From Candidatus Poribacteria bacterium (GTDB taxonomy: Bacteria > Poribacteria > WGA-4E > WGA-3G), in contig CAXXUA010000003.1 of assembly GCA_963663765.2 (NCBI GenBank), positions 201,534 through 265,533 of the forward strand: a stretch of 64,000 nt of DNA, written 5' to 3'. A program made the position numbers and the translations under genes. This document shows, in pieces, positions 1 to 64,000 of the stretch. Below the pieces are notes generated by a model that saw only the letters and a program-made list of their open reading frames with translations, was not told where the DNA came from and did not search any database. The number at the start of each line of letters is the position of its first letter. Position 1 is the first letter of the stretch.

Positions 1-1
1 A

Positions 2-427
2 CGACTTTTCAAACGTATAAACAGAATGATGCCATGGGGTAAAGGTTGGGTGAAACTGTCCAAGTGTGAAGCAGAATGGTTGGATAAGAGTCGTTTCTTT
101 AATCCGATTCACACTTACTTTGACAAACGACCAGAAATTGAGATCTCTGAATTAAAAATTGCTACTGACTCGCTACATTTTCAATTTAACGCTGCAGATG
201 AAGATGGAATACATCAACTCTTGCTGTTTGTACCTAAGGATATAGATAATCTATATCGGATAAACAAGCTTCATGGTTGTCAAACTCTAAACGGTCAAAA
301 GAAGGGTACCGTTGAATTTGAAGTAGCCAATTCCAACATAAAAAAGGGTGAAATTCGCATGATTGATATGCATGGAAATATCGCATCACGAGAATTCTGG
401 ATTGAGGAAAAAACGGATGAAAAATAA
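2..427 (+). CDS. 3' part of a membrane-anchored WD40-family tandem paralog (5' end lies upstream of the window)
   Basis: The frame is open from the window edge. RLFKRINRMMPWGKGWVKLSKCEAEWLDKSRFFNP...IRMIDMHGNIASREF aligns colinearly with the last ~140 aa of the next two genes. Confidence 0.75.
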   Translation, partial: RLFKRINRMMPWGKGWVKLSKCEAEWLDKSRFFNPIHTYFDKRPEIEISELKIATDSLHFQFNAADEDGIHQLLLFVPKDIDNLYRINKLHGCQTLNGQKKGTVEFEVANSNIKKGEIRMIDMHGNIASREFWIEEKTDEK

Positions 428-2429
428 AAAAATATTACTCTTACTCATGGTTTTGGTTATAGCAGTTGTTGGTGTCGTAGTCTTTTTTATCTCTCGTCCA
501 CAATCTGAAGAATTGCTTCCACAGACATTCGCTGAGCTGCCAGAAAAACCTAAACTCATTGCGATATTTAATCACGCATCAGAAATTGATGATGACGCAA
601 ATAAACCAATAGATTTATTTCTTAGAGAGGTTTATTCTGTTTCGTTTTCTCCAGTAGATGCTTCTCTCATAGCGAGTGTCAATGGAGCCGGTAAAATAAA
701 GTTATGGAACACAAATAACTCAAAAGAACCTATAAATATTTTAGATCATCCCGATAAATACCCCTCCATCGGTTTCTCACCCACAGGTAAATTTCTCGTG
801 AGTGCTAAATGGAAACTGATATTATGGGATGTTGCATCCGGCAAAAAAGTCAGTACCCTTGATACATCTTACAATCAATTCGCTTTCTCTCCAGATGGAC
901 AACAACTTGCAACAGTTCCATTTAATGAAGTTAAACTCTGGGATATACGAAATCCAAAGAATATTGTTGAAATAGCCACCCTACCTTATGACGAGGCACA
1001 TAAGGTGAAAGGTTGGGCATGTGCAGTTGACATTTCGTCCGATGGTAAATGGATCGCGGCGGGATATTCACAAGGAACTATAAACGTATGGGATTTAAGG
1101 ACCAAACAACTTGTCAAAACTTTAGAAACATCTTTTTATGAAATGGATTATCTAAAGTTTTCACCTAACAACAAATATATGGTTAGTGGTGGTCATAAAC
1201 AGGACATGTATAGTACTGCAAATCCGAAGGGTTACATTATGTGGGAAACGCCAAGTTGGCAACAGAAGGGCGAGGTACTACGCGGACATGTCGAAAATCT
1301 GGCATTCTCCCCTGATGGAAAGATATGTGTCAGTTCTAATGATCAATATGTTTCAGGAAGAGGTGGCGTAGAACTCTGGTCAACAACCAACGGTGCACCT
1401 ATAACCTCATTACCAATAGGAGCTCGTGATGCTGCTTTTTCTAAAGATGGAAATCTACTCGTTGTTGGAGAAATATATGGTGCAGTCAGATTGTGGAAAC
1501 TTACCCCGAAACATTTTGATCTAACCACAACACCTTCCGATATTGTACGAATAATCTACTGTCTGGCAAAAGATAAAGAGCCCCCACCAAATATCGTAGA
1601 CAAAATTGATCGAACAATTAGAGATGTTCAAGATTTCTACGCAGATGAGATGGAACGCCACGGATTCGGCAGAAAAACATTTAAGTTTGAAACAGATGAA
1701 AATGGAAAAGCCAAGGTTTATCTTCTCAAAGAAAGTCAAACTGAAAAGTTTGACTTGTCAAACGATTGTTGGCTTGCCATTGAAGATGACACATCAGGTG
1801 TTTTCTCAAATTTTTATAAATTAATAAAAAAAGCAGGTATTAATGAGACTTTTCAGTACCCAGACAGTAGAACCATAAGAAGCAAAAATATTGAAGGATT
1901 TACCCATGGGAAACTTGTTTATGCCTCAGTTAAAGACCTAAAACGGAAACCACTTGCGTATGCTCTCAGAAATGGTTTAGGTTTACCATATATTCCATAT
2001 AGACCTCATTCAAGACTTCTAAAAGATTTTCATTTCCTTATGCGTGATGTGATGTCGTGGAGAAAAAAGAAAGCAAAATTGTCCAAATGTGAAGCAGAAT
2101 GGTTGGATAAGAGTCGTCACTTTAATCCAAACCAACCTTTCTTTGACAAACACCCTAAGATTGAGATAGATATATCAAAACGAGATGCTTCAGGCTCACG
2201 GATTTTCCAATTTACGCTTGAAGATGAAGATGGTATACATCAAGCACAGTTGTTTATACCTATAGATCCTAAAATGCAACGAGGAGGAGGTAAGAAACTT
2301 CACAATTGTCAAGCACTAAACGGAAAAAAGAAAGCAACTATTACATTCAAAATATCTAATCTCACAACAGGGACTATTGTACTTCGCATGATTGATATGC
2401 ATGGAAATATTGCATCACGAGAATTCTAA
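417..2429 (+). CDS. Signal-anchored WD40-repeat protein with a conserved C-terminal region of unknown function (tandem paralog 2)
   Basis: ORF 363..2429. The preferred start is ATG 417, preceded by GAGGAAAA, which gives an MKNKKILLLLMVLVIAVVGVVVFF hydrophobic anchor. WD40-type blade ends are present (IKLWN, LILWDV, VKLWDI, INVWDL, VELWS, VRLWKL). The C-terminal ~300 aa are shared with the neighbouring paralogs. Confidence 0.8.
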   Translation: MKNKKILLLLMVLVIAVVGVVVFFISRPQSEELLPQTFAELPEKPKLIAIFNHASEIDDDANKPIDLFLREVYSVSFSPVDASLIASVNGAGKIKLWNTNNSKEPINILDHPDKYPSIGFSPTGKFLVSAKWKLILWDVASGKKVSTLDTSYNQFAFSPDGQQLATVPFNEVKLWDIRNPKNIVEIATLPYDEAHKVKGWACAVDISSDGKWIAAGYSQGTINVWDLRTKQLVKTLETSFYEMDYLKFSPNNKYMVSGGHKQDMYSTANPKGYIMWETPSWQQKGEVLRGHVENLAFSPDGKICVSSNDQYVSGRGGVELWSTTNGAPITSLPIGARDAAFSKDGNLLVVGEIYGAVRLWKLTPKHFDLTTTPSDIVRIIYCLAKDKEPPPNIVDKIDRTIRDVQDFYADEMERHGFGRKTFKFETDENGKAKVYLLKESQTEKFDLSNDCWLAIEDDTSGVFSNFYKLIKKAGINETFQYPDSRTIRSKNIEGFTHGKLVYASVKDLKRKPLAYALRNGLGLPYIPYRPHSRLLKDFHFLMRDVMSWRKKKAKLSKCEAEWLDKSRHFNPNQPFFDKHPKIEIDISKRDASGSRIFQFTLEDEDGIHQAQLFIPIDPKMQRGGGKKLHNCQALNGKKKATITFKISNLTTGTIVLRMIDMHGNIASREF

Positions 2430-2445
2430 ATTGAGGAAAAAACGG

Positions 2446-4533
2446 ATGAAAAATAAAAAAATATTACTCTTACTCATGGTTTTGGTTATAACAGTGGTTG
2501 GTGTTGCAGTCTTTTTCATCTCTCGTCCGCACCATGAGGAATTGCTTCCACAGACATTCGCGGAGCTGCCTGAAAAGCCTAAACTCATCGCGGAATTTCA
2601 TCACGGTGCAACGCGTAATTCTGCAGCGATTTACCCAGATCGTTTTTCTCATGATGTGGCTTTAGCAATTTATTCAATCGCATTTTCTCCAGTAGATTTC
2701 TCTCTGATAGCAAGTGTTAATGGAGCTGGCACTATAAAATTATGGAACATAAACAATACCAAAGAATCTGTAAAGATCTTAGGTCATCCTGGAATATTTC
2801 CAAACATAGATTTTTCACCCACAGGTGAACTACTTGCAAGTGCTGGCTATGAAACACTTACAATATGGGATGTTGACTCTGGGAAAAAAATAAAATCTCC
2901 AATAACTGTCAGACGGCAGGTCGCTTTTACACCAGATGGCAACCATTTAGTAACAGTTCATAAGGGAGTAAAACTGTGGGATATTCGAAATCCAAAGAAA
3001 ATTACGCAAATAGCCACTCTACCTTTTGACGAGGCACATAAGGTGAAAGGTTCGGCATGTGCAGTTGACATTTCATCCGACGGTAAATGGATTGCTGTCG
3101 GATATTCCCAAGGAACTATAAACGTATGGGATTTAAAGACCAAACAATTTGTCAAAACATTAGAAACATCTTTTTTCAATATGGATTATCTAAAGTTTTC
3201 ACCTAACGACAAATATATGGTAGCAGGAGGACTTGATTCGGAAGGGTATAGCAATCATTCTGTAAAGGGGTACATCATGTGGGAATTGCCAAGTTGGCAA
3301 CGTAAGGGTGAAGTGCTTCGGGGAAATGTTGAGAATTTAGTGTTTTCTCCAGATGGGAAGATATGTGCTAGTGCGAATGACTATTCTGGTTACGGAAGAG
3401 GAGTAGAAATTTGGTCAACTGTGGACGGTGCACCAATTACATCGTTAAAAACTGAGGCAAAAACTGTTTCGTTTTCACAAGATGGGAAGCTACTCGCAAC
3501 TGGGGATAGGGATGGTATCGTTCGAATGTGGGAACTCACACATACACAAGTGGATTTAGCTAACGACAAGAATAATCTCGTGAGATTAATATACTTCCTT
3601 CCAACAGGTAAAGAACCGTCTCCAAACATTACACAAAAAATAGATAATACAATTAGGAGGGTTCAAAAGCACTACGCTGATGAGATGGAACGGCACGGAT
3701 TCAGCAGAAAAACATTTAGGTTTGAGACAGATGAAAATGGCAAAGCAAAGATATATCGCATGTATGAAAATCATTTCAATAATCATGATTTTCAGTTGAA
3801 CGATAGATGGATTATTTTTGTAGATGAACATACCGATTTACAGTCTGGTGGAAAAAACTTGTTAAAACTTTACAGATCAGTTCCATATACAAATCCTTTT
3901 CGTCTTTTTGAAAATTCATTTAAATATCCTAATAAGGAGATGCGTCAGATTAACGGTGTCTTAGGTAAAGGCAGGTTGGTCCGCGCAAAAAAGAAGGACT
4001 TTAATTGGAAATTGATAGCATACTCACTTAAGCATAAGTTTGACGTATTACATCGGGAACATCATTTACCTAAGTATGAACCCAACGCTATTAAAAGGGT
4101 TTTCAAGGGTATTAACAAGATGATGCCATGGGGTGAAGATTGGGTGAAATTATCCAAATGTGAAGCAGAATGGCTGGATAAGAGTCGTTTCTTCAACCCA
4201 AACCAACCTTTCTTTGATAAACGACCAGATGTTGAAATGAACATAATAAAAACTGATACTGGTTCACAAAAATTCCAGTTAACTGCATCTGATGATGATG
4301 GAATACATCAACTTCAACTGTTTGTCACTGAGAAATCAGAAAAACACTATAGGTTATACAAACTTCAAGGGTGTCAAGCACTAAACGGTAAAAGGAATGC
4401 AGACATTGAATTCGAAATATCTGATTCTAAAATAACAGGGGGTGAAATTCGAATGATGGACATGTATGGAAACATTGCATCACGAGAATTCAATATTGAG
4501 GAGTTCACATCAGAACCAGATAAAGAACAGTAG
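2446..4533 (+). CDS. Signal-anchored WD40-repeat protein (tandem paralog 3)
   Basis: ORF 2392..4533. The preferred start is ATG 2446, with the same GAGGAAAAAACGG leader and a near-identical MKNKKILLLLMVLVI anchor. WD40 blade ends are IKLWN, LTIWDV, VKLWDI, INVWDL, VEIWS, VRMWEL. The C-terminus KLSKCEAEWLDKSRFFNP...MDMYGNIASREF is shared with the paralogs. Confidence 0.8.
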   Translation: MKNKKILLLLMVLVITVVGVAVFFISRPHHEELLPQTFAELPEKPKLIAEFHHGATRNSAAIYPDRFSHDVALAIYSIAFSPVDFSLIASVNGAGTIKLWNINNTKESVKILGHPGIFPNIDFSPTGELLASAGYETLTIWDVDSGKKIKSPITVRRQVAFTPDGNHLVTVHKGVKLWDIRNPKKITQIATLPFDEAHKVKGSACAVDISSDGKWIAVGYSQGTINVWDLKTKQFVKTLETSFFNMDYLKFSPNDKYMVAGGLDSEGYSNHSVKGYIMWELPSWQRKGEVLRGNVENLVFSPDGKICASANDYSGYGRGVEIWSTVDGAPITSLKTEAKTVSFSQDGKLLATGDRDGIVRMWELTHTQVDLANDKNNLVRLIYFLPTGKEPSPNITQKIDNTIRRVQKHYADEMERHGFSRKTFRFETDENGKAKIYRMYENHFNNHDFQLNDRWIIFVDEHTDLQSGGKNLLKLYRSVPYTNPFRLFENSFKYPNKEMRQINGVLGKGRLVRAKKKDFNWKLIAYSLKHKFDVLHREHHLPKYEPNAIKRVFKGINKMMPWGEDWVKLSKCEAEWLDKSRFFNPNQPFFDKRPDVEMNIIKTDTGSQKFQLTASDDDGIHQLQLFVTEKSEKHYRLYKLQGCQALNGKRNADIEFEISDSKITGGEIRMMDMYGNIASREFNIEEFTSEPDKEQ

Positions 4534-4555
4534 AACACACAAGAAAGGAGAACAG

Positions 4556-5068
4556 ATGTCCAAAAAAGTAGCAATCTTCCCTGCAAGTTTTGACCCAATC
4601 ACACTCGGTCATGTGGATTTGATTGATAGGGTCTGCAAACTTGACGTTTTTGATGAACTCATCGTCGTTATCGGTGTGAACCCAGCAAAACAGGAACGAT
4701 TCACGATTGAAGAACGTATCCAGATGCTTGAAGAGGTTATCAAACCCTATCCGAAAGCCACTATTGAGGGAGATGCTGGGTTGATGGTGCATTATGCGCA
4801 AACACGCGGGGCATGTGTCATCATTCGCGGACTACGCGAAATCTCTGACTTTGAATGGGAATTCAAAATGGCACGGATGAATCAGCAAATTGCACCAGAG
4901 ATTGATACGCTCTTTATGGTCGCTAACAAACAATACGCACATATTAGCTCAACGCTTGTGATGGAGGTCGTTGAAATGGGACAGGGCAAGTTAAGTGAAG
5001 AGAAGTTGTTAGAAATGGTACCACCCGTTGTCGTTGAATTTATCAAGCAGAAGTTTCATGTGCAGTAA
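4556..5068 (+). CDS. coaD: Phosphopantetheine adenylyltransferase
   Basis: MSKKVAIFPASFDPITLGHVDLIDR (T/HxGH nucleotidyltransferase motif) and ISSTLVMEV near the C-terminus. The length (~170 aa) is typical of CoaD. AAGGAG lies 6 nt upstream of ATG 4556. Confidence 0.9.
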   Translation: MSKKVAIFPASFDPITLGHVDLIDRVCKLDVFDELIVVIGVNPAKQERFTIEERIQMLEEVIKPYPKATIEGDAGLMVHYAQTRGACVIIRGLREISDFEWEFKMARMNQQIAPEIDTLFMVANKQYAHISSTLVMEVVEMGQGKLSEEKLLEMVPPVVVEFIKQKFHVQ

Positions 5069-5107
5069 ATGTAGACACGGTTGAACAGCGTCTACAAAAT
5101 TGGATAT

Positions 5108-7456
5108 TTAGAACCTATAGTCTAAACTAATACTTGTGTTGAATCCCGGGGAATTCACACCTGACCCGTGTACACGGTAGCGGCGATCAAATAGATTTTC
5201 AAATGCTAATGTCAAACGAGTGTACTCTTGAAGTTTTATTCCTGTCCGCACATTGAACGTCCACCATCCAGGTGTGCCAGCATCCACTGCAGCACCGTTG
5301 CCACCAAATTCTACTTCCGCAGGATCACGCGTCGATCCTTGAATCCGTGGGTCACGAATGTCGCTTCGGTTCAATCGTCTTTGTTCTGCGGCAGCACGTA
5401 CAAACAGTGTTATCCAATAGTTTGTTTTCACAGGTTCCCACTGAACACCTACAATCCCATTCAACGGAGGTTCTCTACGTGTCCTTGCTTCCCAAGGTTT
5501 CTCTGGATCTGGTTCTACACCGTTAATCAGCAATACCTCCCCACGCAGCAAGGCAGCATTTCCATAAATTGACCACGCAGAATCAATCGGAATGAACCCA
5601 GCTAATTCAACACCTTGAAACTGTGCTTCATCAACATTGTCAAACACAAGCACATCAATCCCTTCGTATTCATTGATAAGGTCTTGATGGAATTGCGGAA
5701 TCTCACCATCTTCATAAGCCTCTTGAACAGTTCTTCGTGCAACTAAACCGTTCACCCGACTATGGAATAACGTTAGTGTACCGCGAAAGTGTGAATGTCT
5801 AACCTTGAGTCCACCCTCAACAGTCCACGAAGTCTCTGGATCAAGGTCAGGACTGGGTGCGGTAACACCTTCGTTAGTGACTTCAACTGCTGTCGTATCA
5901 TTCAGCGAGGGTGCGCGAAACGCTGTACCGATATTACCAACAAGGTTCAACGAATCAGTCAAACCAACAACAACCCCTGCACTTCCTGTCAAACTGCTGT
6001 CAAATTCGTTGAATTCTTCAAAATCTTCAGTGCGTATGGAAAGGTCCGCATTGGTCTGATAAAGTGTTGCGCGCCCACCGAGTGTCAATTCTACTCTATC
6101 ATGTAAAGTAATTTCATCTTGTAGATACAGACTCGCATCCCAGAATTGTGAACCGTCGATAAAACGTCCAATATCTGTATTAACAGTTTCGTTCCCCAGC
6201 GCATCAGTTCGGACGGTATGACTCTGCAGTATATCCAAGTAGAATTCACCACCGCCGACAATACGTTGCCGAGGCAACACAGAACTAACCGCTTGTGCAC
6301 TTACGCCGATAGTATTTACAGTATCGTTTCTATGTCTACGATTTTCCGAATCCTGCAGAACTTCGTTGCGTCCCTCTTCTTGTCTGTGATAAGAGGCAGT
6401 CATACGAAACTGGTCAATAGTATCACCATCAGGATTAGTCAGATAGTTGACATAAAAGAGGTCCCGATTTTGCGGTTCAAAAAAGAATTCGTCAAACTCC
6501 TGTGGTGCAATTTTATCATAGCGAGGTGTCTGCGGTTGTCGCCACAACTGATAAGCCACACTAAGAGTGCTATTATCGTTGAGTAGATACGCAATTTTCG
6601 CATCGGCATCGTAGGCACGCCAACTCAATGGACCTTCATCATCAATCAGCCATTGATCCGGAATATCTTCCTGAATCAACCTATCAATCTCATTGTAGTT
6701 ATAGAGATCCACATCAAACGGTTTTTCACTCACGATTTCATATTTCCGATTTTTGTAGTGTAGGTCATATCCTCTTCCAGCATTTATATCGCCATAATGC
6801 CGCACACCGCCGCCGACACTGAATCCAAACTGCTTTTTGCTACCTGCAATCTCTAACCTACCGAGTCGTTCCTCTGTCGCAGTCGTGAAGCGAGAAAATA
6901 AACGTGGGTGAATCTCCCAGTTTTCTTGTAATGGGTTGAGCATTATGTCCTTCGTAAAGAAACTGACAACTCCCCCCATCGCACCGCTTCCATACAACAT
7001 AGAACTTGAACCGAGAAGCACCTCTGCGCGATCTATTATTTCTGGGGCGATGGTCGCTGTATACTGATTCGGTCCGGATCGGAACGTTGAATTATTTAGT
7101 CGGACCCAGTCAACCTGTATCAACGTCTGGTAACCGGTTAGACTACGTAGCATCGGGGAACCTTGTCCGACTGTCGTCTCTTGTGCAATAACACCAACAA
7201 CATCACGCAACAGGTTAGAACCGTGTTCTGCGTTTGACCGTTCAAGTTGCTTTAGATTTAGAACGCTGATAGCGTTTGGTGTTCTAAAAGTATCTTTTTC
7301 TACACGAGTGGCTGTCACTGTCACCTCTGGCAGTTCCACGACCTTTTCTTCACTGAGTTCCTGATTGTCAGTATGGTTATCCGCACACACAATCGCAATC
7401 CAGCTCGAAAATAAACCGAAACTTATAACCAAAAATAGATAAACAACTTTTTGCAT
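5108..7456 (-). CDS. TonB-dependent outer-membrane receptor
   Basis: Signal peptide, then a plug-like TVTATRVEKDTFRTPNAISVL...GSPMLRSLTG segment, a long beta-barrel region, and the terminal SISLDYRF ending in an aromatic residue. The second ATG (7456) has GGAG 8 nt upstream; the ORF track start is 7471. Confidence 0.85.
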   Translation of the reverse strand: MQKVVYLFLVISFGLFSSWIAIVCADNHTDNQELSEEKVVELPEVTVTATRVEKDTFRTPNAISVLNLKQLERSNAEHGSNLLRDVVGVIAQETTVGQGSPMLRSLTGYQTLIQVDWVRLNNSTFRSGPNQYTATIAPEIIDRAEVLLGSSSMLYGSGAMGGVVSFFTKDIMLNPLQENWEIHPRLFSRFTTATEERLGRLEIAGSKKQFGFSVGGGVRHYGDINAGRGYDLHYKNRKYEIVSEKPFDVDLYNYNEIDRLIQEDIPDQWLIDDEGPLSWRAYDADAKIAYLLNDNSTLSVAYQLWRQPQTPRYDKIAPQEFDEFFFEPQNRDLFYVNYLTNPDGDTIDQFRMTASYHRQEEGRNEVLQDSENRRHRNDTVNTIGVSAQAVSSVLPRQRIVGGGEFYLDILQSHTVRTDALGNETVNTDIGRFIDGSQFWDASLYLQDEITLHDRVELTLGGRATLYQTNADLSIRTEDFEEFNEFDSSLTGSAGVVVGLTDSLNLVGNIGTAFRAPSLNDTTAVEVTNEGVTAPSPDLDPETSWTVEGGLKVRHSHFRGTLTLFHSRVNGLVARRTVQEAYEDGEIPQFHQDLINEYEGIDVLVFDNVDEAQFQGVELAGFIPIDSAWSIYGNAALLRGEVLLINGVEPDPEKPWEARTRREPPLNGIVGVQWEPVKTNYWITLFVRAAAEQRRLNRSDIRDPRIQGSTRDPAEVEFGGNGAAVDAGTPGWWTFNVRTGIKLQEYTRLTLAFENLFDRRYRVHGSGVNSPGFNTSISLDYRF

Positions 7457-7615
7457 TAAGATATTCTCCATTAGGACGATAAGTCATGCATTTATTACAA
7501 GTGTCGGGAAAGGATAATATTCTATCCTATTTCACCATACTATGCAAATTATATGCCAATAAAATCTGCAAAATGTTAGTGTTTTTCACACTTTCCTGTC
7601 ATAATATAGACAGGA

Positions 7616-7634
7616 CTGTTCAATTGTTGAACAG
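7616..7634. promoter_or_regulatory. 8-3-8 inverted repeat CTGTTCAA-TTG-TTGAACAG in a divergent promoter region (candidate operator)
   Basis: Perfect inverted repeat read directly from the sequence, located between the divergently transcribed TonB-dependent receptor and Gfo/Idh/MocA genes. Confidence 0.25.
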
Positions 7635-7747
7635 TAAGATATTTGGAACAGATAAATCCCTATCCGTTCAAACCGAAAAATTAATCACTTGCATTTTGTG
7701 ATTGGTCGTGGTAACTTAAAACAAAAAGAATTGAATGAGGAACATTT

Positions 7748-8749
7748 ATGGCGAAACAGAAATTAACATTTGGATTTATCGGGTGTGGCGGAAATTCACG
7801 TGGACACGGACGTAGTGTCTCTGGTGTTGACAATGTAGAGATCGTGGCACTTGCAGACCCAAGCGAAAACGCGCTCAAAGCATTCAAGGAAACCGTCGGT
7901 TTAGACAATTCCATACCTACATACTCTGACCACGTTGAAATGTTAACCGAAGCAAAACCCGATGCTGTTGTCATCAGTTCACCGCACGGATTGCATTTCG
8001 ATCATATCATGTCTGCACTTGATGCTGGCTGCCATGTGCATACCGAGAAACCGATGGTCTGCACGGTTGATCACGCAAAACAGGTAATAGCAAAAGTAGA
8101 AGAAACAGGTTTACATCTCATGATTGGCTACCAACGCCATTTGAGTCCTACCTATCAATACTGTCGTAATGTCGTCCAAAGTGGAGAACTTGGAAAAGTC
8201 AACTTTGTTGCTGCACATCAATCACAGAATTGGTATCGGAATCAGCAAGGTAAGTGGCGACAAGATCCATTCCTCGGCGGGGGTGGACAATTAAACGACT
8301 CTGGCAGCCATCTTATTGACATCCTCTTATGGGTGTTAGAAGCAAGTCCAGACACTGTCTATGCGATGATAGACAACTTAGACATTGAGGTAGATGTACT
8401 CACTGCAATGTCCATCAAATTTGACACGGGTGCATTGTGCAATATCAGTATCGTTGGACACGCACACGGTGGGGTTCAAGAAGACTTTTCCATCTGGATG
8501 GAGGACGGTGCACTATTTCTTCGCGCTGGAAAGTTGTACCGACAAGGAAAGGTTGGCAGACCGGAACAGGTTGATGACGTTGAACTACCCAAAGGCGGAA
8601 ACAAAGACGTTGCTTTTATTGAACTCATAAGGGGTGAACGAACAGAGAATCCAATCGGTGTTGAAAACGGACTACGTGTCATTCAGTTAACAGAAGCTGC
8701 TTGGCAATCCGCTGACCTTGGAAGTCCTGTTAAAGTTGATCTCAGTTGA
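7748..8749 (+). CDS. Gfo/Idh/MocA family NAD(P)-dependent oxidoreductase
   Basis: N-terminal Rossmann motif FGFIGCGGNSRGH, the EKP motif (HVHTEKPM), and ~330 aa length typical of the family. Confidence 0.85.
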   Translation: MAKQKLTFGFIGCGGNSRGHGRSVSGVDNVEIVALADPSENALKAFKETVGLDNSIPTYSDHVEMLTEAKPDAVVISSPHGLHFDHIMSALDAGCHVHTEKPMVCTVDHAKQVIAKVEETGLHLMIGYQRHLSPTYQYCRNVVQSGELGKVNFVAAHQSQNWYRNQQGKWRQDPFLGGGGQLNDSGSHLIDILLWVLEASPDTVYAMIDNLDIEVDVLTAMSIKFDTGALCNISIVGHAHGGVQEDFSIWMEDGALFLRAGKLYRQGKVGRPEQVDDVELPKGGNKDVAFIELIRGERTENPIGVENGLRVIQLTEAAWQSADLGSPVKVDLS

Positions 8750-8812
8750 ATTTATACCAAAGACAACAAGCATCAATTTATAAGTTGAATCTGCAATCAC
8801 TGGAGAATCCAA

Positions 8813-9586
8813 TTGCTTGATGTCCAAAACCTCTGCAAATCCATTGACAAACAGCCGTTTTTCACAGAACTCACGTTTCAGGTGGCAGCGGGACAATCGC
8901 TTATCTTACTCGGCAAAAACGGCGCGGGGAAAACACTTCTGCTAAACATCTTGGCAACCTTGGTTGAACCGACATCAGGCTCTGTGCATATTGGTGGAAT
9001 AGATGCATTCTCAAACTTGAAACAGGTACGACCACAAATCGGCTATATACCGATTGACTTTGAAGGATACCCAGAGTTGTCTGTCGTTGACTATCTCAAT
9101 TTTTTCGCTGCTGCATATAAATTAGAGAAACAGGAACGCACTGCGACAATTGATGCTGTGCTTGAATTAATGGACATTCAGCATCTTAGGGACATCAGAA
9201 TTGGTTCGTTGTCAACAGGCGAACGTCAACGTCTGTTATTTGCAAAAACCTTTCTTCACGAACCACTGCTGTGGTTGCTTGATGAACCGTTAGCACCACT
9301 TGACCCACGCGGGCAAATTGAGATGGTAGAATTGATCGGGGAACTTCAGGCAATGGGGAAAACGCTTGTCCTTGCAACTAATCGCTTGGAAGATGTGTAT
9401 AAACTGTGTGATATGGGTTCAGGTAATTCACAAAAAAATAATCTCGTAGGAATTCTCAAAGATGGACAGTTCGCTGTTTTGAATACTTTTACCCAGTTAC
9501 AGCAAAATATAAAAGATTCAAAAAATTCAGAGGATATTCAATCAAACTGGCTTTTTGAACACTATATGGAGGTTACAAAAACGTAA
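8813..9586 (+). CDS. ABC transporter ATP-binding protein
   Basis: Walker A GKNGAGKT, signature-like LSTGERQRL, Walker B LLWLLDEP. TTG start as given by the ORF track. Confidence 0.8.
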   Translation: MLDVQNLCKSIDKQPFFTELTFQVAAGQSLILLGKNGAGKTLLLNILATLVEPTSGSVHIGGIDAFSNLKQVRPQIGYIPIDFEGYPELSVVDYLNFFAAAYKLEKQERTATIDAVLELMDIQHLRDIRIGSLSTGERQRLLFAKTFLHEPLLWLLDEPLAPLDPRGQIEMVELIGELQAMGKTLVLATNRLEDVYKLCDMGSGNSQKNNLVGILKDGQFAVLNTFTQLQQNIKDSKNSEDIQSNWLFEHYMEVTKT

Positions 9587-10359
9587 TGTCAGAAATCGGT
9601 AATTTCTTTCAGGAGAACGGCTACTATTTTGCAAAGGGTGTTTATTCACCCGAAGCGGTCAAACTCATGGAGCACGCATTTGATCGTGCTGTAGACCAGT
9701 TGGTAAAAAGCGATGAGAACATAAATGCACGCTGGGGTGGTAGTTTGATGGACGCTCTGGATGGAGGGGAATCTATTGTTATCCATACACACAATATACA
9801 AAGTTTTTCTGGTGTGTGGATGCAGGCATTTGTGCACGACAAGTTTCTTGACATCACAGAAGAGATCCTTGGACCAGATATTATGCTTCACCATTCCAAA
9901 CTTTTCTGCAAACCACCAGAGAAAGGTTCACCCTTTCCGATGCATCAGGATTGGCAATACTTCCCATCAGTCAAAGATACGATGATTGCCGCCATCATAT
10001 ATGTATCTGATGCAACAGATGAAATGGGATGTGTCCGTGTATATCCCGGTTCACACAAGGAACTCGGACGAACTGATGGCATGATGGGTGGCGGACAGAA
10101 CGAAGAAATGACAAAACGTTACCCAATTGAGAAAGCCACAGTGTTAGAAGCAGAAGCAGGAGATGTGCTTTTCTTTAGTTACTTCACACTACACGGTTCA
10201 ATGCCGAACCGTTCTAACAAAACGCGCAAGAGTGTACTTGTCCAGATGCATGCAGGTGACGATCAGATTGAGGGTGAAAATCGGCACACCAACGTGCAAT
10301 TAGTACTTCGGGGTTGGAATCATTTCGCTACCCGTTCTTCTGTCGGTAGAATTAGATGA
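9586..10359 (+). CDS. Phytanoyl-CoA dioxygenase (PhyH) family Fe(II)/2-oxoglutarate oxygenase
   Basis: PMHQDWQYFP (HxD iron motif), distal LHGSMPNRS, ~260 aa. The start overlaps the upstream stop (TAATG). Confidence 0.75.
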   Translation: MSEIGNFFQENGYYFAKGVYSPEAVKLMEHAFDRAVDQLVKSDENINARWGGSLMDALDGGESIVIHTHNIQSFSGVWMQAFVHDKFLDITEEILGPDIMLHHSKLFCKPPEKGSPFPMHQDWQYFPSVKDTMIAAIIYVSDATDEMGCVRVYPGSHKELGRTDGMMGGGQNEEMTKRYPIEKATVLEAEAGDVLFFSYFTLHGSMPNRSNKTRKSVLVQMHAGDDQIEGENRHTNVQLVLRGWNHFATRSSVGRIR

Positions 10360-10594
10360 TAATCAATAGTACTATTCACGATAGATGACCTATTATCGTT
10401 GTGGATAATTGTGGTATAAGAAATGTATAAAGTGTTATAATTTCTTGCATAGCGATTGACCTTTCATAGGCATTATATGGCTTTTATTGCTTTAGATCAT
10501 CTGACCAATTTACTCAACCATTTTTGGCGAAGGTATTGATACTGTACGAACATTTTTGAGGACGTTTGCAGGTGTCTTAACAACGGAGTTTAAT

Positions 10595-10906
10595 GTGAAA
10601 AAACAAACAATTCTCAGCAAAGAATCAATTAAGCAGAGTCTTGTGGACAATCAAAAGACCTTGCGAAAACACGGAGTCAAACGAATCGGCTTGTTCGGAT
10701 CCTACGTACGCGGGACAGCATCCACCGAAAGCGACATTGATTTCATTGTTGAACTCGAAAGACTGACCCTTCGCGACTACATGGGATTAGCTCTTTTTCT
10801 TGAAGACCTATTTAAGAAGGATGTTGACCTAATAACTACTACATCCATCAAACCGCGCCTAAAACCTTATATTGAAAAAGAGATAGAGTATGTCACGAAT
10901 CTATAG
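10595..10906 (+). CDS. mntA: Minimal nucleotidyltransferase, MNT-type antitoxin
   Basis: GLFGSYVRGTASTESDIDFIVEL is the classic GSxxRG...DxD polymerase-beta-type NTase motif. The GTG 10595 start has GGAG 7 nt upstream (ORF track start 10556). The 3' end overlaps a HepT-like start codon. Confidence 0.8.
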   Translation: MKKQTILSKESIKQSLVDNQKTLRKHGVKRIGLFGSYVRGTASTESDIDFIVELERLTLRDYMGLALFLEDLFKKDVDLITTTSIKPRLKPYIEKEIEYVTNL

Positions 10907-11157
10907 CAGGACTTACGCAAAAACTGTAGGCGTGCTTTGTAAGCGCGCTGGAAATCCATAAAAACGCTGATAATTGCATCATTTTCATCATAATTCTTGA
11001 TTAAATCAAGAAAACTGCGTAAGTCCTGTATAGTTTATATCTGCCAGATGTAGTGGAGGCTGCTGAACGTATTGCATCGTACGTTGCAAACGTTTCTCAA
11101 AGTGAATTTGAAATGGATCAGATCGGAAAGAAACTGACGCTCTTGAGAAACATGTAA
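10890..11157 (+). pseudogene. hepT: HepT (DUF86/HEPN) toxin remnant, interrupted by a MITE and truncated
   Basis: ATG 10890 overlaps the mntA end. Removing 10907..11033 restores MSRIYSLYLPDVVEAAERIASYVANVSQSEFEMDQIGKKLTLLRNM*, which matches the N-terminal half of DUF86 proteins (xYLxDIxEAxxxIxxY...EFxxD...RN). It stops before the expected RNLEIIGEA and Rx4H region. Confidence 0.6.
10907..11028. mobile_element. 122-bp MITE with 13-bp terminal inverted repeats CAGGACTTACGCA / TGCGTAAGTCCTG
   Basis: Perfect 13-bp TIRs at 10907..10919 and 11016..11028. They are flanked by the direct repeat TATAG (10902..10906 and 11029..11033). Excision restores a HepT-like frame. Confidence 0.7.
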
Positions 11158-11320
11158 ATTGGTTACGAATTTCACCACGCGCTTCTCCGAAACTTACATA
11201 GAAACCCAAAATAGATATAGTAAATACGCATTTTCATGCCGTTAGGCTTTGATTCTATTGATGATTATTAGGTTCAAAATCACACTGAGAAATACCAGTT
11301 ATTTTATTAAGGAGAATTAG

Positions 11321-12328
11321 ATGATAAGAGTTGCAAAAATTAGTATGGCGCATGTCCACGCAGGTGGTTATGCAAGACAGATTCACGAAAACCCCGAAAC
11401 CGAACTCGTCGCTGTTTGGGACGAAGAGGGCTTCGATCATGGTGGGGGCGGCAAAGCAGCTGCAGAAAAATATGAAGTACCGTTCTACACCGACCTTGAT
11501 GAGATGTTAAGCCGTGATGATGTTGACGCAGTCGCTGTTGATGCTGTAACATCTGACCATCCGCGTGTGATAATCGCCGCCGCAGAGGCAGGCAAACATA
11601 TCTTCACCGAAAAGGCATTGGCTATCACAGTCGCAGAATGCGATCCGATTATTGATGCAGTGGAAAAAGCAGGTATAAAGTTTATGATTTCGCTTCCTTC
11701 AAGAGCGAATTCTGAGATTCTGTTTGCGAAGAGGGCAATTGATGATGGACTACTCGGTGATATAACATTCGGCAGAGGACGGATTGCACACTCCGCTGCT
11801 CTTGATAAATGGTTCGGTGGTACAAGTGCATGGTTTGCAGACCCTATCCGTGCGGGTGGTGGTGCGCTCTTTGACTTAGGTTGCCACCGCGTTGATGTTA
11901 TACGTTGGCTAATGGGTGAACCCAAGAGTGCAATCGCAAAGATAAACAACTTCACTGGCAACTTCCCAATTGATGACAATAGCGTTTCTGTTGTGGAATT
12001 TGCAAACAAAGCACTCGGTGTGATTGATGTTGCATGGACGCACCGTTCCGGTCCGAATATGTTGGAGATTTACGGCACTGAAGGTTCGTATGCTGCAGGA
12101 CACGGTGAAATGCATTTTCAGACTCGAAAACTCTCTGATGAAGAAAAAGCGAAATACATTGCCGATGCACCCGCAGCACCACCTTCACCATTGCAACAGT
12201 GGATCAATGCAATCCTCCGCGATGAACCTATGACAATCACTTTCCAAGATGGACGTAATCTAACAGAACTGATGCAGGCATTTTATATGTCCTCTGAACA
12301 GGGGAAGGCAATAGAATTCCCGCTTTAA
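11321..12328 (+). CDS. Gfo/Idh/MocA family oxidoreductase
   Basis: N-terminal dinucleotide-binding region, HIFTEKA (EKP-like) motif, ~335 aa, with a family-typical C-terminal alpha/beta domain. Confidence 0.8.
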   Translation: MIRVAKISMAHVHAGGYARQIHENPETELVAVWDEEGFDHGGGGKAAAEKYEVPFYTDLDEMLSRDDVDAVAVDAVTSDHPRVIIAAAEAGKHIFTEKALAITVAECDPIIDAVEKAGIKFMISLPSRANSEILFAKRAIDDGLLGDITFGRGRIAHSAALDKWFGGTSAWFADPIRAGGGALFDLGCHRVDVIRWLMGEPKSAIAKINNFTGNFPIDDNSVSVVEFANKALGVIDVAWTHRSGPNMLEIYGTEGSYAAGHGEMHFQTRKLSDEEKAKYIADAPAAPPSPLQQWINAILRDEPMTITFQDGRNLTELMQAFYMSSEQGKAIEFPL

Positions 12329-12507
12329 AGTCATACTAAACTTACGTGATATACTTGGATGTGCAAAAAAGGTACTATTTCAGTATGTATATTGCGTATT
12401 ACATCTGACTTCCTGATATTTTAGTTGAACTTTTCGTGACGCACCATGTCACACAAAAGGAAGAAGGTGGCAGTTAATTTAACAATCAATTTAGAAGAGT
12501 AGATGAT

Positions 12508-15500
12508 ATGAATTCTGTACAAACGAAATTAGATAAAGCTCGCGCTGAACTGCTTGACTTAACCTTGCGTAACCCATTGATCAACTATAAACTTCTCAAG
12601 GCGCGAGGCATTGAGATTGTTGATGAATCTCCATCAGATATTTATCAGATACTTGTTCAAAATAAGAAAACTATGTCTTTCCTGCCAAGAGATGAAGATG
12701 ATAGTTCTTTTCTGTTTGAAGATGAAGCGGAACATGATCCTGAGCGGTATACCGATACCAAACTTCAGACAAACCATTTCTCCCCTGAACTTCAAAAGCG
12801 TTTACGGAATACCGAGTATACGGAGCGAACGGCAATTGAAGAACAGGGAGTAACTACCCTCTATCTTGCGCTTGGTATGCTTGAATGGTATGAATCTGAA
12901 TCCAGTGAGATTTTACGTAGTGCTCCACTAATTATGATACCTGTGGTACTCAACCGAACGAGTGTACGTGCTAATTTTCGAGTTCAGTACACAGACGAAG
13001 ACATTGGAACGAATCTATCACTTCAAGAAAAACTGAAAGCTGAGTTCAGTATTCAATTACCAGATCTTCCCGATGTGGATGACCTTAATCAGTCCACCAT
13101 TCTAAGATACTTTGAAGAAGTAAGTGAGGTAATTGTTAACCAAAAGCAATGGTCAGTAAATGATTTAAAAATTGCACTCGGTTTTTTCTCATTTGCCAAG
13201 TTTCTGATGTACTGCGATTTAGACGTTAACAATTGGCCCGATAATACTCTCTCCAAACACCCAATATTAGATTCAGTGCTCGTAAACGGATTTCAAGAAC
13301 CAGACTCATCCATTGAGGATAGTGAACCCAACCTTGACCTACACCTGACTCCCGAAAATACGCATCACGTAGTTAATGCAGACAGTTCACAAGCATTGGC
13401 TATCCATGATGTAAGTGAAGGACGAAATCTCGTTATTCAAGGACCGCCCGGTACAGGTAAATCACAAACTATTACTAATTTGATTGCTGCATCTATAATG
13501 GAAGGGAAACGTGTGCTTTTTGTTGCTGAGAAGATGGCAGCTTTAGAAGTAGTCAAGCGGAATTTGGACAAAATTGGACTTGGCAATGCTTGTTTAGAAC
13601 TACATAGTCATAAGATGAACAAAAAAGCCGTTGTTGATGAACTAAGACGTATTCTTGATACCAGTGAACCAAAAATAACAGACCTAAAACAAAAACTCGA
13701 GAATCTTCTTGATGATCGCAACCGTTTGAATAGATACTGTGAAGCAGTCAACACCCCAATTGGCGAGAGTGGTATCACACCTTATCAGGCGTATGGAGAA
13801 CTTTTAGCCACACAACGCCTCCTCTCAGGAAGGGAACTGCCGACTTTAGCATCAAAAGATTTTCAACATTCAACATCTGAATTTGAAAAAGGATTGGCAC
13901 TTACTGAAGTATGCCAAACACTCCTTAAGCGGATGGGTATACCCAAAAAACATCCGTTTTGGGGAAGTCGTTGTAAGGTCTTTCTTCCTGCTGATAGAGT
14001 ATCACTTAAACAAGCATCTGCGGAAGCACGAGAAAGAGTTACCGAAGTCAAGAATTCATCTGAACAACTTGCACAGCACCTCAAACTTGTGCCACCGGAT
14101 ACTTGTGATGAGGTTGAAAATCTCATCCGCGCGGCGCGTCATGTTATAGATGCACCAGACTTATCAGGTGTTGCTGTGCAGTCAACCGAATGGGAAACGC
14201 ATAGTAGTGATTTTGAAGTAGGCTTTAAGGCAGGAGAAAAGTTAGACGAACTCCATAAAATACATGATGATATGCTGATACGTGAAGCATGGGGACAAAA
14301 TGTTTTAGAGATGCGGCAAAAGCTTGCTGCTCATGGAGATAAGTGGTGGCGTATACTCTCGGGAAACTATCGACAGGCACTTAATGAACTCAAAGGTTTA
14401 TGCTCACAACCACAATTACTACCAAAAACACATCATTCCCGACTCCGTATCGTTGATGCAATTCTTGAAGTGCAAAGTGAATCGCCTCAACTTGAGCAGA
14501 TACAAGAGATCGGTCAAGAATTATTTGGTTCACACTGGCAAGGGCAATCCTCGAATTGGGATCAACTACGTGAGATCATCAAATATATGTCTGCAACGCA
14601 CCAATCGGTAGCAAACAAAGAATTACCTGAAGCAGTAGTTACATATCTTGCGTCAAATCCGAATTTGGAAGAACTTAAGGAATCACTTGCAACCGTTGAA
14701 AAACTTTTTAGCAACTATCCACATCTTCTTCAATCGGTGATTGATAAAATCCAACTTGATGAAAAAGTGCGTTTTGGGTGTGATGATGGATTAAAACAAC
14801 TTCCATTTACTGAACAGATAAAAATCTTTAGATGTTGGGAAACTAAACCGGGCTGTCTCCAAGATATGGTTTCGTATAATCACCATGTTGAAGCGTTAAC
14901 GGATAACGGTTTCATTGAAATTGTAAAGGTTGCAAATGAATGGTCAGAAGCGGGAGAATATCTATCAGATTTACTCAAACAGACGTGGCACAACGTAAAA
15001 ATTGAGACAGTAATGACAGAACGACCAATTCTTGCGGGTTTTAGTAGTGAGACCCATCAGCATATTTTAGAAAGGTTCAAAGAGTTAGATCGCATCTCAC
15101 TTGACTACAATAAGGTAAAAGTAGCATACCAACATTGGAAACATTTGCCACAGTATGAAGCGTCAAGTGGACAATTAGGATTACTCAGGCGTGAATTTCA
15201 AAAAAAGCGACGACATCTCCCAATTCGTCAACTTATGACTAAAGCAGGAAATGCAATACAAGCAATTAAGCCTGTATTTATGATGAGTCCGCTCTCCGTA
15301 GCAACATTTATACCACCGAAAAGTGTTGACTTCGACTTAGTGGTTTTTGACGAAGCCAGCCAAGTAAAACCTGTTGATGCTTTCGGATCAATTGTTCGAG
15401 GTAAACAAACAGTAGTAGTTGGTGATACTCAACAACTACCACCTACCTCTTTCTTTGATAAACACATAGCTGAAGATGATGATGACACGGAAGAAAACGT

Positions 15501-17247
15501 AACAGCCGATACAGAGAGTATTCTTGGCTTGTTTAGTGCTCAGACCTCGCCAGAACGGATGTTACGATGGCATTACCGTAGCAGACATCCTTCGTTGATT
15601 GCAGTATCAAACTTTTGCTTTTACGATAATAAACTTATAATCTTTCCAAGTCCTGATGCCGCAAGAGAAAAAGTCGGATTGGTGTATCATTACCTACCTG
15701 ATACTGCTTATGACCGTGGAGGGAGTAGAAGCAACTTGAAAGAGGCAAAAATAGTTGCAAAAAAAGTCATGGAACACGCACGCTTACGACCCCATTTGAC
15801 ACTTGGTGTCGCGACTTTTAGTACAGCACAAATGCAAGCAATTCAAGATCAGCTTGAACTACTGCGCAGAGAAGATCTATCATGTGAGGAAACATTCTTC
15901 AATGCTCATCCTGAAGAACCATTTTTTGTTAAAAATTTAGAAAACGTTCAAGGGGATGAACGTGATATTATTTTTATTAGCATTGGATACGGGCGAGATG
16001 CTAATGGAAAACTTACGATGAACTTCGGACCTCTCGGTAGAGATGGTGGAGAAAGACGATTGAACGTTTTGATTACGCGAGCACGGCAGCGTTGTGAAGT
16101 GTTTACTAATCTTACTGCTGATGATATTGACCTAAGTCGTACCAATGCCCGCGGTGTTGCAGTCTTAAAACGTTATCTGAAATATGCGCAGACAGACGAA
16201 ATTGACATCCCAGAACTGATCGGCAAACTACCAGACTCTCCGTTTGAGGTAGAGGTTGCAGATGCATTGCGGGGATGTGGCTATGAAATTGATCATCAGA
16301 TTGGTTCTGCTGGTTATTTCATCGACCTTGCGGTTAAGGATCCTGAACGCCCAGGACGTTACTTATTAGGGATTGAGTGTGACGGAGCAACCTATCACAG
16401 TGCTCAATCTGCTCGCGATAGAGATCGAATTAGGCAGGAAGTACTTGAAGGATTGGGTTGGCGTATCCATCGTATTTGGAGTACCGATTGGTTTAGGTTT
16501 CCAGACCGTGAACTCAAAAAAGCAGCTGAAGCGATTGAAGCAGCTAAGGCACACATACCCTTCTCTATTGGTAAAACTCCAGAAGTTAATAATCATGATT
16601 CCAATGAAGATAAGGAAGAATCAGAAACAGAGGTTGAGGCAATTGATGATCCAACCCCAGAACCGAAACCCAATTCCCAAACAAAAAAGTATCAACTTGC
16701 AGAACTATCTATTTCTACCAATGGGCTTGATTTACATGCAGTTCCGTCACGCCTGATAGCAAACTGGATTCAGCAAGTTGTTGAAATTGAGAGTCCAGTA
16801 CACCTTAACGAAGTAGCAAAACGCATCACAAGTGCTGCCGGACTGAAGAAGGTTGGCAATCGCATCCAAAAAGCGGTTGAAAATGCTGCGAGGACAGCAA
16901 CTCGTTCTGAAGGTATTCAGATCAAAGAGACATCTCTATATGAGACATTTCTCTATTGGACTGGACAAAAAGAGATCACTGTGCGAGATCGTAGTGAACT
17001 TCCAAATACTTCACGCAAGTTTAAACTTATTGCACCTGAAGAAATACAAGAGGCAATCAAGTTGTGTGTATCGGAATCTTGCGGCATTGAACAAGACGAT
17101 TTACCTCACGCAACTTGTAGGTTATTTGGTTTTAAAAAGGTTAATTGGAACATGCAAGACGAAATTGAAGGCATAATTTATAAAATGATTGAAAGCGGTG
17201 AGTTAACGGATAAAGCTGGCTCGTTGGTACTTACTACAGTAAAATAG
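12508..17247 (+). CDS. DUF4011 / SF1 (Upf1-like) helicase / Vsr-like (DUF559) endonuclease / DUF3320 fusion protein
   Basis: N-terminal KARAELLDLTLRNPLINYK (DUF4011-type). Walker A GPPGTGKS at 13441..13464, Walker B VVFDEASQV, helicase motifs QGDERDIIFIS and RRLNVLITRARQRCEVF. Nuclease-like YFIDLAV...LLGIECDGATYHSAQSARDRDRIRQEVLEGLGWRIHRIWSTDWF. DUF3320-like tail. Confidence 0.8.
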   Translation: MNSVQTKLDKARAELLDLTLRNPLINYKLLKARGIEIVDESPSDIYQILVQNKKTMSFLPRDEDDSSFLFEDEAEHDPERYTDTKLQTNHFSPELQKRLRNTEYTERTAIEEQGVTTLYLALGMLEWYESESSEILRSAPLIMIPVVLNRTSVRANFRVQYTDEDIGTNLSLQEKLKAEFSIQLPDLPDVDDLNQSTILRYFEEVSEVIVNQKQWSVNDLKIALGFFSFAKFLMYCDLDVNNWPDNTLSKHPILDSVLVNGFQEPDSSIEDSEPNLDLHLTPENTHHVVNADSSQALAIHDVSEGRNLVIQGPPGTGKSQTITNLIAASIMEGKRVLFVAEKMAALEVVKRNLDKIGLGNACLELHSHKMNKKAVVDELRRILDTSEPKITDLKQKLENLLDDRNRLNRYCEAVNTPIGESGITPYQAYGELLATQRLLSGRELPTLASKDFQHSTSEFEKGLALTEVCQTLLKRMGIPKKHPFWGSRCKVFLPADRVSLKQASAEARERVTEVKNSSEQLAQHLKLVPPDTCDEVENLIRAARHVIDAPDLSGVAVQSTEWETHSSDFEVGFKAGEKLDELHKIHDDMLIREAWGQNVLEMRQKLAAHGDKWWRILSGNYRQALNELKGLCSQPQLLPKTHHSRLRIVDAILEVQSESPQLEQIQEIGQELFGSHWQGQSSNWDQLREIIKYMSATHQSVANKELPEAVVTYLASNPNLEELKESLATVEKLFSNYPHLLQSVIDKIQLDEKVRFGCDDGLKQLPFTEQIKIFRCWETKPGCLQDMVSYNHHVEALTDNGFIEIVKVANEWSEAGEYLSDLLKQTWHNVKIETVMTERPILAGFSSETHQHILERFKELDRISLDYNKVKVAYQHWKHLPQYEASSGQLGLLRREFQKKRRHLPIRQLMTKAGNAIQAIKPVFMMSPLSVATFIPPKSVDFDLVVFDEASQVKPVDAFGSIVRGKQTVVVGDTQQLPPTSFFDKHIAEDDDDTEENVTADTESILGLFSAQTSPERMLRWHYRSRHPSLIAVSNFCFYDNKLIIFPSPDAAREKVGLVYHYLPDTAYDRGGSRSNLKEAKIVAKKVMEHARLRPHLTLGVATFSTAQMQAIQDQLELLRREDLSCEETFFNAHPEEPFFVKNLENVQGDERDIIFISIGYGRDANGKLTMNFGPLGRDGGERRLNVLITRARQRCEVFTNLTADDIDLSRTNARGVAVLKRYLKYAQTDEIDIPELIGKLPDSPFEVEVADALRGCGYEIDHQIGSAGYFIDLAVKDPERPGRYLLGIECDGATYHSAQSARDRDRIRQEVLEGLGWRIHRIWSTDWFRFPDRELKKAAEAIEAAKAHIPFSIGKTPEVNNHDSNEDKEESETEVEAIDDPTPEPKPNSQTKKYQLAELSISTNGLDLHAVPSRLIANWIQQVVEIESPVHLNEVAKRITSAAGLKKVGNRIQKAVENAARTATRSEGIQIKETSLYETFLYWTGQKEITVRDRSELPNTSRKFKLIAPEEIQEAIKLCVSESCGIEQDDLPHATCRLFGFKKVNWNMQDEIEGIIYKMIESGELTDKAGSLVLTTVK

Positions 17248-17425
17248 TAAACAAGATATTAGCATCTTTAGTAGAACGTGGTGAACTTGAAAAGCCAGAT
17301 CGTGGTGAATATAGAATTGTTGAAGGAGGACTTTTACATCTTAACCTAAAACAACGTATTTCAGATAAAGAACTTAAGAAGAACAGTAGCAAACTTGCTG
17401 AGTAAAACAACAAAGGAAGCATATC

Positions 17426-19921
17426 ATGCAAGACTATCAACCAATCTCTCTCACAGAATTCTGTAATGTCAACGCAGACATTATCGGACACAACGCCAAT
17501 CCAACCTTAGGACCACAAACATTCCACGGACTCCCTTTCCACATCTCCCAAGGTGAAAAATGTTTTTTGGGATTTGGTGATGGAATCAATACAGAACCCA
17601 TCCAAATACCAGTGAGTTCTGATCCGAAACGGATTATCGTAGCACATCGACTGCTTGAGTCCCGCATCCATGAAGGTGAACCGATTGGAAAATTGATTGC
17701 AAACTATGTGGTCCAATATACCGATGGAATGTCAATGCGTGTTCCAATCCGTGAACGTTTTGAGATTGGAAGCGTGCCACAAGGTTGGGGACAACAGACT
17801 TTCATTGCTATACCCGATACAAAGGAAAGTTTGCATGCTCGCCATCAAGGGCCGTGGGGTTCCGCAGGAAATCGACAGACCGAAGCGATGCAATGTGTGC
17901 CACGCAACTACTACCTTTATATATGGAAGAAACCCAATCCTGATAAAGAAATTGCCTATATAGAAATACGACCACAAGAACGGAAGTTTATTGTCGCAGC
18001 AATCACGTTAGGATACATTGACGAGGATCCGATTCCGCGTCGTGCTAACCGTGAGGTAAAAATCACACTCCCACAAGCAGAAGATGCTGACAAACCTTTT
18101 GACATGGAGGTTAACGTTGACCGTGGTACTGCGACCTATCCGTATCCGTTGCCAGAAAACTCAACCGATGCGTTTATCAATGACGATTTTAAAGGATGGG
18201 GAGAATTCCAAAACAACAAAAGCAGTCCTGCATATACAGAGATATCCGCTACACCATCCGCAACCGTTGAAGTCAAAAATCAGGGTGAAACACTGGGTTC
18301 AGTCAACTGGGGAGAACTTCAAAAAAATGGTTCTGTTCAACCGAATGAACGGGTCAAGGTTGAAGTTATTGATTCTGGCAGAAACTGGGTGCATACCACC
18401 GTGATTGACGAAGACACGAATAAACCTGTACCGTGCCGTATCCACTTCCGATCACCACACGGTGTGCCTTATGCACCACACGGACATCACGCACATGTCA
18501 ACTCAAACATGGGCACATGGCACGTAGACATCGGGGGTGATGTGCGGTTAGGACAGATTAGTTATGCCTATATTGATGGCACTTGTCAAGGATGGTTACC
18601 GCGCGGAGACGTAATTGTTGATGTTGCTCGCGGCTTTGAATATACGCCATTGCGAACCACTGTGAATATAAAACCAGGTCAACGCGAATTGACACTACGA
18701 ATAAAACGTTGGTGTGACATGAACTCCGAACGCTATTTTAGCGGAGATACCCATGTCCATTTCCTTTCAACACAAGGTGCACATACCGAAGCACAAGGTG
18801 AAGACCTCGGTGTTGTCAATCTACTCCTCTCCCAGTGGGGACATCTCTTTACGAATACAGAGGAGTTTATCGGAAGACCCACAGTGTCATCCGATGGACG
18901 TAGCATTGTCTATGCAACGCAGGAAAATAGACAGCATGTGCTTGGTCATCTCACGTTACTTGGCTTGAAAGAACAGGTGTCTCCGTGGTGTTCAGATGGA
19001 CCAGGTGAAGCAGAACTCGGAGGAAACTTGGAAGTCACGCTGTCGCATTGGGCAGATGCGTGCCATGAACAAGGTGGCACTGTCGTCTTACCTCATATTC
19101 CAAATCCGAATTGCGAACCTGCAACCCTCATTGCAACTGGACGCGTTGATGCAGTTGAATATCTTACCCACGCCATGTATGGACACATTGAATATTATCG
19201 TTATCTCAACTGTGGATATAAGCTGCCACTCGTCGGGGGTACAGACAAAATGACAGCAGATGTTCCTGTAGGTGTTTATCGCACTTATGTTCACATCCCC
19301 GATAACGAAGAATTCAACTATGATAACTGGTGCAAATATATGAGTGCGGGGAATACATTCCTCAGTGGAGGTCCGATGATTCGTCTCACCGTTGATGGAC
19401 AACCCATCGGCAGCACGATCAACCTGCCCGGCAATGGCGGTACCGTTGAAGTTGAAGCATCCGCGGATTCTATCTTCCCCATACATACCTTGCAGATTGT
19501 GCAAGCAGGACAAGTTGTCGCTACCACAGAGGAAAACAGTGGATCACATCAGTTACGTCTCAAAGCGAATCTGAAAGTGGATAAACATTCATGGATTGCG
19601 GCAAGGTGTGGTGGTCCGAACTATGCTCAAGCAGTTCCACATCACGATGGATGGCGGCGCGGTATCATTGCACATACATCACCAGTTTACATCGCAGTCG
19701 GTGGTGAATGGTGGATGTTCGATCCCGAAACTGCAAACTATATGCTCACCTTGATTGAAGGCGGGTTGTCCTATATACAACAGTCGGCACGTCACTATGA
19801 ACCCGGAACGACAACACATCATCACGGTGAAGATGACCATATAGAATATCTCTCTCGTCCATTCCAAGAGGCGCGAAAGGCAATCCACCAACGAATGCAT
19901 CAATTGGGTATTCCACATTAA
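17426..19921 (+). CDS. Large hypothetical protein with a putative metal-dependent hydrolase core (PHP/CehA-like HxH motif)
   Basis: SGDTHVHFLSTQG and later His/Asp-rich segments resemble CehA/PHP-type metallohydrolases. The N-terminal ~400 aa cannot be assigned by eye. Confidence 0.35.
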   Translation: MQDYQPISLTEFCNVNADIIGHNANPTLGPQTFHGLPFHISQGEKCFLGFGDGINTEPIQIPVSSDPKRIIVAHRLLESRIHEGEPIGKLIANYVVQYTDGMSMRVPIRERFEIGSVPQGWGQQTFIAIPDTKESLHARHQGPWGSAGNRQTEAMQCVPRNYYLYIWKKPNPDKEIAYIEIRPQERKFIVAAITLGYIDEDPIPRRANREVKITLPQAEDADKPFDMEVNVDRGTATYPYPLPENSTDAFINDDFKGWGEFQNNKSSPAYTEISATPSATVEVKNQGETLGSVNWGELQKNGSVQPNERVKVEVIDSGRNWVHTTVIDEDTNKPVPCRIHFRSPHGVPYAPHGHHAHVNSNMGTWHVDIGGDVRLGQISYAYIDGTCQGWLPRGDVIVDVARGFEYTPLRTTVNIKPGQRELTLRIKRWCDMNSERYFSGDTHVHFLSTQGAHTEAQGEDLGVVNLLLSQWGHLFTNTEEFIGRPTVSSDGRSIVYATQENRQHVLGHLTLLGLKEQVSPWCSDGPGEAELGGNLEVTLSHWADACHEQGGTVVLPHIPNPNCEPATLIATGRVDAVEYLTHAMYGHIEYYRYLNCGYKLPLVGGTDKMTADVPVGVYRTYVHIPDNEEFNYDNWCKYMSAGNTFLSGGPMIRLTVDGQPIGSTINLPGNGGTVEVEASADSIFPIHTLQIVQAGQVVATTEENSGSHQLRLKANLKVDKHSWIAARCGGPNYAQAVPHHDGWRRGIIAHTSPVYIAVGGEWWMFDPETANYMLTLIEGGLSYIQQSARHYEPGTTTHHHGEDDHIEYLSRPFQEARKAIHQRMHQLGIPH

Positions 19922-19925
19922 CATA

Positions 19926-20561
19926 ATGAAAATGCATATTGAAAAAGTCACAGCATTCATTACTCAAGAACGCAATGGTGTAAAGGTGGTGCTTGTATTC
20001 AAACATCCAACTGCGGGTGTCCAAATCCCTGCGGGGTCTGTGGAAGTCGGTGAAGATCTTGAGACTGCAGTCTTACGCGAAACGTATGAAGAAACGGGAC
20101 TGCAACAGGTAAAGATTGAAAAATACCTCGGTTGTTTTGAAAATGAGTTTGGCAAACAACAGCGAATCATCACAAAAACAACTGAAGTCTATATCAAACC
20201 CGATATAAATGCAGTGCCTTACAAGAAAAAACTGACAAGAGGACTCACTGTTGATTACCATTCTACCCAAGAAGACTTCACACACATTTCGTATATTGAA
20301 TATGTTTATGATGAATGTCACAAACCCATACATATTGACTATAACATTACCGGATGGGTGCCGAATAAAAGCATAAGTTCTCAGAAAAAGAGACATTTTT
20401 TCCACTTATCCACACCAGAGAAAACAGCGGATGCATGGAAATTGAAAAGTGATTTGGGGCATATTTTCCAACCTTTTTGGACTCCGCTTTCACCGAAACC
20501 TGATATTATACCACCACAAGATAGATGGTTGGATTTTGTCTACGAAAAACTGCTTAGATAG
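19926..20561 (+). CDS. NUDIX hydrolase
   Basis: Nudix box GSVEVGEDLETAVLRETYEETGL (Gx5Ex7REUxEExGU). Confidence 0.8.
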   Translation: MKMHIEKVTAFITQERNGVKVVLVFKHPTAGVQIPAGSVEVGEDLETAVLRETYEETGLQQVKIEKYLGCFENEFGKQQRIITKTTEVYIKPDINAVPYKKKLTRGLTVDYHSTQEDFTHISYIEYVYDECHKPIHIDYNITGWVPNKSISSQKKRHFFHLSTPEKTADAWKLKSDLGHIFQPFWTPLSPKPDIIPPQDRWLDFVYEKLLR

Positions 20562-20618
20562 TTCGGCTAAAAAAGTATCAATTGTTATCATAATACGACT
20601 ACCAAAAAGGAGAAAAAG

Positions 20619-21719
20619 ATGTCAACGTATCGTGCGGGTGTCATCGGTTTAGGACGAATGGGAAGCACCTTTGACGACGAAATTACACAGGGAGGTTCAC
20701 TCTTTCTGCCTTACTGTCATGCGCCAAGTTATGTGTCATCACCCAAAACGGAATTGGTAGCGGGTGCTGACCTACATGCCGAACAAGCCTCAATCTTTGC
20801 AGAACGATGGGGACTCAGTTCGGAACATATTTATAGCGATTATCGTGAAATGCTTGCGAAGGAAAATCTTGATTTGGTCAGTATTTGCACAACAGCACGG
20901 GTTCGGTCAACTATCGTGCAAGATGTTGCGAGTGCTGGTGTCAAGGGTATTTGGGCAGAAAAACCGATTTCACTTAGCCTTGCAGAAGCAGATAAGATGT
21001 TGGATGTCTGCAGAGAAAACAATGTTGTCATCGCAATCAATTGTGCAAGACGATGGAATCCCTTCTTTAGTGAAGCGAAAAAACTAATTGATGAGGAGGA
21101 AATCGGAAATGTGCTGCAAGTAACTGTATATGCACAGTGTGGTCTCTCACATAATGGTAGCCATGCTATTGATATTTTACGTTACATGGCGGGTGGTAAT
21201 GTGGAGTGGGTTTTCGGTGAAATGCAATCTGACGCAGCTGCCGAAAGTGAAAACGACCTGATGGGAAACGGTTATCTTGTTTTTGATAACGGTGTCCGTG
21301 CGTATCTCCGAAGCACGTCATGTGGAGCGGCACCCTGGGAAGTGGATGTTATCGGTACAAAAGGACGTATTCGTTCAATCAACAATGCCGAAACCTTTGA
21401 GTTGATCCGTATGCTTCCGGGTGGCAGACGTGGACGTGGTGTTCCTGCAAAATGTCCGTTCCCGTTACCTGTGCGGATGCAAGGTATGGGATTGACCATC
21501 CTTGACGACATCATCAACGCTATTGAGAACGGAGGTTCACCTAAATGTTCCGGTGACGATGGACGCGCAGCGTTAGAGATTGCTATAGCATTGCGAGAAT
21601 CGCATCGGCGCGGTGGTGTAAAGGTGAACTTACCGATTGAAGACCGGGAACTACGCATCCTTTCATCAGAGATTCGCGGTGACGAGACACCTGCGCGTGT
21701 AAGGCGGATGCGGGGTTGA
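20619..21719 (+). CDS. Gfo/Idh/MocA family oxidoreductase
   Basis: GVIGLGRMGS Rossmann motif and IWAEKP motif, 366 aa. AGGAG lies upstream of ATG 20619. Confidence 0.8.
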   Translation: MSTYRAGVIGLGRMGSTFDDEITQGGSLFLPYCHAPSYVSSPKTELVAGADLHAEQASIFAERWGLSSEHIYSDYREMLAKENLDLVSICTTARVRSTIVQDVASAGVKGIWAEKPISLSLAEADKMLDVCRENNVVIAINCARRWNPFFSEAKKLIDEEEIGNVLQVTVYAQCGLSHNGSHAIDILRYMAGGNVEWVFGEMQSDAAAESENDLMGNGYLVFDNGVRAYLRSTSCGAAPWEVDVIGTKGRIRSINNAETFELIRMLPGGRRGRGVPAKCPFPLPVRMQGMGLTILDDIINAIENGGSPKCSGDDGRAALEIAIALRESHRRGGVKVNLPIEDRELRILSSEIRGDETPARVRRMRG

Positions 21720-21758
21720 AATAGTTTATATGTGCATTACACAAAATAAATATTTAAT

Positions 21759-21788
21759 TTGAAAATATAATTGGAAATATGGTATATT
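21759..21788 (+). promoter_or_regulatory. Sigma-70-like promoter candidate TTGAAA-18 nt-TATATT upstream of the NTPase/HEPN operon
   Basis: Hexamers read at 21759..21764 and 21783..21788, inside a very AT-rich 124-bp spacer and 55 nt upstream of ATG 21844. Confidence 0.3.
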
Positions 21789-21843
21789 TACGGTAAGTCT
21801 TACTTTTCGTACTAAACTTTAAAGTGTCAAGAATAGAATAGTT

Positions 21844-24800
21844 ATGCGTATACAATTAATTCAACAAAAGGTTCCAATTGGAAGCCAAGTCACATTTACA
21901 ATGAAAACTGGCGAGAAAATGTCAGGTTCGTTAACGGAACTTGGTAAAGATTATGTTGCATTAGATGTCCTAAATGGCCAAGCAATTTTGGATGTTAAAG
22001 AGATAGAGGGTATTCATCTAGGCATTTATGTTGATGAATCAGATAGTTCAGTTTCTTCTGTAATTTCACTCACAACATCTGAGGATCCTGAAGATATTCC
22101 GTTACCAACTGAGGCTAATCCGAAACTTGGTGATAACCAAATTCTGTCAACACCTGATGGAATCGAACCAGTCGTTGAACAGGAATCTCCCGATGTTGCT
22201 GCTGTATCAACTGAAGTTTTTAATTCTTCAGAGGACTCTTCGATCTCTGTTGAAGAACCTGAAAATTCAGATTCTATTGGTATACAAACTGACTTTGTTG
22301 ATCCTGAAGAACAACTTGATGAAATTGAAAAACGGTTTAAGAACGAAATTGAATCTGCTAATATTGAATTGCAACCTCCAGATTTTACTTTTCCAGCAGA
22401 TGAATTGAAAGGTTGGCAAAATACAAGTATTGCTGGCAAATGGTTACAAATCAAGAATACGTTTAAGAACGCTGAAAGAATCAATGAATTAAGTACCAAA
22501 TTTGGCAGAATCCAACCACTTCTTAGTGAACTCACCTCTTTAGTTAGACGTTTTCCGAATTCTCCATCACTTAAACGTGTTACTGCATATTTTAACGCAG
22601 TATCAGATGATTGGCAAGAGGCAATTCAAATATATAAAGAAGTGGCGATTACTTCAAAAGATTTCATTGACTGGTTTAATGTAGCGGTATCAGCGTTGAA
22701 TTTGAATGAAGAAGAGTTCGCTTGTTATAGTTTAGAGAGATTCTTCAATGGTGTTTCTGTAATTGATAAGCCGAATGCATGGTATATTTATGTCAATCTC
22801 GTAGAGAAATTCAACAATCTTTCTGCATTCCGTGATCTGTGTAAAATAGACGAAAACGATGTTGCTGAAAATGAAATTGAGATTTTATTGGACACGGCTA
22901 TATATCTCTTTAAGAGGAAGGTTACCACAGAATTAGCAATAGAAATTGTACAAAAACGAATCAAAGGTGAACCCGCTGTATCTTTGTTAAAAGAAGTCTC
23001 TGCAAAACTTGGTGGTCAGTCCGTTGAATCTTTCCGTCAATTCTTGGAAGAATTCATGAACGAGAGGATTGCTTCAGAAGAAAAAGACAACTCTATACAT
23101 CTGGGATATTCTGAACCCTTTGGAAATACTAAAGCACCTACTCGCGATGTAACACTACAAAAACCTTATTCACGACCAACAGTTAAACTTACAGGGGAAG
23201 AACTTTATAGAAAAGCACAGAGAGCCGATAAAATAGACAAAAACCTTGCGAAAGCAGAAAAACTTTTCCGAGAATGTATTCGTCAAAATATTCGGTATGA
23301 CAGTGCAATTAAGGATTTAGCGATGGTGCTCGTGCGATTAGATCGTTCGTTGGAAGCCGTGGAACTTCTTGAAAAATATCGGCCAGATGTAGAAGATAAA
23401 CAGTCTTTAGATAATACTCTCATAATGGTATATCCAACTGCGGATCAGTATGAGAAAGCAATTGATCTTCTTAACAATTCTCTTAAACTAACTTCAGAGA
23501 GAGAAAAAAGGGCGCATATACACTCGCAAATATCCAGTAATTACATTAAATTAGGAAATTATTCAAATGCAGAAAAACAATTCCGAGAGGTGCTAAAGTT
23601 ACGGCCTAACAATATCACCGTGCAACGGAACCTTGCACTTTGTCTCTCAAAACAAGACCGTTATACAGAAGCAGAAGAAATCTTAAACCGAATTCAAAAT
23701 ATCTCTCCTAATGCTAAAACTGCTGAATTATTGGAAGCAATTGAAAAGGCAAAAGCAACTGGAGAATTTATTCTTGATGATGACAGTTTTATTCCGACAC
23801 CTTCAGATTTTTCTGGTGAATTAAGCGAATTTGCACATTTCTTTCTGAAACGTTGTGAGTTTGAAGGTCTGGAATCCAACATAATTGCCCAAAGAGTGCA
23901 AGATGGAAAATATACGGGGTCGGAAAAAGACGTAAAACGCGATATTGATAGACTTAGAGTAGTCTCCAGCAAACTGGGTCCTAGTAGTCCACGAGAACGT
24001 AGTAACTATAATCTATCTGCAGCCAGAATCTATTTTGATATAAGAGATAATAGGGATTCTTTTTATCAAGACCTTTGCCGTAGTTTTGCTTCAAGAGGCG
24101 ATGCTGCAGTGATTGAAAATAGGGATTTAGATGCTGCGAGGGGGTGGTATTGTGAAGCACTGACCGTTTACGATGGAGCCAGAATTCATCATGGAAATGA
24201 TGAAATAGGTTCTCTTGTAAAAGATGCAGATGGCTCACTTGTCAGGTATCTCTATTCAATATTGGGGGCTGAACGTATACCACGACCACCTAAGATTCCA
24301 TCTGTCAGTACAGCGGTATCAGATGTTATTTGTACTGAGAGTGAAAAAGTTTTCGATGCAATAGTTTATTTAGTTTCACACAGTGGATATGCTTCTGAAA
24401 AAATTTTACGTTGTCTTTACGAAAACACATCCTTACGAAGTATAGCTCTAAAATATTTAGAAAAAAAAGTGTTAGATCATCATCTTCCTGTTAAAGGTCA
24501 GAGTGATTTCATTCAATTGTGGAACGATTTACGACACAATCAATTTGGCAAAGCACACAGTATTTCAAACGGTTTAAGGGTTTTACAGACTTTTGAAATC
24601 TCGGTAGCTTGGTTGGAAGATAACATTAAACACATAGAAAATATTCGCACTAACCTTTTCTTTGAATTAGACAAACAGAGAATTGCAGAATTACGGAGAA
24701 TATTTTATACTGCATTAGAACTTTGCCAACAGAAAGTGTTTGGAGAACAGGAGTATCGTTGTAAGTTACTCGATCGTTTCTGTGAAGATCTACTCGGACA

Positions 24801-26478
24801 AATTGAAATGAATCCAACAAAGTTTTCAGTAGAAGATGTTTATCCACTTATTGATGTTATTCACCAGAAAGTTAAAGAACATCTAGAAGGACTCTACGAA
24901 ACTTTGAAACCTCAATTGACATTAAGGTTAGCAGAAGGAAAGGAATCTTGTGTGCCAGTTGATAGGAGAATTGAGGTGCAAATTGTTGTGGAGAATGAAG
25001 AAGGACGAATGCCTGCTGATGCATTAAAATTAGTAGCTCAGGCGGATGAATCATTTTTTGAAGTAACAGTGCCAGATGTTGAATTAGCAGAATCATTGCG
25101 CGGAGGTAAAGACGCTCAGACAATTCTAAAGGTTCCTTTGCGTTTAACAGATGCAGCTTTGCAATCAGAAGCATTCTCTCTACCTATTTACGCTGAGTAC
25201 GGTATCCGTGGAGGAAAACGAGATAAAACTCCAGTTCAAAATCTCTCTGTCAGACTTAATTCAGAAGATGCGTTTGAGAAAATTGCAAACCCTTATGCGC
25301 GTTTTGCTGAAGGAGGCGTTGTTGGGGATGCGGAGATGTTCTTTGGACGTGATGAGTTAATTCAAAATATTTCAAAGTCCATTAAAGAATCTCATTTTCA
25401 AAGTAAGTCAGTTGTTGTATTTGGACAAAAACGATCTGGAAAATCCTCAGTTTTGTATCACCTAAAGAAATCACTTCAAGAAGATAAAAATTTGCTTATT
25501 CTTGATTTAGAAAACATTGCTGCAATTCTGGGAGAGAATTCTAATGTCTCACTCTTAACCCTGATTTTCAAGAACATTTTATCAGAATTGCAAGATGCTA
25601 TCGAAGATCACATAGATAAAGGTTTTACACCTTTAGAAATTGCTATTCCTTCTGATATGGACTTCTATTCACATCCTAACCCTCAGCAGTGTTTTGGAAG
25701 TATATTTAGGAGTTTCAGACGTGAGATTTCTAAACAGGAAGATTGGCGTGATGTCCGGGTTGTCCTACTGATTGATGAATTTCAGTATATTTATTCTCGA
25801 ATTGTTGATGGTAAGATTCCCGAATCGTTCATGCAAAGTTGGAAGGCTTTTTTGCAAGCAAACTATTTCCATACAGTTTTAGTAGGTCAGGATGTAATGC
25901 CAAAGTTTAAAGCACGTTTTCCTAACGAGTTTGGTACAACTCAAGATGAGCGGGTTACTTATCTGAAACCAGACGATGCACGAAGACTTATTGACGAACC
26001 CATACGCATTGGTGGCAGACAGGGTGACAGTCGCTATCGTGAACAAGCAATTGAACGGATTTTGGATCTCACTGCTGGCAGCCCGTTCTACATTCAAATT
26101 ATTTGCAACCGTCTTGTTGAATACATGAACGTTAAACACGCTGGACTTGTAACAGAGGCAGACGTTGACCAGGTTAAGAATGAATTGATACGCGATGTAA
26201 ATGCGTTAGGTTTAGACAAATTTGATAATCTCATCAATTCAGGAGATACCTCACCAGATGCTATAACAGATGAAGATGTCATAAAAGTCCTTAAGATAAT
26301 TGCTGACAATAGTAGTAAAACAGATCCTTGTCCTCGTGATAAAATTGTTTGCCAAACAGGTTCACCAATTGATACTATTCTGGATGATCTTGAGAAGCGA
26401 GATGTTGTTAAACGCCGCGATCAATCTTATCAAATTCAGGTGGGACTTTTCAGAGAGTGGCTGATTGAGAACGGTTAA
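21844..26478 (+). CDS. 1544-aa multidomain protein: Sm-like N-terminal barrel, acidic linker, TPR repeats, unassigned middle region, P-loop NTPase (Arch_ATPase/STAND-like), winged-helix tail
   Basis: Sm1-like pattern GSQVTFTMKTGEKMSGSLTELGKDYVALDV. D/E/S-rich low-complexity stretch. TPR-like AEKLFRECIRQ...NAEKQFREVLKLRPNN...YTEAEEIL. NPYARF..FFGRDE..GQKRSGKSS (25423..25449) and LLIDEF (25765..25782). Confidence 0.7.
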   Translation: MRIQLIQQKVPIGSQVTFTMKTGEKMSGSLTELGKDYVALDVLNGQAILDVKEIEGIHLGIYVDESDSSVSSVISLTTSEDPEDIPLPTEANPKLGDNQILSTPDGIEPVVEQESPDVAAVSTEVFNSSEDSSISVEEPENSDSIGIQTDFVDPEEQLDEIEKRFKNEIESANIELQPPDFTFPADELKGWQNTSIAGKWLQIKNTFKNAERINELSTKFGRIQPLLSELTSLVRRFPNSPSLKRVTAYFNAVSDDWQEAIQIYKEVAITSKDFIDWFNVAVSALNLNEEEFACYSLERFFNGVSVIDKPNAWYIYVNLVEKFNNLSAFRDLCKIDENDVAENEIEILLDTAIYLFKRKVTTELAIEIVQKRIKGEPAVSLLKEVSAKLGGQSVESFRQFLEEFMNERIASEEKDNSIHLGYSEPFGNTKAPTRDVTLQKPYSRPTVKLTGEELYRKAQRADKIDKNLAKAEKLFRECIRQNIRYDSAIKDLAMVLVRLDRSLEAVELLEKYRPDVEDKQSLDNTLIMVYPTADQYEKAIDLLNNSLKLTSEREKRAHIHSQISSNYIKLGNYSNAEKQFREVLKLRPNNITVQRNLALCLSKQDRYTEAEEILNRIQNISPNAKTAELLEAIEKAKATGEFILDDDSFIPTPSDFSGELSEFAHFFLKRCEFEGLESNIIAQRVQDGKYTGSEKDVKRDIDRLRVVSSKLGPSSPRERSNYNLSAARIYFDIRDNRDSFYQDLCRSFASRGDAAVIENRDLDAARGWYCEALTVYDGARIHHGNDEIGSLVKDADGSLVRYLYSILGAERIPRPPKIPSVSTAVSDVICTESEKVFDAIVYLVSHSGYASEKILRCLYENTSLRSIALKYLEKKVLDHHLPVKGQSDFIQLWNDLRHNQFGKAHSISNGLRVLQTFEISVAWLEDNIKHIENIRTNLFFELDKQRIAELRRIFYTALELCQQKVFGEQEYRCKLLDRFCEDLLGQIEMNPTKFSVEDVYPLIDVIHQKVKEHLEGLYETLKPQLTLRLAEGKESCVPVDRRIEVQIVVENEEGRMPADALKLVAQADESFFEVTVPDVELAESLRGGKDAQTILKVPLRLTDAALQSEAFSLPIYAEYGIRGGKRDKTPVQNLSVRLNSEDAFEKIANPYARFAEGGVVGDAEMFFGRDELIQNISKSIKESHFQSKSVVVFGQKRSGKSSVLYHLKKSLQEDKNLLILDLENIAAILGENSNVSLLTLIFKNILSELQDAIEDHIDKGFTPLEIAIPSDMDFYSHPNPQQCFGSIFRSFRREISKQEDWRDVRVVLLIDEFQYIYSRIVDGKIPESFMQSWKAFLQANYFHTVLVGQDVMPKFKARFPNEFGTTQDERVTYLKPDDARRLIDEPIRIGGRQGDSRYREQAIERILDLTAGSPFYIQIICNRLVEYMNVKHAGLVTEADVDQVKNELIRDVNALGLDKFDNLINSGDTSPDAITDEDVIKVLKIIADNSSKTDPCPRDKIVCQTGSPIDTILDDLEKRDVVKRRDQSYQIQVGLFREWLIENG

Positions 26479-26488
26479 TGGAGAAGAT

Positions 26489-27994
26489 ATGAATTTTGAA
26501 AATCCTTTTGTAAATTATGGCAAAATTGTTCGTGGTGAACGTTTCATTGGACGTCATAAAATTCATAGTGTGATTGAAAACCGAATTATTTATCCTGTTA
26601 ACCCTGGAAATTTAGCCATCATTGGTGTGCATCGCATTGGCAAAAGTAGTCTTGCTTACAAAACAATCATTGAACAAAAAGAGAAACTAATTGCTAAGGG
26701 AATCCTGCCTATTTGGATTGGACTATCTTCCTACGATCAGTCATCAGAGTTTTTCAGTTCGCTGGTAGTTGAATGTGTCAATGAAATGGAAGATTTAGAT
26801 TGGCTAACTGAGAAAATTCAACGTTTAGCTGATCGTGCATTAGAAGATGGTGCTACGTGGGACCGAACAAGACGTTTTTTTAAAGAAGTGCAAAAAGCTG
26901 GATATGGTACACTTTTCATTCTGGATGAATTTGATCATGCTCGTTATATCTTCAAGGGTGAGACAGCATTCCAACGTTTGCGAGAATTAGCCGATTATCC
27001 AGATTACCGTTTGTCGCTTGTGCTCACGTCCCGTCGTAGCATTAAGGATATTGAAACCGCGGCTGGTTCTTCATCTCCGTTTCATAACATTTTCCAAGTA
27101 CAACGTTTAGCCATGTTCAATGATGATGACTTAGCAATCTACTTTTCCCGATTTTCAGATATGGGAATATCTATATCTGATGAACAAAGACAACGGGTGT
27201 TGTTCTATTGTGGAGTTCACCCCTACTTGTTGGAAATGTTAGGTTGGGAAATCGTTGAGAGGTATCGTCAAAATCAAGAACAAGATGTTGATATCGATTT
27301 AGCAGCAGATACTATCCTACAGTCTATCTTTGGTCATTATGACGATATGATTCGGTTGCTGCGGGAGGAAGAAACCTTAAATAAACTTCTCCAGATTTTA
27401 TTTGGTCCTGCCATTGATGTTACACCAACAGATGTAACAGAACTTGAAAACTACGGTTTGATTAAGTCAGTTAATGAATGTCCTTATATTGCATACTCAG
27501 AACACTTTCACGATTACCTAAAACTACATGAAAGTGCAACAGAATTTGTTGATGATTTACATTCTATCTGGAGCAAAACTGAGAATGTGCTCCGCGAGGT
27601 AATCACAACAACCATGTTTGGTGTATTTGGAGATGATTGGATTGAAGAATTCGAGAAAACACGCCCTAATCTGAAACAGATTTTCGATAAATGTCGTCAA
27701 GCACAACAGAAGGAAGAAAAGTCATTTCCAGATCAAGCATCACAAAATCTAATTGATTATACCTATCCAGCAGATCTGTTTAGGATAATTCTTGGTAAAG
27801 GAATATGGGATCAGCATTTTCAAACAATCTTTGGTCAATATACGGGTTACTGGGACGAACGGGGTAAGTTTCTTGCGAAATGTAGAACTCCTTTGGATCA
27901 CAACCGGGATAAAATACTTAAACCTCACCAACGAAAAATATTTGAAGCGTATTGTGATGAAATTCTGGGAGTGCTGTCTAATAGCATCCAGTGA
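26489..27994 (+). CDS. P-loop NTPase (Arch_ATPase/STAND-like) fused to a C-terminal Swt1-like HEPN domain
   Basis: ATG 26489, with GGAG upstream, lies 10 nt after the upstream stop. NPFVNY..FIGRH..GVHRIGKSS (26624..26650) and FILDEFDH (26915..26938). The C-terminus ENVLREVI..FGDDWIEEF...LIDYTYPADLFRIILGKGIWDQHF...CRTPLDHNR carries Rx4H at 27884..27901. Confidence 0.7.
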   Translation: MNFENPFVNYGKIVRGERFIGRHKIHSVIENRIIYPVNPGNLAIIGVHRIGKSSLAYKTIIEQKEKLIAKGILPIWIGLSSYDQSSEFFSSLVVECVNEMEDLDWLTEKIQRLADRALEDGATWDRTRRFFKEVQKAGYGTLFILDEFDHARYIFKGETAFQRLRELADYPDYRLSLVLTSRRSIKDIETAAGSSSPFHNIFQVQRLAMFNDDDLAIYFSRFSDMGISISDEQRQRVLFYCGVHPYLLEMLGWEIVERYRQNQEQDVDIDLAADTILQSIFGHYDDMIRLLREEETLNKLLQILFGPAIDVTPTDVTELENYGLIKSVNECPYIAYSEHFHDYLKLHESATEFVDDLHSIWSKTENVLREVITTTMFGVFGDDWIEEFEKTRPNLKQIFDKCRQAQQKEEKSFPDQASQNLIDYTYPADLFRIILGKGIWDQHFQTIFGQYTGYWDERGKFLAKCRTPLDHNRDKILKPHQRKIFEAYCDEILGVLSNSIQ

Positions 27995-28051
27995 ACTCAT
28001 CTGAAGCATCATTACACAAAAGTACTTTCATTTAAGACAGAAATGTAACGT

Positions 28052-29566
28052 TTATGCATACGCGAAGCGATCAACACGTTTTTCCAATGGCTCCATCTCC
28101 TCAAGAATGGCCCCTATGAGGTTTGCCTTATCAGCTGCATAAGCGGGATTATCCCAGTGGTTAACGCGTTCAGCAGGATCACTTTCCAAGTCGTAGAGTT
28201 CACCATACGGATGTCCGCAATACCATGTCAACTTCCGCGTGTCAGTCACAATGGTTTTAAGACGCAAACCTTGTGGGTCGTCAACACATTCCACCAACAA
28301 TGAATCTCTCACAGACTCTTGTTCTCCAGTAAGCATCGGCATTGCGTCCACACCATCAATATCGGATGGGATCGGCAACCCGGCAGCAGCAAGAACAGTC
28401 GGGACAATATCAACATGACTGAAGAGAGCCTGTGAACGTTGTCCAGATGGAATAGCAGCAGGATACCGCATTAAAGTCGGCACGCGGACAAGTTGCTCAT
28501 AATGGAAAGGTCCCTTCATCCAAAGTCCGTGGTCACCCAACAGTTCTCCGTGGTCTGTCGTAAACAGGACTAACGTATTATCGCGCATCCCTTGCGCATC
28601 AAGACATTCCAAAATGCGTCCCATCTGCTGATCAATAATCTTCACCATATTGTAATAATATGCTCTACCGAGTCTCGCATCGTCCTCAGAGACTTTGCGA
28701 AAATCTGCACCGCCACCTTGTCCCGCCATCGCAAACTTGCCTTTTGTCTTTGAATTTCTAAGTTGACCACACCGAGCTTCCATAAAGTGTGGAGGTTTGT
28801 CCTCCAACTCACCTTCAACAAAATCTGGCAGCAGTACTTCAGCAGGATTAACGCGTTCCTCAAATTCAGTTGGTACACAGTGTGGATGGTGCGGGTCTTG
28901 AAAACCGACTGACAACAAGAAAGGTTGATCAGCATCACGGTTTGTCAAAAAATCTATCGTTCGATCAGCAGTCCAAATACTGTTGTGGTATTTTAGGGGA
29001 ATATCCCAATCGTGCGCGCCACCACCAAAACCTACTTTTGACAGACGTCTCGCTTTGCTGTAACTGGCAAAATCTTCTGCAGAAACCTGAGATTTCACCC
29101 ACTCACCATAATGTCCGGCGATACCATACGTTGCATGACCGAGTGCTAATTCTATTGTCTCAAATCCGTAGTAAGGTCCGCAGAAATCTGGGTAACGATC
29201 CGTGTTGTTTCGCGTTTCCATTGATAGTTCTGGGGATGCACCAAAGGGTTGAAAATGAGCTTTACCAATGTAGTGTGTGCGATATCCAGCTTCCGAGAGT
29301 CGGTTTGAGATCATCGGTTCATCTTCGGGGACATTCATACCAACATTCCATGCACCGTGCCGACTCACATACTTACCAGAAAAGATTGAAGCACGGGCAG
29401 GAGTGCATACTGGATTTGTACAATACGCACGTTCAAAACAGACACCTTCAGCTGCAAATTTGTCTAAATGCGGAGTATCTGTAAATGTTGAGCCGTAGCA
29501 GCTGAGACTATCCGTACGCTGCTGGTCGGTCGTAATAATGATTATATTCGGACGTTGTGTGTTCAT
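28052..29566 (-). CDS. Sulfatase (formylglycine-dependent arylsulfatase family)
   Basis: PNIIIITTDQQR followed by the CTPARASIFSG (CxPxR) formylglycine motif, 504 aa. Confidence 0.9.
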   Translation of the reverse strand: MNTQRPNIIIITTDQQRTDSLSCYGSTFTDTPHLDKFAAEGVCFERAYCTNPVCTPARASIFSGKYVSRHGAWNVGMNVPEDEPMISNRLSEAGYRTHYIGKAHFQPFGASPELSMETRNNTDRYPDFCGPYYGFETIELALGHATYGIAGHYGEWVKSQVSAEDFASYSKARRLSKVGFGGGAHDWDIPLKYHNSIWTADRTIDFLTNRDADQPFLLSVGFQDPHHPHCVPTEFEERVNPAEVLLPDFVEGELEDKPPHFMEARCGQLRNSKTKGKFAMAGQGGGADFRKVSEDDARLGRAYYYNMVKIIDQQMGRILECLDAQGMRDNTLVLFTTDHGELLGDHGLWMKGPFHYEQLVRVPTLMRYPAAIPSGQRSQALFSHVDIVPTVLAAAGLPIPSDIDGVDAMPMLTGEQESVRDSLLVECVDDPQGLRLKTIVTDTRKLTWYCGHPYGELYDLESDPAERVNHWDNPAYAADKANLIGAILEEMEPLEKRVDRFAYA

Positions 29567-29580
29567 AGATATTGACAGCC

Positions 29581-30180
29581 TTAATTTCCTTGTACTGCTT
29601 TGAAAACAGAATTCATTGCACCAAACAAGATAGGTAAATTTGCTAAAGTAAAGTTGGTTCGATTTCGTGTAAAGACATCACCAACAAGATTTCCAAATTG
29701 CCACATAATTCCATCGGTGACAATGCCATGCACAGGAAAATTTGTATTGTCATTTATTTTCTGTGCTGCGACTAACTCTGCCAAACACTGTCCCCATCCA
29801 AGTTCAAAGTCGTTCTTTTTCGCTTCAACCATCATTATCAATGGTGTTCCGACAACAGTGATACCCAATTCAGACTTTGTGGCAATAAGATAATCTGGTG
29901 TTCCATTCAAAGTTTCATCATAAGTGATGGATTTCTTTACCCAAAGTCCGTAGTTTTCTGCATAATCTTTGTAGATCTCTCTTAAAATAGGAAATATGAC
30001 CACTTCACATCTTGATCCTTCTGATGTAAAAAAATCAATGTGTTGTTGACTAAATTCAAGTTCTTTCAAAAAATGTTCTGAAGGAACTTTCGCCTCAGCT
30101 TTGAAAAAATCATTGTACGTGTATTTGATATTGAACTTTTCCTGAACTTCAGAAATTGTCTTGAAATCACTAAATGCCAT
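29581..30180 (-). CDS. PD-(D/E)xK nuclease-fold protein (HsdR N-terminal-like), paralog A
   Basis: GTPDYLI...LIMMVEAKKNDFELGWGQCLAEL gives a D...ExK...Q motif series. The start ATG at 30180 has GGAGG 8 nt upstream (track start 30195). Confidence 0.6.
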   Translation of the reverse strand: MAFSDFKTISEVQEKFNIKYTYNDFFKAEAKVPSEHFLKELEFSQQHIDFFTSEGSRCEVVIFPILREIYKDYAENYGLWVKKSITYDETLNGTPDYLIATKSELGITVVGTPLIMMVEAKKNDFELGWGQCLAELVAAQKINDNTNFPVHGIVTDGIMWQFGNLVGDVFTRNRTNFTLANLPILFGAMNSVFKAVQGN

Positions 30181-30210
30181 GAGGACTACCTCCACACTTC
30201 CAATATGAAT

Positions 30211-30329
30211 TAGGTCTTACGCAAAAACGGTAAGCGCGCTTTGTCTGCTCGCTAAAAACTCAAGATACTTCTAAGAATGGACTGTTTAGGCATATTTATT
30301 GAAAATCTGTGAAAATTGCGTCCATCCTA
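30211..30329. mobile_element. Degenerate second copy of the CAGGACTTACGCA-TIR MITE family
   Basis: TAGGTCTTACGCAAAAACGGTAAGCGCGCTTTGT resembles the left end of the 10907 element. The right end GAAAATTGCGTCCATCCTA resembles AAAACTGCGTAAGTCCTG. The boundaries are approximate. Confidence 0.35.
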
Positions 30330-30342
30330 TTAATTTTCGCAT

Positions 30343-32043
30343 TTAGTCGTTTTGGACTTAGAAACGGTGCGCGAGCACCTGACAGGTTATAGTGGGGTCT
30401 ATATGAGCATGATAGAGGTTTTAGTTGCTATTGAAGCATGCTTGGAATAGTTCGCATCATTATACGGATCAGATCACCACTATAATGTTGCGTATACACC
30501 TTTGTATGTAGCGGAGTCATGCTCTGACATACTCCCCAAGCTAAAGCATGGGGGTTCTTAGTTCTTATATTGGAAACGGTTTGAGTTGTTTCCAAACGAC
30601 TTTTCCTGCTTCCGTGTCTCGTGCCCTTTCCTGAACAGCGTTGGGTCTTATTTGCACTCCACAGGCGTGACTTTCGGTGTGTCCCACCGTAGTTGGTTTC
30701 AAGTTTATTGCAGCATTGACATCTCTATCTATAGACATATCACATTGACTGCAGTGATACATTCTTTCTGAAAGTGTTAGGTCTTTCTTTTTGTGTCCAC
30801 AACCGGAACAGGTTTTACTACTTGCAAAGAACATATCTGCTTCTTTGACAGGTATACCGTGCACTTCTGCTTTTGTCTTGAGTTTTAGCAGGAAACTGCC
30901 TAATGCTGTATCTGACAATGCTTTTGCGAGGTTTCTGTTCTTCAGCATATTAGTAACCTTGAGTGTCTCAATACCGATCGCAGATGCGAGGTTGACAATC
31001 TCTGTAGTTGCTTTATGATGTGCATCGTTTCGGATACAAGCGATACGATAGTAGATACGTTCTAACTTGTGTTTTTGTTTGAACCAGTTGTTAGACTTGA
31101 AAACTTTTCTACTTAATCTACGTTGTTCTCTTGCTAACTTCTTTTCATATCGTTTCAGGGGTCTTGGATTATCATATTTCGTGCCATCACTCAATGTGGC
31201 AAGTGTGTTTATGCCTACATCTATACCAATCACAGGGTGCGTTGAGTTATCAACTGCTTCGGTGTCCTCTGTTTCTATGGTGATAGATACAAACCAACGA
31301 TGTGCTGTCCTTGAGATCGTCACTTTCATAATCTTACCCACAAAACGCAATGATTCAAACATGCTAATCCAACCAATCTTAGGAAGTTTGATACGCTTAC
31401 CTTCAACTTCTACAGATTGATTATTTGTGGTGAATGCGTCCTTTTTGCCACGCTTCTTGAACTTCGGAAATCTCGCACGCTTACCAACCCAACTCGCAAG
31501 CGCAGCAGACAAGTTACCAAATATGCTTTTATTGGCTACAACCTGATCCATATCTTTAGTCCAAGCATGTGCTTTCTTAGCAATATTAAATCGAGTGTTT
31601 AACTTCGCAGCGGATAAGAACTCATCATTTGCCAATGCAGACTTGAAATCTGCTAATGCATGATTATATGCAAATCTCGCATAGCCACACTGTTGTGCAA
31701 ACCATTTTCGTTGATTGTTATTTGGATTCAATGCAATCTTATGTGTTTTTAGCATGATCATATTCCAGTCCTATGAAGACGTCAGTTCCCTCTACTAAAG
31801 GTGTGTAGGTGTTAGTAGCACCTACACTGAACTGGTATAATGAGTATCTCATGTTTTAAACCAAAAATCAAGTTTTTTCTTGACACAAGCACTTAGCACG
31901 ACTACATCCCACTACCTAAAGGTAGGGGTTTTGTCGTGATTCTTGATAAATATAACTATAGGAAAGACCACCAAGTCTTTTGGATGTCTATGTTTGAGGC
32001 TGTGGGATGCGAGACTGCATTATCCTAAGTCCAAAACGACTAA
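30343..32043 (-). mobile_element. tnpB-only IS200/IS605-family (IS1341-like) element; extent provisional, bracketed by a 19-bp perfect inverted repeat
   Basis: TTAGTCGTTTTGGACTTAG at 30343..30361 and its reverse complement at 32025..32043 bracket tnpB. No Y1 (HUH) tnpA is nearby. A stem-loop GTGTAGGTG-TTAGTAG-CACCTACAC (31803..31827) lies upstream of tnpB. Confidence 0.45.
30565..31761 (-). CDS. tnpB: RNA-guided endonuclease TnpB (IS605 OrfB family)
   Basis: N-terminal HTH-like LKTHKIALNPNNNQ, RuvC-I VIGIDVGIN, RuvC-II IGIETL, zinc finger CSGCGH...CSQCD, RuvC-III DRDVNAAINL, and the family-typical tail ..SHACG...EAG. Confidence 0.9.
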   Translation of the reverse strand: MIMLKTHKIALNPNNNQRKWFAQQCGYARFAYNHALADFKSALANDEFLSAAKLNTRFNIAKKAHAWTKDMDQVVANKSIFGNLSAALASWVGKRARFPKFKKRGKKDAFTTNNQSVEVEGKRIKLPKIGWISMFESLRFVGKIMKVTISRTAHRWFVSITIETEDTEAVDNSTHPVIGIDVGINTLATLSDGTKYDNPRPLKRYEKKLAREQRRLSRKVFKSNNWFKQKHKLERIYYRIACIRNDAHHKATTEIVNLASAIGIETLKVTNMLKNRNLAKALSDTALGSFLLKLKTKAEVHGIPVKEADMFFASSKTCSGCGHKKKDLTLSERMYHCSQCDMSIDRDVNAAINLKPTTVGHTESHACGVQIRPNAVQERARDTEAGKVVWKQLKPFPI

Positions 32044-32048
32044 CAGCC

Positions 32049-32648
32049 TTAATTTCCTTGTACTGCTTTGAAAACAGAATTCATTGCACCAAAAAGTATC
32101 GGAAGATTATCTACAGTATAATTCGTCATGTTTTGTATAAAAGTATCACCTACGAGCCTGCCAAATTCCCACATTTTTCCATCGGTTACAATACCGTAGA
32201 CAGGAAATTCTGGATCGTCATTGATTTTTTGTGCTGCAACCATCTCTGCTAAGCATTGTCCCCATCCTTGTTCAAAATCGTTCTTTTTTGCTTCAACGAA
32301 CATAATCAAAGGTGTTCCGACAACAGTTATTCCCAATTCAGATCGTGTAGCAATAAGATAGTCTGGTGTGCCGCTCAATGTTTCATCATATATAATAGAT
32401 TTCTTTACCCAAAGTCCGTATTTTTCAGCATAATCCTTATATACCTCTTTTAAAATTGGAAATATAACTACTTCAGATCTTGCACCTTCGGATGCAAAAA
32501 CATCAATATATTTTCTGCTGAATTTAAGATCTTGTATAAATGTATCTGATGGTTTCTTTGCCTCAACTTCGAAAAAGTCATTTGACGTATATCTGATGCT
32601 AAATTTTTCTTGAACTTCAGAAATAGTCTTGAAATCAATAAATGCCAT
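32049..32648 (-). CDS. PD-(D/E)xK nuclease-fold protein (HsdR N-terminal-like), paralog B
   Basis: Colinear with paralog A (GTPDYLI...LIMFVEAKKNDFEQGWGQCLAEM) with an identical C-terminus NLPILFGAMNSVFKAVQGN. The start ATG at 32648 has the same GGAGGTAGTCCTC leader. Confidence 0.6.
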   Translation of the reverse strand: MAFIDFKTISEVQEKFSIRYTSNDFFEVEAKKPSDTFIQDLKFSRKYIDVFASEGARSEVVIFPILKEVYKDYAEKYGLWVKKSIIYDETLSGTPDYLIATRSELGITVVGTPLIMFVEAKKNDFEQGWGQCLAEMVAAQKINDDPEFPVYGIVTDGKMWEFGRLVGDTFIQNMTNYTVDNLPILFGAMNSVFKAVQGN

Positions 32649-32674
32649 GAGGACTACCTCCACAATTTCAATTA

Positions 32675-32764
32675 ATACCAAATTAACATAAGTTGTATTG
32701 TTTGAGTGCCGAGAACATGGACGGGTACAGAGACCCGTCCCTACGATTTAGGTTAATTTGGTAT
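32675..32764. mobile_element. 90-bp MITE with 13-bp TIRs ATACCAAATTAAC / GTTAATTTGGTAT
   Basis: TIRs at 32675..32687 and 32752..32764, with an internal hairpin GGACGGGT-ACAGAG-ACCCGTCC. A second, expanded copy lies at 55479..55612. Confidence 0.6.
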
Positions 32765-32788
32765 AACTTGTTTTCTGCAAAGCATAAA

Positions 32789-33610
32789 TTACGTACAAAA
32801 AGGTTTTAAATATGTAAAACTTTGTTCTGCAGCGTCTTCGGGTTCCATGATCTCTCGGAACGCTTGATGTACCGTCACATATCCATCGTAAGCGATTGCT
32901 TCCAAACCGCGAAACACTAATGGAAAATCAATTCCACCCTCATCTTGCAACCGTATCGGATCGTGCGGGACTTCACCTTGTATCCATGTCAAAAGTCGTG
33001 TCTTCCCTTCCGGTCTACGTATGTGGTTCTGAAGATAGACATTGAACAGATATGGTGAAAAGCGTTTGAGAGTCTCAACGTCATACTTCTGCGCGCATAG
33101 ATCGAGATTAGCAGGTTCATAGATAATACCAAAGTTCTTTCTGCCGACACGTTTTAGGACATCAATAGATCCCTCAACTGTTTCAAATAGACTCTGTGTA
33201 TGCGATTGATGTGCAAGACAGATGCCACGTTCTGATGCTTCGTCAGATGCATGTTGTGCCCAAAGTATATCTTCCTCAACCTTCATAGCGATCCGAATTA
33301 GTTCTGCCCCCAGCAGCTCCGTTAAATCAAGATATGGTGTAATATTGCGAAGTCCGTTCGGCCCTTCATCGTTGTTGAGTGGGACAGGAAAATCACCGGT
33401 GACCATAGATATTTTTAGGTTGAGTGATTCTGCCTGTTTGCGTGCAGCGGTAATCTGCTCCAAAGGAGAATGGATGCCAACCTGCGAAGCACGCATACAC
33501 ATCGCCTCATAACCGAGGTTTGCTGCTAATTCTGTGAGTTGTGCAAATGTGTGTGTGGCATCTCTTTTTGATGCTGTCTCTGCAACGCGAACGGAAAGTG
33601 AGAGTTTCAT
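32789..33610 (-). CDS. Sugar phosphate isomerase/epimerase (xylose isomerase-like TIM barrel)
   Basis: 273 aa with a TIM-barrel pattern typical of the AP_endonuc_2 family (LGYEAMCMR..., ELIRIAM, IYEPANLD...). Confidence 0.6.
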   Translation of the reverse strand: MKLSLSVRVAETASKRDATHTFAQLTELAANLGYEAMCMRASQVGIHSPLEQITAARKQAESLNLKISMVTGDFPVPLNNDEGPNGLRNITPYLDLTELLGAELIRIAMKVEEDILWAQHASDEASERGICLAHQSHTQSLFETVEGSIDVLKRVGRKNFGIIYEPANLDLCAQKYDVETLKRFSPYLFNVYLQNHIRRPEGKTRLLTWIQGEVPHDPIRLQDEGGIDFPLVFRGLEAIAYDGYVTVHQAFREIMEPEDAAEQSFTYLKPFCT

Positions 33611-33930
33611 CTAATCCTTTTCTCCAAAGTTTGTCGTGAAAGTCTATATTATAACCCAAGTTGCAACCTACTTCGGAATACTCTTATAGGAGGGGTTTCT
33701 AACCCCGATTTAGAACAAAAAACATTAATATTTGCGAAAAACCGTTGTTTTATTTGTAATAACTAGTGCTTAGTCACGTGCTTATTGATGGGTCTAAAAA
33801 GAAGTCGGGAATCGGAGTTCCCTCCTACAATACACACAATACACAAGTCTTCTGTAGGAGCGATCTCCGAATCTCAACCTACAATAGTATGTTGACTCAA
33901 CACTAGTAACTATCTGTTTGAAATTGTTTA

Positions 33931-34320
33931 GGTGGCAACTTTTGTGTATTTCTTGAGATTTCATAAGAATTTGCTACTATCAAAACCGTACCGTACGGTA
34001 CGGTTTTTTCGGTTTGCGGTACGGTTTTGTAAACATGTAATGCGTCCAGTATCTATAAGGCTTTATCGTGGTTTTTGTAGTGTTTTTAATGTGAAATCAT
34101 TTTCATTTTTTGGTACGGTTTTTACGGTTCGCGTTTTTATGTGTTTTGGTATTTGTTTTGCATAGTGTTTTTGTTGTGTGTTTTTCTTTTGTATATATTA
34201 TATATGATTTTTTATGGTTTTTGTAGTTTTTCGGGTGTCTGTTTATTGGGATTTTCAATAAGTTTAATGTGTATTTGGATTTACAGCAAAGTTTCTATTC
34301 AAAACTTTACACACCCTGTG
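33931..34320. repeat. G+T-rich, strand-asymmetric low-complexity tract with GGTACGGTTTT repeats and a 26-bp perfect palindrome
   Basis: Palindrome AAAACCGTACCGTACGGTACGGTTTT at 33982..34007. Further GGTACGGTTTT copies at 34018..34028 and 34112..34122. The plus strand has very few C residues. The tract ends with AAAACTTTACACACC (34301..34315), which resembles the TIR of the 40971 and 50547 elements. Confidence 0.5.
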
Positions 34321-35169
34321 TTATAGAAGTATATCAGTGATGGAAAGTACCATCAAAACCAAACTTATCATACCGTTCAACGTGAAGAACGCGAGATTGA
34401 CACGGGAAAGGTCATTTGGTTTGACAATAGCATGTTCATAAATGAAAATAAGGACGACAATTCCAACACCAATATAGTAAAAAAGTCCCAATTCCACAAG
34501 AAACGGTATACCGAATAGAAGTAAAACAGCGACCGCGTGAAACGCAGATGAAACCCATAATGCCCAACGAATACCGAGCCGCGCTGGAATAGAACGCAGT
34601 CCATGTTTTCTGTCAAAGTTAACATCTTGACATGCATAGATGATGTCAAATCCTGCTGTCCAAAGCAACACAACACAACAAAGTACTATGGGTGTCCAAT
34701 TAAATCTACCTGTAATTGCTATCCACGCTCCAACGGGTGAGATGGATAGTGCCAATCCTAACCACAAATGCGATAGTGCAGTGAACCGTTTCGAGTACGA
34801 ATACCCCATGATGACAGCAAGTGCAACAGGTGACAAAGCAAAAGCAAGTGGGTTTAATCGCCACGCAGCGCATACTAACAAACCTGCAGATACAAGTGTA
34901 AAAAACCAAACTGCTCCTTTTGTGATTAAACCTGACGGGATGGCACGCATTGACGTTCGCGGATTTACGCCATCAATTTCCGCATCAGCAAGACGATTGA
35001 ACGCCATCGCACAACTACGCGCACCCATCATCGCAACAAGAATCCAACCGAGTTTGGGAAGCGGTGGAATCCCGTCCGATGCAATAAACGCACTCATGAT
35101 CGCAAACGGAAGTGCAAAAACGGTATGTTCAAATTTGATCATCTCAAGAATGATTTTGAGTTTTCGCAT
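34321..35169 (-). CDS. UbiA-family aromatic polyprenyltransferase (4-hydroxybenzoate polyprenyltransferase-like)
   Basis: NRLADAEIDGVNPRT (NxxxDxxxD) motif, a second Asp-rich segment YACQDVNFD, and multiple TM helices. It is adjacent to ubiX. An alternative TTG start lies at 35172. Confidence 0.8.
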   Translation of the reverse strand: MRKLKIILEMIKFEHTVFALPFAIMSAFIASDGIPPLPKLGWILVAMMGARSCAMAFNRLADAEIDGVNPRTSMRAIPSGLITKGAVWFFTLVSAGLLVCAAWRLNPLAFALSPVALAVIMGYSYSKRFTALSHLWLGLALSISPVGAWIAITGRFNWTPIVLCCVVLLWTAGFDIIYACQDVNFDRKHGLRSIPARLGIRWALWVSSAFHAVAVLLLFGIPFLVELGLFYYIGVGIVVLIFIYEHAIVKPNDLSRVNLAFFTLNGMISLVLMVLSITDILL

Positions 35170-35176
35170 CAACTAC

Positions 35177-35767
35177 CTATTCTTTCCACCTTTGCGTCAA
35201 TCCTGAATCTACATCAAACTGGTCCAAGATTTTCGTGACAACAAAGTTAATTTGGTCATCTACCGTTTTCGGATAATGATAAAACCCTGGCATTGCAGGT
35301 AGAACACACACACCTATCCGTGATAGTTTGAGCATGTTTTCAAGATGGATGGAACTGAGCGGGGTCTCACGTGGCACGATAACAAGTTTTCTACGTTCCT
35401 TGATACATACGTCTGCTGAACGTTGGATAAGGTTACGGGAAATACCCGATGCAATAGATGCAACAGTCCCCATACTACACGGCACAACAATCATACCCTC
35501 TGTCCGAAAAGAACCACTCGCTATTGCTGCGCCGATATCAGATTCATGATGGTAAATCACCTGTTCCGTGTCAATACCAATAAGCGATTCCAACTTGAAA
35601 TTATCAATATCAACTTCAATCTGCAGTTCTTCCCACAGTGCCCGCGCGCCAGACTTAGAGATAGTCAGATGCACTTCAAAATCCCGTTGTTGTGTCAGAA
35701 CTTCAAGCAACCGCACTCCATAAACGACTGCACTTGCACCTGTGATACCGACTATCAATCGCTTCAA
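35177..35767 (-). CDS. ubiX: Flavin prenyltransferase UbiX
   Basis: KRLIVGITGASAVVYGVRLLEVL, ...MIVVPCSMGTVASIASG..., ~195 aa flavoprotein fold. The TTG start abuts the stop of the upstream gene. Confidence 0.85.
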   Translation of the reverse strand: MKRLIVGITGASAVVYGVRLLEVLTQQRDFEVHLTISKSGARALWEELQIEVDIDNFKLESLIGIDTEQVIYHHESDIGAAIASGSFRTEGMIVVPCSMGTVASIASGISRNLIQRSADVCIKERRKLVIVPRETPLSSIHLENMLKLSRIGVCVLPAMPGFYHYPKTVDDQINFVVTKILDQFDVDSGLTQRWKE

Positions 35768-37048
35768 TTAGTGTTTCTCCGATATAAACGGCAGAAGGTT
35801 GCCCGTTGTGTCAAATTCATAAGGAAGTGTCTTACCGACTACCTCAAGATTTGAATGTATTTGTGCATCTTCAAGGAGTACCTCTGAAATATCCATTTCT
35901 GTCAATCTCAACGTGCTCTCAATGCGAATCACACGTGCATTCTCCGGTTTCGTCAGTCCAATGGTGTCAAGTGCAACTTCAATCGCTTCTCTGTCTGTAT
36001 CGTAGTAGAAGGGGATCTTTGACTTCTGCGGACCAAGTGCGGTAATACCGTTCATATAGGTTGCATGTCGGTCAATCTGTTCAACGAGTCGCGTTGTTGT
36101 GAAATCTGCAAGACCAATTCCTGTTGCATTACCATCACTTTCTTCGGTGAGATCACGCACAAATATACGTAGAATCGCAGGTTTGAGGGGTTCTGGTTCA
36201 AAATTCTGCATCATCCTACCGATAACATTGGTATCCATTCCTGTCCCACTGATGTTTTTCCCAACCCAGTCTACAATCAAGAGGTCAAGTTCATCAAATG
36301 GAAGCCGTCCCATCAAAGATTTTGACTCAACCAGCAGTTCGCGTTCGGTTTGCAGAAGTCGTGCAGCAGGCATTGCAACAACCTTCGCAGTGTCTTCATG
36401 AGCATTTTCTATCAGTCCTAAACCAAATGCAATCTTCCCTGAGTCAAGGATAAAACTCCCTGCTGCTGTAATAACATGTTCAAAACCGTATTGAAAGAAA
36501 GCACGGTGATAAAAGTTTGCCCCTTGCTGTTTACCGAGACCAATAACCATCATCTTCATCAATCCGCTTTCTATAGATCCGTTGAAATCCGTATGTGCTT
36601 TAATGCGGTTAAGTGGTACGACATGGTCAGCTTCTGCGGCATAACGATCCATGAAAACAGGTAGGTCGTCAGCTCCTGCTTGCGGTAAAGTGCCAAGTTT
36701 CACAACATCCATTGTCGCTTTGACAGGTGCGCCAACAGTTTCCTCCGTAATTCCGTAATGCTCCAGCACGCTCCGCTGTCCTTCTGCTGTTGCCCCGCCG
36801 TGGCTGCCCATCGCTGGAACAACAAAAGGTTTCGCACCAATACCTTTGAGATAATCCACAGTCGCCTTAACTGCTGTTGCGACATTAGCAACTCCTCGAC
36901 TCCCCGCAGTAATCGCAACAGTCTTACCGGGATGGACAATAGCTGCAGCATCAATCCTATCCAATTCTGCATGAATTGCTGCGGGCAGATCATTGAGAAC
37001 CGGTGCGTCAAAATGCTGTCGGACTCGTGTCATTTTTGGAAGAGCCAT
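35768..37048 (-). CDS. LarA-like (DUF2088) domain protein, putative
   Basis: 426 aa with KTVAITAGSRG...VPAMGSHGGATAEGQ. The layout resembles the lactate racemase N-terminal domain family. This assignment is from memory only. Confidence 0.35.
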   Translation of the reverse strand: MALPKMTRVRQHFDAPVLNDLPAAIHAELDRIDAAAIVHPGKTVAITAGSRGVANVATAVKATVDYLKGIGAKPFVVPAMGSHGGATAEGQRSVLEHYGITEETVGAPVKATMDVVKLGTLPQAGADDLPVFMDRYAAEADHVVPLNRIKAHTDFNGSIESGLMKMMVIGLGKQQGANFYHRAFFQYGFEHVITAAGSFILDSGKIAFGLGLIENAHEDTAKVVAMPAARLLQTERELLVESKSLMGRLPFDELDLLIVDWVGKNISGTGMDTNVIGRMMQNFEPEPLKPAILRIFVRDLTEESDGNATGIGLADFTTTRLVEQIDRHATYMNGITALGPQKSKIPFYYDTDREAIEVALDTIGLTKPENARVIRIESTLRLTEMDISEVLLEDAQIHSNLEVVGKTLPYEFDTTGNLLPFISEKH

Positions 37049-37307
37049 CTGTTTCTGTCCTTATTCTAATAAAATGTATTGTCTTACTCAAATCTACTCT
37101 TACGGGCAATTCTAACAGAAATAACACAGAAATGCAAGCAAATTAGAGATGAACCAGGGTTATTTAGTTTTAAGAATTATCAGTTGATGGGTCTTATCCT
37201 TGTAATCTTGGGAATGTCATAAGACATTCATACCTTTGATGTGAACATCTGAGAATCCTGCAAATCTTGGTTCAGACATAATAAAAGACTTTACACCCCA
37301 TAATTTT

Positions 37308-37336
37308 TTGACAAATTTACATTTTTATGTCATAAT
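37308..37336 (+). promoter_or_regulatory. Sigma-70-like promoter candidate TTGACA-17 nt-CATAAT
   Basis: Hexamers at 37308..37313 and 37331..37336, ~90 nt upstream of ATG 37428. Confidence 0.35.
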
Positions 37337-37427
37337 TCCACACCTTAGTATTAGAAAATATTGACATCTGGTTTTCATTCAAACTATAAGGGTCTACATG
37401 CAAACACACCGAAAGGGAGGTTGAGTT

Positions 37428-38582
37428 ATGGACTCAGATAAATCAACGACAACAGAAACTTACCGTGCAACCGCATTCGCTGATTTCAATCCAGAACATG
37501 CAGCACCAGGTGCCACACCAGAACGTTTAGCACACTTGAAAGAACAAGGTTTTGTCATCATCAACGACTTTGTTGACAATCCGTGGATACCGATACTACG
37601 TGAAGCGGGTAGAGGTGTTACAGAAGCATGTGCACCTGAAAACAAATATGATGTAATTGACTGTTCAAAAGGGTACGTCCACAGAACAGGACAAGACCAA
37701 CCGTGGGCAATTCGAGGAATCATTCATCCAGCATTCGGTGAATCCAGTTTTGCTGAATTCCACGGTTCAACTGAATTCTTAGACTTCGTGGCATCCTGGT
37801 GCTACGGACTTCAACCTGAAGATCTAACATTCAGCGGTATGCTGCTGTGGGCAAATCCACGCACACATGAAAACAAACTCGGTTGGCACAGAGACGTGAC
37901 ATGGTGGGGGACGGGGAAAAGTTACTTTGCACAAAGGGAAGTCCGGGGCGATGGTCCTGAAGCATACTCTGAAGAGACTGAAAGTAAAATTTGGAAAGAA
38001 ATCCAAGAAAGAAACGTTAAGAACATAGAAAAACGGAACGGTGTAAGTATGTTTTTAGCACTTGTTGACGACGAATGCCATGAACTCATCCCCGGCAGCC
38101 ATGACAGATGGCGCACTCCTTATGAGCACGATGTACTACTGCCTAAAGCAATGAAAGATCAAGGTGTGCCGCATACACCAAGCTGGAATGGCACAGACCC
38201 CTTACCCGGACAAGTCGCAATACGACTAAAAGCGGGTGAAGCACTCATCCGAAACGGTGCAACAATCCACACAGGACACACTGTACCTGAACGCGAACGC
38301 AACACACTGTCAATCGGTTGGTCAAAATGGGGAGGTGAATTCACTGGAGAACCTTCCGTTACAGATGTCCGACATGCATGGCAGCTGGATTCAGCAGTAA
38401 GGGACACACTACCCCATGAATGGATGAAAACCGCATGGGATCGCTGGACAGAAACTCAAAAACTCGGCGATACACTTGAAGATCGTTACGTAGGATTTGA
38501 TATTAGACACATCAAATCTGGAATGGTGCTTGGGTGGCGCGGCGAATTAGAACAGAAAGCCGCTGCTGGTAAAGAAGTCTAA
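37428..38582 (+). CDS. PhyH-like Fe(II)/2-oxoglutarate dioxygenase, putative
   Basis: LGWHRDVTWWG (HxD) and a distal NGATIHTGHT histidine, 384 aa. GGGAGG lies upstream of the start. Confidence 0.45.
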   Translation: MDSDKSTTTETYRATAFADFNPEHAAPGATPERLAHLKEQGFVIINDFVDNPWIPILREAGRGVTEACAPENKYDVIDCSKGYVHRTGQDQPWAIRGIIHPAFGESSFAEFHGSTEFLDFVASWCYGLQPEDLTFSGMLLWANPRTHENKLGWHRDVTWWGTGKSYFAQREVRGDGPEAYSEETESKIWKEIQERNVKNIEKRNGVSMFLALVDDECHELIPGSHDRWRTPYEHDVLLPKAMKDQGVPHTPSWNGTDPLPGQVAIRLKAGEALIRNGATIHTGHTVPERERNTLSIGWSKWGGEFTGEPSVTDVRHAWQLDSAVRDTLPHEWMKTAWDRWTETQKLGDTLEDRYVGFDIRHIKSGMVLGWRGELEQKAAAGKEV

Positions 38583-39769
38583 TCTATCACCGATTCATAA
38601 ACATCAACCAGTTTCTTCGCAATGTTGCGCCAATCGTAATCCTGTTCAACGCGCACACGACCACGCAGCCCTATTTTTTGACGTAACGAGATGTCTATTA
38701 GCAATCGGATGACCGCATCAGCAAACGCTTTCGGTTCATCAGCAATAAAAATATCTTCACCGTCTTGGAGTGCTAACCCCTCTGCACCCACGGTAGTGGA
38801 CACAACCGCTTTCCCCATTGCTAACGCTTCAAGGATTTTGAGGCGCGTTCCACTTCCGATACGTAATGGTACAACAAAAACTGTCGCCTCAGCAAAATAG
38901 GGTTTGATCTCAGGCACGCGTCCTGTGACCACAACACCTTCACGTTCAGCCAACTTTTGCACCCGTGCCGATGGTTTTCCACCAACAATAGAAAATCTGA
39001 CATCCGACATACTCTTCTGAATTAACGGCAACACCTCTTCAGCAAAAAAGGCAACTGCGTCTTCGTTCGGATACCAATCCATACTGCCGATATAGATGAG
39101 GTGTGCGGAAGCCTCAACTTCAAAATCTGGAGAAAAATGCGTAACATCTACACCGTTCGGTACGACTTGGACAGCACCATCCTTGCAATACTTCTGAAAA
39201 ACGGCAGCATCAATCTCAGACGTGCATGTAACCGCATCAAATTTCGGACTGAACACCCGCTCATAACGTTGAAATGCAAGTTTCTGAGTCCAATACGCAA
39301 ACTTGTAAAATAGATTCGTCGTTTCATCCTGTAGACGTTCCCAAATCGCAGAATCAACATTTTGTAATGAAAGCACACTCGGAAGGTCGGTTTCTGTGTA
39401 TAATTGTCCCGTGTGAAACATCTCATAGTGAACAAGGTCATAAGTTTCTGTTGACAACAATTCTTTGAATTTCTGCCTATATGCACCTACATTGTAACGG
39501 GCAACGGTGATGGGTTGTCTTTGGAAAAAAGCTGAAAGAAGTGTACTGAGTGATACGCGAGGTAACGAGGTGGTATTTGCTACAAGGTGTACGTTAATAC
39601 CTAATTCCTGGAGATGTTCAATACTCTCAACATCTGTCGGCTGCGTCTCTAATGCAAGGAGGGACACATCGTTTTTTTCTGCAATCTGTTTGACGAGGTT
39701 ATAGACGCGAATACGACCACCGTCTGTGAGAGGATAAGGCACGGTAGGCGAGAGGAAAAGTATCTTCAT
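38579..39769 (-). CDS. Glycosyltransferase family 4 (GT-B fold)
   Basis: MKILFLSPTVPYPLTDGGRIRVYNL N-terminus and C-terminal ...GSGTRLKILEALAMGKAVVSTTVGAEGL (E-x7-E region). Confidence 0.85.
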   Translation of the reverse strand: MKILFLSPTVPYPLTDGGRIRVYNLVKQIAEKNDVSLLALETQPTDVESIEHLQELGINVHLVANTTSLPRVSLSTLLSAFFQRQPITVARYNVGAYRQKFKELLSTETYDLVHYEMFHTGQLYTETDLPSVLSLQNVDSAIWERLQDETTNLFYKFAYWTQKLAFQRYERVFSPKFDAVTCTSEIDAAVFQKYCKDGAVQVVPNGVDVTHFSPDFEVEASAHLIYIGSMDWYPNEDAVAFFAEEVLPLIQKSMSDVRFSIVGGKPSARVQKLAEREGVVVTGRVPEIKPYFAEATVFVVPLRIGSGTRLKILEALAMGKAVVSTTVGAEGLALQDGEDIFIADEPKAFADAVIRLLIDISLRQKIGLRGRVRVEQDYDWRNIAKKLVDVYESVID

Positions 39770-39810
39770 GTTTAGGGGAAATTATTTCCAATATTAAACT
39801 AACGGGATTA

Positions 39811-40866
39811 TCACTTACTTGTCAACCCATCAAAAAATACAACCAACTTGTCTTTAAGTTGCTGACGTGAACTGAGGGAATGTTGGGGCGGCGTGAAAAC
39901 AGTACCACGTTCTCGTTGTACCCATCCTTTCATACTCCCCTTTGCGCGGATAAGCAGCCATTTGCTTTCAAGATCAACAAAAACTTTCAACCATCCGTTC
40001 TCATTTCGGATGATGTATTTTTGAGAACCGTCCACCACATTCCAACTATTATCTACCTCTATTGTCCTAAGTTTAGCATTTCGTGATAGCGGTATCTCCT
40101 GCAACGTGAAACTTTGCTTTATTTCTTCAGATATTGATCCTTCGTTCAATGCGTTCATAGATGTTAAATCCACACTAAAAAGAGACATTACAATAGGATA
40201 CTTAGATTGTTGAAATACATCCAGTTTTTTGGTGCCATTTCGAATTTCATAAGACTGCTGTGTTTTGTTGTCAGTAATCAACCACGATTTACCAATCTTT
40301 TCAATTGTAGATTGCAAATCTGTTGATAGTGTAATGCGTTTATTGTTAAATGCCTCACGTAAGTTTGGAAGATAGATATCAAGACTATCACCTGCCTTCT
40401 CAATCCTATAGGCAGCCCCAGTTCTATCGGAAAGAACCCAATCCTGACCGCTGATTAACACTTCCAGTTTATGTGCACCCGAACTAAAACTCACATTTAC
40501 ATCCGCATCAGCAAACATTTTTTGCCAGTTATATTTAGTCTTTAATTCTTTATCTATTAATTCGTCACCGTAACGTGAACGCATACCTAACACAACACTA
40601 AACAATAATTTCTCTGATAACACACCATAGTTCAAGTTGCTAATATATTTTTGGTCTATACTGAAAAGATATACATCTTTGGTATAAAACTTCGGTTTTG
40701 AGTTGACCGTTGGTCTGCCACGCACTGATGTACGCGAACGCACCTGCAATTTCGGCGGTTCTGTCTCTGGAATTGGCGGTGCTTGAAAAATATAGACACA
40801 GAAGCAGGCACCTACAAAAACAAAAATGAGAAAAACTAAGCCAATGCTCTTAAATACTGATTTCAT
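39811..40866 (-). CDS. Hypothetical signal-anchored protein with three internal W-x-(V/I)-x-D...Y-x-I repeats
   Basis: N-terminal TM segment GLVFLIFVFVGACFCVYIF. Repeats are DWVLSDRTGAAYRIEKAGDSLDIY, SWLITDNKTQQSYEIRNGTKKLDVF and SWNVVDGSQKYIIRNENGWLKVF. Confidence 0.5.
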   Translation of the reverse strand: MKSVFKSIGLVFLIFVFVGACFCVYIFQAPPIPETEPPKLQVRSRTSVRGRPTVNSKPKFYTKDVYLFSIDQKYISNLNYGVLSEKLLFSVVLGMRSRYGDELIDKELKTKYNWQKMFADADVNVSFSSGAHKLEVLISGQDWVLSDRTGAAYRIEKAGDSLDIYLPNLREAFNNKRITLSTDLQSTIEKIGKSWLITDNKTQQSYEIRNGTKKLDVFQQSKYPIVMSLFSVDLTSMNALNEGSISEEIKQSFTLQEIPLSRNAKLRTIEVDNSWNVVDGSQKYIIRNENGWLKVFVDLESKWLLIRAKGSMKGWVQRERGTVFTPPQHSLSSRQQLKDKLVVFFDGLTSK

Positions 40867-40970
40867 AACAATATTTCACAAGAAAAAAAACAATTCCAAT
40901 TTTAAGACAATCTCTGCTGTTTAATTATAATATTAAATCACAGGAATATGCAAGGAATATCTAAAGGGTT

Positions 40971-41489
40971 GGTGTGTAAAGTTTTTGCACAAACATCCCA
41001 CTCTCCATTGTAGGACATGTCTCTGTGCCCCGCCGCAACTGATTAAATGAGAGATTGCGGACACAGAGCTCTAATGAGTTTTGACGTTCAAGTTGTGTAT
41101 TCGTAGGGGCGTGGTTGCCACGCCCGATCTACGCAAACTTAAAAACCAAACGGGTTGGCCAACCCAACCCCTACGAATTCAACTACCGAATTTGATTGTC
41201 AAACTTCATTAGGTATCAATATAAAGAAATATTGTTAATATTAACCATATTCTTCAGTCCCGTAGGGACGATATGTTTATAGAAATACATATCCCCACGT
41301 CTTTTTAGTCCCGACAAATGCCATACGCGCATTTGGCGTTGATTTGGTAGGGACGATATGTTTATCCTTCTATGTCGTTCCTACGGAACTAAAGAGAGGG
41401 GATGTGATAACGTCTTTCTATAAACATTGCGTCCCTACGGGACTAAAGAGAACAAAAGTTAGTACCTCTGTGCAAAAACTTTACACACC
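40971..41489. mobile_element. 519-bp non-coding mosaic element bounded by 21-bp TIRs GGTGTGTAAAGTTTTTGCACA / TGTGCAAAAACTTTACACACC (copy A)
   Basis: TIRs at 40971..40991 and 41469..41489. The interior is built from nested palindromic units (GTCCCGTAGGGAC hairpins, ATTCGTAGGGG...CCCCTACGAAT). Segment 41216..41489 is the near-identical reverse complement of 50547..50820. Confidence 0.65.
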
Positions 41490-41656
41490 AGATCCACAAC
41501 ACCGCTATTGTATCAAGTGAAACATTTATGGTAAAATATTGAAATGGTATACGTTTTTCTTGGGAATGGAACTCAAAACCATCAACCTCTAATCTTGTAA
41601 ATCTTATAATCTTGAAAATCCTGGTTCAGACAAATGACAAAATTCTAAACATTGAC

Positions 41657-42958
41657 ATGCATACACTAAACCCATTAGCAGCTGAATTAAATCAACAAAT
41701 CCGCGACACTTCTCCAGAAGTTTACGCGCTTCTCTCCGATTTAGGTAAACAAATCTACCTACCAAGAGGCATCCTAAGTCAAAGTGCTGAGGCAAGCGAA
41801 AAAGCATCTCGTTATAATGCAACCCGCGCAGTAGCATTAGCAGAGAAACAAATAATGCATCTGGACGTTTCGCATCATTTCGTCCCTGAACTGACACCTG
41901 AAACCGTTTACAACTATCCACCAATACTCGGCAACACGAAACTACGCAACGCATGGCAAACACACATCCAAAAAAACAACCCACTACTTGCAGAGACAAC
42001 ACTCTGCCTCCCGATTGTGACAAGTGGAATGACACACGGCTTCAGTCTACTTGCCGATCTATTTGTCAATCTCGGTGACACGCTTGTTCTACCAGATAAA
42101 ACATGGGGAAATTACAAACTTATATTCCAAACAAAAGTAGGAGCAAATATCCAATCCTATCCATTCTTTGATAGTGGCAAATGTTTCAACATCAGTGGAT
42201 TTAGTGATGCCCTTTCAAAACATACCGGGAACAAAATGCTAATTCTACTGAACTTTCCTCACAATCCGACTGGATACGCTATCACACATGCCGAAGCACA
42301 ACAAATCAGGAATTCGCTGCTCATGTGTGCAAAAACCGGATGTCGTATCCTTGTGATGATTGATGACGCTTATGCTGGCTTTTACTACGATGACGCAGTC
42401 ATGCAAGAATCACTTTTCGGTATGTTAGTAGATAGTCACAAAAATATCATTGCAGTGAAAATAGATGGAGCAACAAAAGAAGAATACGCATGGGGTTTAC
42501 GTGTAGGTTTTATGACTTTCGGGCTTGCAGAAAAGGTGATGAAAGGAATTGAGGAAAAGTTAAGCGGACTCATCCGCGCAAATACCTCTGGCGCATCACA
42601 AATCTCTCAAACGCTAATACTTGAAGCAATGAATGCACCAGAATATACAGAACAAAAACAACAAAACTATCAAATCCTTAAGAAAAGAGCATTGAAGGTA
42701 AAACAGGTTGCGACTGATAAAAAATATGCAAACCTGTGGGAAGTCTACCCAAACCATGCGGGTTACTTCACATGCCTATCCCTAAAATCAGGTAATGCTG
42801 AAGAAATCCGTAATATACTTCTTGACGAACACGGTATCGGCATAATCGCACTAAGTGAAAATGAATTACGAATTGCATATTCCTGTCTCCAAGAATCCGA
42901 AATTGAAGACGTCTTCAAAAAAATCGCACAAGTTGCCAGAACTATTCAATTGTCGTAA
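41657..42958 (+). CDS. Class I/II PLP-dependent aminotransferase
   Basis: NFPHNPTGY, DDAYAGFYYD and a KEEYAWGLRVGF region typical of aspartate-aminotransferase-fold enzymes. ATG 41657 is preferred because the track start (TTG 41612) lies in a dispersed repeat (AATCCTGGTTCAGACA). Confidence 0.75.
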   Translation: MHTLNPLAAELNQQIRDTSPEVYALLSDLGKQIYLPRGILSQSAEASEKASRYNATRAVALAEKQIMHLDVSHHFVPELTPETVYNYPPILGNTKLRNAWQTHIQKNNPLLAETTLCLPIVTSGMTHGFSLLADLFVNLGDTLVLPDKTWGNYKLIFQTKVGANIQSYPFFDSGKCFNISGFSDALSKHTGNKMLILLNFPHNPTGYAITHAEAQQIRNSLLMCAKTGCRILVMIDDAYAGFYYDDAVMQESLFGMLVDSHKNIIAVKIDGATKEEYAWGLRVGFMTFGLAEKVMKGIEEKLSGLIRANTSGASQISQTLILEAMNAPEYTEQKQQNYQILKKRALKVKQVATDKKYANLWEVYPNHAGYFTCLSLKSGNAEEIRNILLDEHGIGIIALSENELRIAYSCLQESEIEDVFKKIAQVARTIQLS

Positions 42959-43020
42959 AGTGAAACACGTAATGAATTAGTAAATTCAATACACAACATT
43001 ACGCGCTTCACCAAAATGGA

Positions 43021-43608
43021 TTATTCCGTTAAGGTTATGACACCGCAACTAACTTGCGTGCCATCTGCTAAATCTCCAGATCCAATCTGTTCATGAATAA
43101 CTAATACTTTACCGTTTATATCAGTTTCTGAATTGGTATCAAAAGTAAGGTCTACGAGATAACTACGGTTCCCGATCCCATTTACATCTGTTGTAAAAGA
43201 ATAGGAATCAAAACCTTCAACATCCCAGATACTACCAGGAGTGTCGCAACTGTCCCCAGAATAGATATATGCTGCGTACTTACGGTCAGGACCCGCATTC
43301 TGAATCTCAACATCAAAGTTCCGAATTATCGTGGATCCTATATCTTCAGTATCTGAATCTATATATTCCGTAAAAGTTGCTGTGCCAGTGATCCCACTTC
43401 CATTCTTTTCAGTGAGTGTTACTGTAATTGTCCTATTTTTAACAAGTATCGGTTCGGTAAATGCGTCGAGAAGTTCTGTTGTTGTCAAATTTTCGCAACC
43501 TGTGATGAAACATGCTGCGAGGATAAGAATAGTTAACATGCATAACTTATTATTTTTTAACGTAAATACGTTTGTTGCGTCAATAAAGGACGCTAAGTAT
43601 TTGTACAT
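43021..43608 (-). CDS. Putative lipoprotein with a Cu/Zn-SOD-like beta-sandwich pattern lacking the metal-binding histidines
   Basis: Lipobox-like LAACFITGC, then GSGITGTATFTE...AAYIYSGDSC...KVLVIHEQ...VSCGVITL, which parallels SodC landmarks (GxxxF, HIHxxGxC, LVIHxxxDD, ACGVI) without the His ligands. Confidence 0.3.
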   Translation of the reverse strand: MYKYLASFIDATNVFTLKNNKLCMLTILILAACFITGCENLTTTELLDAFTEPILVKNRTITVTLTEKNGSGITGTATFTEYIDSDTEDIGSTIIRNFDVEIQNAGPDRKYAAYIYSGDSCDTPGSIWDVEGFDSYSFTTDVNGIGNRSYLVDLTFDTNSETDINGKVLVIHEQIGSGDLADGTQVSCGVITLTE

Positions 43609-44089
43609 TTTGAATATCCCCTTTCTTACGCCAGGATTTGGCGTGTTTGAATTAGTTTGTTTGCCACTTAGATATCTTTATGGATTAAATAAAAGAGACA
43701 TGCCTTTGAATGTGGTTCTCTAAATAAACGAATATCTGGTTAATGTCTGGTGCCCTATAAGTTTACGAACCGAAAAACATCAGGCATATCTCAAGTCCTC
43801 AAATAACGAGGACGCTCTTTGAATTGGACTTTTCATAAATCTAAAACGATTTGTTAACAATGTCAAAACTTTAATTGACTTTTCCATAATATATAGGCGG
43901 AGGTTTCAAGTCTCCCCGCAAGACTTGAAACGTTATTTTGCTTTAGTTTCTTCTGTGGTGGATTCTTTCTCTACACGCTTCCACCTGTCGCGAGTCCTAT
44001 GAGTCTTTGTTATATTTGGTTATATTTGTTGTAAAAGGTATGCAGCTTGTGGGTAAATACTGAATTCCAAAAACATGCTCAATGTTGAT

Positions 44090-47000
44090 TTATTGCTTGT
44101 TCAAATGCTTATATGATAAATCTCCAAGTCCGATAAGTTGTAATCCCCCGTTTTCAGTGCCGACATAAAGCGTTTGGCCAGCAACAGCGACAGAAGTAGC
44201 AGTGTCTGGAATTTCTGGTGTTATCCGTTCCCAAGTGTTATCTGCACTTGTTAATCGATAGACCCCACCTTGCGTATTCTTTGAGGAACTCACAGCATAT
44301 AAAGTCGTGTTATCCGTAGTAAAACGGTCGAATATCAGCTGTTGTCCATCTAAATCGGTGATAATGTTCCATTCCGTGCCATCATTTGAATGCAAAGCAC
44401 CTTTGTCTGTTGCAATCAAAACGGCTTCGTCAGTGATGAATATCTGCTTGAAAGAGACAACAGATATTGGTAGTAAGACAGTATTCCAATTGCGTCCTCT
44501 ATCAACAGAGCATAGGAGAACTCCATCAGGTTTGCCCACGTAGACAGTATCACCAGAAACACCTAACGTGAAACGATTTAATGAGGTTAAATTCGCAAGA
44601 TCACGAGTATCTTTGATATTAGGATCATGCCAACCTGCTTCGTCATTTTCTCGGGAAAAGTGACGCAGTATTAGCAGCTTTCGTTGGTGTTCAACGAACA
44701 ATGTGTTACCACTGATAGCAAATGTACCTAAGATATTTGCCCCCATCTTGAAGAATTTTGATTGCAAATTACGAGTATTTTCTCCATCATTCTCTACAGA
44801 TGTCTGGACTGCTTCCATAAATGTTGCTATAAGATTCGTTCCTCCAAGTGTAGGAACACCTTGAATTGGAATAAGCGTGTCATTTTGTGCGTCTAAACGG
44901 AAAAAGTTTGGTTGGAGTGCTATGAGTCCTTTCGCGTAAAGGTTTCCATCTGCTAATACTAACTGTTGTATTCTTGCAATACTCTGTATTCTTGATTTGT
45001 TCAGTGGCACCTTCTTGTTATAAAAAGTCATCGTCATATCATCTGAATTAACAGGAATTGCTTGCCATGATTGTCCATTGTTGGTTGATGTCACAAGTTT
45101 CTTATTTGCTATTGCATAGATTTTATTATTAAAGGCGATTAGATTCTGTATTTTGCCACCCAATCCGGAATTAAATCTGTTCCATGTGTACCCATCATCA
45201 GTTGAACGGCGAATTCCGTTGCTATCGCCTGTGTAAAATTGATGGTTCATACTTGTAGATTGATCCTGATTAGCGGTTCCACTAGGACTTTTTACATTCA
45301 AAGCAGCAATAACACGTTGACCTGAAGGGTGGACTAAACGTGCGGCTTCATCAACAGGCATCCATGTGTTTCCTTCATCAGTTGACCGTAAAGTGTCTTG
45401 TCCGATTAACAACACCGTTTTTCCTGCAGCAGCAATCGTCAGTGTTGCACTACGCTGATTTTTTTCAAAACCATTTTTCGGTGTTATATCTGTCCACGAA
45501 TAGCCTTTATCTATTGACCTAAAGACTGTCCATAACGGTTGTCCACTTAGTACTGTCTTTAGTGTTTCCATAATACTTATATCGGAGAGAATTCTAAGTC
45601 GTCCTGCTACAATATAAATACGGTGTCCTACCACTGCAATTGCGTGAATGGATTGGGATTCTGCTACCGGTAATTGTTCCCAAACACCTGATTTATCAGG
45701 ACTCTCTTCAAAATAAGGTTTCATGTTGATGCGGAAGAGTCCTTTATCAGTACCAGCAAATAGTACCTTTTCTGCGGAAGTTATCGTATATATTCTTCTG
45801 TCTGCCAAACCTTTGTTTAGCGATGACCAAGAAACACATCTGTCATCAGAGTAAAATATGCCTTGAAGGAGAGCGAGATAAATCGCAATGGAGTCTGCTG
45901 TGTTATCCTTTACGACTACACCAATGGCATGTCCTTTCGGATAAGTACCGAGTGGTGTCCAAGTTTTGCCTTTGTCTTCCGATGCGAGTATTTCATCATC
46001 AGTTACAATATAAAGGGTGTCATTGTGCTCTACCATCGGTGTTGTGTCCTCCGAGGTTGGGAGACTATTATTAATTAAATCCCACTTTTGGTTTTCATCT
46101 GTCATTCGATACAACCCTATTTGAGTCAATGCATAAAGATCATTTGATTTAGTGGCAAATAGTGTAGGCACTTTTACAGACTCAGGACTGTCAAACTGAG
46201 TCCACCATTCCGTTGAGAGTTGCTCCGCTGTTTCAATGGTCTGGAAAATATTGGTAAGGTTTACGTTTTGAGAGGTATCCGTTTTCTCGCCAATTCCTTG
46301 ATTGTTACTGGGAATATCAGTGTTCCCAAGTTGATTACGCTGTTCAGGTTTTATTTCCTGTTCAATATTGGTAGGAGTTTCAACGATTTCGACCATTAAC
46401 ACTGATTCGGAATCAAGATCATAAGGTAGAAAAGAAAGAGAAAGGTGTTGTATTCCAATACCTATTAAAAAAAGAACTAAAATAGCAGAGGCAGCAGAAA
46501 GGACCCACGGCAATAAAGGTTTGCTGCCTGAAGGAACAACAGGATTGGTGCGTGATATTTCCTTCATTATGTTCTCTGTCAATTGTGTTGGGAGTTGGAA
46601 GCTGCTAAGATTCTCTCTAATTGTCGCTTCTTCCTTCTTTAGGCGGTTGCGAGCGCGATTCAGTCGACTTTTTACCGTATTCAAAGATACACCGATCATC
46701 TTACTAATCGTTTCACAGGTCATTTCTCCGAGATAATGGAGTGTCATGACCGTGCGTTCACTCTCAGGTAGTTTTTGGAGTAGTTTTTGGACAACTTCAC
46801 GTAAGGTCTCAGTCGTTTCAATGTCGCGCTTTTCTACCATATACTGTGAATGTGACACTTGATCAATCTCCGTTATATCTGTCGTTTCTATTGATTGTAT
46901 TGGAAGCCGTTTCTTTCGGTACCAGTCAGTACATAGGTTAGACGCAATCACATATATCCAACCTGGAAACAAGTTGTGGTCTTTCAAAGTTCTAAGTCTT

Positions 47001-47173
47001 TCATAAGCTCTGAGAAAGGCATCTTGGGTAATTTCCTGTGCTATGTGAAAATCTCCAATTTTACGCCATGCAAGCGCGTGAATCCCTTTTTGGTATTTTT
47101 CAACGAGCTCTGTAAATGCTGTTTGATCACCGTCTAATGTCCGCTGAATCAATTCAGAATCGTTATTATGCAT
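44090..47173 (-). CDS. ECF sigma-70 factor fused to a transmembrane helix and a large BNR/Ycf48-like beta-propeller ectodomain
   Basis: Sigma region 2 (FTELVEKYQKGIHALAWRKIGDFHIAQEITQDAFLRAY, CTDWYRKK), region 4 (ERTVMTLHYLGEMTCETISKMIGVSLNTVKSRLNRARNRLKK) and TM LLPWVLSAASAILVLFLIGIGI. Repeated SxDxGxTW-type motifs follow (SEDKGKTW, SIDKGYSW, STDEGNTW, STDDGYTW, STNNGQSW, SVDRGRNW). Confidence 0.75.
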   Translation of the reverse strand: MHNNDSELIQRTLDGDQTAFTELVEKYQKGIHALAWRKIGDFHIAQEITQDAFLRAYERLRTLKDHNLFPGWIYVIASNLCTDWYRKKRLPIQSIETTDITEIDQVSHSQYMVEKRDIETTETLREVVQKLLQKLPESERTVMTLHYLGEMTCETISKMIGVSLNTVKSRLNRARNRLKKEEATIRENLSSFQLPTQLTENIMKEISRTNPVVPSGSKPLLPWVLSAASAILVLFLIGIGIQHLSLSFLPYDLDSESVLMVEIVETPTNIEQEIKPEQRNQLGNTDIPSNNQGIGEKTDTSQNVNLTNIFQTIETAEQLSTEWWTQFDSPESVKVPTLFATKSNDLYALTQIGLYRMTDENQKWDLINNSLPTSEDTTPMVEHNDTLYIVTDDEILASEDKGKTWTPLGTYPKGHAIGVVVKDNTADSIAIYLALLQGIFYSDDRCVSWSSLNKGLADRRIYTITSAEKVLFAGTDKGLFRINMKPYFEESPDKSGVWEQLPVAESQSIHAIAVVGHRIYIVAGRLRILSDISIMETLKTVLSGQPLWTVFRSIDKGYSWTDITPKNGFEKNQRSATLTIAAAGKTVLLIGQDTLRSTDEGNTWMPVDEAARLVHPSGQRVIAALNVKSPSGTANQDQSTSMNHQFYTGDSNGIRRSTDDGYTWNRFNSGLGGKIQNLIAFNNKIYAIANKKLVTSTNNGQSWQAIPVNSDDMTMTFYNKKVPLNKSRIQSIARIQQLVLADGNLYAKGLIALQPNFFRLDAQNDTLIPIQGVPTLGGTNLIATFMEAVQTSVENDGENTRNLQSKFFKMGANILGTFAISGNTLFVEHQRKLLILRHFSRENDEAGWHDPNIKDTRDLANLTSLNRFTLGVSGDTVYVGKPDGVLLCSVDRGRNWNTVLLPISVVSFKQIFITDEAVLIATDKGALHSNDGTEWNIITDLDGQQLIFDRFTTDNTTLYAVSSSKNTQGGVYRLTSADNTWERITPEIPDTATSVAVAGQTLYVGTENGGLQLIGLGDLSYKHLNKQ

Positions 47174-47632
47174 AAAATTTTCTCCAGAGTAGTACCACTA
47201 CTTAACTTAAGTGACGAGATTAAAAATTAAAAAGGTTGCATTTTTTTAGAAAATAAACAGACTGCACACTTATGGAGTTGATTCATACACTTTCAACCTG
47301 CCAATCTTCTCCATTCCGAAAATAACGCCATACTTATGGGAAATCCTAATAAACAAACAGCAGAAAACATCACATATCACATAACTATGATGTATAATAT
47401 ATCCCATGAAACACCAAACCAACATTCTACCATATATAAAAAGCCTAACGAAAAAAACCTCAAAAAAAGGTTAAATACGGGTAAATACGGGAGTCTGATT
47501 CTATAAACAGAGAAATTGTATATGAATCTAACTCGTATTCAGAATGTACCCAACTTCGTATTTAAGACGTTAAAGTTAAGTAGTAAGTCTCACCTTAAAA
47601 ATGTACACCCGAAAATAGATGGAGTTTATAAA

Positions 47633-49579
47633 ATGAAATTGAAAACTCTCGGCCTTATCAGTATTGTAGTCTTTATTTTAGGAAATATAGTGGTTGCAGA
47701 AGGATCATCCGGCATAGACAAACGAAATATCTTTGTCGGTGCAAGCGCACGAGCCGTCGGTATGGGAAGCGCATTTACCGCTGGACCCTCAGCAAATAAC
47801 GGCTTTCTCTGGAATCCCTCCTCACTTGGGTTCATGAACGGATTGGAAGTGAACATGGGCGGTATTCCGTTTTCAGGTGATTCTTCAGGACCTGATCAGG
47901 CATTCTCATTAGCAGCAAGTCCAAACAGTCTCGGTATAATCAACAGAAATATCGGCAGTCTCTCTTTTGCATCTTGGTTCAATGGATGGAATAATAGCAA
48001 TGACGAATCTACTCAGATTGTGCTCTTAGGATACGGTATCGCACTCGGAAAACATGCCTCCGCAGGTGCAAACTTACGATACTATCAAAACAACAAACCA
48101 ACCAGAACCAACTATCTTTGGAGCGTTGATATCGGAATGCAGGCGACCTATCCACTTAAAAGGTTCGGGGATTCGGTCACATTGGGAATAAATCTATCGG
48201 AGTTAAGCAACGGAATACGCGATGCAGAAGGTGCGTTGATTAAACCTTTAGATGAAAGTATGCCGTTAACAACACGCTTCGGTTTGACATATCGTCCAGA
48301 CAGTTCAACGCTATTATCCGCTGATATGGCTATCCGAGGAAAAAATGATGCGAGTTGGGGAGAAAGGTTACGCGTACATTTCGGTGTAGAACGATGGTTA
48401 TTCCGAAAACACTTAGGTCTTCGCGTCGGATATACTGCACTTACTGCCTCTGAAAGATTTAGTGCAGGTCAATGGACACAAGGAATTAGCTTTCAGAACG
48501 CTACAGGACAGTTGGATTACGCCCATGTCAAAGGCGGCGATTTAGATCAAAGTCTACATTGGATTTCGGCGACTTTACGGTGGGGTGGGAAAAAGAAAGA
48601 CTCCGCACATACTGAGAAAAAACCTTCTGTTACAGAGGTAAAGCACCAAGATGTTTCTAATACAAACACAACACCACCAATACTGATGCCAAAAACGCTG
48701 GATACGGAGACTGAAAATGTCGTTTCTTCTAGGGAATTACAACTTTCCGAAACAGCAATTTCTCCCAACAGTGACGGCAATGCGGATACAACTACAATCC
48801 GCTTTCAAGTTAAAACAAATGAAAAATGGAAATTGACGCTCCACGATGCATATACAGAACAGGTCTGGGAAAAATCTGGGACAGGATCACCAACAGAAGG
48901 TGTTGTCTGGGATGGAAAAGGAAATGCCGATAAGGTGGTAACAGATGGAGATTATGTCGCACAATTGTATATCATAGACGAAAAAGGTACACCACATCTC
49001 AGAAGTAGTCAAAAAATCACTGTTGATCTGATTCCAGCAACATTAGAAATCTCTAAAAAATCAGACACAAGTGTAGCAGTAAAAACTTGGGACATCAATT
49101 CCATTGCTGCTTGGAAACTGGAGATCTACGACGCGGCAAATAAACTGGTTGAAAAGAGTGAAGGAAAAGGTTCACCACCAGAAAACATCGTCCTGACGAA
49201 AATCCCGCAGTTGACATCAAAATCCTACAAATTTACCATAAGTGTTAGAGATATTGCAGGAAATCAGACCGTTCAACAGGCACAATTACTGTTCGGTAGT
49301 GGACAACAAACCGTTAGTGGAACTGATACCACTGATAAACCCAAGTTAGTCCTTATGGTCGGATCATTTACTGAGAGACGCAATGCGAACATGTTGGCTG
49401 ATAACCTAAAACGCTTATATCCGAATGAGCAGGTAAAAATATACACGGTTTCAGTGAACGGGACAACAATGCACCGGGTGACAATCGGGGAATTCACAGA
49501 ACGATCAGAAGCGGCAGGACTCAAACAGCAAATTCAGGAGTCGCAAGGTGTTGAACCAATTTTGATTACACCTCAATAG
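47633..49579 (+). CDS. Secreted protein: N-terminal beta-barrel-like region, FlgD-Ig-like repeats, C-terminal SPOR domain
   Basis: ATG 47633 (GGAG upstream) gives a signal peptide MKLKTLGLISIVVFILGNIVVAEG. ISPNSDGNADTTTIRF is typical of FlgD-Ig/FlgD-like domains. The C-terminus LVLMVGSFTERRNANMLADNLK...HRVTIGEFTERSEAAGLKQQI fits SPOR. Confidence 0.6.
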   Translation: MKLKTLGLISIVVFILGNIVVAEGSSGIDKRNIFVGASARAVGMGSAFTAGPSANNGFLWNPSSLGFMNGLEVNMGGIPFSGDSSGPDQAFSLAASPNSLGIINRNIGSLSFASWFNGWNNSNDESTQIVLLGYGIALGKHASAGANLRYYQNNKPTRTNYLWSVDIGMQATYPLKRFGDSVTLGINLSELSNGIRDAEGALIKPLDESMPLTTRFGLTYRPDSSTLLSADMAIRGKNDASWGERLRVHFGVERWLFRKHLGLRVGYTALTASERFSAGQWTQGISFQNATGQLDYAHVKGGDLDQSLHWISATLRWGGKKKDSAHTEKKPSVTEVKHQDVSNTNTTPPILMPKTLDTETENVVSSRELQLSETAISPNSDGNADTTTIRFQVKTNEKWKLTLHDAYTEQVWEKSGTGSPTEGVVWDGKGNADKVVTDGDYVAQLYIIDEKGTPHLRSSQKITVDLIPATLEISKKSDTSVAVKTWDINSIAAWKLEIYDAANKLVEKSEGKGSPPENIVLTKIPQLTSKSYKFTISVRDIAGNQTVQQAQLLFGSGQQTVSGTDTTDKPKLVLMVGSFTERRNANMLADNLKRLYPNEQVKIYTVSVNGTTMHRVTIGEFTERSEAAGLKQQIQESQGVEPILITPQ

Positions 49580-49612
49580 ATGTCGCACCTTGATGATAGA
49601 GCTAACACGTTC

Positions 49613-50452
49613 TCACATTTTGTAGAAATCTAAACCGTTCTGGTACAAGAATTGGTTTTTCTCTGCATCAGTTGCATCGTCAATAACCGAGAGTAATGCC
49701 TCAAACCACTGACAATATTTGGCAGCTAAGGTGCAGACAGGCCAATCGCTACCAAACATAAGGCGATCATAACCAAAGACTTCTACAAGATGTAGAATGT
49801 AAGGCTTTAGTTCCTCTGCGGTCCACTCTTCACTGGCAGTTGTAACAATACCCGATACCTTACAGTATACATTGTCAAACGTGGCGAGTTTACGCATGTA
49901 GGTTGCCCACGGTTCAAACGTTCCATCTTTTATATTCGGTCCGCCACAGTGGTTGACTGCATGACGAACCTCAGGGGTCGCTTTCACCAATTCCACTGCA
50001 GCAGGAAGTTGATCGTCTTTCGCACAGAGATCGAAAGAGAGATTGTATTTCGTTAATAATTTCACACCGTTTATAAGTTCGGGAGTAGCGTAAAACTGGT
50101 TGTCCGTGCGGTGCCATGCCATCCTACGAATACCCACAATGAGATCAAACCCCGCAAGTTTTTCCAGGACAACCTCAACGTTGGGCTTCTCCAGTGGTGC
50201 TGCGGCGACAATTGCACCGATCATTCCATCTGTTTCAGCAATATTTGTTAGCCATTCCACTTCTTGCACAACATACGTCTCGGCAGGATCACCTTCCACG
50301 TGAACAGATTTGACGACATTTATGTCCCCGACAGCATCACGGTAATTCTGCGGTGTATATTTCTGTTGAAGTAGATCAAATCCCTCTAACCACGGATAGT
50401 CTAAAATAGAAGTATCCCACAGATGTTGGTGCGTATCAATTATTTTTTGCAT
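49613..50452 (-). CDS. Amidohydrolase-2 family metal-dependent hydrolase (TIM barrel)
   Basis: MQKIIDTHQHLWD (HxH motif at the N-terminus) and ...LMFGSDWPV near the C-terminus. ATG 50452 has GGAGG upstream (track start 50488). Confidence 0.75.
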   Translation of the reverse strand: MQKIIDTHQHLWDTSILDYPWLEGFDLLQQKYTPQNYRDAVGDINVVKSVHVEGDPAETYVVQEVEWLTNIAETDGMIGAIVAAAPLEKPNVEVVLEKLAGFDLIVGIRRMAWHRTDNQFYATPELINGVKLLTKYNLSFDLCAKDDQLPAAVELVKATPEVRHAVNHCGGPNIKDGTFEPWATYMRKLATFDNVYCKVSGIVTTASEEWTAEELKPYILHLVEVFGYDRLMFGSDWPVCTLAAKYCQWFEALLSVIDDATDAEKNQFLYQNGLDFYKM

Positions 50453-50546
50453 GTGCCTCCTTTTTAACTGGCAAAAAGACCTATTCACTTGATCATATAG
50501 TAACTTACAATATTGGACATCAGAAAAATAAAATCACTAAACAAAG

Positions 50547-51342
50547 GGTGTGTAAAGTTTTTGCACAGAGGTACTAACTTTTGTTCTCTTTAGTCCCGTA
50601 GGGACGCAATGTTTATAGAAAGACGTTATAACATCCCCTCTCTTTAGTTCCGTAGGAACGACATAGAAGGATAAACATATCGTCCCTACCAAATCAACGC
50701 CAAATGCGCGTATGGCATTTGGCGGGACTAAAAAGACGTGGGGATATGTATTTCTATAAACATATCGTCCCTACGGGACTGAAGAATATGGTTAGTATTA
50801 ACAATATTTCTTTATATTGACAACACCTATGGGTCCTGTTCCCGCAATCTCTTATTTAATCAGTTGCGGCGGGGCACAGAGACCCCATAGGTGTCAACTT
50901 AAGGATTTTGACCTCTTGTGGGAGGGGTTTTCAACCCCGTCAGAAGCCAAACGCGCTTCTGACGTTGATTTGGATTTTTTAGTGCATTTCCACTCAAATC
51001 GGGCTTACAAAGCCCTCCCACAAGAGAATATGCAAACACTTTTTTCTTAAATTGACACCTATGCGGCGGACACAGAGACCCGGGGAATGCCTAAATTGAC
51101 ATTCATACCCGGGGAATACCATAAGGTATTCATACCAGGGGAATACCATAAGGTATTCATACCAGGGGAATACCATAAGGTATTCATACCAGGGGAATAC
51201 CATAAGGTATTCATACCAGGGGAATACCATAAGGTATTCATACCAGGGGAATACCATAAGGTATTCATACCGTTGATTTCTTGATTACTTGATTTCGTCC
51301 TACAATGGAGAGTGGGATGCTTGTGCAAAAACTTTACACACC
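50547..51342. mobile_element. 796-bp mosaic TIR element (copy B, inverted relative to copy A), flanked by a 10-bp direct repeat CTAAACAAAG
   Basis: TIRs at 50547..50567 and 51322..51342. CTAAACAAAG occurs at 50537..50546 and 51344..51353. The element contains nested sub-elements and the 27-bp tandem array. Confidence 0.7.
51082..51272. repeat. Tandem array of a 27-bp hairpin unit GGGGAATACCATAAGGTATTCATACCA (6 copies plus 1 degenerate)
   Basis: Units start at 51111, 51138, 51165, 51192, 51219 and 51246, with a degenerate unit at 51082..51110. Each unit contains GAATACC-ATAA-GGTATTC. There are no spacers. Confidence 0.9.
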
Positions 51343-51422
51343 TCTAAACAAAGATTGGTAATACCTATGGTTTTATGTTAACATGCTACATAGAGAAATT
51401 CAACTATTGGAAAGTTCACTGA

Positions 51423-52202
51423 ATGTTAGTTAAACCTGCCTATTTTGCCCTATTTAAGTTAACTCTCCGTCAACTATTCTGGAGTCGACGAGGACTTCTA
51501 ATCCTGATTGGTGGTCTTTTTCCGATTGCAATCGCTCTCGTGGTTCGATTCTATGCGCAAACATCGGGGTTAGTCAACAACTTTATCCCTCATCTGACGT
51601 TTTTTTATTATGGGTTTTTGACGAATTTATGTGCAATTTTTTACGGATCAGCAATCGTGTCTGATGAAATTGATGGTAGAGGACTAACATATCTTCAGAT
51701 GCGTCCACTCCGAAAGTCATTGATATTACTTAGCAAATTCACCGCATATATGATCGGAACAATCGCCTTGATTGCTCTATCGCACTTGCTTCTAACAGCA
51801 ATTATGGAAACGCATCCAAAATTAAGAGACCGAATGATAGTGTTTGGAATGAGTTTCTATTATATAGGCGCGTTATCGTTGGGAATGTTAGTTTATGGAA
51901 CTTTTGCAATGCTATTGTCTGTTCGATTTAAGCATCCTGTTCTTTGGGGTTTGTTATTTGTGTTTGGTTGGGAAAGGATCACCTCAATCCCTCCAATGCC
52001 AAGTGGAATCAAACACATCTCATTATCACATTACTTGATGACACTGTTTCCAGATTTCAAATTACGGAGTGACATCCTTGATGATTTGTTAGGGAATACG
52101 CCGCCAGCCGCTTGGGTGGCAGCGTTAGTGATCTGCCTGCTAACAGCAAGCGCAATGTGGCTCGCTGTGCGAATCTTCAATGAAAGAGAGTATTTGATGT
52201 AG
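51423..52202 (+). CDS. Polytopic membrane protein, ABC-2-type permease-like
   Basis: About six hydrophobic segments in 259 aa, with no diagnostic motif. The call rests on topology only. Confidence 0.35.
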   Translation: MLVKPAYFALFKLTLRQLFWSRRGLLILIGGLFPIAIALVVRFYAQTSGLVNNFIPHLTFFYYGFLTNLCAIFYGSAIVSDEIDGRGLTYLQMRPLRKSLILLSKFTAYMIGTIALIALSHLLLTAIMETHPKLRDRMIVFGMSFYYIGALSLGMLVYGTFAMLLSVRFKHPVLWGLLFVFGWERITSIPPMPSGIKHISLSHYLMTLFPDFKLRSDILDDLLGNTPPAAWVAALVICLLTASAMWLAVRIFNEREYLM

Positions 52203-52237
52203 AAGATTCACGCCATAGTCAAGGAAATATTAACGAA

Positions 52238-53434
52238 CTATGCAGATAATACATGTGCAGTTTCACGGGATACAATAAGTTCCTCATTAGTAGAAACTAC
52301 AAGAATTTTCACACGGCTATTTTCCGCTGATAGGTCGGTTTCTCCAGTAGCATTCTCATTTTTTTCAGCATCTAAATGTATGCCACACCATTCAAGTCCA
52401 TCGCAGATTTTAGCACGGGTCGTTGAACTTTTCTCTCCGATACCACCCGCAAAGGCGATGACATCAACGCCACCAAGTGCAGCAATATAAGCACCGATAT
52501 ACTTCTTCACACCGTAAGTGTATGTCTCTAATGCTAAGCGAGCATTGTCGTTACCAGCATCAATCGCCGCTTCTACATCGCGCATGTCACCGCTGGTACC
52601 AGAGATGCCTTTTACACCCGACTCCTCAATCAGTTGCCGTCTAATCTCGTCGGTAGAGTAATCTTCTTTGTCCATCAGATACAAAACGGCAAACGCATCT
52701 AAATCTCCGCATCGAGTGGATTGGACCATACCGTATTGTGTTGACGCACCCATTGAGGTATCAATTGATTTTCCGTCTTTGATGGCACATAAGGAGGAAC
52801 TACCACCGAGATGACAAGAGATAATCCGAAGCCCTTCACTGTTTTCTCGGCTAAGCATCTGCGGCACACGTTCGGAAATATAACGATGTGACGCACCATG
52901 AAATCCGTATTTACGGATACCGTGTTGTTCTACCCAGAACCGTGGCACACCAAAGTCGTAGGCGTAATCGGGAATTGTCTGGTGAAACCATGTCTCAAAA
53001 ACAGCAACCAGCGGGGTGTTCGGAAGGAGTTCCTGAAACGCACGGATAGACGCAATATATGCAGGATTGTGCATCGGGGCAAGGGGTGTGGATGCTTCCA
53101 ATGCAGCTATAACGTCATCTGTAATCCGTGCTGAACGCCAATATCCTTTGGCAAGAATGGTTTTGAAACCGACACCGTCCAATTGGTTCAGGTCTGTCAG
53201 GCAACCGACTTCGGGATCAGTGATGAGTTGCATCGCATGTGCAATCGCATCAATATGTGAGGAGGCATCAATTTCACCTTGGCGGGACGGTTTACCCGGT
53301 ACTGCATGTGTAAAAGCAGATGGTGAATTACCGATACGGTCTACCCCTCCCTTGACGAGGGAGGCAGTTTTTTCCATGTCTATGATCTGGTATTTGAACG
53401 AGGTGCTACCAACGTTTGCACAAAGTATACGCAT
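52238..53434 (-). CDS. ackA: Acetate kinase
   Basis: MRILCANVGSTSFKYQI, FGFHGASHRY, ISCHLGGSSSLCAIKDGKSIDTSMG and AFAGGIGE are acetate/propionate kinase family signatures. 398 aa. Confidence 0.9.
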   Translation of the reverse strand: MRILCANVGSTSFKYQIIDMEKTASLVKGGVDRIGNSPSAFTHAVPGKPSRQGEIDASSHIDAIAHAMQLITDPEVGCLTDLNQLDGVGFKTILAKGYWRSARITDDVIAALEASTPLAPMHNPAYIASIRAFQELLPNTPLVAVFETWFHQTIPDYAYDFGVPRFWVEQHGIRKYGFHGASHRYISERVPQMLSRENSEGLRIISCHLGGSSSLCAIKDGKSIDTSMGASTQYGMVQSTRCGDLDAFAVLYLMDKEDYSTDEIRRQLIEESGVKGISGTSGDMRDVEAAIDAGNDNARLALETYTYGVKKYIGAYIAALGGVDVIAFAGGIGEKSSTTRAKICDGLEWCGIHLDAEKNENATGETDLSAENSRVKILVVSTNEELIVSRETAHVLSA

Positions 53435-53485
53435 GGTGGTATTTATATCTATGAAGTCACTTGAATATAAAAATAAAGTTCAGCG

Positions 53486-54244
53486 TTATATTCCAACCCC
53501 AGTATAAGCAAGAGGTAAATCATTCCAAAATTGCTCTTCTAACTTCCTTCCTTTTTGTCTTTTGTTTTGTCCACCCCATTGTTTAAAAAAGAAAGGTACT
53601 GAGGCTTGTTGACATTGGTCACGGATATCAGTTACCCATTCTTCTTGCATAGGTCGAGCCCCGGGGCCGGATTCACCTCCGACAATTACCCAATGTATAT
53701 TTTCTAAATCAAGATTTCGGAGTTCACCTATAAGCGGTTCAAGAGACAAAAATTTGATGTGGGCATCTGTTTCTCGCAAATCGTCAATTCGAGATTTATA
53801 GTCTTGATTTTCAACACTAACTCCCATCCATACATTTTCTGGCCACTTTATTTTTGAATTGAATTCAATCAACCGTTTTGATCGTTTTGTAAGTACTTGG
53901 AAGTGATGTTGAGTTGCATTACGCATTGTTTCAAAGACCTTTAGGATAAATTCTAATTTAACATCTTCATGAAATAAATCACTCATGGAATTGACAAAAA
54001 TCAACTGAGGTTTTTTCCACTTCAAAGGCAAATCAAGTAATTCTTCAACAAGTCGAACCTTATTTGACCATCTTGGACCTGTTTTTGTCATTTTCGCAAG
54101 ACCTTCATAAGCAAGACCTTCTTTTGAAAACCGGGCAGCTATTCGTTCGGCATAACAAAACTTACACCCCTCAGAAACACGAGTACAACCCCTTACAGGA
54201 TTCCAAGTTGATTGTGTCCACTCAATTGCGGATTTAGTCGCCAT
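53486..54244 (-). CDS. Phage Gp37/Gp68 family protein (DUF5131, three-Cys motif)
   Basis: TKSAIEWTQSTWNPVRGCTRVSEGCKFCYAERIAARF is the hallmark N-terminus (IEWT..TWNP..GC..S.GC..CYA) of PF07505/DUF5131. Confidence 0.8.
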   Translation of the reverse strand: MATKSAIEWTQSTWNPVRGCTRVSEGCKFCYAERIAARFSKEGLAYEGLAKMTKTGPRWSNKVRLVEELLDLPLKWKKPQLIFVNSMSDLFHEDVKLEFILKVFETMRNATQHHFQVLTKRSKRLIEFNSKIKWPENVWMGVSVENQDYKSRIDDLRETDAHIKFLSLEPLIGELRNLDLENIHWVIVGGESGPGARPMQEEWVTDIRDQCQQASVPFFFKQWGGQNKRQKGRKLEEQFWNDLPLAYTGVGI

Positions 54245-54272
54245 TATTGTGGTTCCTCCTTAGATAGAAACA

Positions 54273-55433
54273 TTACTCGTCCCTAGTTGGAAATGTAACT
54301 TGAACATTATCGCCAAAAGTGTTTTCTTGTCGCTTATTTGCAGAGGGATCCGTTAAAATCTTTCCGTCATTTTCAAGTTTGATAAGTGCCTTTTTATAGT
54401 TCTTTTTAATATACGGTGTGTCAATGGTGTGCTGGTCGTAAATCTGCTGCATTGTCATGATCTTACCCGCAAAATCTCTCAACAAGATTTCAGCCAAAAC
54501 GTCAAGTGGACTTGGAGCACCAAATAAGGGAAGTTGTTGAGGTTGATGATCCATAGGGTCATATTCAAACGAAGGAACACTCTGAACTGAGTCTGTGCTT
54601 TCTTTAGCCATGATGTCTTTCATAATTTGATAACCTCTGACATTCTTGGAAACAAAGATCAAATGATGACTTAATCGCTTTATGCTATCAAACTTAAAAC
54701 GAAATGGCAAAACATACTTACCTCCCTTTTCTTTTAGTGCTTGGCTAATTGTCTCAATTACAGATAATTCTTTTTCAAATGAGTCCATATCATTTAGCAA
54801 AAGATTTCCAAGTTCAGTCGCTCGTTTTTTGCCGAAAAGTGCGTCTATATGTTTCTTAACACTTGGATTATTAATGCTCATAGATATACGATTATAGTTG
54901 AAGAAAAATATGCAATCACAACCCCAGTTTCTAAGAGCAGAGCTAATAAGTTCCAAAGACAGTCCTTTGTAACCCCATGGATCAACAAAGAACAGGGTCG
55001 GTATTGTATTTATACTACCCAAAATCTGTGCTACTTCTTCATCTACATCCATATTTAAAATACGAGGCAAAATTCCCAGTTTATCAATATCTTTGATTGA
55101 GTCAATGGCATCCTTTAATCTATGAGCATGTTTCGAATCAATATCGTTAAAAATACAGGTGAGCATATCCCGTATATCTTCATTTTCAATTGCCTTTTCA
55201 AGAATGAGAATTGGAGTAGACTTTGATCCATCTGCATATATACCTGGACCTGCGAAAAAATCTACATAACCAATATTTGTATTCCTTTTTTTAGCATGAG
55301 GAATTATAATTTTTGCCCAAGCCCAGAAATATTTCACTACAATTCTTGTTTTTACCTTTGACGCTTCTTTAGCTTTATCAAAAAAATATTTATCCCGCAT
55401 AACCTTCCCTTTATAAATAATACTATAAACCAT
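54273..55433 (-). CDS. tcmP: Three-Cys-motif partner protein TcmP
   Basis: KVKTRIVVKYFWAWAKII...IGYVDFFAGPGIY..GSKSTPILIL matches my recollection of the TIGR04474 pattern (K..il..Yl...y.D.FAGPG...GSP). It lies immediately upstream of a DUF5131 gene, as the family definition expects. An alternative start at ATG 55400 is preceded by AAGGGAAGG. Confidence 0.65.
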   Translation of the reverse strand: MVYSIIYKGKVMRDKYFFDKAKEASKVKTRIVVKYFWAWAKIIIPHAKKRNTNIGYVDFFAGPGIYADGSKSTPILILEKAIENEDIRDMLTCIFNDIDSKHAHRLKDAIDSIKDIDKLGILPRILNMDVDEEVAQILGSINTIPTLFFVDPWGYKGLSLELISSALRNWGCDCIFFFNYNRISMSINNPSVKKHIDALFGKKRATELGNLLLNDMDSFEKELSVIETISQALKEKGGKYVLPFRFKFDSIKRLSHHLIFVSKNVRGYQIMKDIMAKESTDSVQSVPSFEYDPMDHQPQQLPLFGAPSPLDVLAEILLRDFAGKIMTMQQIYDQHTIDTPYIKKNYKKALIKLENDGKILTDPSANKRQENTFGDNVQVTFPTRDE

Positions 55434-55478
55434 GTTGTCTTGTCAAGATTTAATTAACGATTAATTCAATTTAGCATT

Positions 55479-55612
55479 ATACCAAATTAACCTAAATCGT
55501 AGGGACAGGTCTCCGGGGAATGCCAAAAGGCATTCATACCGTTGATTACTTGATTTGGTACCCGCCCGTGTTCTCCACATTAAAATCAATACAAATCACA
55601 TTAATTTGGTAT
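55479..55612. mobile_element. 134-bp copy of the ATACCAAATTAAC-TIR MITE carrying a nested hairpin-unit insertion
   Basis: The first 29 nt are identical to the reverse complement of 32736..32764. The interior carries CCGGGGAATGCCAAAAGGCATTCATACCGTTGATTACTTGATTT, related to the 27-bp array unit and its 3' flank at 51246..51296. Confidence 0.6.
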
Positions 55613-55736
55613 TACTTGTGTTGATTGTAAAAGCTTCCAACCCTAATAATAGTGTGTTTACACATTAACATCGAATATTTTACAATAACAAAGTCATACC
55701 ATTTCTTATATAATGTCTCATTAGCTGCGGAGATCT

Positions 55737-55780
55737 GGTAGGAGCGACCTCCTGGTCGCGACCGGGAGGTCGCTCCTACC
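55737..55780. repeat. 44-nt near-perfect palindrome GGTAGGAGCGACCTCC-TGGTCGCGACCG-GGAGGTCGCTCCTACC (REP-like; possible terminator for the tricorn-like gene)
   Basis: 16-bp outer arms plus the inner GGTCG/CGACC pairing, read directly. It lies ~70 nt downstream of the minus-strand stop at 55849. Related half-sites occur at about 33810..33890. Confidence 0.6.
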
Positions 55781-55848
55781 GTAGAGAGGACTTCTAACCA
55801 ACGATAACAGTGGAATTCCTTATGAAACAAGTATTATTAGAAATGGTA

Positions 55849-58800
55849 TTATTCCGTTTTAGGTAAGGTTGGGAGTGTGAGACGTGGACGGTCACCGAAA
55901 TCGGGGAGTTCGGGTGGGTTCTCTTCCATCTCTTGCAGGAGTATCTCTATTGCCTTATCAAGTTGTGGGTCACCTTCAGCGATATAATCTTGTGGACGAT
56001 AATCCACTTCAATGTCTGGGTCGGTGCCGTAGTTCTCAACGCTCCAACCGACATCAACGAACCAGAAAGAATACTCAGGTTGTGTTGTCCGTCCTCCATC
56101 AACAAATCCTTGATGTGGTGAGATACCGATAACACCTCCCCACGTGCGTTTGCCGATAAGTTGCCCTAATCCCATCAGTTTGAAGCAGTGTGAAAAGATG
56201 TCCCCATCGGAACCAGCGTTTTCGTTTGTGACAGCGATCATCGGACCTAACACGGAAGCAGTGGGATATGGGTGCGGTGTACCCCAACGTGGAATATCAT
56301 ATCCGATACGTCGGCGAGATAACTTCTCTAAAATTAGTTGTGACACATTGCCACCGCCGTTGTAGCGTACATCAACGAGTAAACCGGGATAACTCACTTC
56401 AGCAAGATAGCCGCGATGAAACTCAGCATAACCACGACTTCCCATATCGGGAATATGGACGTATCCGACCTTACCATCTGTCTTTTCATGAACGTATTTC
56501 CGATTTTGCGCGACCCATTCGCGATAACGTAATTCGCCTTCGCCACCAAGTACCTTGATCGTAACAACACGTTTCTCATCATCACTTTTATTCTTGAATG
56601 TGGTTTGCACCTCTTGTCCACCAAGACTTATTAATAACTCACCAGGTGAAACATTTTCGCTAAGCGGTTGTCCACCGATAGAAAGGAGGATATCCCCTTC
56701 TTGGATGTTGATACCGGGAGCATTGAGTGGTGAGGTTCTTCTATCATTCCATGTGTCGCCACGAACGATATGTGTGATGCGATAGCCGTTGTTGTCTGGG
56801 TCGTAAACAAAATCAGCACCGAGAAAACCTTGTCCGTAGTTAGGTGAACTGCGGTAATCTCCACCAGATTCATAAGCGTGTGAGGTGCCGAGTTCACCTT
56901 GCATTTCCCACATAAGGTCAGAAAATTCGGCACGGGTGGCAATTCTTTCCAGTTGTGGCAGATACCGTTGATACACGTTTTCCCAATCAACATCGGACAT
57001 ATCCTCAGTCCAGAAATAATCGCGCTGCAGTCGCCATGCTTCTCGATACATCTGTTTCCATTCAGCTGTGGGTATCACAGAGGGTCTGGCGCGATTGATT
57101 TCTATCCAACCGTTATGTCTGGGGTTGCCACCTTTATTATCAGGTTTTTGGTCCCCCTCTGCTTTTCTACCTGCTTTTATGATACGCAACCGATTTCCTG
57201 TGCGATATAAAAGGCTTTTGTAATCTCGCGAAAGTTGGAAGGAGTCAATATCTGGAACGAGTACATCTTTTTTCTGCTCTTTAAAATCGTAAGCGTGGAG
57301 TTTACCTTTCGCACTTGAACCATCACCTTCAGGGGTATTTTGCGCGTGCTGAACAGGAAAAGAAGTAAAAATCGCTTTGCCTTCAATACCAGCAATCTGT
57401 CTGTAACGTCCGTGTGAATAGGGAAAAGCAACAACGCGCTGTTCAATACCGTCTAACTCAATTTTGATAGGTTTTTTCTTTTTCTCATCCTTTTGCTCAT
57501 TAGAATCACCATCTTTTTCCTCGGAATTTTCTTCAGTATCCTTGTCGCCATTTTCCTTTTTATCTTTTTCCTTTTCATCTTCAGGTGGCGGTGTGGTAGG
57601 AAGAAACGGGTTCGGTAGTTCTTTCTGCAAAGTTACCAATAATGGTCGTGTGGCAATAGGAAAACTAAGTTCAAACTGCAACGCATCACCGACAGGGTCA
57701 AATTCACGATGAGAAAGAAAATAGAGATACTTTCCGTCTGGATCCCAAGCGGGAGCATAATCACTGAATTCAGTTTTCGTGATATACGTAGTTTCTCCTG
57801 TTTCAATGTTGCACAGTTTGATTGACGATGTGGTCTCAGTAGCGGGAAAACTGTATACGATCCATTTTCCATCAGGTGACCATTTTGCACCTTGAATTCG
57901 ATTATATAGACTTTTGTCAAGCACACGCATTTCCAGCTTTTCAAGTTCTATGTGCAGCAGTTCAAAACGTTGGTTGACGATGAGGAGTTGGTCTTTCAGG
58001 TCATCCCCTTTCGGGCAGACAGCAAGTTGACGCACATGTCCTATGTCCAGTTCATCAAGACGGCGTACTTCTTCACTCCCATCGCATGTGTGAATTTCAA
58101 GAGCTTCTTCACCATCAGCATCTGAAAGCGTCAAGATACGTTTGCCATCATTTAACCATCGTGGCATACGATACCGGGTGCCGTTGCGTTCTCCGTGCTG
58201 GAGGACAGCACCATCCCAGTTTGCCATCGTAAAAAGTTTGCCACGGGAAGTAAACGTTATAGATCGACCGTCTGCGGACGGTGCGTAATCTTGAAGGTAC
58301 TGTGAGGCGTTGACGAATTTGCGTTGGCGTTGAATGCGCGGACTGCGGAATTCCACGTCAACTTGATGGTTTGTATCCTTTTCTATATCATAAATCCATA
58401 AATCGGCACCTGCATGATAGACAATGTGGTCACCATCAGTTTGTGCTGATCGTGCATAATAGGTTTCCTGATGTGTGTGCCGTTGTATGTCTTCACCAGA
58501 GGTTTGGCAGGAATAGATATTTCCAACGCCTTCATGGTCAGAGATAAAGTAGATACGATCCCCAATCCATAAGGGAGTCGTGAAATTGCTTTCAACAGGT
58601 GCAAAGGGTTCAAACTCCCCATTCCCATCAGTATCAATCCAGAGTTGTCCTGCCGTACCGCCACGATAGCGTTTCCATCGTGCGGGTTCACGAGTTAACC
58701 TTCCAAGAACAACGCCACCGTTTTCTCCAAATGCAATGTGGTTAGCAGGACCATAAGGAAGTCGTTTCGGTTCACCACCATCAGGAGAGATGCTCCATAA

Positions 58801-59136
58801 CCATGCGCCAAATGCCGATCCTGCACCACTGGAATAGAGGATGTTTTGTCCATCCGTATCCCATCCGACAATACTTGCATTGCTTCCTTGGTAAGTAAGT
58901 CGTTTTGCTTCTCCTCCGAGTGCGGGCATGATATAGACTTCTGCTGGACCTTCTTCGCGTCCAGCAAAAGCAAGAAGTTCACCGTTTGGTGATAACTGTG
59001 GGGAACTGGTTGCGCCTAAATTTGATGTGAGTCTACGTGCTAAACCTCCTCTTACTGGAACTGTCCATAAATCATCTTCACAAACAAAAACAATGGTGTC
59101 ATTTGAAACAGTTGGAAATCGATAGTATCCTGACAT
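55849..59136 (-). CDS. Tricorn protease homolog (S41 family, beta-propellers + PDZ + peptidase)
   Basis: YYRFPTVSNDTIVFVCEDDLWTVPVRGGLARRLTSNLG..SPQLSPNGELLAF matches the tricorn N-terminus. C-terminal PDZ-like (GINIQEGDILLSIGGQPL) and S41-like (TNENAGSDGDIFS) regions are present. 1095 aa, with a K/E/D-rich insert. Confidence 0.85.
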   Translation of the reverse strand: MSGYYRFPTVSNDTIVFVCEDDLWTVPVRGGLARRLTSNLGATSSPQLSPNGELLAFAGREEGPAEVYIMPALGGEAKRLTYQGSNASIVGWDTDGQNILYSSGAGSAFGAWLWSISPDGGEPKRLPYGPANHIAFGENGGVVLGRLTREPARWKRYRGGTAGQLWIDTDGNGEFEPFAPVESNFTTPLWIGDRIYFISDHEGVGNIYSCQTSGEDIQRHTHQETYYARSAQTDGDHIVYHAGADLWIYDIEKDTNHQVDVEFRSPRIQRQRKFVNASQYLQDYAPSADGRSITFTSRGKLFTMANWDGAVLQHGERNGTRYRMPRWLNDGKRILTLSDADGEEALEIHTCDGSEEVRRLDELDIGHVRQLAVCPKGDDLKDQLLIVNQRFELLHIELEKLEMRVLDKSLYNRIQGAKWSPDGKWIVYSFPATETTSSIKLCNIETGETTYITKTEFSDYAPAWDPDGKYLYFLSHREFDPVGDALQFELSFPIATRPLLVTLQKELPNPFLPTTPPPEDEKEKDKKENGDKDTEENSEEKDGDSNEQKDEKKKKPIKIELDGIEQRVVAFPYSHGRYRQIAGIEGKAIFTSFPVQHAQNTPEGDGSSAKGKLHAYDFKEQKKDVLVPDIDSFQLSRDYKSLLYRTGNRLRIIKAGRKAEGDQKPDNKGGNPRHNGWIEINRARPSVIPTAEWKQMYREAWRLQRDYFWTEDMSDVDWENVYQRYLPQLERIATRAEFSDLMWEMQGELGTSHAYESGGDYRSSPNYGQGFLGADFVYDPDNNGYRITHIVRGDTWNDRRTSPLNAPGINIQEGDILLSIGGQPLSENVSPGELLISLGGQEVQTTFKNKSDDEKRVVTIKVLGGEGELRYREWVAQNRKYVHEKTDGKVGYVHIPDMGSRGYAEFHRGYLAEVSYPGLLVDVRYNGGGNVSQLILEKLSRRRIGYDIPRWGTPHPYPTASVLGPMIAVTNENAGSDGDIFSHCFKLMGLGQLIGKRTWGGVIGISPHQGFVDGGRTTQPEYSFWFVDVGWSVENYGTDPDIEVDYRPQDYIAEGDPQLDKAIEILLQEMEENPPELPDFGDRPRLTLPTLPKTE

Positions 59137-59284
59137 TTACACCTCCATAGAAAGAAATAACATTATACTGAAAACAAGGTACAGAAAATATGAAAGGCGA
59201 GGCACCAAACCGCATCAACGGTAAGCAGCATAAGCACACATGACTTATGCCATGATTCGTTGGAGACCTCGCCCTATAAATTTG

Positions 59285-59321
59285 ACGCTAAGACGAATTT
59301 GGAATTACGTCTTAGCGTTTT
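59285..59321 (-). terminator. Stem-loop ACGCTAAGACG-12 nt-CGTCTTAGCGT downstream of the 999-aa gene (possible bidirectional terminator)
   Basis: An 11-bp perfect stem lies 32 nt beyond the minus-strand stop at 59353. A TTT tract follows on the plus strand, and only a weak AAATTTAT tract on the minus strand. Confidence 0.3.
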
Positions 59322-59352
59322 CGGTGTATTGTGCGAAAAAGAGACAGTAGAA

Positions 59353-62352
59353 TTAATTGTCCTCTAACATTGCTTGTCTTTCAGTACTGGGTGGGTTTCC
59401 GAGCCAAAGTTTTACAGCTGGACTGCTTGCAATGCGTCGATTGCCAACTGAGGCAATGATGACAAAGGTATGCGGTCTTGTCTGTTGATTTCCAATGAAT
59501 GGATTTCGCCGTATTTCGTCATTACCACCACTAATAATATCTGGAACAAGCCTTATTGTTGCTTCGGATTTACCTCTTTGGAGTACGGTTGTCTGTCTCT
59601 GTAACCTTACGCCAGAAGGCAATCCAACTACAGTCAAGTTCATGTTTTGGCGGTTCCCTCTCTTGCGATCAACTTTCACGGTAATATCAACCGGACCATC
59701 TTCCGTCATCACGACTTCATTAGGAGTCACAGCCACAGTGATAGGTGACGCTTCTGTTATGCTTACGACAACATTTTTCCGCTGAACATTTTGATCGTTG
59801 TTCCGAATACGGTATATTTCCACTGGAGTTGCGGCACGTCGAATCTGATTTCCAGACGCGGTTGTAACAGTACCGACTACCTGGACAACGCTGTGGGTTA
59901 GCTCCGCATCTGGAGCAGCTGTCAGTGTGAGATATCCTTGGTTATTACGACCTTCAGAAAGAATAGCACTCTGACTTGCTATGATACCGGGTGGTAGATT
60001 TTCAACAGAGAGTAAGATAGGCTCTGTAAACCCAACTCGACGTCGCAATGAGACATCCAATAGTACTGTCCCCCCACGTCCAATGTTCGGGTTATCGGGT
60101 GTCACCGACAGGGCGAAGTCTGGGACAGTTGGTCGGACGTCTAAGTGGTAGACATAACCGGCGCCGCCTTTCCCAGAGACATCTTCTACACGGAGCGCAT
60201 ATTCCCCCGGTTGAGCGAAACTGTAATCAATAATGGCATTGCGTGCTCCACCTCTTCCTGCGTTATTTCTTAAAACCCGTCCTTCTGAATTCAATAAGGT
60301 TAACGAAGGGCTTAGCGGAGAATTCAGTTTTTCTGCAGACAAACCAATGGAATAACCACCAATATCAGCAAAAAATCCCCAAGGTCCAAAACCGTTTGTA
60401 ATTTTAACGAGAATTTTGTTTTCGCCTTTAGTTACTGGCAGTTCAATGACATCATCACCACGGTTGAGAGGTCGGTGCACATATTTACTGAAGACCAGTT
60501 TATCGTTCACCCAAATCTTAATCGTATCATCTGAACCGAGTGACAAGATGTACTTTTGATCCCGTTGAGATTTGAAATAGGTTAACGCGTATCCTGTAAC
60601 ATCATCTTCTGCTACATCAGAGAAAACGCTTTCCCCTCTACGATTGGTCCTATACCATTTAATTTTCTGCTCATTCTTACCGGTATATTCTTTTTCAAGA
60701 TCAATTTCGAGTTCAGGTGGATAGACGGTTTCATATCCTTTTTCGTCTGTGTTATCAAAGGGATGAATGACCCACCAAGGTCCGAGACGAGAACCTTCTG
60801 TTATCGTAAAGCGATAATAGTCTACCTCTCCGGGTTGAGAAATACGACCACTTATTGCACCAGGGGTTTCAATGTGTTGTGCATTTCCGATCTGTTTTGC
60901 AATCAGTTGTCCCATGCGGACAACTTCTTCACCAACAAACGTGAGAATTTTGTCACGTTCAGTATCTGTAATATCAGAGTTTTCCTTCGCCGCCATGCGT
61001 GTGATAGTATTCTCCCATTGCTCAGCGGTTAGCGCGCGATTCTCTGGTGAGCGAAGTTCGTGACAAGCTGTACACTTCGTTTGGAAAAGGATTTCAGTTT
61101 CCACACTCTTTGCATGTTCTTCTTTTTCCGCAGAACCATTTTCAGTTGTCTGTTTAGTATTCGCTTCTATTGACTTTTCAATATCTTCACCAAATTCGTT
61201 AGCAATAAATGGAAAGATACCATACTGGGTGCGGACAAGTATAACACCCGGCTGTTGATCTTTAGGTAGTTTAACTTCAAAGTTAGTTTCAGGAAGATTT
61301 TCACCACCAATTTTCGTTTGGATGACGTTCCCAATTTCCCCACCTGTTGGGAAGATATATGTATTGTAAGGTACGACACCTATTGTTAAACGGTAAACAG
61401 AATCTGGATTTCCACGATAGAGCAGGTCACGTATTCGAAGATAATAGGTGCCATCCTCAGTAAGCGTATGGTCAATTAGTGGGTCAAGACTGTAAAATCC
61501 ATTACTTCGTTCTAATTCCTTACCTTTGGCATTGAAGAGTGAGATTGTCGGGTTGAAGAATTGTTGGCTAATGTGGTTATATCTATATGCTTTGACGTTG
61601 AAAACACAACGATCCCCTTTTGTTCCCTTAAATGTGAAATAATCTTCATCACCACCATAATTGATGACGCCATTGACGATGGTTGGCAATTCAACGTATG
61701 TAGCGGATTCTGTATCGTTGTTTGATTCAGTTTCAACAGTATCAGGGACATTAGTGATTTCAAAGGGCCATGCTGTTGATGCTCCATTTTTACCAACAAT
61801 ACGTAGTTCACGTACACCGATCGGTGCATCAGGAGCAATAACTAATTCGGCAGTCATACCACCTGCTGCCCGCGCAGCGGATTTTAGATAATCAATGATT
61901 TTCGTCTGGTCGTCGTCACTGATATCCGCACCTTTGTCTTCCACCATGCGTTTCACAACGGCTGCCCATTGTGTTCCTGTCATAGAACGGTTGCTTGGTG
62001 ACCGAAGTTCATGGCACTGTCCACAATTTGCTTCAAAAACAGGTTTATGGGTTTCGTCAACTTTTCCACCGCCGGCATTGAGTTTACCTGTAATGCCGGG
62101 TTCACCTTCAACAATGAGTGTATGTGCTCCATCCAAATCTGAACCTTGAATTTTCACCTCAACCGTCTTTCCGATTTGTGCCCCAGCGGGAAAAAGAGAA
62201 TTCAGACGTGGTGTAGCTTGGGCAAATATAGAATTGGGAGTGGATATTATAACAAGAAACATCACAAGCAGCAACGGTTTCCAACTCCATATTGCTCGCG
62301 AATCAAGGTGTTGATTTAGACATGAAAGCATATATTTTTTCTTGACGCGCAT
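59353..62352 (-). CDS. Secreted 999-aa protein with two CxxCH haem-binding modules and pre-peptidase C-terminal (PPC)-like beta domains
   Basis: Signal peptide, then CGQCHELRSPSNRSMTGTQWAAVVKRM and CTACHELRSPENRALTAEQWENTITRM. PPC-like GGDEDYFTF and PGEVDYYRF motifs are present. Confidence 0.6.
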   Translation of the reverse strand: MRVKKKYMLSCLNQHLDSRAIWSWKPLLLVMFLVIISTPNSIFAQATPRLNSLFPAGAQIGKTVEVKIQGSDLDGAHTLIVEGEPGITGKLNAGGGKVDETHKPVFEANCGQCHELRSPSNRSMTGTQWAAVVKRMVEDKGADISDDDQTKIIDYLKSAARAAGGMTAELVIAPDAPIGVRELRIVGKNGASTAWPFEITNVPDTVETESNNDTESATYVELPTIVNGVINYGGDEDYFTFKGTKGDRCVFNVKAYRYNHISQQFFNPTISLFNAKGKELERSNGFYSLDPLIDHTLTEDGTYYLRIRDLLYRGNPDSVYRLTIGVVPYNTYIFPTGGEIGNVIQTKIGGENLPETNFEVKLPKDQQPGVILVRTQYGIFPFIANEFGEDIEKSIEANTKQTTENGSAEKEEHAKSVETEILFQTKCTACHELRSPENRALTAEQWENTITRMAAKENSDITDTERDKILTFVGEEVVRMGQLIAKQIGNAQHIETPGAISGRISQPGEVDYYRFTITEGSRLGPWWVIHPFDNTDEKGYETVYPPELEIDLEKEYTGKNEQKIKWYRTNRRGESVFSDVAEDDVTGYALTYFKSQRDQKYILSLGSDDTIKIWVNDKLVFSKYVHRPLNRGDDVIELPVTKGENKILVKITNGFGPWGFFADIGGYSIGLSAEKLNSPLSPSLTLLNSEGRVLRNNAGRGGARNAIIDYSFAQPGEYALRVEDVSGKGGAGYVYHLDVRPTVPDFALSVTPDNPNIGRGGTVLLDVSLRRRVGFTEPILLSVENLPPGIIASQSAILSEGRNNQGYLTLTAAPDAELTHSVVQVVGTVTTASGNQIRRAATPVEIYRIRNNDQNVQRKNVVVSITEASPITVAVTPNEVVMTEDGPVDITVKVDRKRGNRQNMNLTVVGLPSGVRLQRQTTVLQRGKSEATIRLVPDIISGGNDEIRRNPFIGNQQTRPHTFVIIASVGNRRIASSPAVKLWLGNPPSTERQAMLEDN

Positions 62353-62489
62353 CTTTTATTACCTCCAAAGTAGCTTTCAATATTCAATTATAGGCTGCCA
62401 GTTGAAGGGAACCTTTTTCATAACCGAAAACCGATTAAGAAGTACTATAATCGGCGGAATTCGGGTATTCGTCCCCATAAAAAACAGCA

Positions 62490-63533
62490 TTAGAATTCGT
62501 GTATCAATCTATTATTTCGGATATTCCAGATTCGCACTTTTCCGTCACGTCCACCTGCAGCAACAAGATTACCGTCAAGGTTTATCTGAACAGCATAAAC
62601 AGGTTCTGGAGAGTCGTTAAAAGTTCGGCGTCGTCCACCAGTTTGGATATTCCATACGATCACTGATGTGTCGGCACCGCCAGAGACGATATATTCTTGG
62701 TTGTTTGCAACACCGCAATCAACGCTATAGACAGGACCTTGATGTCCATTGAATTGCCGCACAAGTGTCCCACGTGTATTACCGTTATTGCCTTCTGTAA
62801 CTCTCCAAGTTCGGACGACATTATCAGCGGCACCAGAAACAATAAGGTTTTCTCGTGTTGCATAAGCAAGCGAATAAACTGCGTCATCGTTACCATCAAA
62901 GCTAACAAGAACTGTATTATCTGCAGGATTCCACACCTTTAAGGTTTTATCTTCACTTCCAGTGACATAGTAGTCTCCGTTAGGGTGATACAAAGTGGAA
63001 AGCACCCTACCGACGTGCTGCGTTAACCATTTTGCCTGATCCCCTAATGGCATGCCATCATCAAGGTTCTCTAAGTCAATGACAGTACTATATTCGTCCA
63101 TGCTTGCGGTGAGTAATTTTTTATGATCCGGACTGATAGCGATAGATTCAATGGTATCACCGTGTATCTCAAATGTCTTGATGAGTGCTTCTGTTTCTAC
63201 GTTCCATAAACGGATTTCGCCGGTTCGGGCTGCTTCTCCACCACCTGCGTATAGCATTTTACCATCTGGTGAAAACGTTATGCATCGGACGCGACCAATG
63301 GTGGGTTCATAGGCATGAATCGTCTCTTGCGTTTCAAGGTCCCAGAGTTCTACCCACTGGTATCTTCCAACAGCAAGTGTTTTCCCATCAGGACTAAACT
63401 TGAGCGCCCAGATAGGAGATAGAATCTTTGCTTTTTCCTGTACCGGTTCATCCGCTTGCATAATACTTCCAAAAAGTATAGTAATCGCAAAGACTGATAA
63501 AACAGCAAGTATGTTGTATGTGAGTTTTTTCAT
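62490..63533 (-). CDS. Secreted WD40-repeat beta-propeller protein
   Basis: Signal peptide MKKLTYNILAVLSVFAITILFG. Blade ends are VELWDL, IRLWNV, LKVWNP, VRTWRV, VIVWNI, VRIWNI. Confidence 0.85.
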   Translation of the reverse strand: MKKLTYNILAVLSVFAITILFGSIMQADEPVQEKAKILSPIWALKFSPDGKTLAVGRYQWVELWDLETQETIHAYEPTIGRVRCITFSPDGKMLYAGGGEAARTGEIRLWNVETEALIKTFEIHGDTIESIAISPDHKKLLTASMDEYSTVIDLENLDDGMPLGDQAKWLTQHVGRVLSTLYHPNGDYYVTGSEDKTLKVWNPADNTVLVSFDGNDDAVYSLAYATRENLIVSGAADNVVRTWRVTEGNNGNTRGTLVRQFNGHQGPVYSVDCGVANNQEYIVSGGADTSVIVWNIQTGGRRRTFNDSPEPVYAVQINLDGNLVAAGGRDGKVRIWNIRNNRLIHEF

Positions 63534-63796
63534 AATCTCAATTTTTAAGGTAATGAGGGTAGGACATTAATGATGAGAGAATATGTAGGAATGTAGTAGG
63601 GGACGACCTTATAATAGGGCGTGCAATAATTCTGCTACTACAGGTCACCTCATACCAAATTAACTTGATATAACACATTCAATAATAGTAACTATGAAAG
63701 GAACGATTTCCTCACATAACATATTGTGTTAATTGGGTAAAAAGTCATCCGTAATTTCAGACAACAGCTATGTCTCAACCTCAGTTAGCAGCAGAT

Positions 63797-63832
63797 AATA
63801 TAAGGTCAACGTTAGACTGTTGACCTTATATT
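63797..63832 (-). terminator. 14-bp stem hairpin AATATAAGGTCAAC-8 nt-GTTGACCTTATATT downstream of the DUF1501-like gene
   Basis: A perfect inverted repeat 27 nt beyond the minus-strand stop at 63859. There is no strong U tract, so terminator function is uncertain. Confidence 0.25.
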
Positions 63833-63858
63833 ACAATAATAACAGTATGTTTATCTGC

Positions 63859-64000
63859 TTAAGCTAAGACACCACGGATCGGCTGTCCGCCACGTGAAAG
63901 GACAATACGGACACCATCAGGCGATTCAATACTCTGATTGTAATCAATACCGAGGCTCTGATAAATAGTAGCAGACAAGTCTTCTGGCCGGACAGGTATT
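63859..64000 (-). CDS. C-terminal fragment of a DUF1501-family (sulfatase-like) protein; 5' part lies outside the window
   Basis: The minus-strand frame reads ...IPVRPEDLSATIYQSLGIDYNQSIESPDGVRIVLSRGGQPIRGVLA*, matching the conserved DUF1501 tail (P.DL.ATIY..LGID...). Confidence 0.55.
   Translation of the reverse strand, partial: IPVRPEDLSATIYQSLGIDYNQSIESPDGVRIVLSRGGQPIRGVLA

Follow-up and report, generated by a model that had tools for sequence, protein, structure and literature searches.

A probably horizontally acquired NTPase-HEPN gene pair from Poribacteria looks like an unnamed bacterial conflict system present in many phyla

Proteins that combine a Swt1-like HEPN domain with 'STAND-ATPase, TPR, S1' are listed in Table 1 of Anantharaman et al. 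2013 (Biol Direct 8:15, PMC3710099), where the Swt1-HEPN architecture was predicted to act as a conflict or defence RNase. In Avs/AVAST systems (Gao et al. 2020, 2022; Lee et al. 2026 census, PMC13581612), effector, NTPase and C-terminal sensor follow one another in this order on a single polypeptide. The two-gene cassette A-B described here appears to follow the same logic, with a sensor rich in repeats, a switch formed by a STAND-type NTPase and an effector that degrades nucleic acid once oligomerisation has activated it, and it shares with them the swapping of effectors on a conserved NTPase and horizontal spread. It has the look of a bacterial immune or conflict system, as yet unnamed, that occurs in many phyla. 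No model of PADLOC-DB v2 or NCBIfam (June 2026) matches A or B over the full length, the sole matches being at the HEPN level to the candidate PDC-M34B and at the P-loop level, and the literature searched contained no experimental data on any member of the A/B family. A preliminary description of the locus had found its layout unlike that of any named defence system; this holds for full-length models, but the 2013 survey does list a matching architecture.

The window, i.e. the whole stretch of 64,000 nucleotides analysed from contig CAXXUA010000003.1 of a Candidatus Poribacteria bacterium, carries gene A (21844..26478, 1544 aa, putative sensor/scaffold subunit) and gene B (26489..27994, 501 aa, putative effector subunit) as ORF calls; these and all parts given with coordinates below lie on the + strand. 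The calls agree with the two co-directional genes 10 nt apart of the preliminary description, and its four motifs (GQKRSGKSS, LLIDEF, GVHRIGKSS and FILDEFDH) translate exactly at the positions it gave. An alternative TTG start of B exists at 26465, and the ATG at 26489 is supported by the N-terminus MN..FENPF, which is conserved in homologues. Upstream of A lies an AT-rich spacer (21720..21843, 124 bp, GC 0.22) with a promoter-like pair TTGAAA-18-TATATT (21759-21788, scoring 10/12, with a TG-extended -10). Both had been noted before, but such pairs are not in excess in the region (16 compared with 18.8 +/- 3.5 in shuffles), so the hexamers by themselves prove nothing. The spacer is almost identical in the homologous locus L013, as judged by eye from the two sequences. 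The suspected AT-richness was borne out by computation: GC and GC3 are 0.373 and 0.258 in A and 0.379 and 0.293 in B, compared with 0.479 and 0.392 in the neighbouring oxidoreductase and 0.469 and 0.394 in the sulfatase, i.e. a GC3 of ~0.27 in the cassette and 0.39 in its flanks.

Gene A has 112 homologues, the majority alignable across most or all of their length, and an alignment of 22 of them is conserved along the whole protein. Its first 65 residues (21844..22038) may tentatively be taken as a small SH3/Sm-like beta-barrel, given profile matches to the C-terminal SH3-like domain of BirA (E 3.6e-4) and to LSm/Sm proteins (E 0.03-0.4); weak Pfam matches to SM-ATX, RimP-SH3, LSM and Hfq_1 were found in 4-7 of 17 members. 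A D/E/S-rich acidic linker follows (aa 66-159, 22039..22320), gap-rich in the alignment and different in length among homologues, and then a helical region with conserved alignment columns (aa 160-450, 22321..23193). At the C-terminal end of the latter, a cold-shock domain (CSD, PF00313) is inserted in Chloroflexota, cyanobacterial and some Bacteroidota homologues (aa ~360-455 in P0212, P0224 and L058); the A of the window has none. TPR repeats (aa 450-640, 23191..23763; TPR_19 E 5e-14, TPR_12, TPR_2) span aa 453-638 in Pfam, and their sequence matches in the PDB are designed or consensus TPR structures. The ~500 aa that the preliminary description had left unassigned are modelled confidently by AlphaFold2 (A[640-1544], mean pLDDT 87.9, including NTPase, lid and winged helix) as an all-helical array (aa 662-1020, 23827..24903) and a beta-sandwich domain (aa 1024-1139, 24913..25260; strands E386-E499 in fragment numbering). 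The helical array is family-specific: it has no Pfam match, its profile retrieved only fragments or partial sequences with TPR and/or an nSTAND1-type NTPase or with no domain call, and it is the most divergent structured part among syntenic Poribacteria (49-55% identity). The C-terminal NTPase with its helical lid (aa 1147-1450, 25282..26193) carries NPY..FFGR, Walker A GQKRSGKSS (25423-25449) and Walker B LLIDEF (25765-25782), with G1194, K1200, S1201, S1202, D1311 and E1312 invariant in the 22 sequences. A match of aa 1162-1404 to Pfam nSTAND1 (33.7 bits, cut-off 27.1) and Foldseek matches to 2qen (best, E 1.4e-7), Cdc6/ORC, NRC4 and Apaf-1 support a STAND/Cdc6-like assignment. The model ends in a winged-helix-like tail (aa 1476-1543, 26269..26472; helices 837-850 and 870-879, hairpin 883-892, helix 895-904 in fragment numbering). 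The parts recognised earlier, namely an Sm-like barrel of ~60 aa, the linker, TPR-like repeats at about aa 450-640 and a P-loop NTPase with winged-helix-like tail, were all recovered, the barrel with weak support.

Gene B has 639 homologues, and at E<=1e-30 there are 545 clusters when sequences are grouped at 50% identity. Its NTPase, helical domain and winged helix (aa 1-349, 26489..27535) include NPF..FIGR, Walker A GVHRIGKSS (26624-26650), Walker B FILDEFD(H) (26915-26938) and TSRR, which we read as a sensor-I-like motif; G46, K52, S53, S54, D146, E147, D149, R182 and R183 are invariant in 23 homologues. In the B of the window, AAA_22 reaches its cut-off, PF01637 (ATPase_2) is matched by 14 of the 23 homologues, and 2qen is the best Foldseek match (E 7e-7), with Orc1/Cdc6 also found. 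Judged by profile-profile comparison with hhalign (E 2.3e-5 over 262 columns), the NTPases of A and B are homologous, as had been proposed, and 2qen is the top PDB match for both modules. The C-terminus of B (aa 357-500, 27557..27988) is predicted to be a Swt1-type HEPN domain and is all-helical in the model, which has moderate confidence (pLDDT 71.5) and renders the P-loop region badly. HEPN_Swt1 (PF18731) reaches only E 0.13 in the B of the window and is matched by 19 of 23 homologues (best 7e-11), and PADLOC PDC-M34B by all 23 across the HEPN stretch only (best E 9e-13); among solved structures, this HEPN subfamily has no sequence match. The ExxLR residues E365, L368 and R369 and both ends of the predicted catalytic Rx4H motif (R466-TPLD-H471, 27884..27901) are invariant in the 23 close homologues. 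Homologues from Streptomyces, most Bacteroidota, Burkholderiales and Thiomargarita retain Rx4H, and one homologue (L058) has lost it. Profile and structure searches support both the NTPase and the Swt1-like HEPN assignments first made by reading the sequence.

Across genomes, B directly follows A in ~70 of 79 loci, which represent more than 10 phyla; the gap measures -4 to +19 nt in most of them, and no third gene is conserved beside the pair. The taxa comprise Poribacteria, Latescibacterota, Chloroflexota, Cyanobacteria, Nitrospirota, Desulfobacterota, Bacteroidota, Actinomycetota, Gammaproteobacteria, Betaproteobacteria, Bacillota and one archaeon. In one locus (L167), B is naturally fused to the mid-region and NTPase of A. 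Short variants of A (523-536 aa) are without the entire presumed sensor region, which is either dispensable or lost from decayed copies. The C-terminus of the B scaffold is likewise variable in relatives and bears two HEPN domains (a tandem dyad in P0259 and P0279), HEPN plus CSD, a Ser/Thr kinase (E 1e-23) or a PtuA-like ATPase (E 2e-17), and the CSD sits within A in some lineages and at the C-terminus of B in others. Upstream of the kinase variant there is still a full-length homologue of A, and next to it stand NYN, HD-CE, EAD7-kinase-trypsin and Trypco1 genes.

We consider it somewhat better than an even bet that A-B is a self-contained, horizontally mobile two-gene conflict cassette, probably for anti-phage defence or abortive infection, built like a split NLR. 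A would serve as sensor and scaffold, its barrel, helical, TPR and helical/beta-sandwich regions keeping the C-terminal STAND/Cdc6-like NTPase off until a trigger binds, which could be a foreign protein or RNA. Nucleotide-dependent opening of A might then allow its NTPase to join the related NTPase of the executor B, and oligomerisation would bring the HEPN domains into the dimeric arrangement required by HEPN RNases, so that RNA is cut and either the cell or the invader is halted. The preliminary description had proposed such a sensor/switch/RNase conflict module, and the folds, the synteny, the absence of a named-system match and the horizontal acquisition support it. The data show the domain identities, the conserved catalytic motifs, the obligate order of A before B with almost no spacing, the accessory, mosaic and fast-evolving character of the cassette and the swapping of the C-terminal module of B; a trigger, a hetero-oligomer of A and B, an RNase activity with its target and a role in defence are what we infer. 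Several findings speak against this reading: compared with canonical STAND/Avs proteins the parts stand in inverted order, Cdc6/ORC-type AAA+ proteins and an archaeal Walker ATPase, not NLRs, come first among the structural matches, the model of B is of moderate confidence, and short variants of A exist without the presumed sensor region.

Comparison of closely related Poribacteria shows the 6.3-kb pair to be an insertion that is cleanly present or absent at a single intergenic hotspot. This site is vacant in L085, occupied by a HicB-like gene in L086 and occupied by A-B in L006, L007, L013 and L020, with the flanking oxidoreductase 90-94% identical across these loci. Low GC3 and this polymorphism at a conserved site support horizontal acquisition, as the AT-richness had suggested; A-B is an accessory cassette. 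It also evolves faster than its flanks (A 56-61% identical where the oxidoreductase is 89-92% identical), and its similarity is mosaic, domain by domain. Within the window, a full-length PDC-S37/Hhe-like helicase-nuclease is located 4.6 kb upstream of the pair, and a PD-(D/E)xK nuclease and, at 2.5 kb, a TnpB gene are located downstream. Two further observations weigh against the conflict reading. Of 129 neighbouring genes from 34 diverse loci, most are housekeeping genes with defence-like genes only scattered among them, and no relative was found in IMG/VR viral contigs. Both would suit a cellular RNA-surveillance or stress-response machine unrelated to conflict. Here the Sm-like barrel, joined in relatives by the CSD, would bind RNA of the cell, which the ATPases would remodel or license, and under stress the HEPN domain would process or break down specific host transcripts. 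The recurrence of RNA-binding-type modules in the family, the retention of the pair at the same locus in several Poribacteria and the function of HEPN domains in RNA processing (PMC3710099) point the same way. We nevertheless regard this as unlikely, given the presence or absence of the pair between near-identical flanks, its patchy distribution over phyla, low GC3, fast and mosaic divergence, and the replacement of HEPN by a kinase or PtuA-like ATPase in relatives, the kinase variant standing among conflict-type genes.

A toxin-antitoxin-like addiction module, in which the HEPN toxin of B is restrained by A and the pair persists since loss of A is lethal, seems to us quite unlikely. HEPN proteins are common toxins (PMC3710099), the HicB-like gene at the same hotspot resembles an antitoxin, and A and B are tightly coupled in translation; however, a 1544-aa multidomain NTPase resembles no known antitoxin, A is retained where B carries a kinase or PtuA-like ATPase, and one homologue is without the HEPN catalytic residues. 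Moreover, such a function can coexist with abortive-infection defence. That A and B are TnsC/TniB- or Cdc6/ORC-like loaders for the cassette's own transposition or replication is very improbable: the cassette behaves like an insertion, Foldseek matches include TnsC, RuvB and ORC/Cdc6, the A-type NTPase of L047 matches TniB (E 0.0017) and TnpB lies nearby in the window, but TnpB was not detected in the 7 other loci with the same flanking genes, the pair has no conserved transposase or integrase beside it, the cassette ends have no terminal inverted or direct repeats, the boundaries of occupied sites show no obvious duplication in the printed sequences inspected by eye, and HEPN or kinase outputs are not transposition functions.

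The architecture closest to the proposed conflict cassette is the 2013 table entry, with which it shares a Swt1-type HEPN with active Rx4-6H, a STAND-type ATPase, TPR and an OB-fold/cold-shock-type RNA-binding module; compared by this entry and not by sequences, the two are likely the same family. The entry is one table line and describes neither the division over two genes nor the second NTPase, the family-specific mid-region or how the family is distributed. PDC-M34 shares the Swt1-type HEPN of its protein B, yet in the window the match is confined to aa 358-450 of B (profile 62-147 of 192), with no NTPase match in B and no PDC-M34A match for A. No PADLOC Avs model is matched by A or B either, and unlike in Avs the sensor-like part of A precedes the NTPase, the protein ends with its winged helix, and the effector belongs to a second protein that has an NTPase of its own. 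The best structural matches, the Walker ATPase PABY2304 of Pyrococcus abyssi (2qen; ATPase_2, PF01637) and Orc1/Cdc6, share the NTPase core, helical lid and winged helix at 12-16% identity, but are without TPR or HEPN and are not paired like A and B. Two related NTPase proteins, one for recognition and one for output, are also found in NAIP-NLRC4 and in plant sensor NLRs with NRC helpers, and Foldseek matches A to the NRC4 resistosome among others, although the likeness to these eukaryotic pairs is an analogy without specific sequence relationship. Finally, RNase L, Csm6/Csx1 and Cas13, HEPN RNases that are switched on by induced dimerisation, share the Rx4-6H motif with B, and two HEPN domains side by side are expected to be required for activity; where these are regulated by 2-5A, cyclic oligoadenylate or crRNA, respectively, A-B might rely on oligomerisation of its two NTPases.

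All of what the preliminary description reported for the A-B pair is present in the sequence; the finding is real and the first interpretation was largely right. Gene A (21844..26478, plus strand) is an ORF encoding the sensor-like NTPase of 1544 aa, and gene B (26489..27994, plus strand), with the ATG at 26489, encodes the NTPase-HEPN protein of 501 aa. An ORF check recovered the 10 nt between the stop of A and the ATG of B, and the translation matches the four NTPase motifs exactly at the positions assigned to them. The spacer upstream of A has a length of 124 bp and a GC content of 22%, and carries the promoter-like pair TTGAAA-18-TATATT at 21759-21788 with a TG-extended -10. These hexamers alone are not evidence and were dropped as such, since promoter-like sites in the region (n=16) were no more frequent than in shuffled sequence (18.8 +/- 3.5). 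The suspected lower GC content of the pair was borne out, with GC and GC3 values of 0.373 and 0.258 for gene A and 0.379 and 0.293 for gene B, compared to 0.479 and 0.392 for the flanking oxidoreductase and 0.469 and 0.394 for the flanking sulfatase. Neither a second copy of A or B nor a match to any Rfam family was found within the window, and its sole tRNA (tRNA-Gly, 56402..56484) is located 28 kb from the pair.

Protein A begins with a putative barrel, for which the profile of the first 62 residues gave the C-terminal SH3-like domain of BirA as best match (E 3.6e-4), followed by LSm/Sm proteins (E 0.03-0.4), while Pfam returned weak SM-ATX, RimP-SH3, LSM and Hfq-like matches in 4-7 of 17 members. 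The Sm-like barrel proposed earlier is thus fairly described as a small SH3/Sm-like barrel, though weakly supported by profile and Pfam searches. An acidic linker that differs in length among homologues and TPR repeats (aa 453-638, Pfam E 5e-14) come next. In an AlphaFold2 model of residues 640-1544, built on 23 homologues (mean pLDDT 87.9), the stretch left unassigned before resolves into a helical array at aa 662-1020 and a beta-sandwich at aa 1024-1139. Behind it lie the NTPase and its helical lid (aa 1169-1450) and, at aa 1476-1543, a helix/hairpin winged helix, in agreement with the winged-helix-like tail suspected from sequence. The NTPase region (aa 1162-1404) matches nSTAND1 (PF20703, ‘novel STAND NTPase 1’) with 33.7 bits against a curated cut-off of 27.1 (E 4e-8). 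Foldseek matches in the PDB were mostly confined to the NTPase part, with the Pyrococcus Walker ATPase PABY2304 (2qen) at the top (E 1.4e-7), further top matches to Cdc6/ORC and the NLRs NRC4 and Apaf-1, and then TnsC and RuvB. A profile search with the mid-region recovered only fragments or partial sequences with TPR and/or an nSTAND1-type NTPase, or without a domain call; these are consistent with A, and other contexts for this region were therefore dropped. Short A variants of 503-536 aa, each directly followed by B, occur in three homologous loci (L011:6403-7974, L017:6369-7979, L027:6473-7981). The first two (523-536 aa) consist only of barrel, linker and NTPase/winged helix and miss the whole presumed sensor, and the barrel was not detected in the third; such variants may be either minimal forms or decayed copies.

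The model of protein B (pLDDT 71.5, moderate) runs from an NTPase through a helical domain and a winged helix to a C-terminal domain made up only of helices, and its best PDB match is also 2qen, with Orc1/Cdc6 next. Across an alignment of 23 homologues, residues of Walker A (G46, K52, S53, S54), Walker B (D146, E147, D149) and a TSRR motif (R182, R183), which we read as sensor-I-like, are invariant. The same applies to the HEPN signature, i.e. E365, L368 and R369 of an ExxLR-type helix and R466-x4-H471 of the Rx4-6H motif. While the window’s own B matches HEPN_Swt1 (PF18731) weakly (E 0.13, 13 bits against a cut-off of 27.5), 19 of the 23 close homologues match this family, with a best E of 7e-11, and the HEPN motifs are kept in homologues from Streptomyces, most Bacteroidota, Burkholderiales and Thiomargarita. 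The B homologue of a Phaeodactylibacter MAG (L058:9063-9455) has lost both R and H (AGAPLSQDRD) and is presumably inactive or repurposed. Regarding a solved structure for this HEPN subfamily, no significant match was obtained, the best being a GrpB protein at E 0.096. In Pfam, the 23 B homologues matched AAA_16 (15), ATPase_2 (14), NACHT (7, weak) and nSTAND1 (only 1). The paralogy of the two NTPases claimed in the preliminary description is supported by a profile-profile alignment of A 1147-1450 with B 3-278 over 262 columns (E 2.3e-5).

With each species represented by a single genome, a scan for relatives of B gave 79 loci, distributed over Poribacteria, Latescibacterota, Chloroflexota, Cyanobacteria, Nitrospirota, Desulfobacterota, Bacteroidota, Actinomycetota, Thiomargarita/Beggiatoa, Burkholderiales, Bacillota and one Methanocalculus archaeon, so that the pair is present in more than 10 phyla. 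In about 70 of the 79, B is immediately preceded by an A-type NTPase; most of these also contain the mid-region and TPR of A, and the spacing between the A stop and the B start is mostly -4 to +19 nt. Genes beyond the pair vary between loci, so that a conserved third component is lacking. Co-directional ORFs of ~300 aa located closely 3’ of B in three loci (L011, L017, L028) were considered as a third gene and rejected as mutually unrelated (PhyH, histone deacetylase, DUF4058), and GT87 and purD genes are found downstream of B in two others (L058 and L062). A and B are further tied together by a cold-shock domain that lies within A in homologues from Chloroflexota, Cyanobacteria and some Bacteroidota, and at the C-terminus of B in other variants. 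The metagenomic locus L167 (L167:2265-5591) encodes a single 1108-aa ORF, flanked by an A gene and a further B gene, in which a B-type NTPase with a degenerate HEPN-like stretch is fused to the A mid-region and A NTPase; if natural and not an artefact of assembly, this joining of B with the mid-region and NTPase of A again links the two. An apparent 1828-aa A-B fusion in Actinomadura (L073) was discarded as an open-frame artefact of high-GC DNA, where the A frame stops at 7974 and B lies in another frame. A three-gene variant is found on a Poribacteria chromosome (L047:3216-11633), in which A is full (1586 aa), B is long (779 aa) and an additional A-type NTPase (408 aa) stands alone. Its long B combines a B-type NTPase with a HEPN-homologous region (tblastn) and a C-terminal cold-shock domain (Pfam E 1e-10).

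The gene order NUDIX, oxidoreductase, A, B is common to several Poribacteria, where the oxidoreductase is 89-92% identical to that of the window, but A only 56-61% and B 69-86%. Scanning metagenomes with the window’s oxidoreductase also returned contigs with equally similar flanks and without A-B. In L085 (L085:10250-10295) the site is empty, and 20 bp after the oxidoreductase stop follows a gene beginning ATGCCACAAAAAAC, which comes after B in L006, L007, L013 and L020. In L086 (L086:11100-11537) the same intergenic site is filled by a ~430 bp insert with a small HicB-like, antitoxin-type ORF. In these genomes the 6.3-kb pair thus behaves as a clean insertion/deletion polymorphism, and its intergenic site is an integration hotspot for accessory genes. 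Similarity to the window is mosaic and changes domain by domain: L009 is close in the NTPase (83%) and B (85-86%) and far in the mid-region (50%); L013 is close in the barrel (86%) and, comparing the two sequences by eye, almost identical in the spacer upstream of A, and far in the mid-region (51%) and HEPN (59%); L001 is close in the mid-region (74%) and far in the helical region (57%). The low GC3, the empty or occupied site between near-identical flanks and the distribution over >10 phyla all support the horizontal acquisition suspected at the outset, and A-B is an accessory, mobile and fast-changing cassette. Terminal inverted or direct repeats indicating transposon ends were absent around 21.6-28.15 kb, and a phage origin was rejected after no relative appeared among IMG/VR viral contigs.

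Variability extends to the output domain of B. An exhaustive profile search, clustered at 50% identity, yielded 545 clusters at E<=1e-30 and 1415 at E<=1e-10. Typical members of ~500 aa have the NTPase-HEPN layout, while some keep the NTPase with other C-terminal modules, such as a tandem pair of HEPN domains, a HEPN domain combined with a cold-shock domain (CspC, E 3e-7), a protein kinase of the Ser/Thr type (PknB/StkP, E 1e-23) or, in the homologue P0375, a PtuA-like ABC ATPase (E 2e-17; Septu/retron effector family) that replaces HEPN. In a locus with the kinase variant (L165:3558-18061), a full-length A homologue is still found upstream, and the genes after B encode NYN, HD-CE, EAD7-kinase-trypsin and Trypco1, which we take to be typical conflict-system components.

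The neighbourhood of the pair in the window includes an SF1 helicase-nuclease of 1579 aa (12508..17247, plus strand), a full-length match to the PADLOC single-gene candidate PDC-S37 (E = 0, 1980 bits) that is also Hhe-like. With this protein 4.6 kb upstream of A, the pair is not the only candidate for defence in the region. Downstream, a 204-aa PD-(D/E)xK nuclease of the CRISPR-associated ‘PD_DExK’ family (29581..30195, minus strand, E 3e-43) adjoins a TnpB/Cas12f-like gene (30565..31761, minus strand, E 1e-65); the nuclease is kept in L002, and TnpB was not detected in seven other loci with the window’s flanks. By raw counts, the 129 nearest neighbours in 34 diverse loci are mostly housekeeping genes, among which defence-like ones are scattered (mad3 x3, AriA x2, NERD+UvrD, CARF-RelE, AbiLi, MTases), and in most loci the pair is not in a clear defence island.

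The most economical reading, towards which we lean by analogy, is a split NLR-like switch with a defence-type sensor/executor mechanism. Following domain logic and characterised STAND/HEPN systems, A would sense a trigger via its large N-terminal region, and nucleotide-dependent opening would expose its NTPase and recruit B through the related one. The resulting oligomer might juxtapose HEPN domains so that a composite Rx4H site cleaves RNA, leading to growth arrest or abortive infection. The recurrence of RNA-binding modules (barrel, cold-shock domain) suggests that RNA either triggers the system or is captured as its substrate. The variable presence, horizontal transfer and modular effector exchange are those of a defence-type accessory system. 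Points against a split NLR are the inverted order relative to Avs, nearest structures that are Cdc6/ORC-like AAA+ proteins and not NLRs, the short sensor-less A variants, and the rarity of clear defence islands. A cellular RNA-surveillance role, favoured by the recurring RNA-binding modules and mostly housekeeping neighbours and opposed by the patchy presence at a hotspot, seems unlikely. Slightly less likely again is a toxin-antitoxin-like module, favoured by the HicB-like ORF found at the same site in L086 and opposed by the kinase or PtuA-like outputs that replace HEPN in relatives of B. That A and B are the ATPase pair of a mobile element, e.g. of the Tn7-like/TniB type, is very improbable despite TnsC among the structural matches, given that no transposase is conserved beside the pair and terminal repeats are lacking.

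Returning to the split switch, a more specific and more tentative version, possible in our opinion, is a prokaryotic ‘paired NLR’, in which sensor NTPase A would nucleate a hetero-oligomer with executor NTPase B, the output being exchangeable (HEPN RNase, Ser/Thr kinase or PtuA-like ATPase) and RNA-binding barrels (Sm-like, cold-shock) serving in trigger recognition or substrate capture. The pair is tractable with only two genes, natural variants with different outputs and clear predicted catalytic residues (the Walker A lysines K1200 of A and K52 of B, and R466 and H471 of the HEPN domain). Its family is broad (545 clusters) and found in phyla whose genomes are large or whose lifestyle is multicellular or symbiotic, such as the sponge-symbiont Poribacteria. 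It is likely left unannotated, as it lacks a model in PADLOC v2 and NCBIfam 20. Their models match A or B at single-domain level at most, in line with the initial view that this is not an already named system; none of the PADLOC Avs models matched either protein, and for the candidate PDC-M34, only the HEPN part of PDC-M34B was matched while PDC-M34A was without match. The closest prior description is an entry in a 2013 table listing Swt1-like HEPN with ‘STAND-ATPase, TPR, S1’ in Npun_F6454, MED222_16016 and Desac_1927 (Anantharaman et al. 2013, PMC3710099). Judged by its table description it is likely the same family, the domain combination having been noticed computationally at that time, and the paper also mentions HEPN-STAND proteins with cold-shock-like domains (PMC3710099). 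Our literature search found no experimental work on these genes, nothing further on PDC-M34 or the example gene names of 2013, and no prior description of the split into two NTPases, the sensor region specific to this family, the polymorphism at the hotspot or the swapping of effectors.

By class, we place A-B, as a candidate, with STAND/NLR-type conflict systems with HEPN effectors. Models of both proteins contain the STAND succession of NTPase core, helical domain and winged helix (A aa 1169-1543, B aa 1-349), and Foldseek alignments to 2qen, Cdc6, NRC4 and Apaf-1 span 380-440 columns; the nearest matches being Cdc6/ORC-like, both NTPases are placed on the AAA+/STAND border. Unlike the usual STAND layout, with an N-terminal effector and a repeat sensor after the winged helix, the winged helix is the last element of A (to aa 1543 of 1544), the TPR and remaining regions lie N-terminal to the NTPase, and the effector of B is C-terminal. 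To our knowledge, no characterised bacterial system has separate, related sensor and executor NTPases. A 2026 census of prokaryotic STAND proteins counted 589 clades, 198 of them defence-associated, and the STAND/NLR immune proteins compared here (Avs) are single polypeptides (PMC13581612). Avs/AVAST proteins combine effector, STAND NTPase and sensor in one chain. A-B would work like Avs/NLR proteins but falls outside Avs, with two genes, an inverted order and no profile match. The likeness to eukaryotic paired NLRs is by analogy only, but if the ‘paired NLR’ proposal is true, A-B would be a bacterial counterpart, with inverted domain order, of NAIP-NLRC4 or plant sensor/helper NLR pairs. Its confirmation would mean that two distinct but related NTPases can divide the roles of sensor and executor between them, as NLR pairs do in animals and plants.
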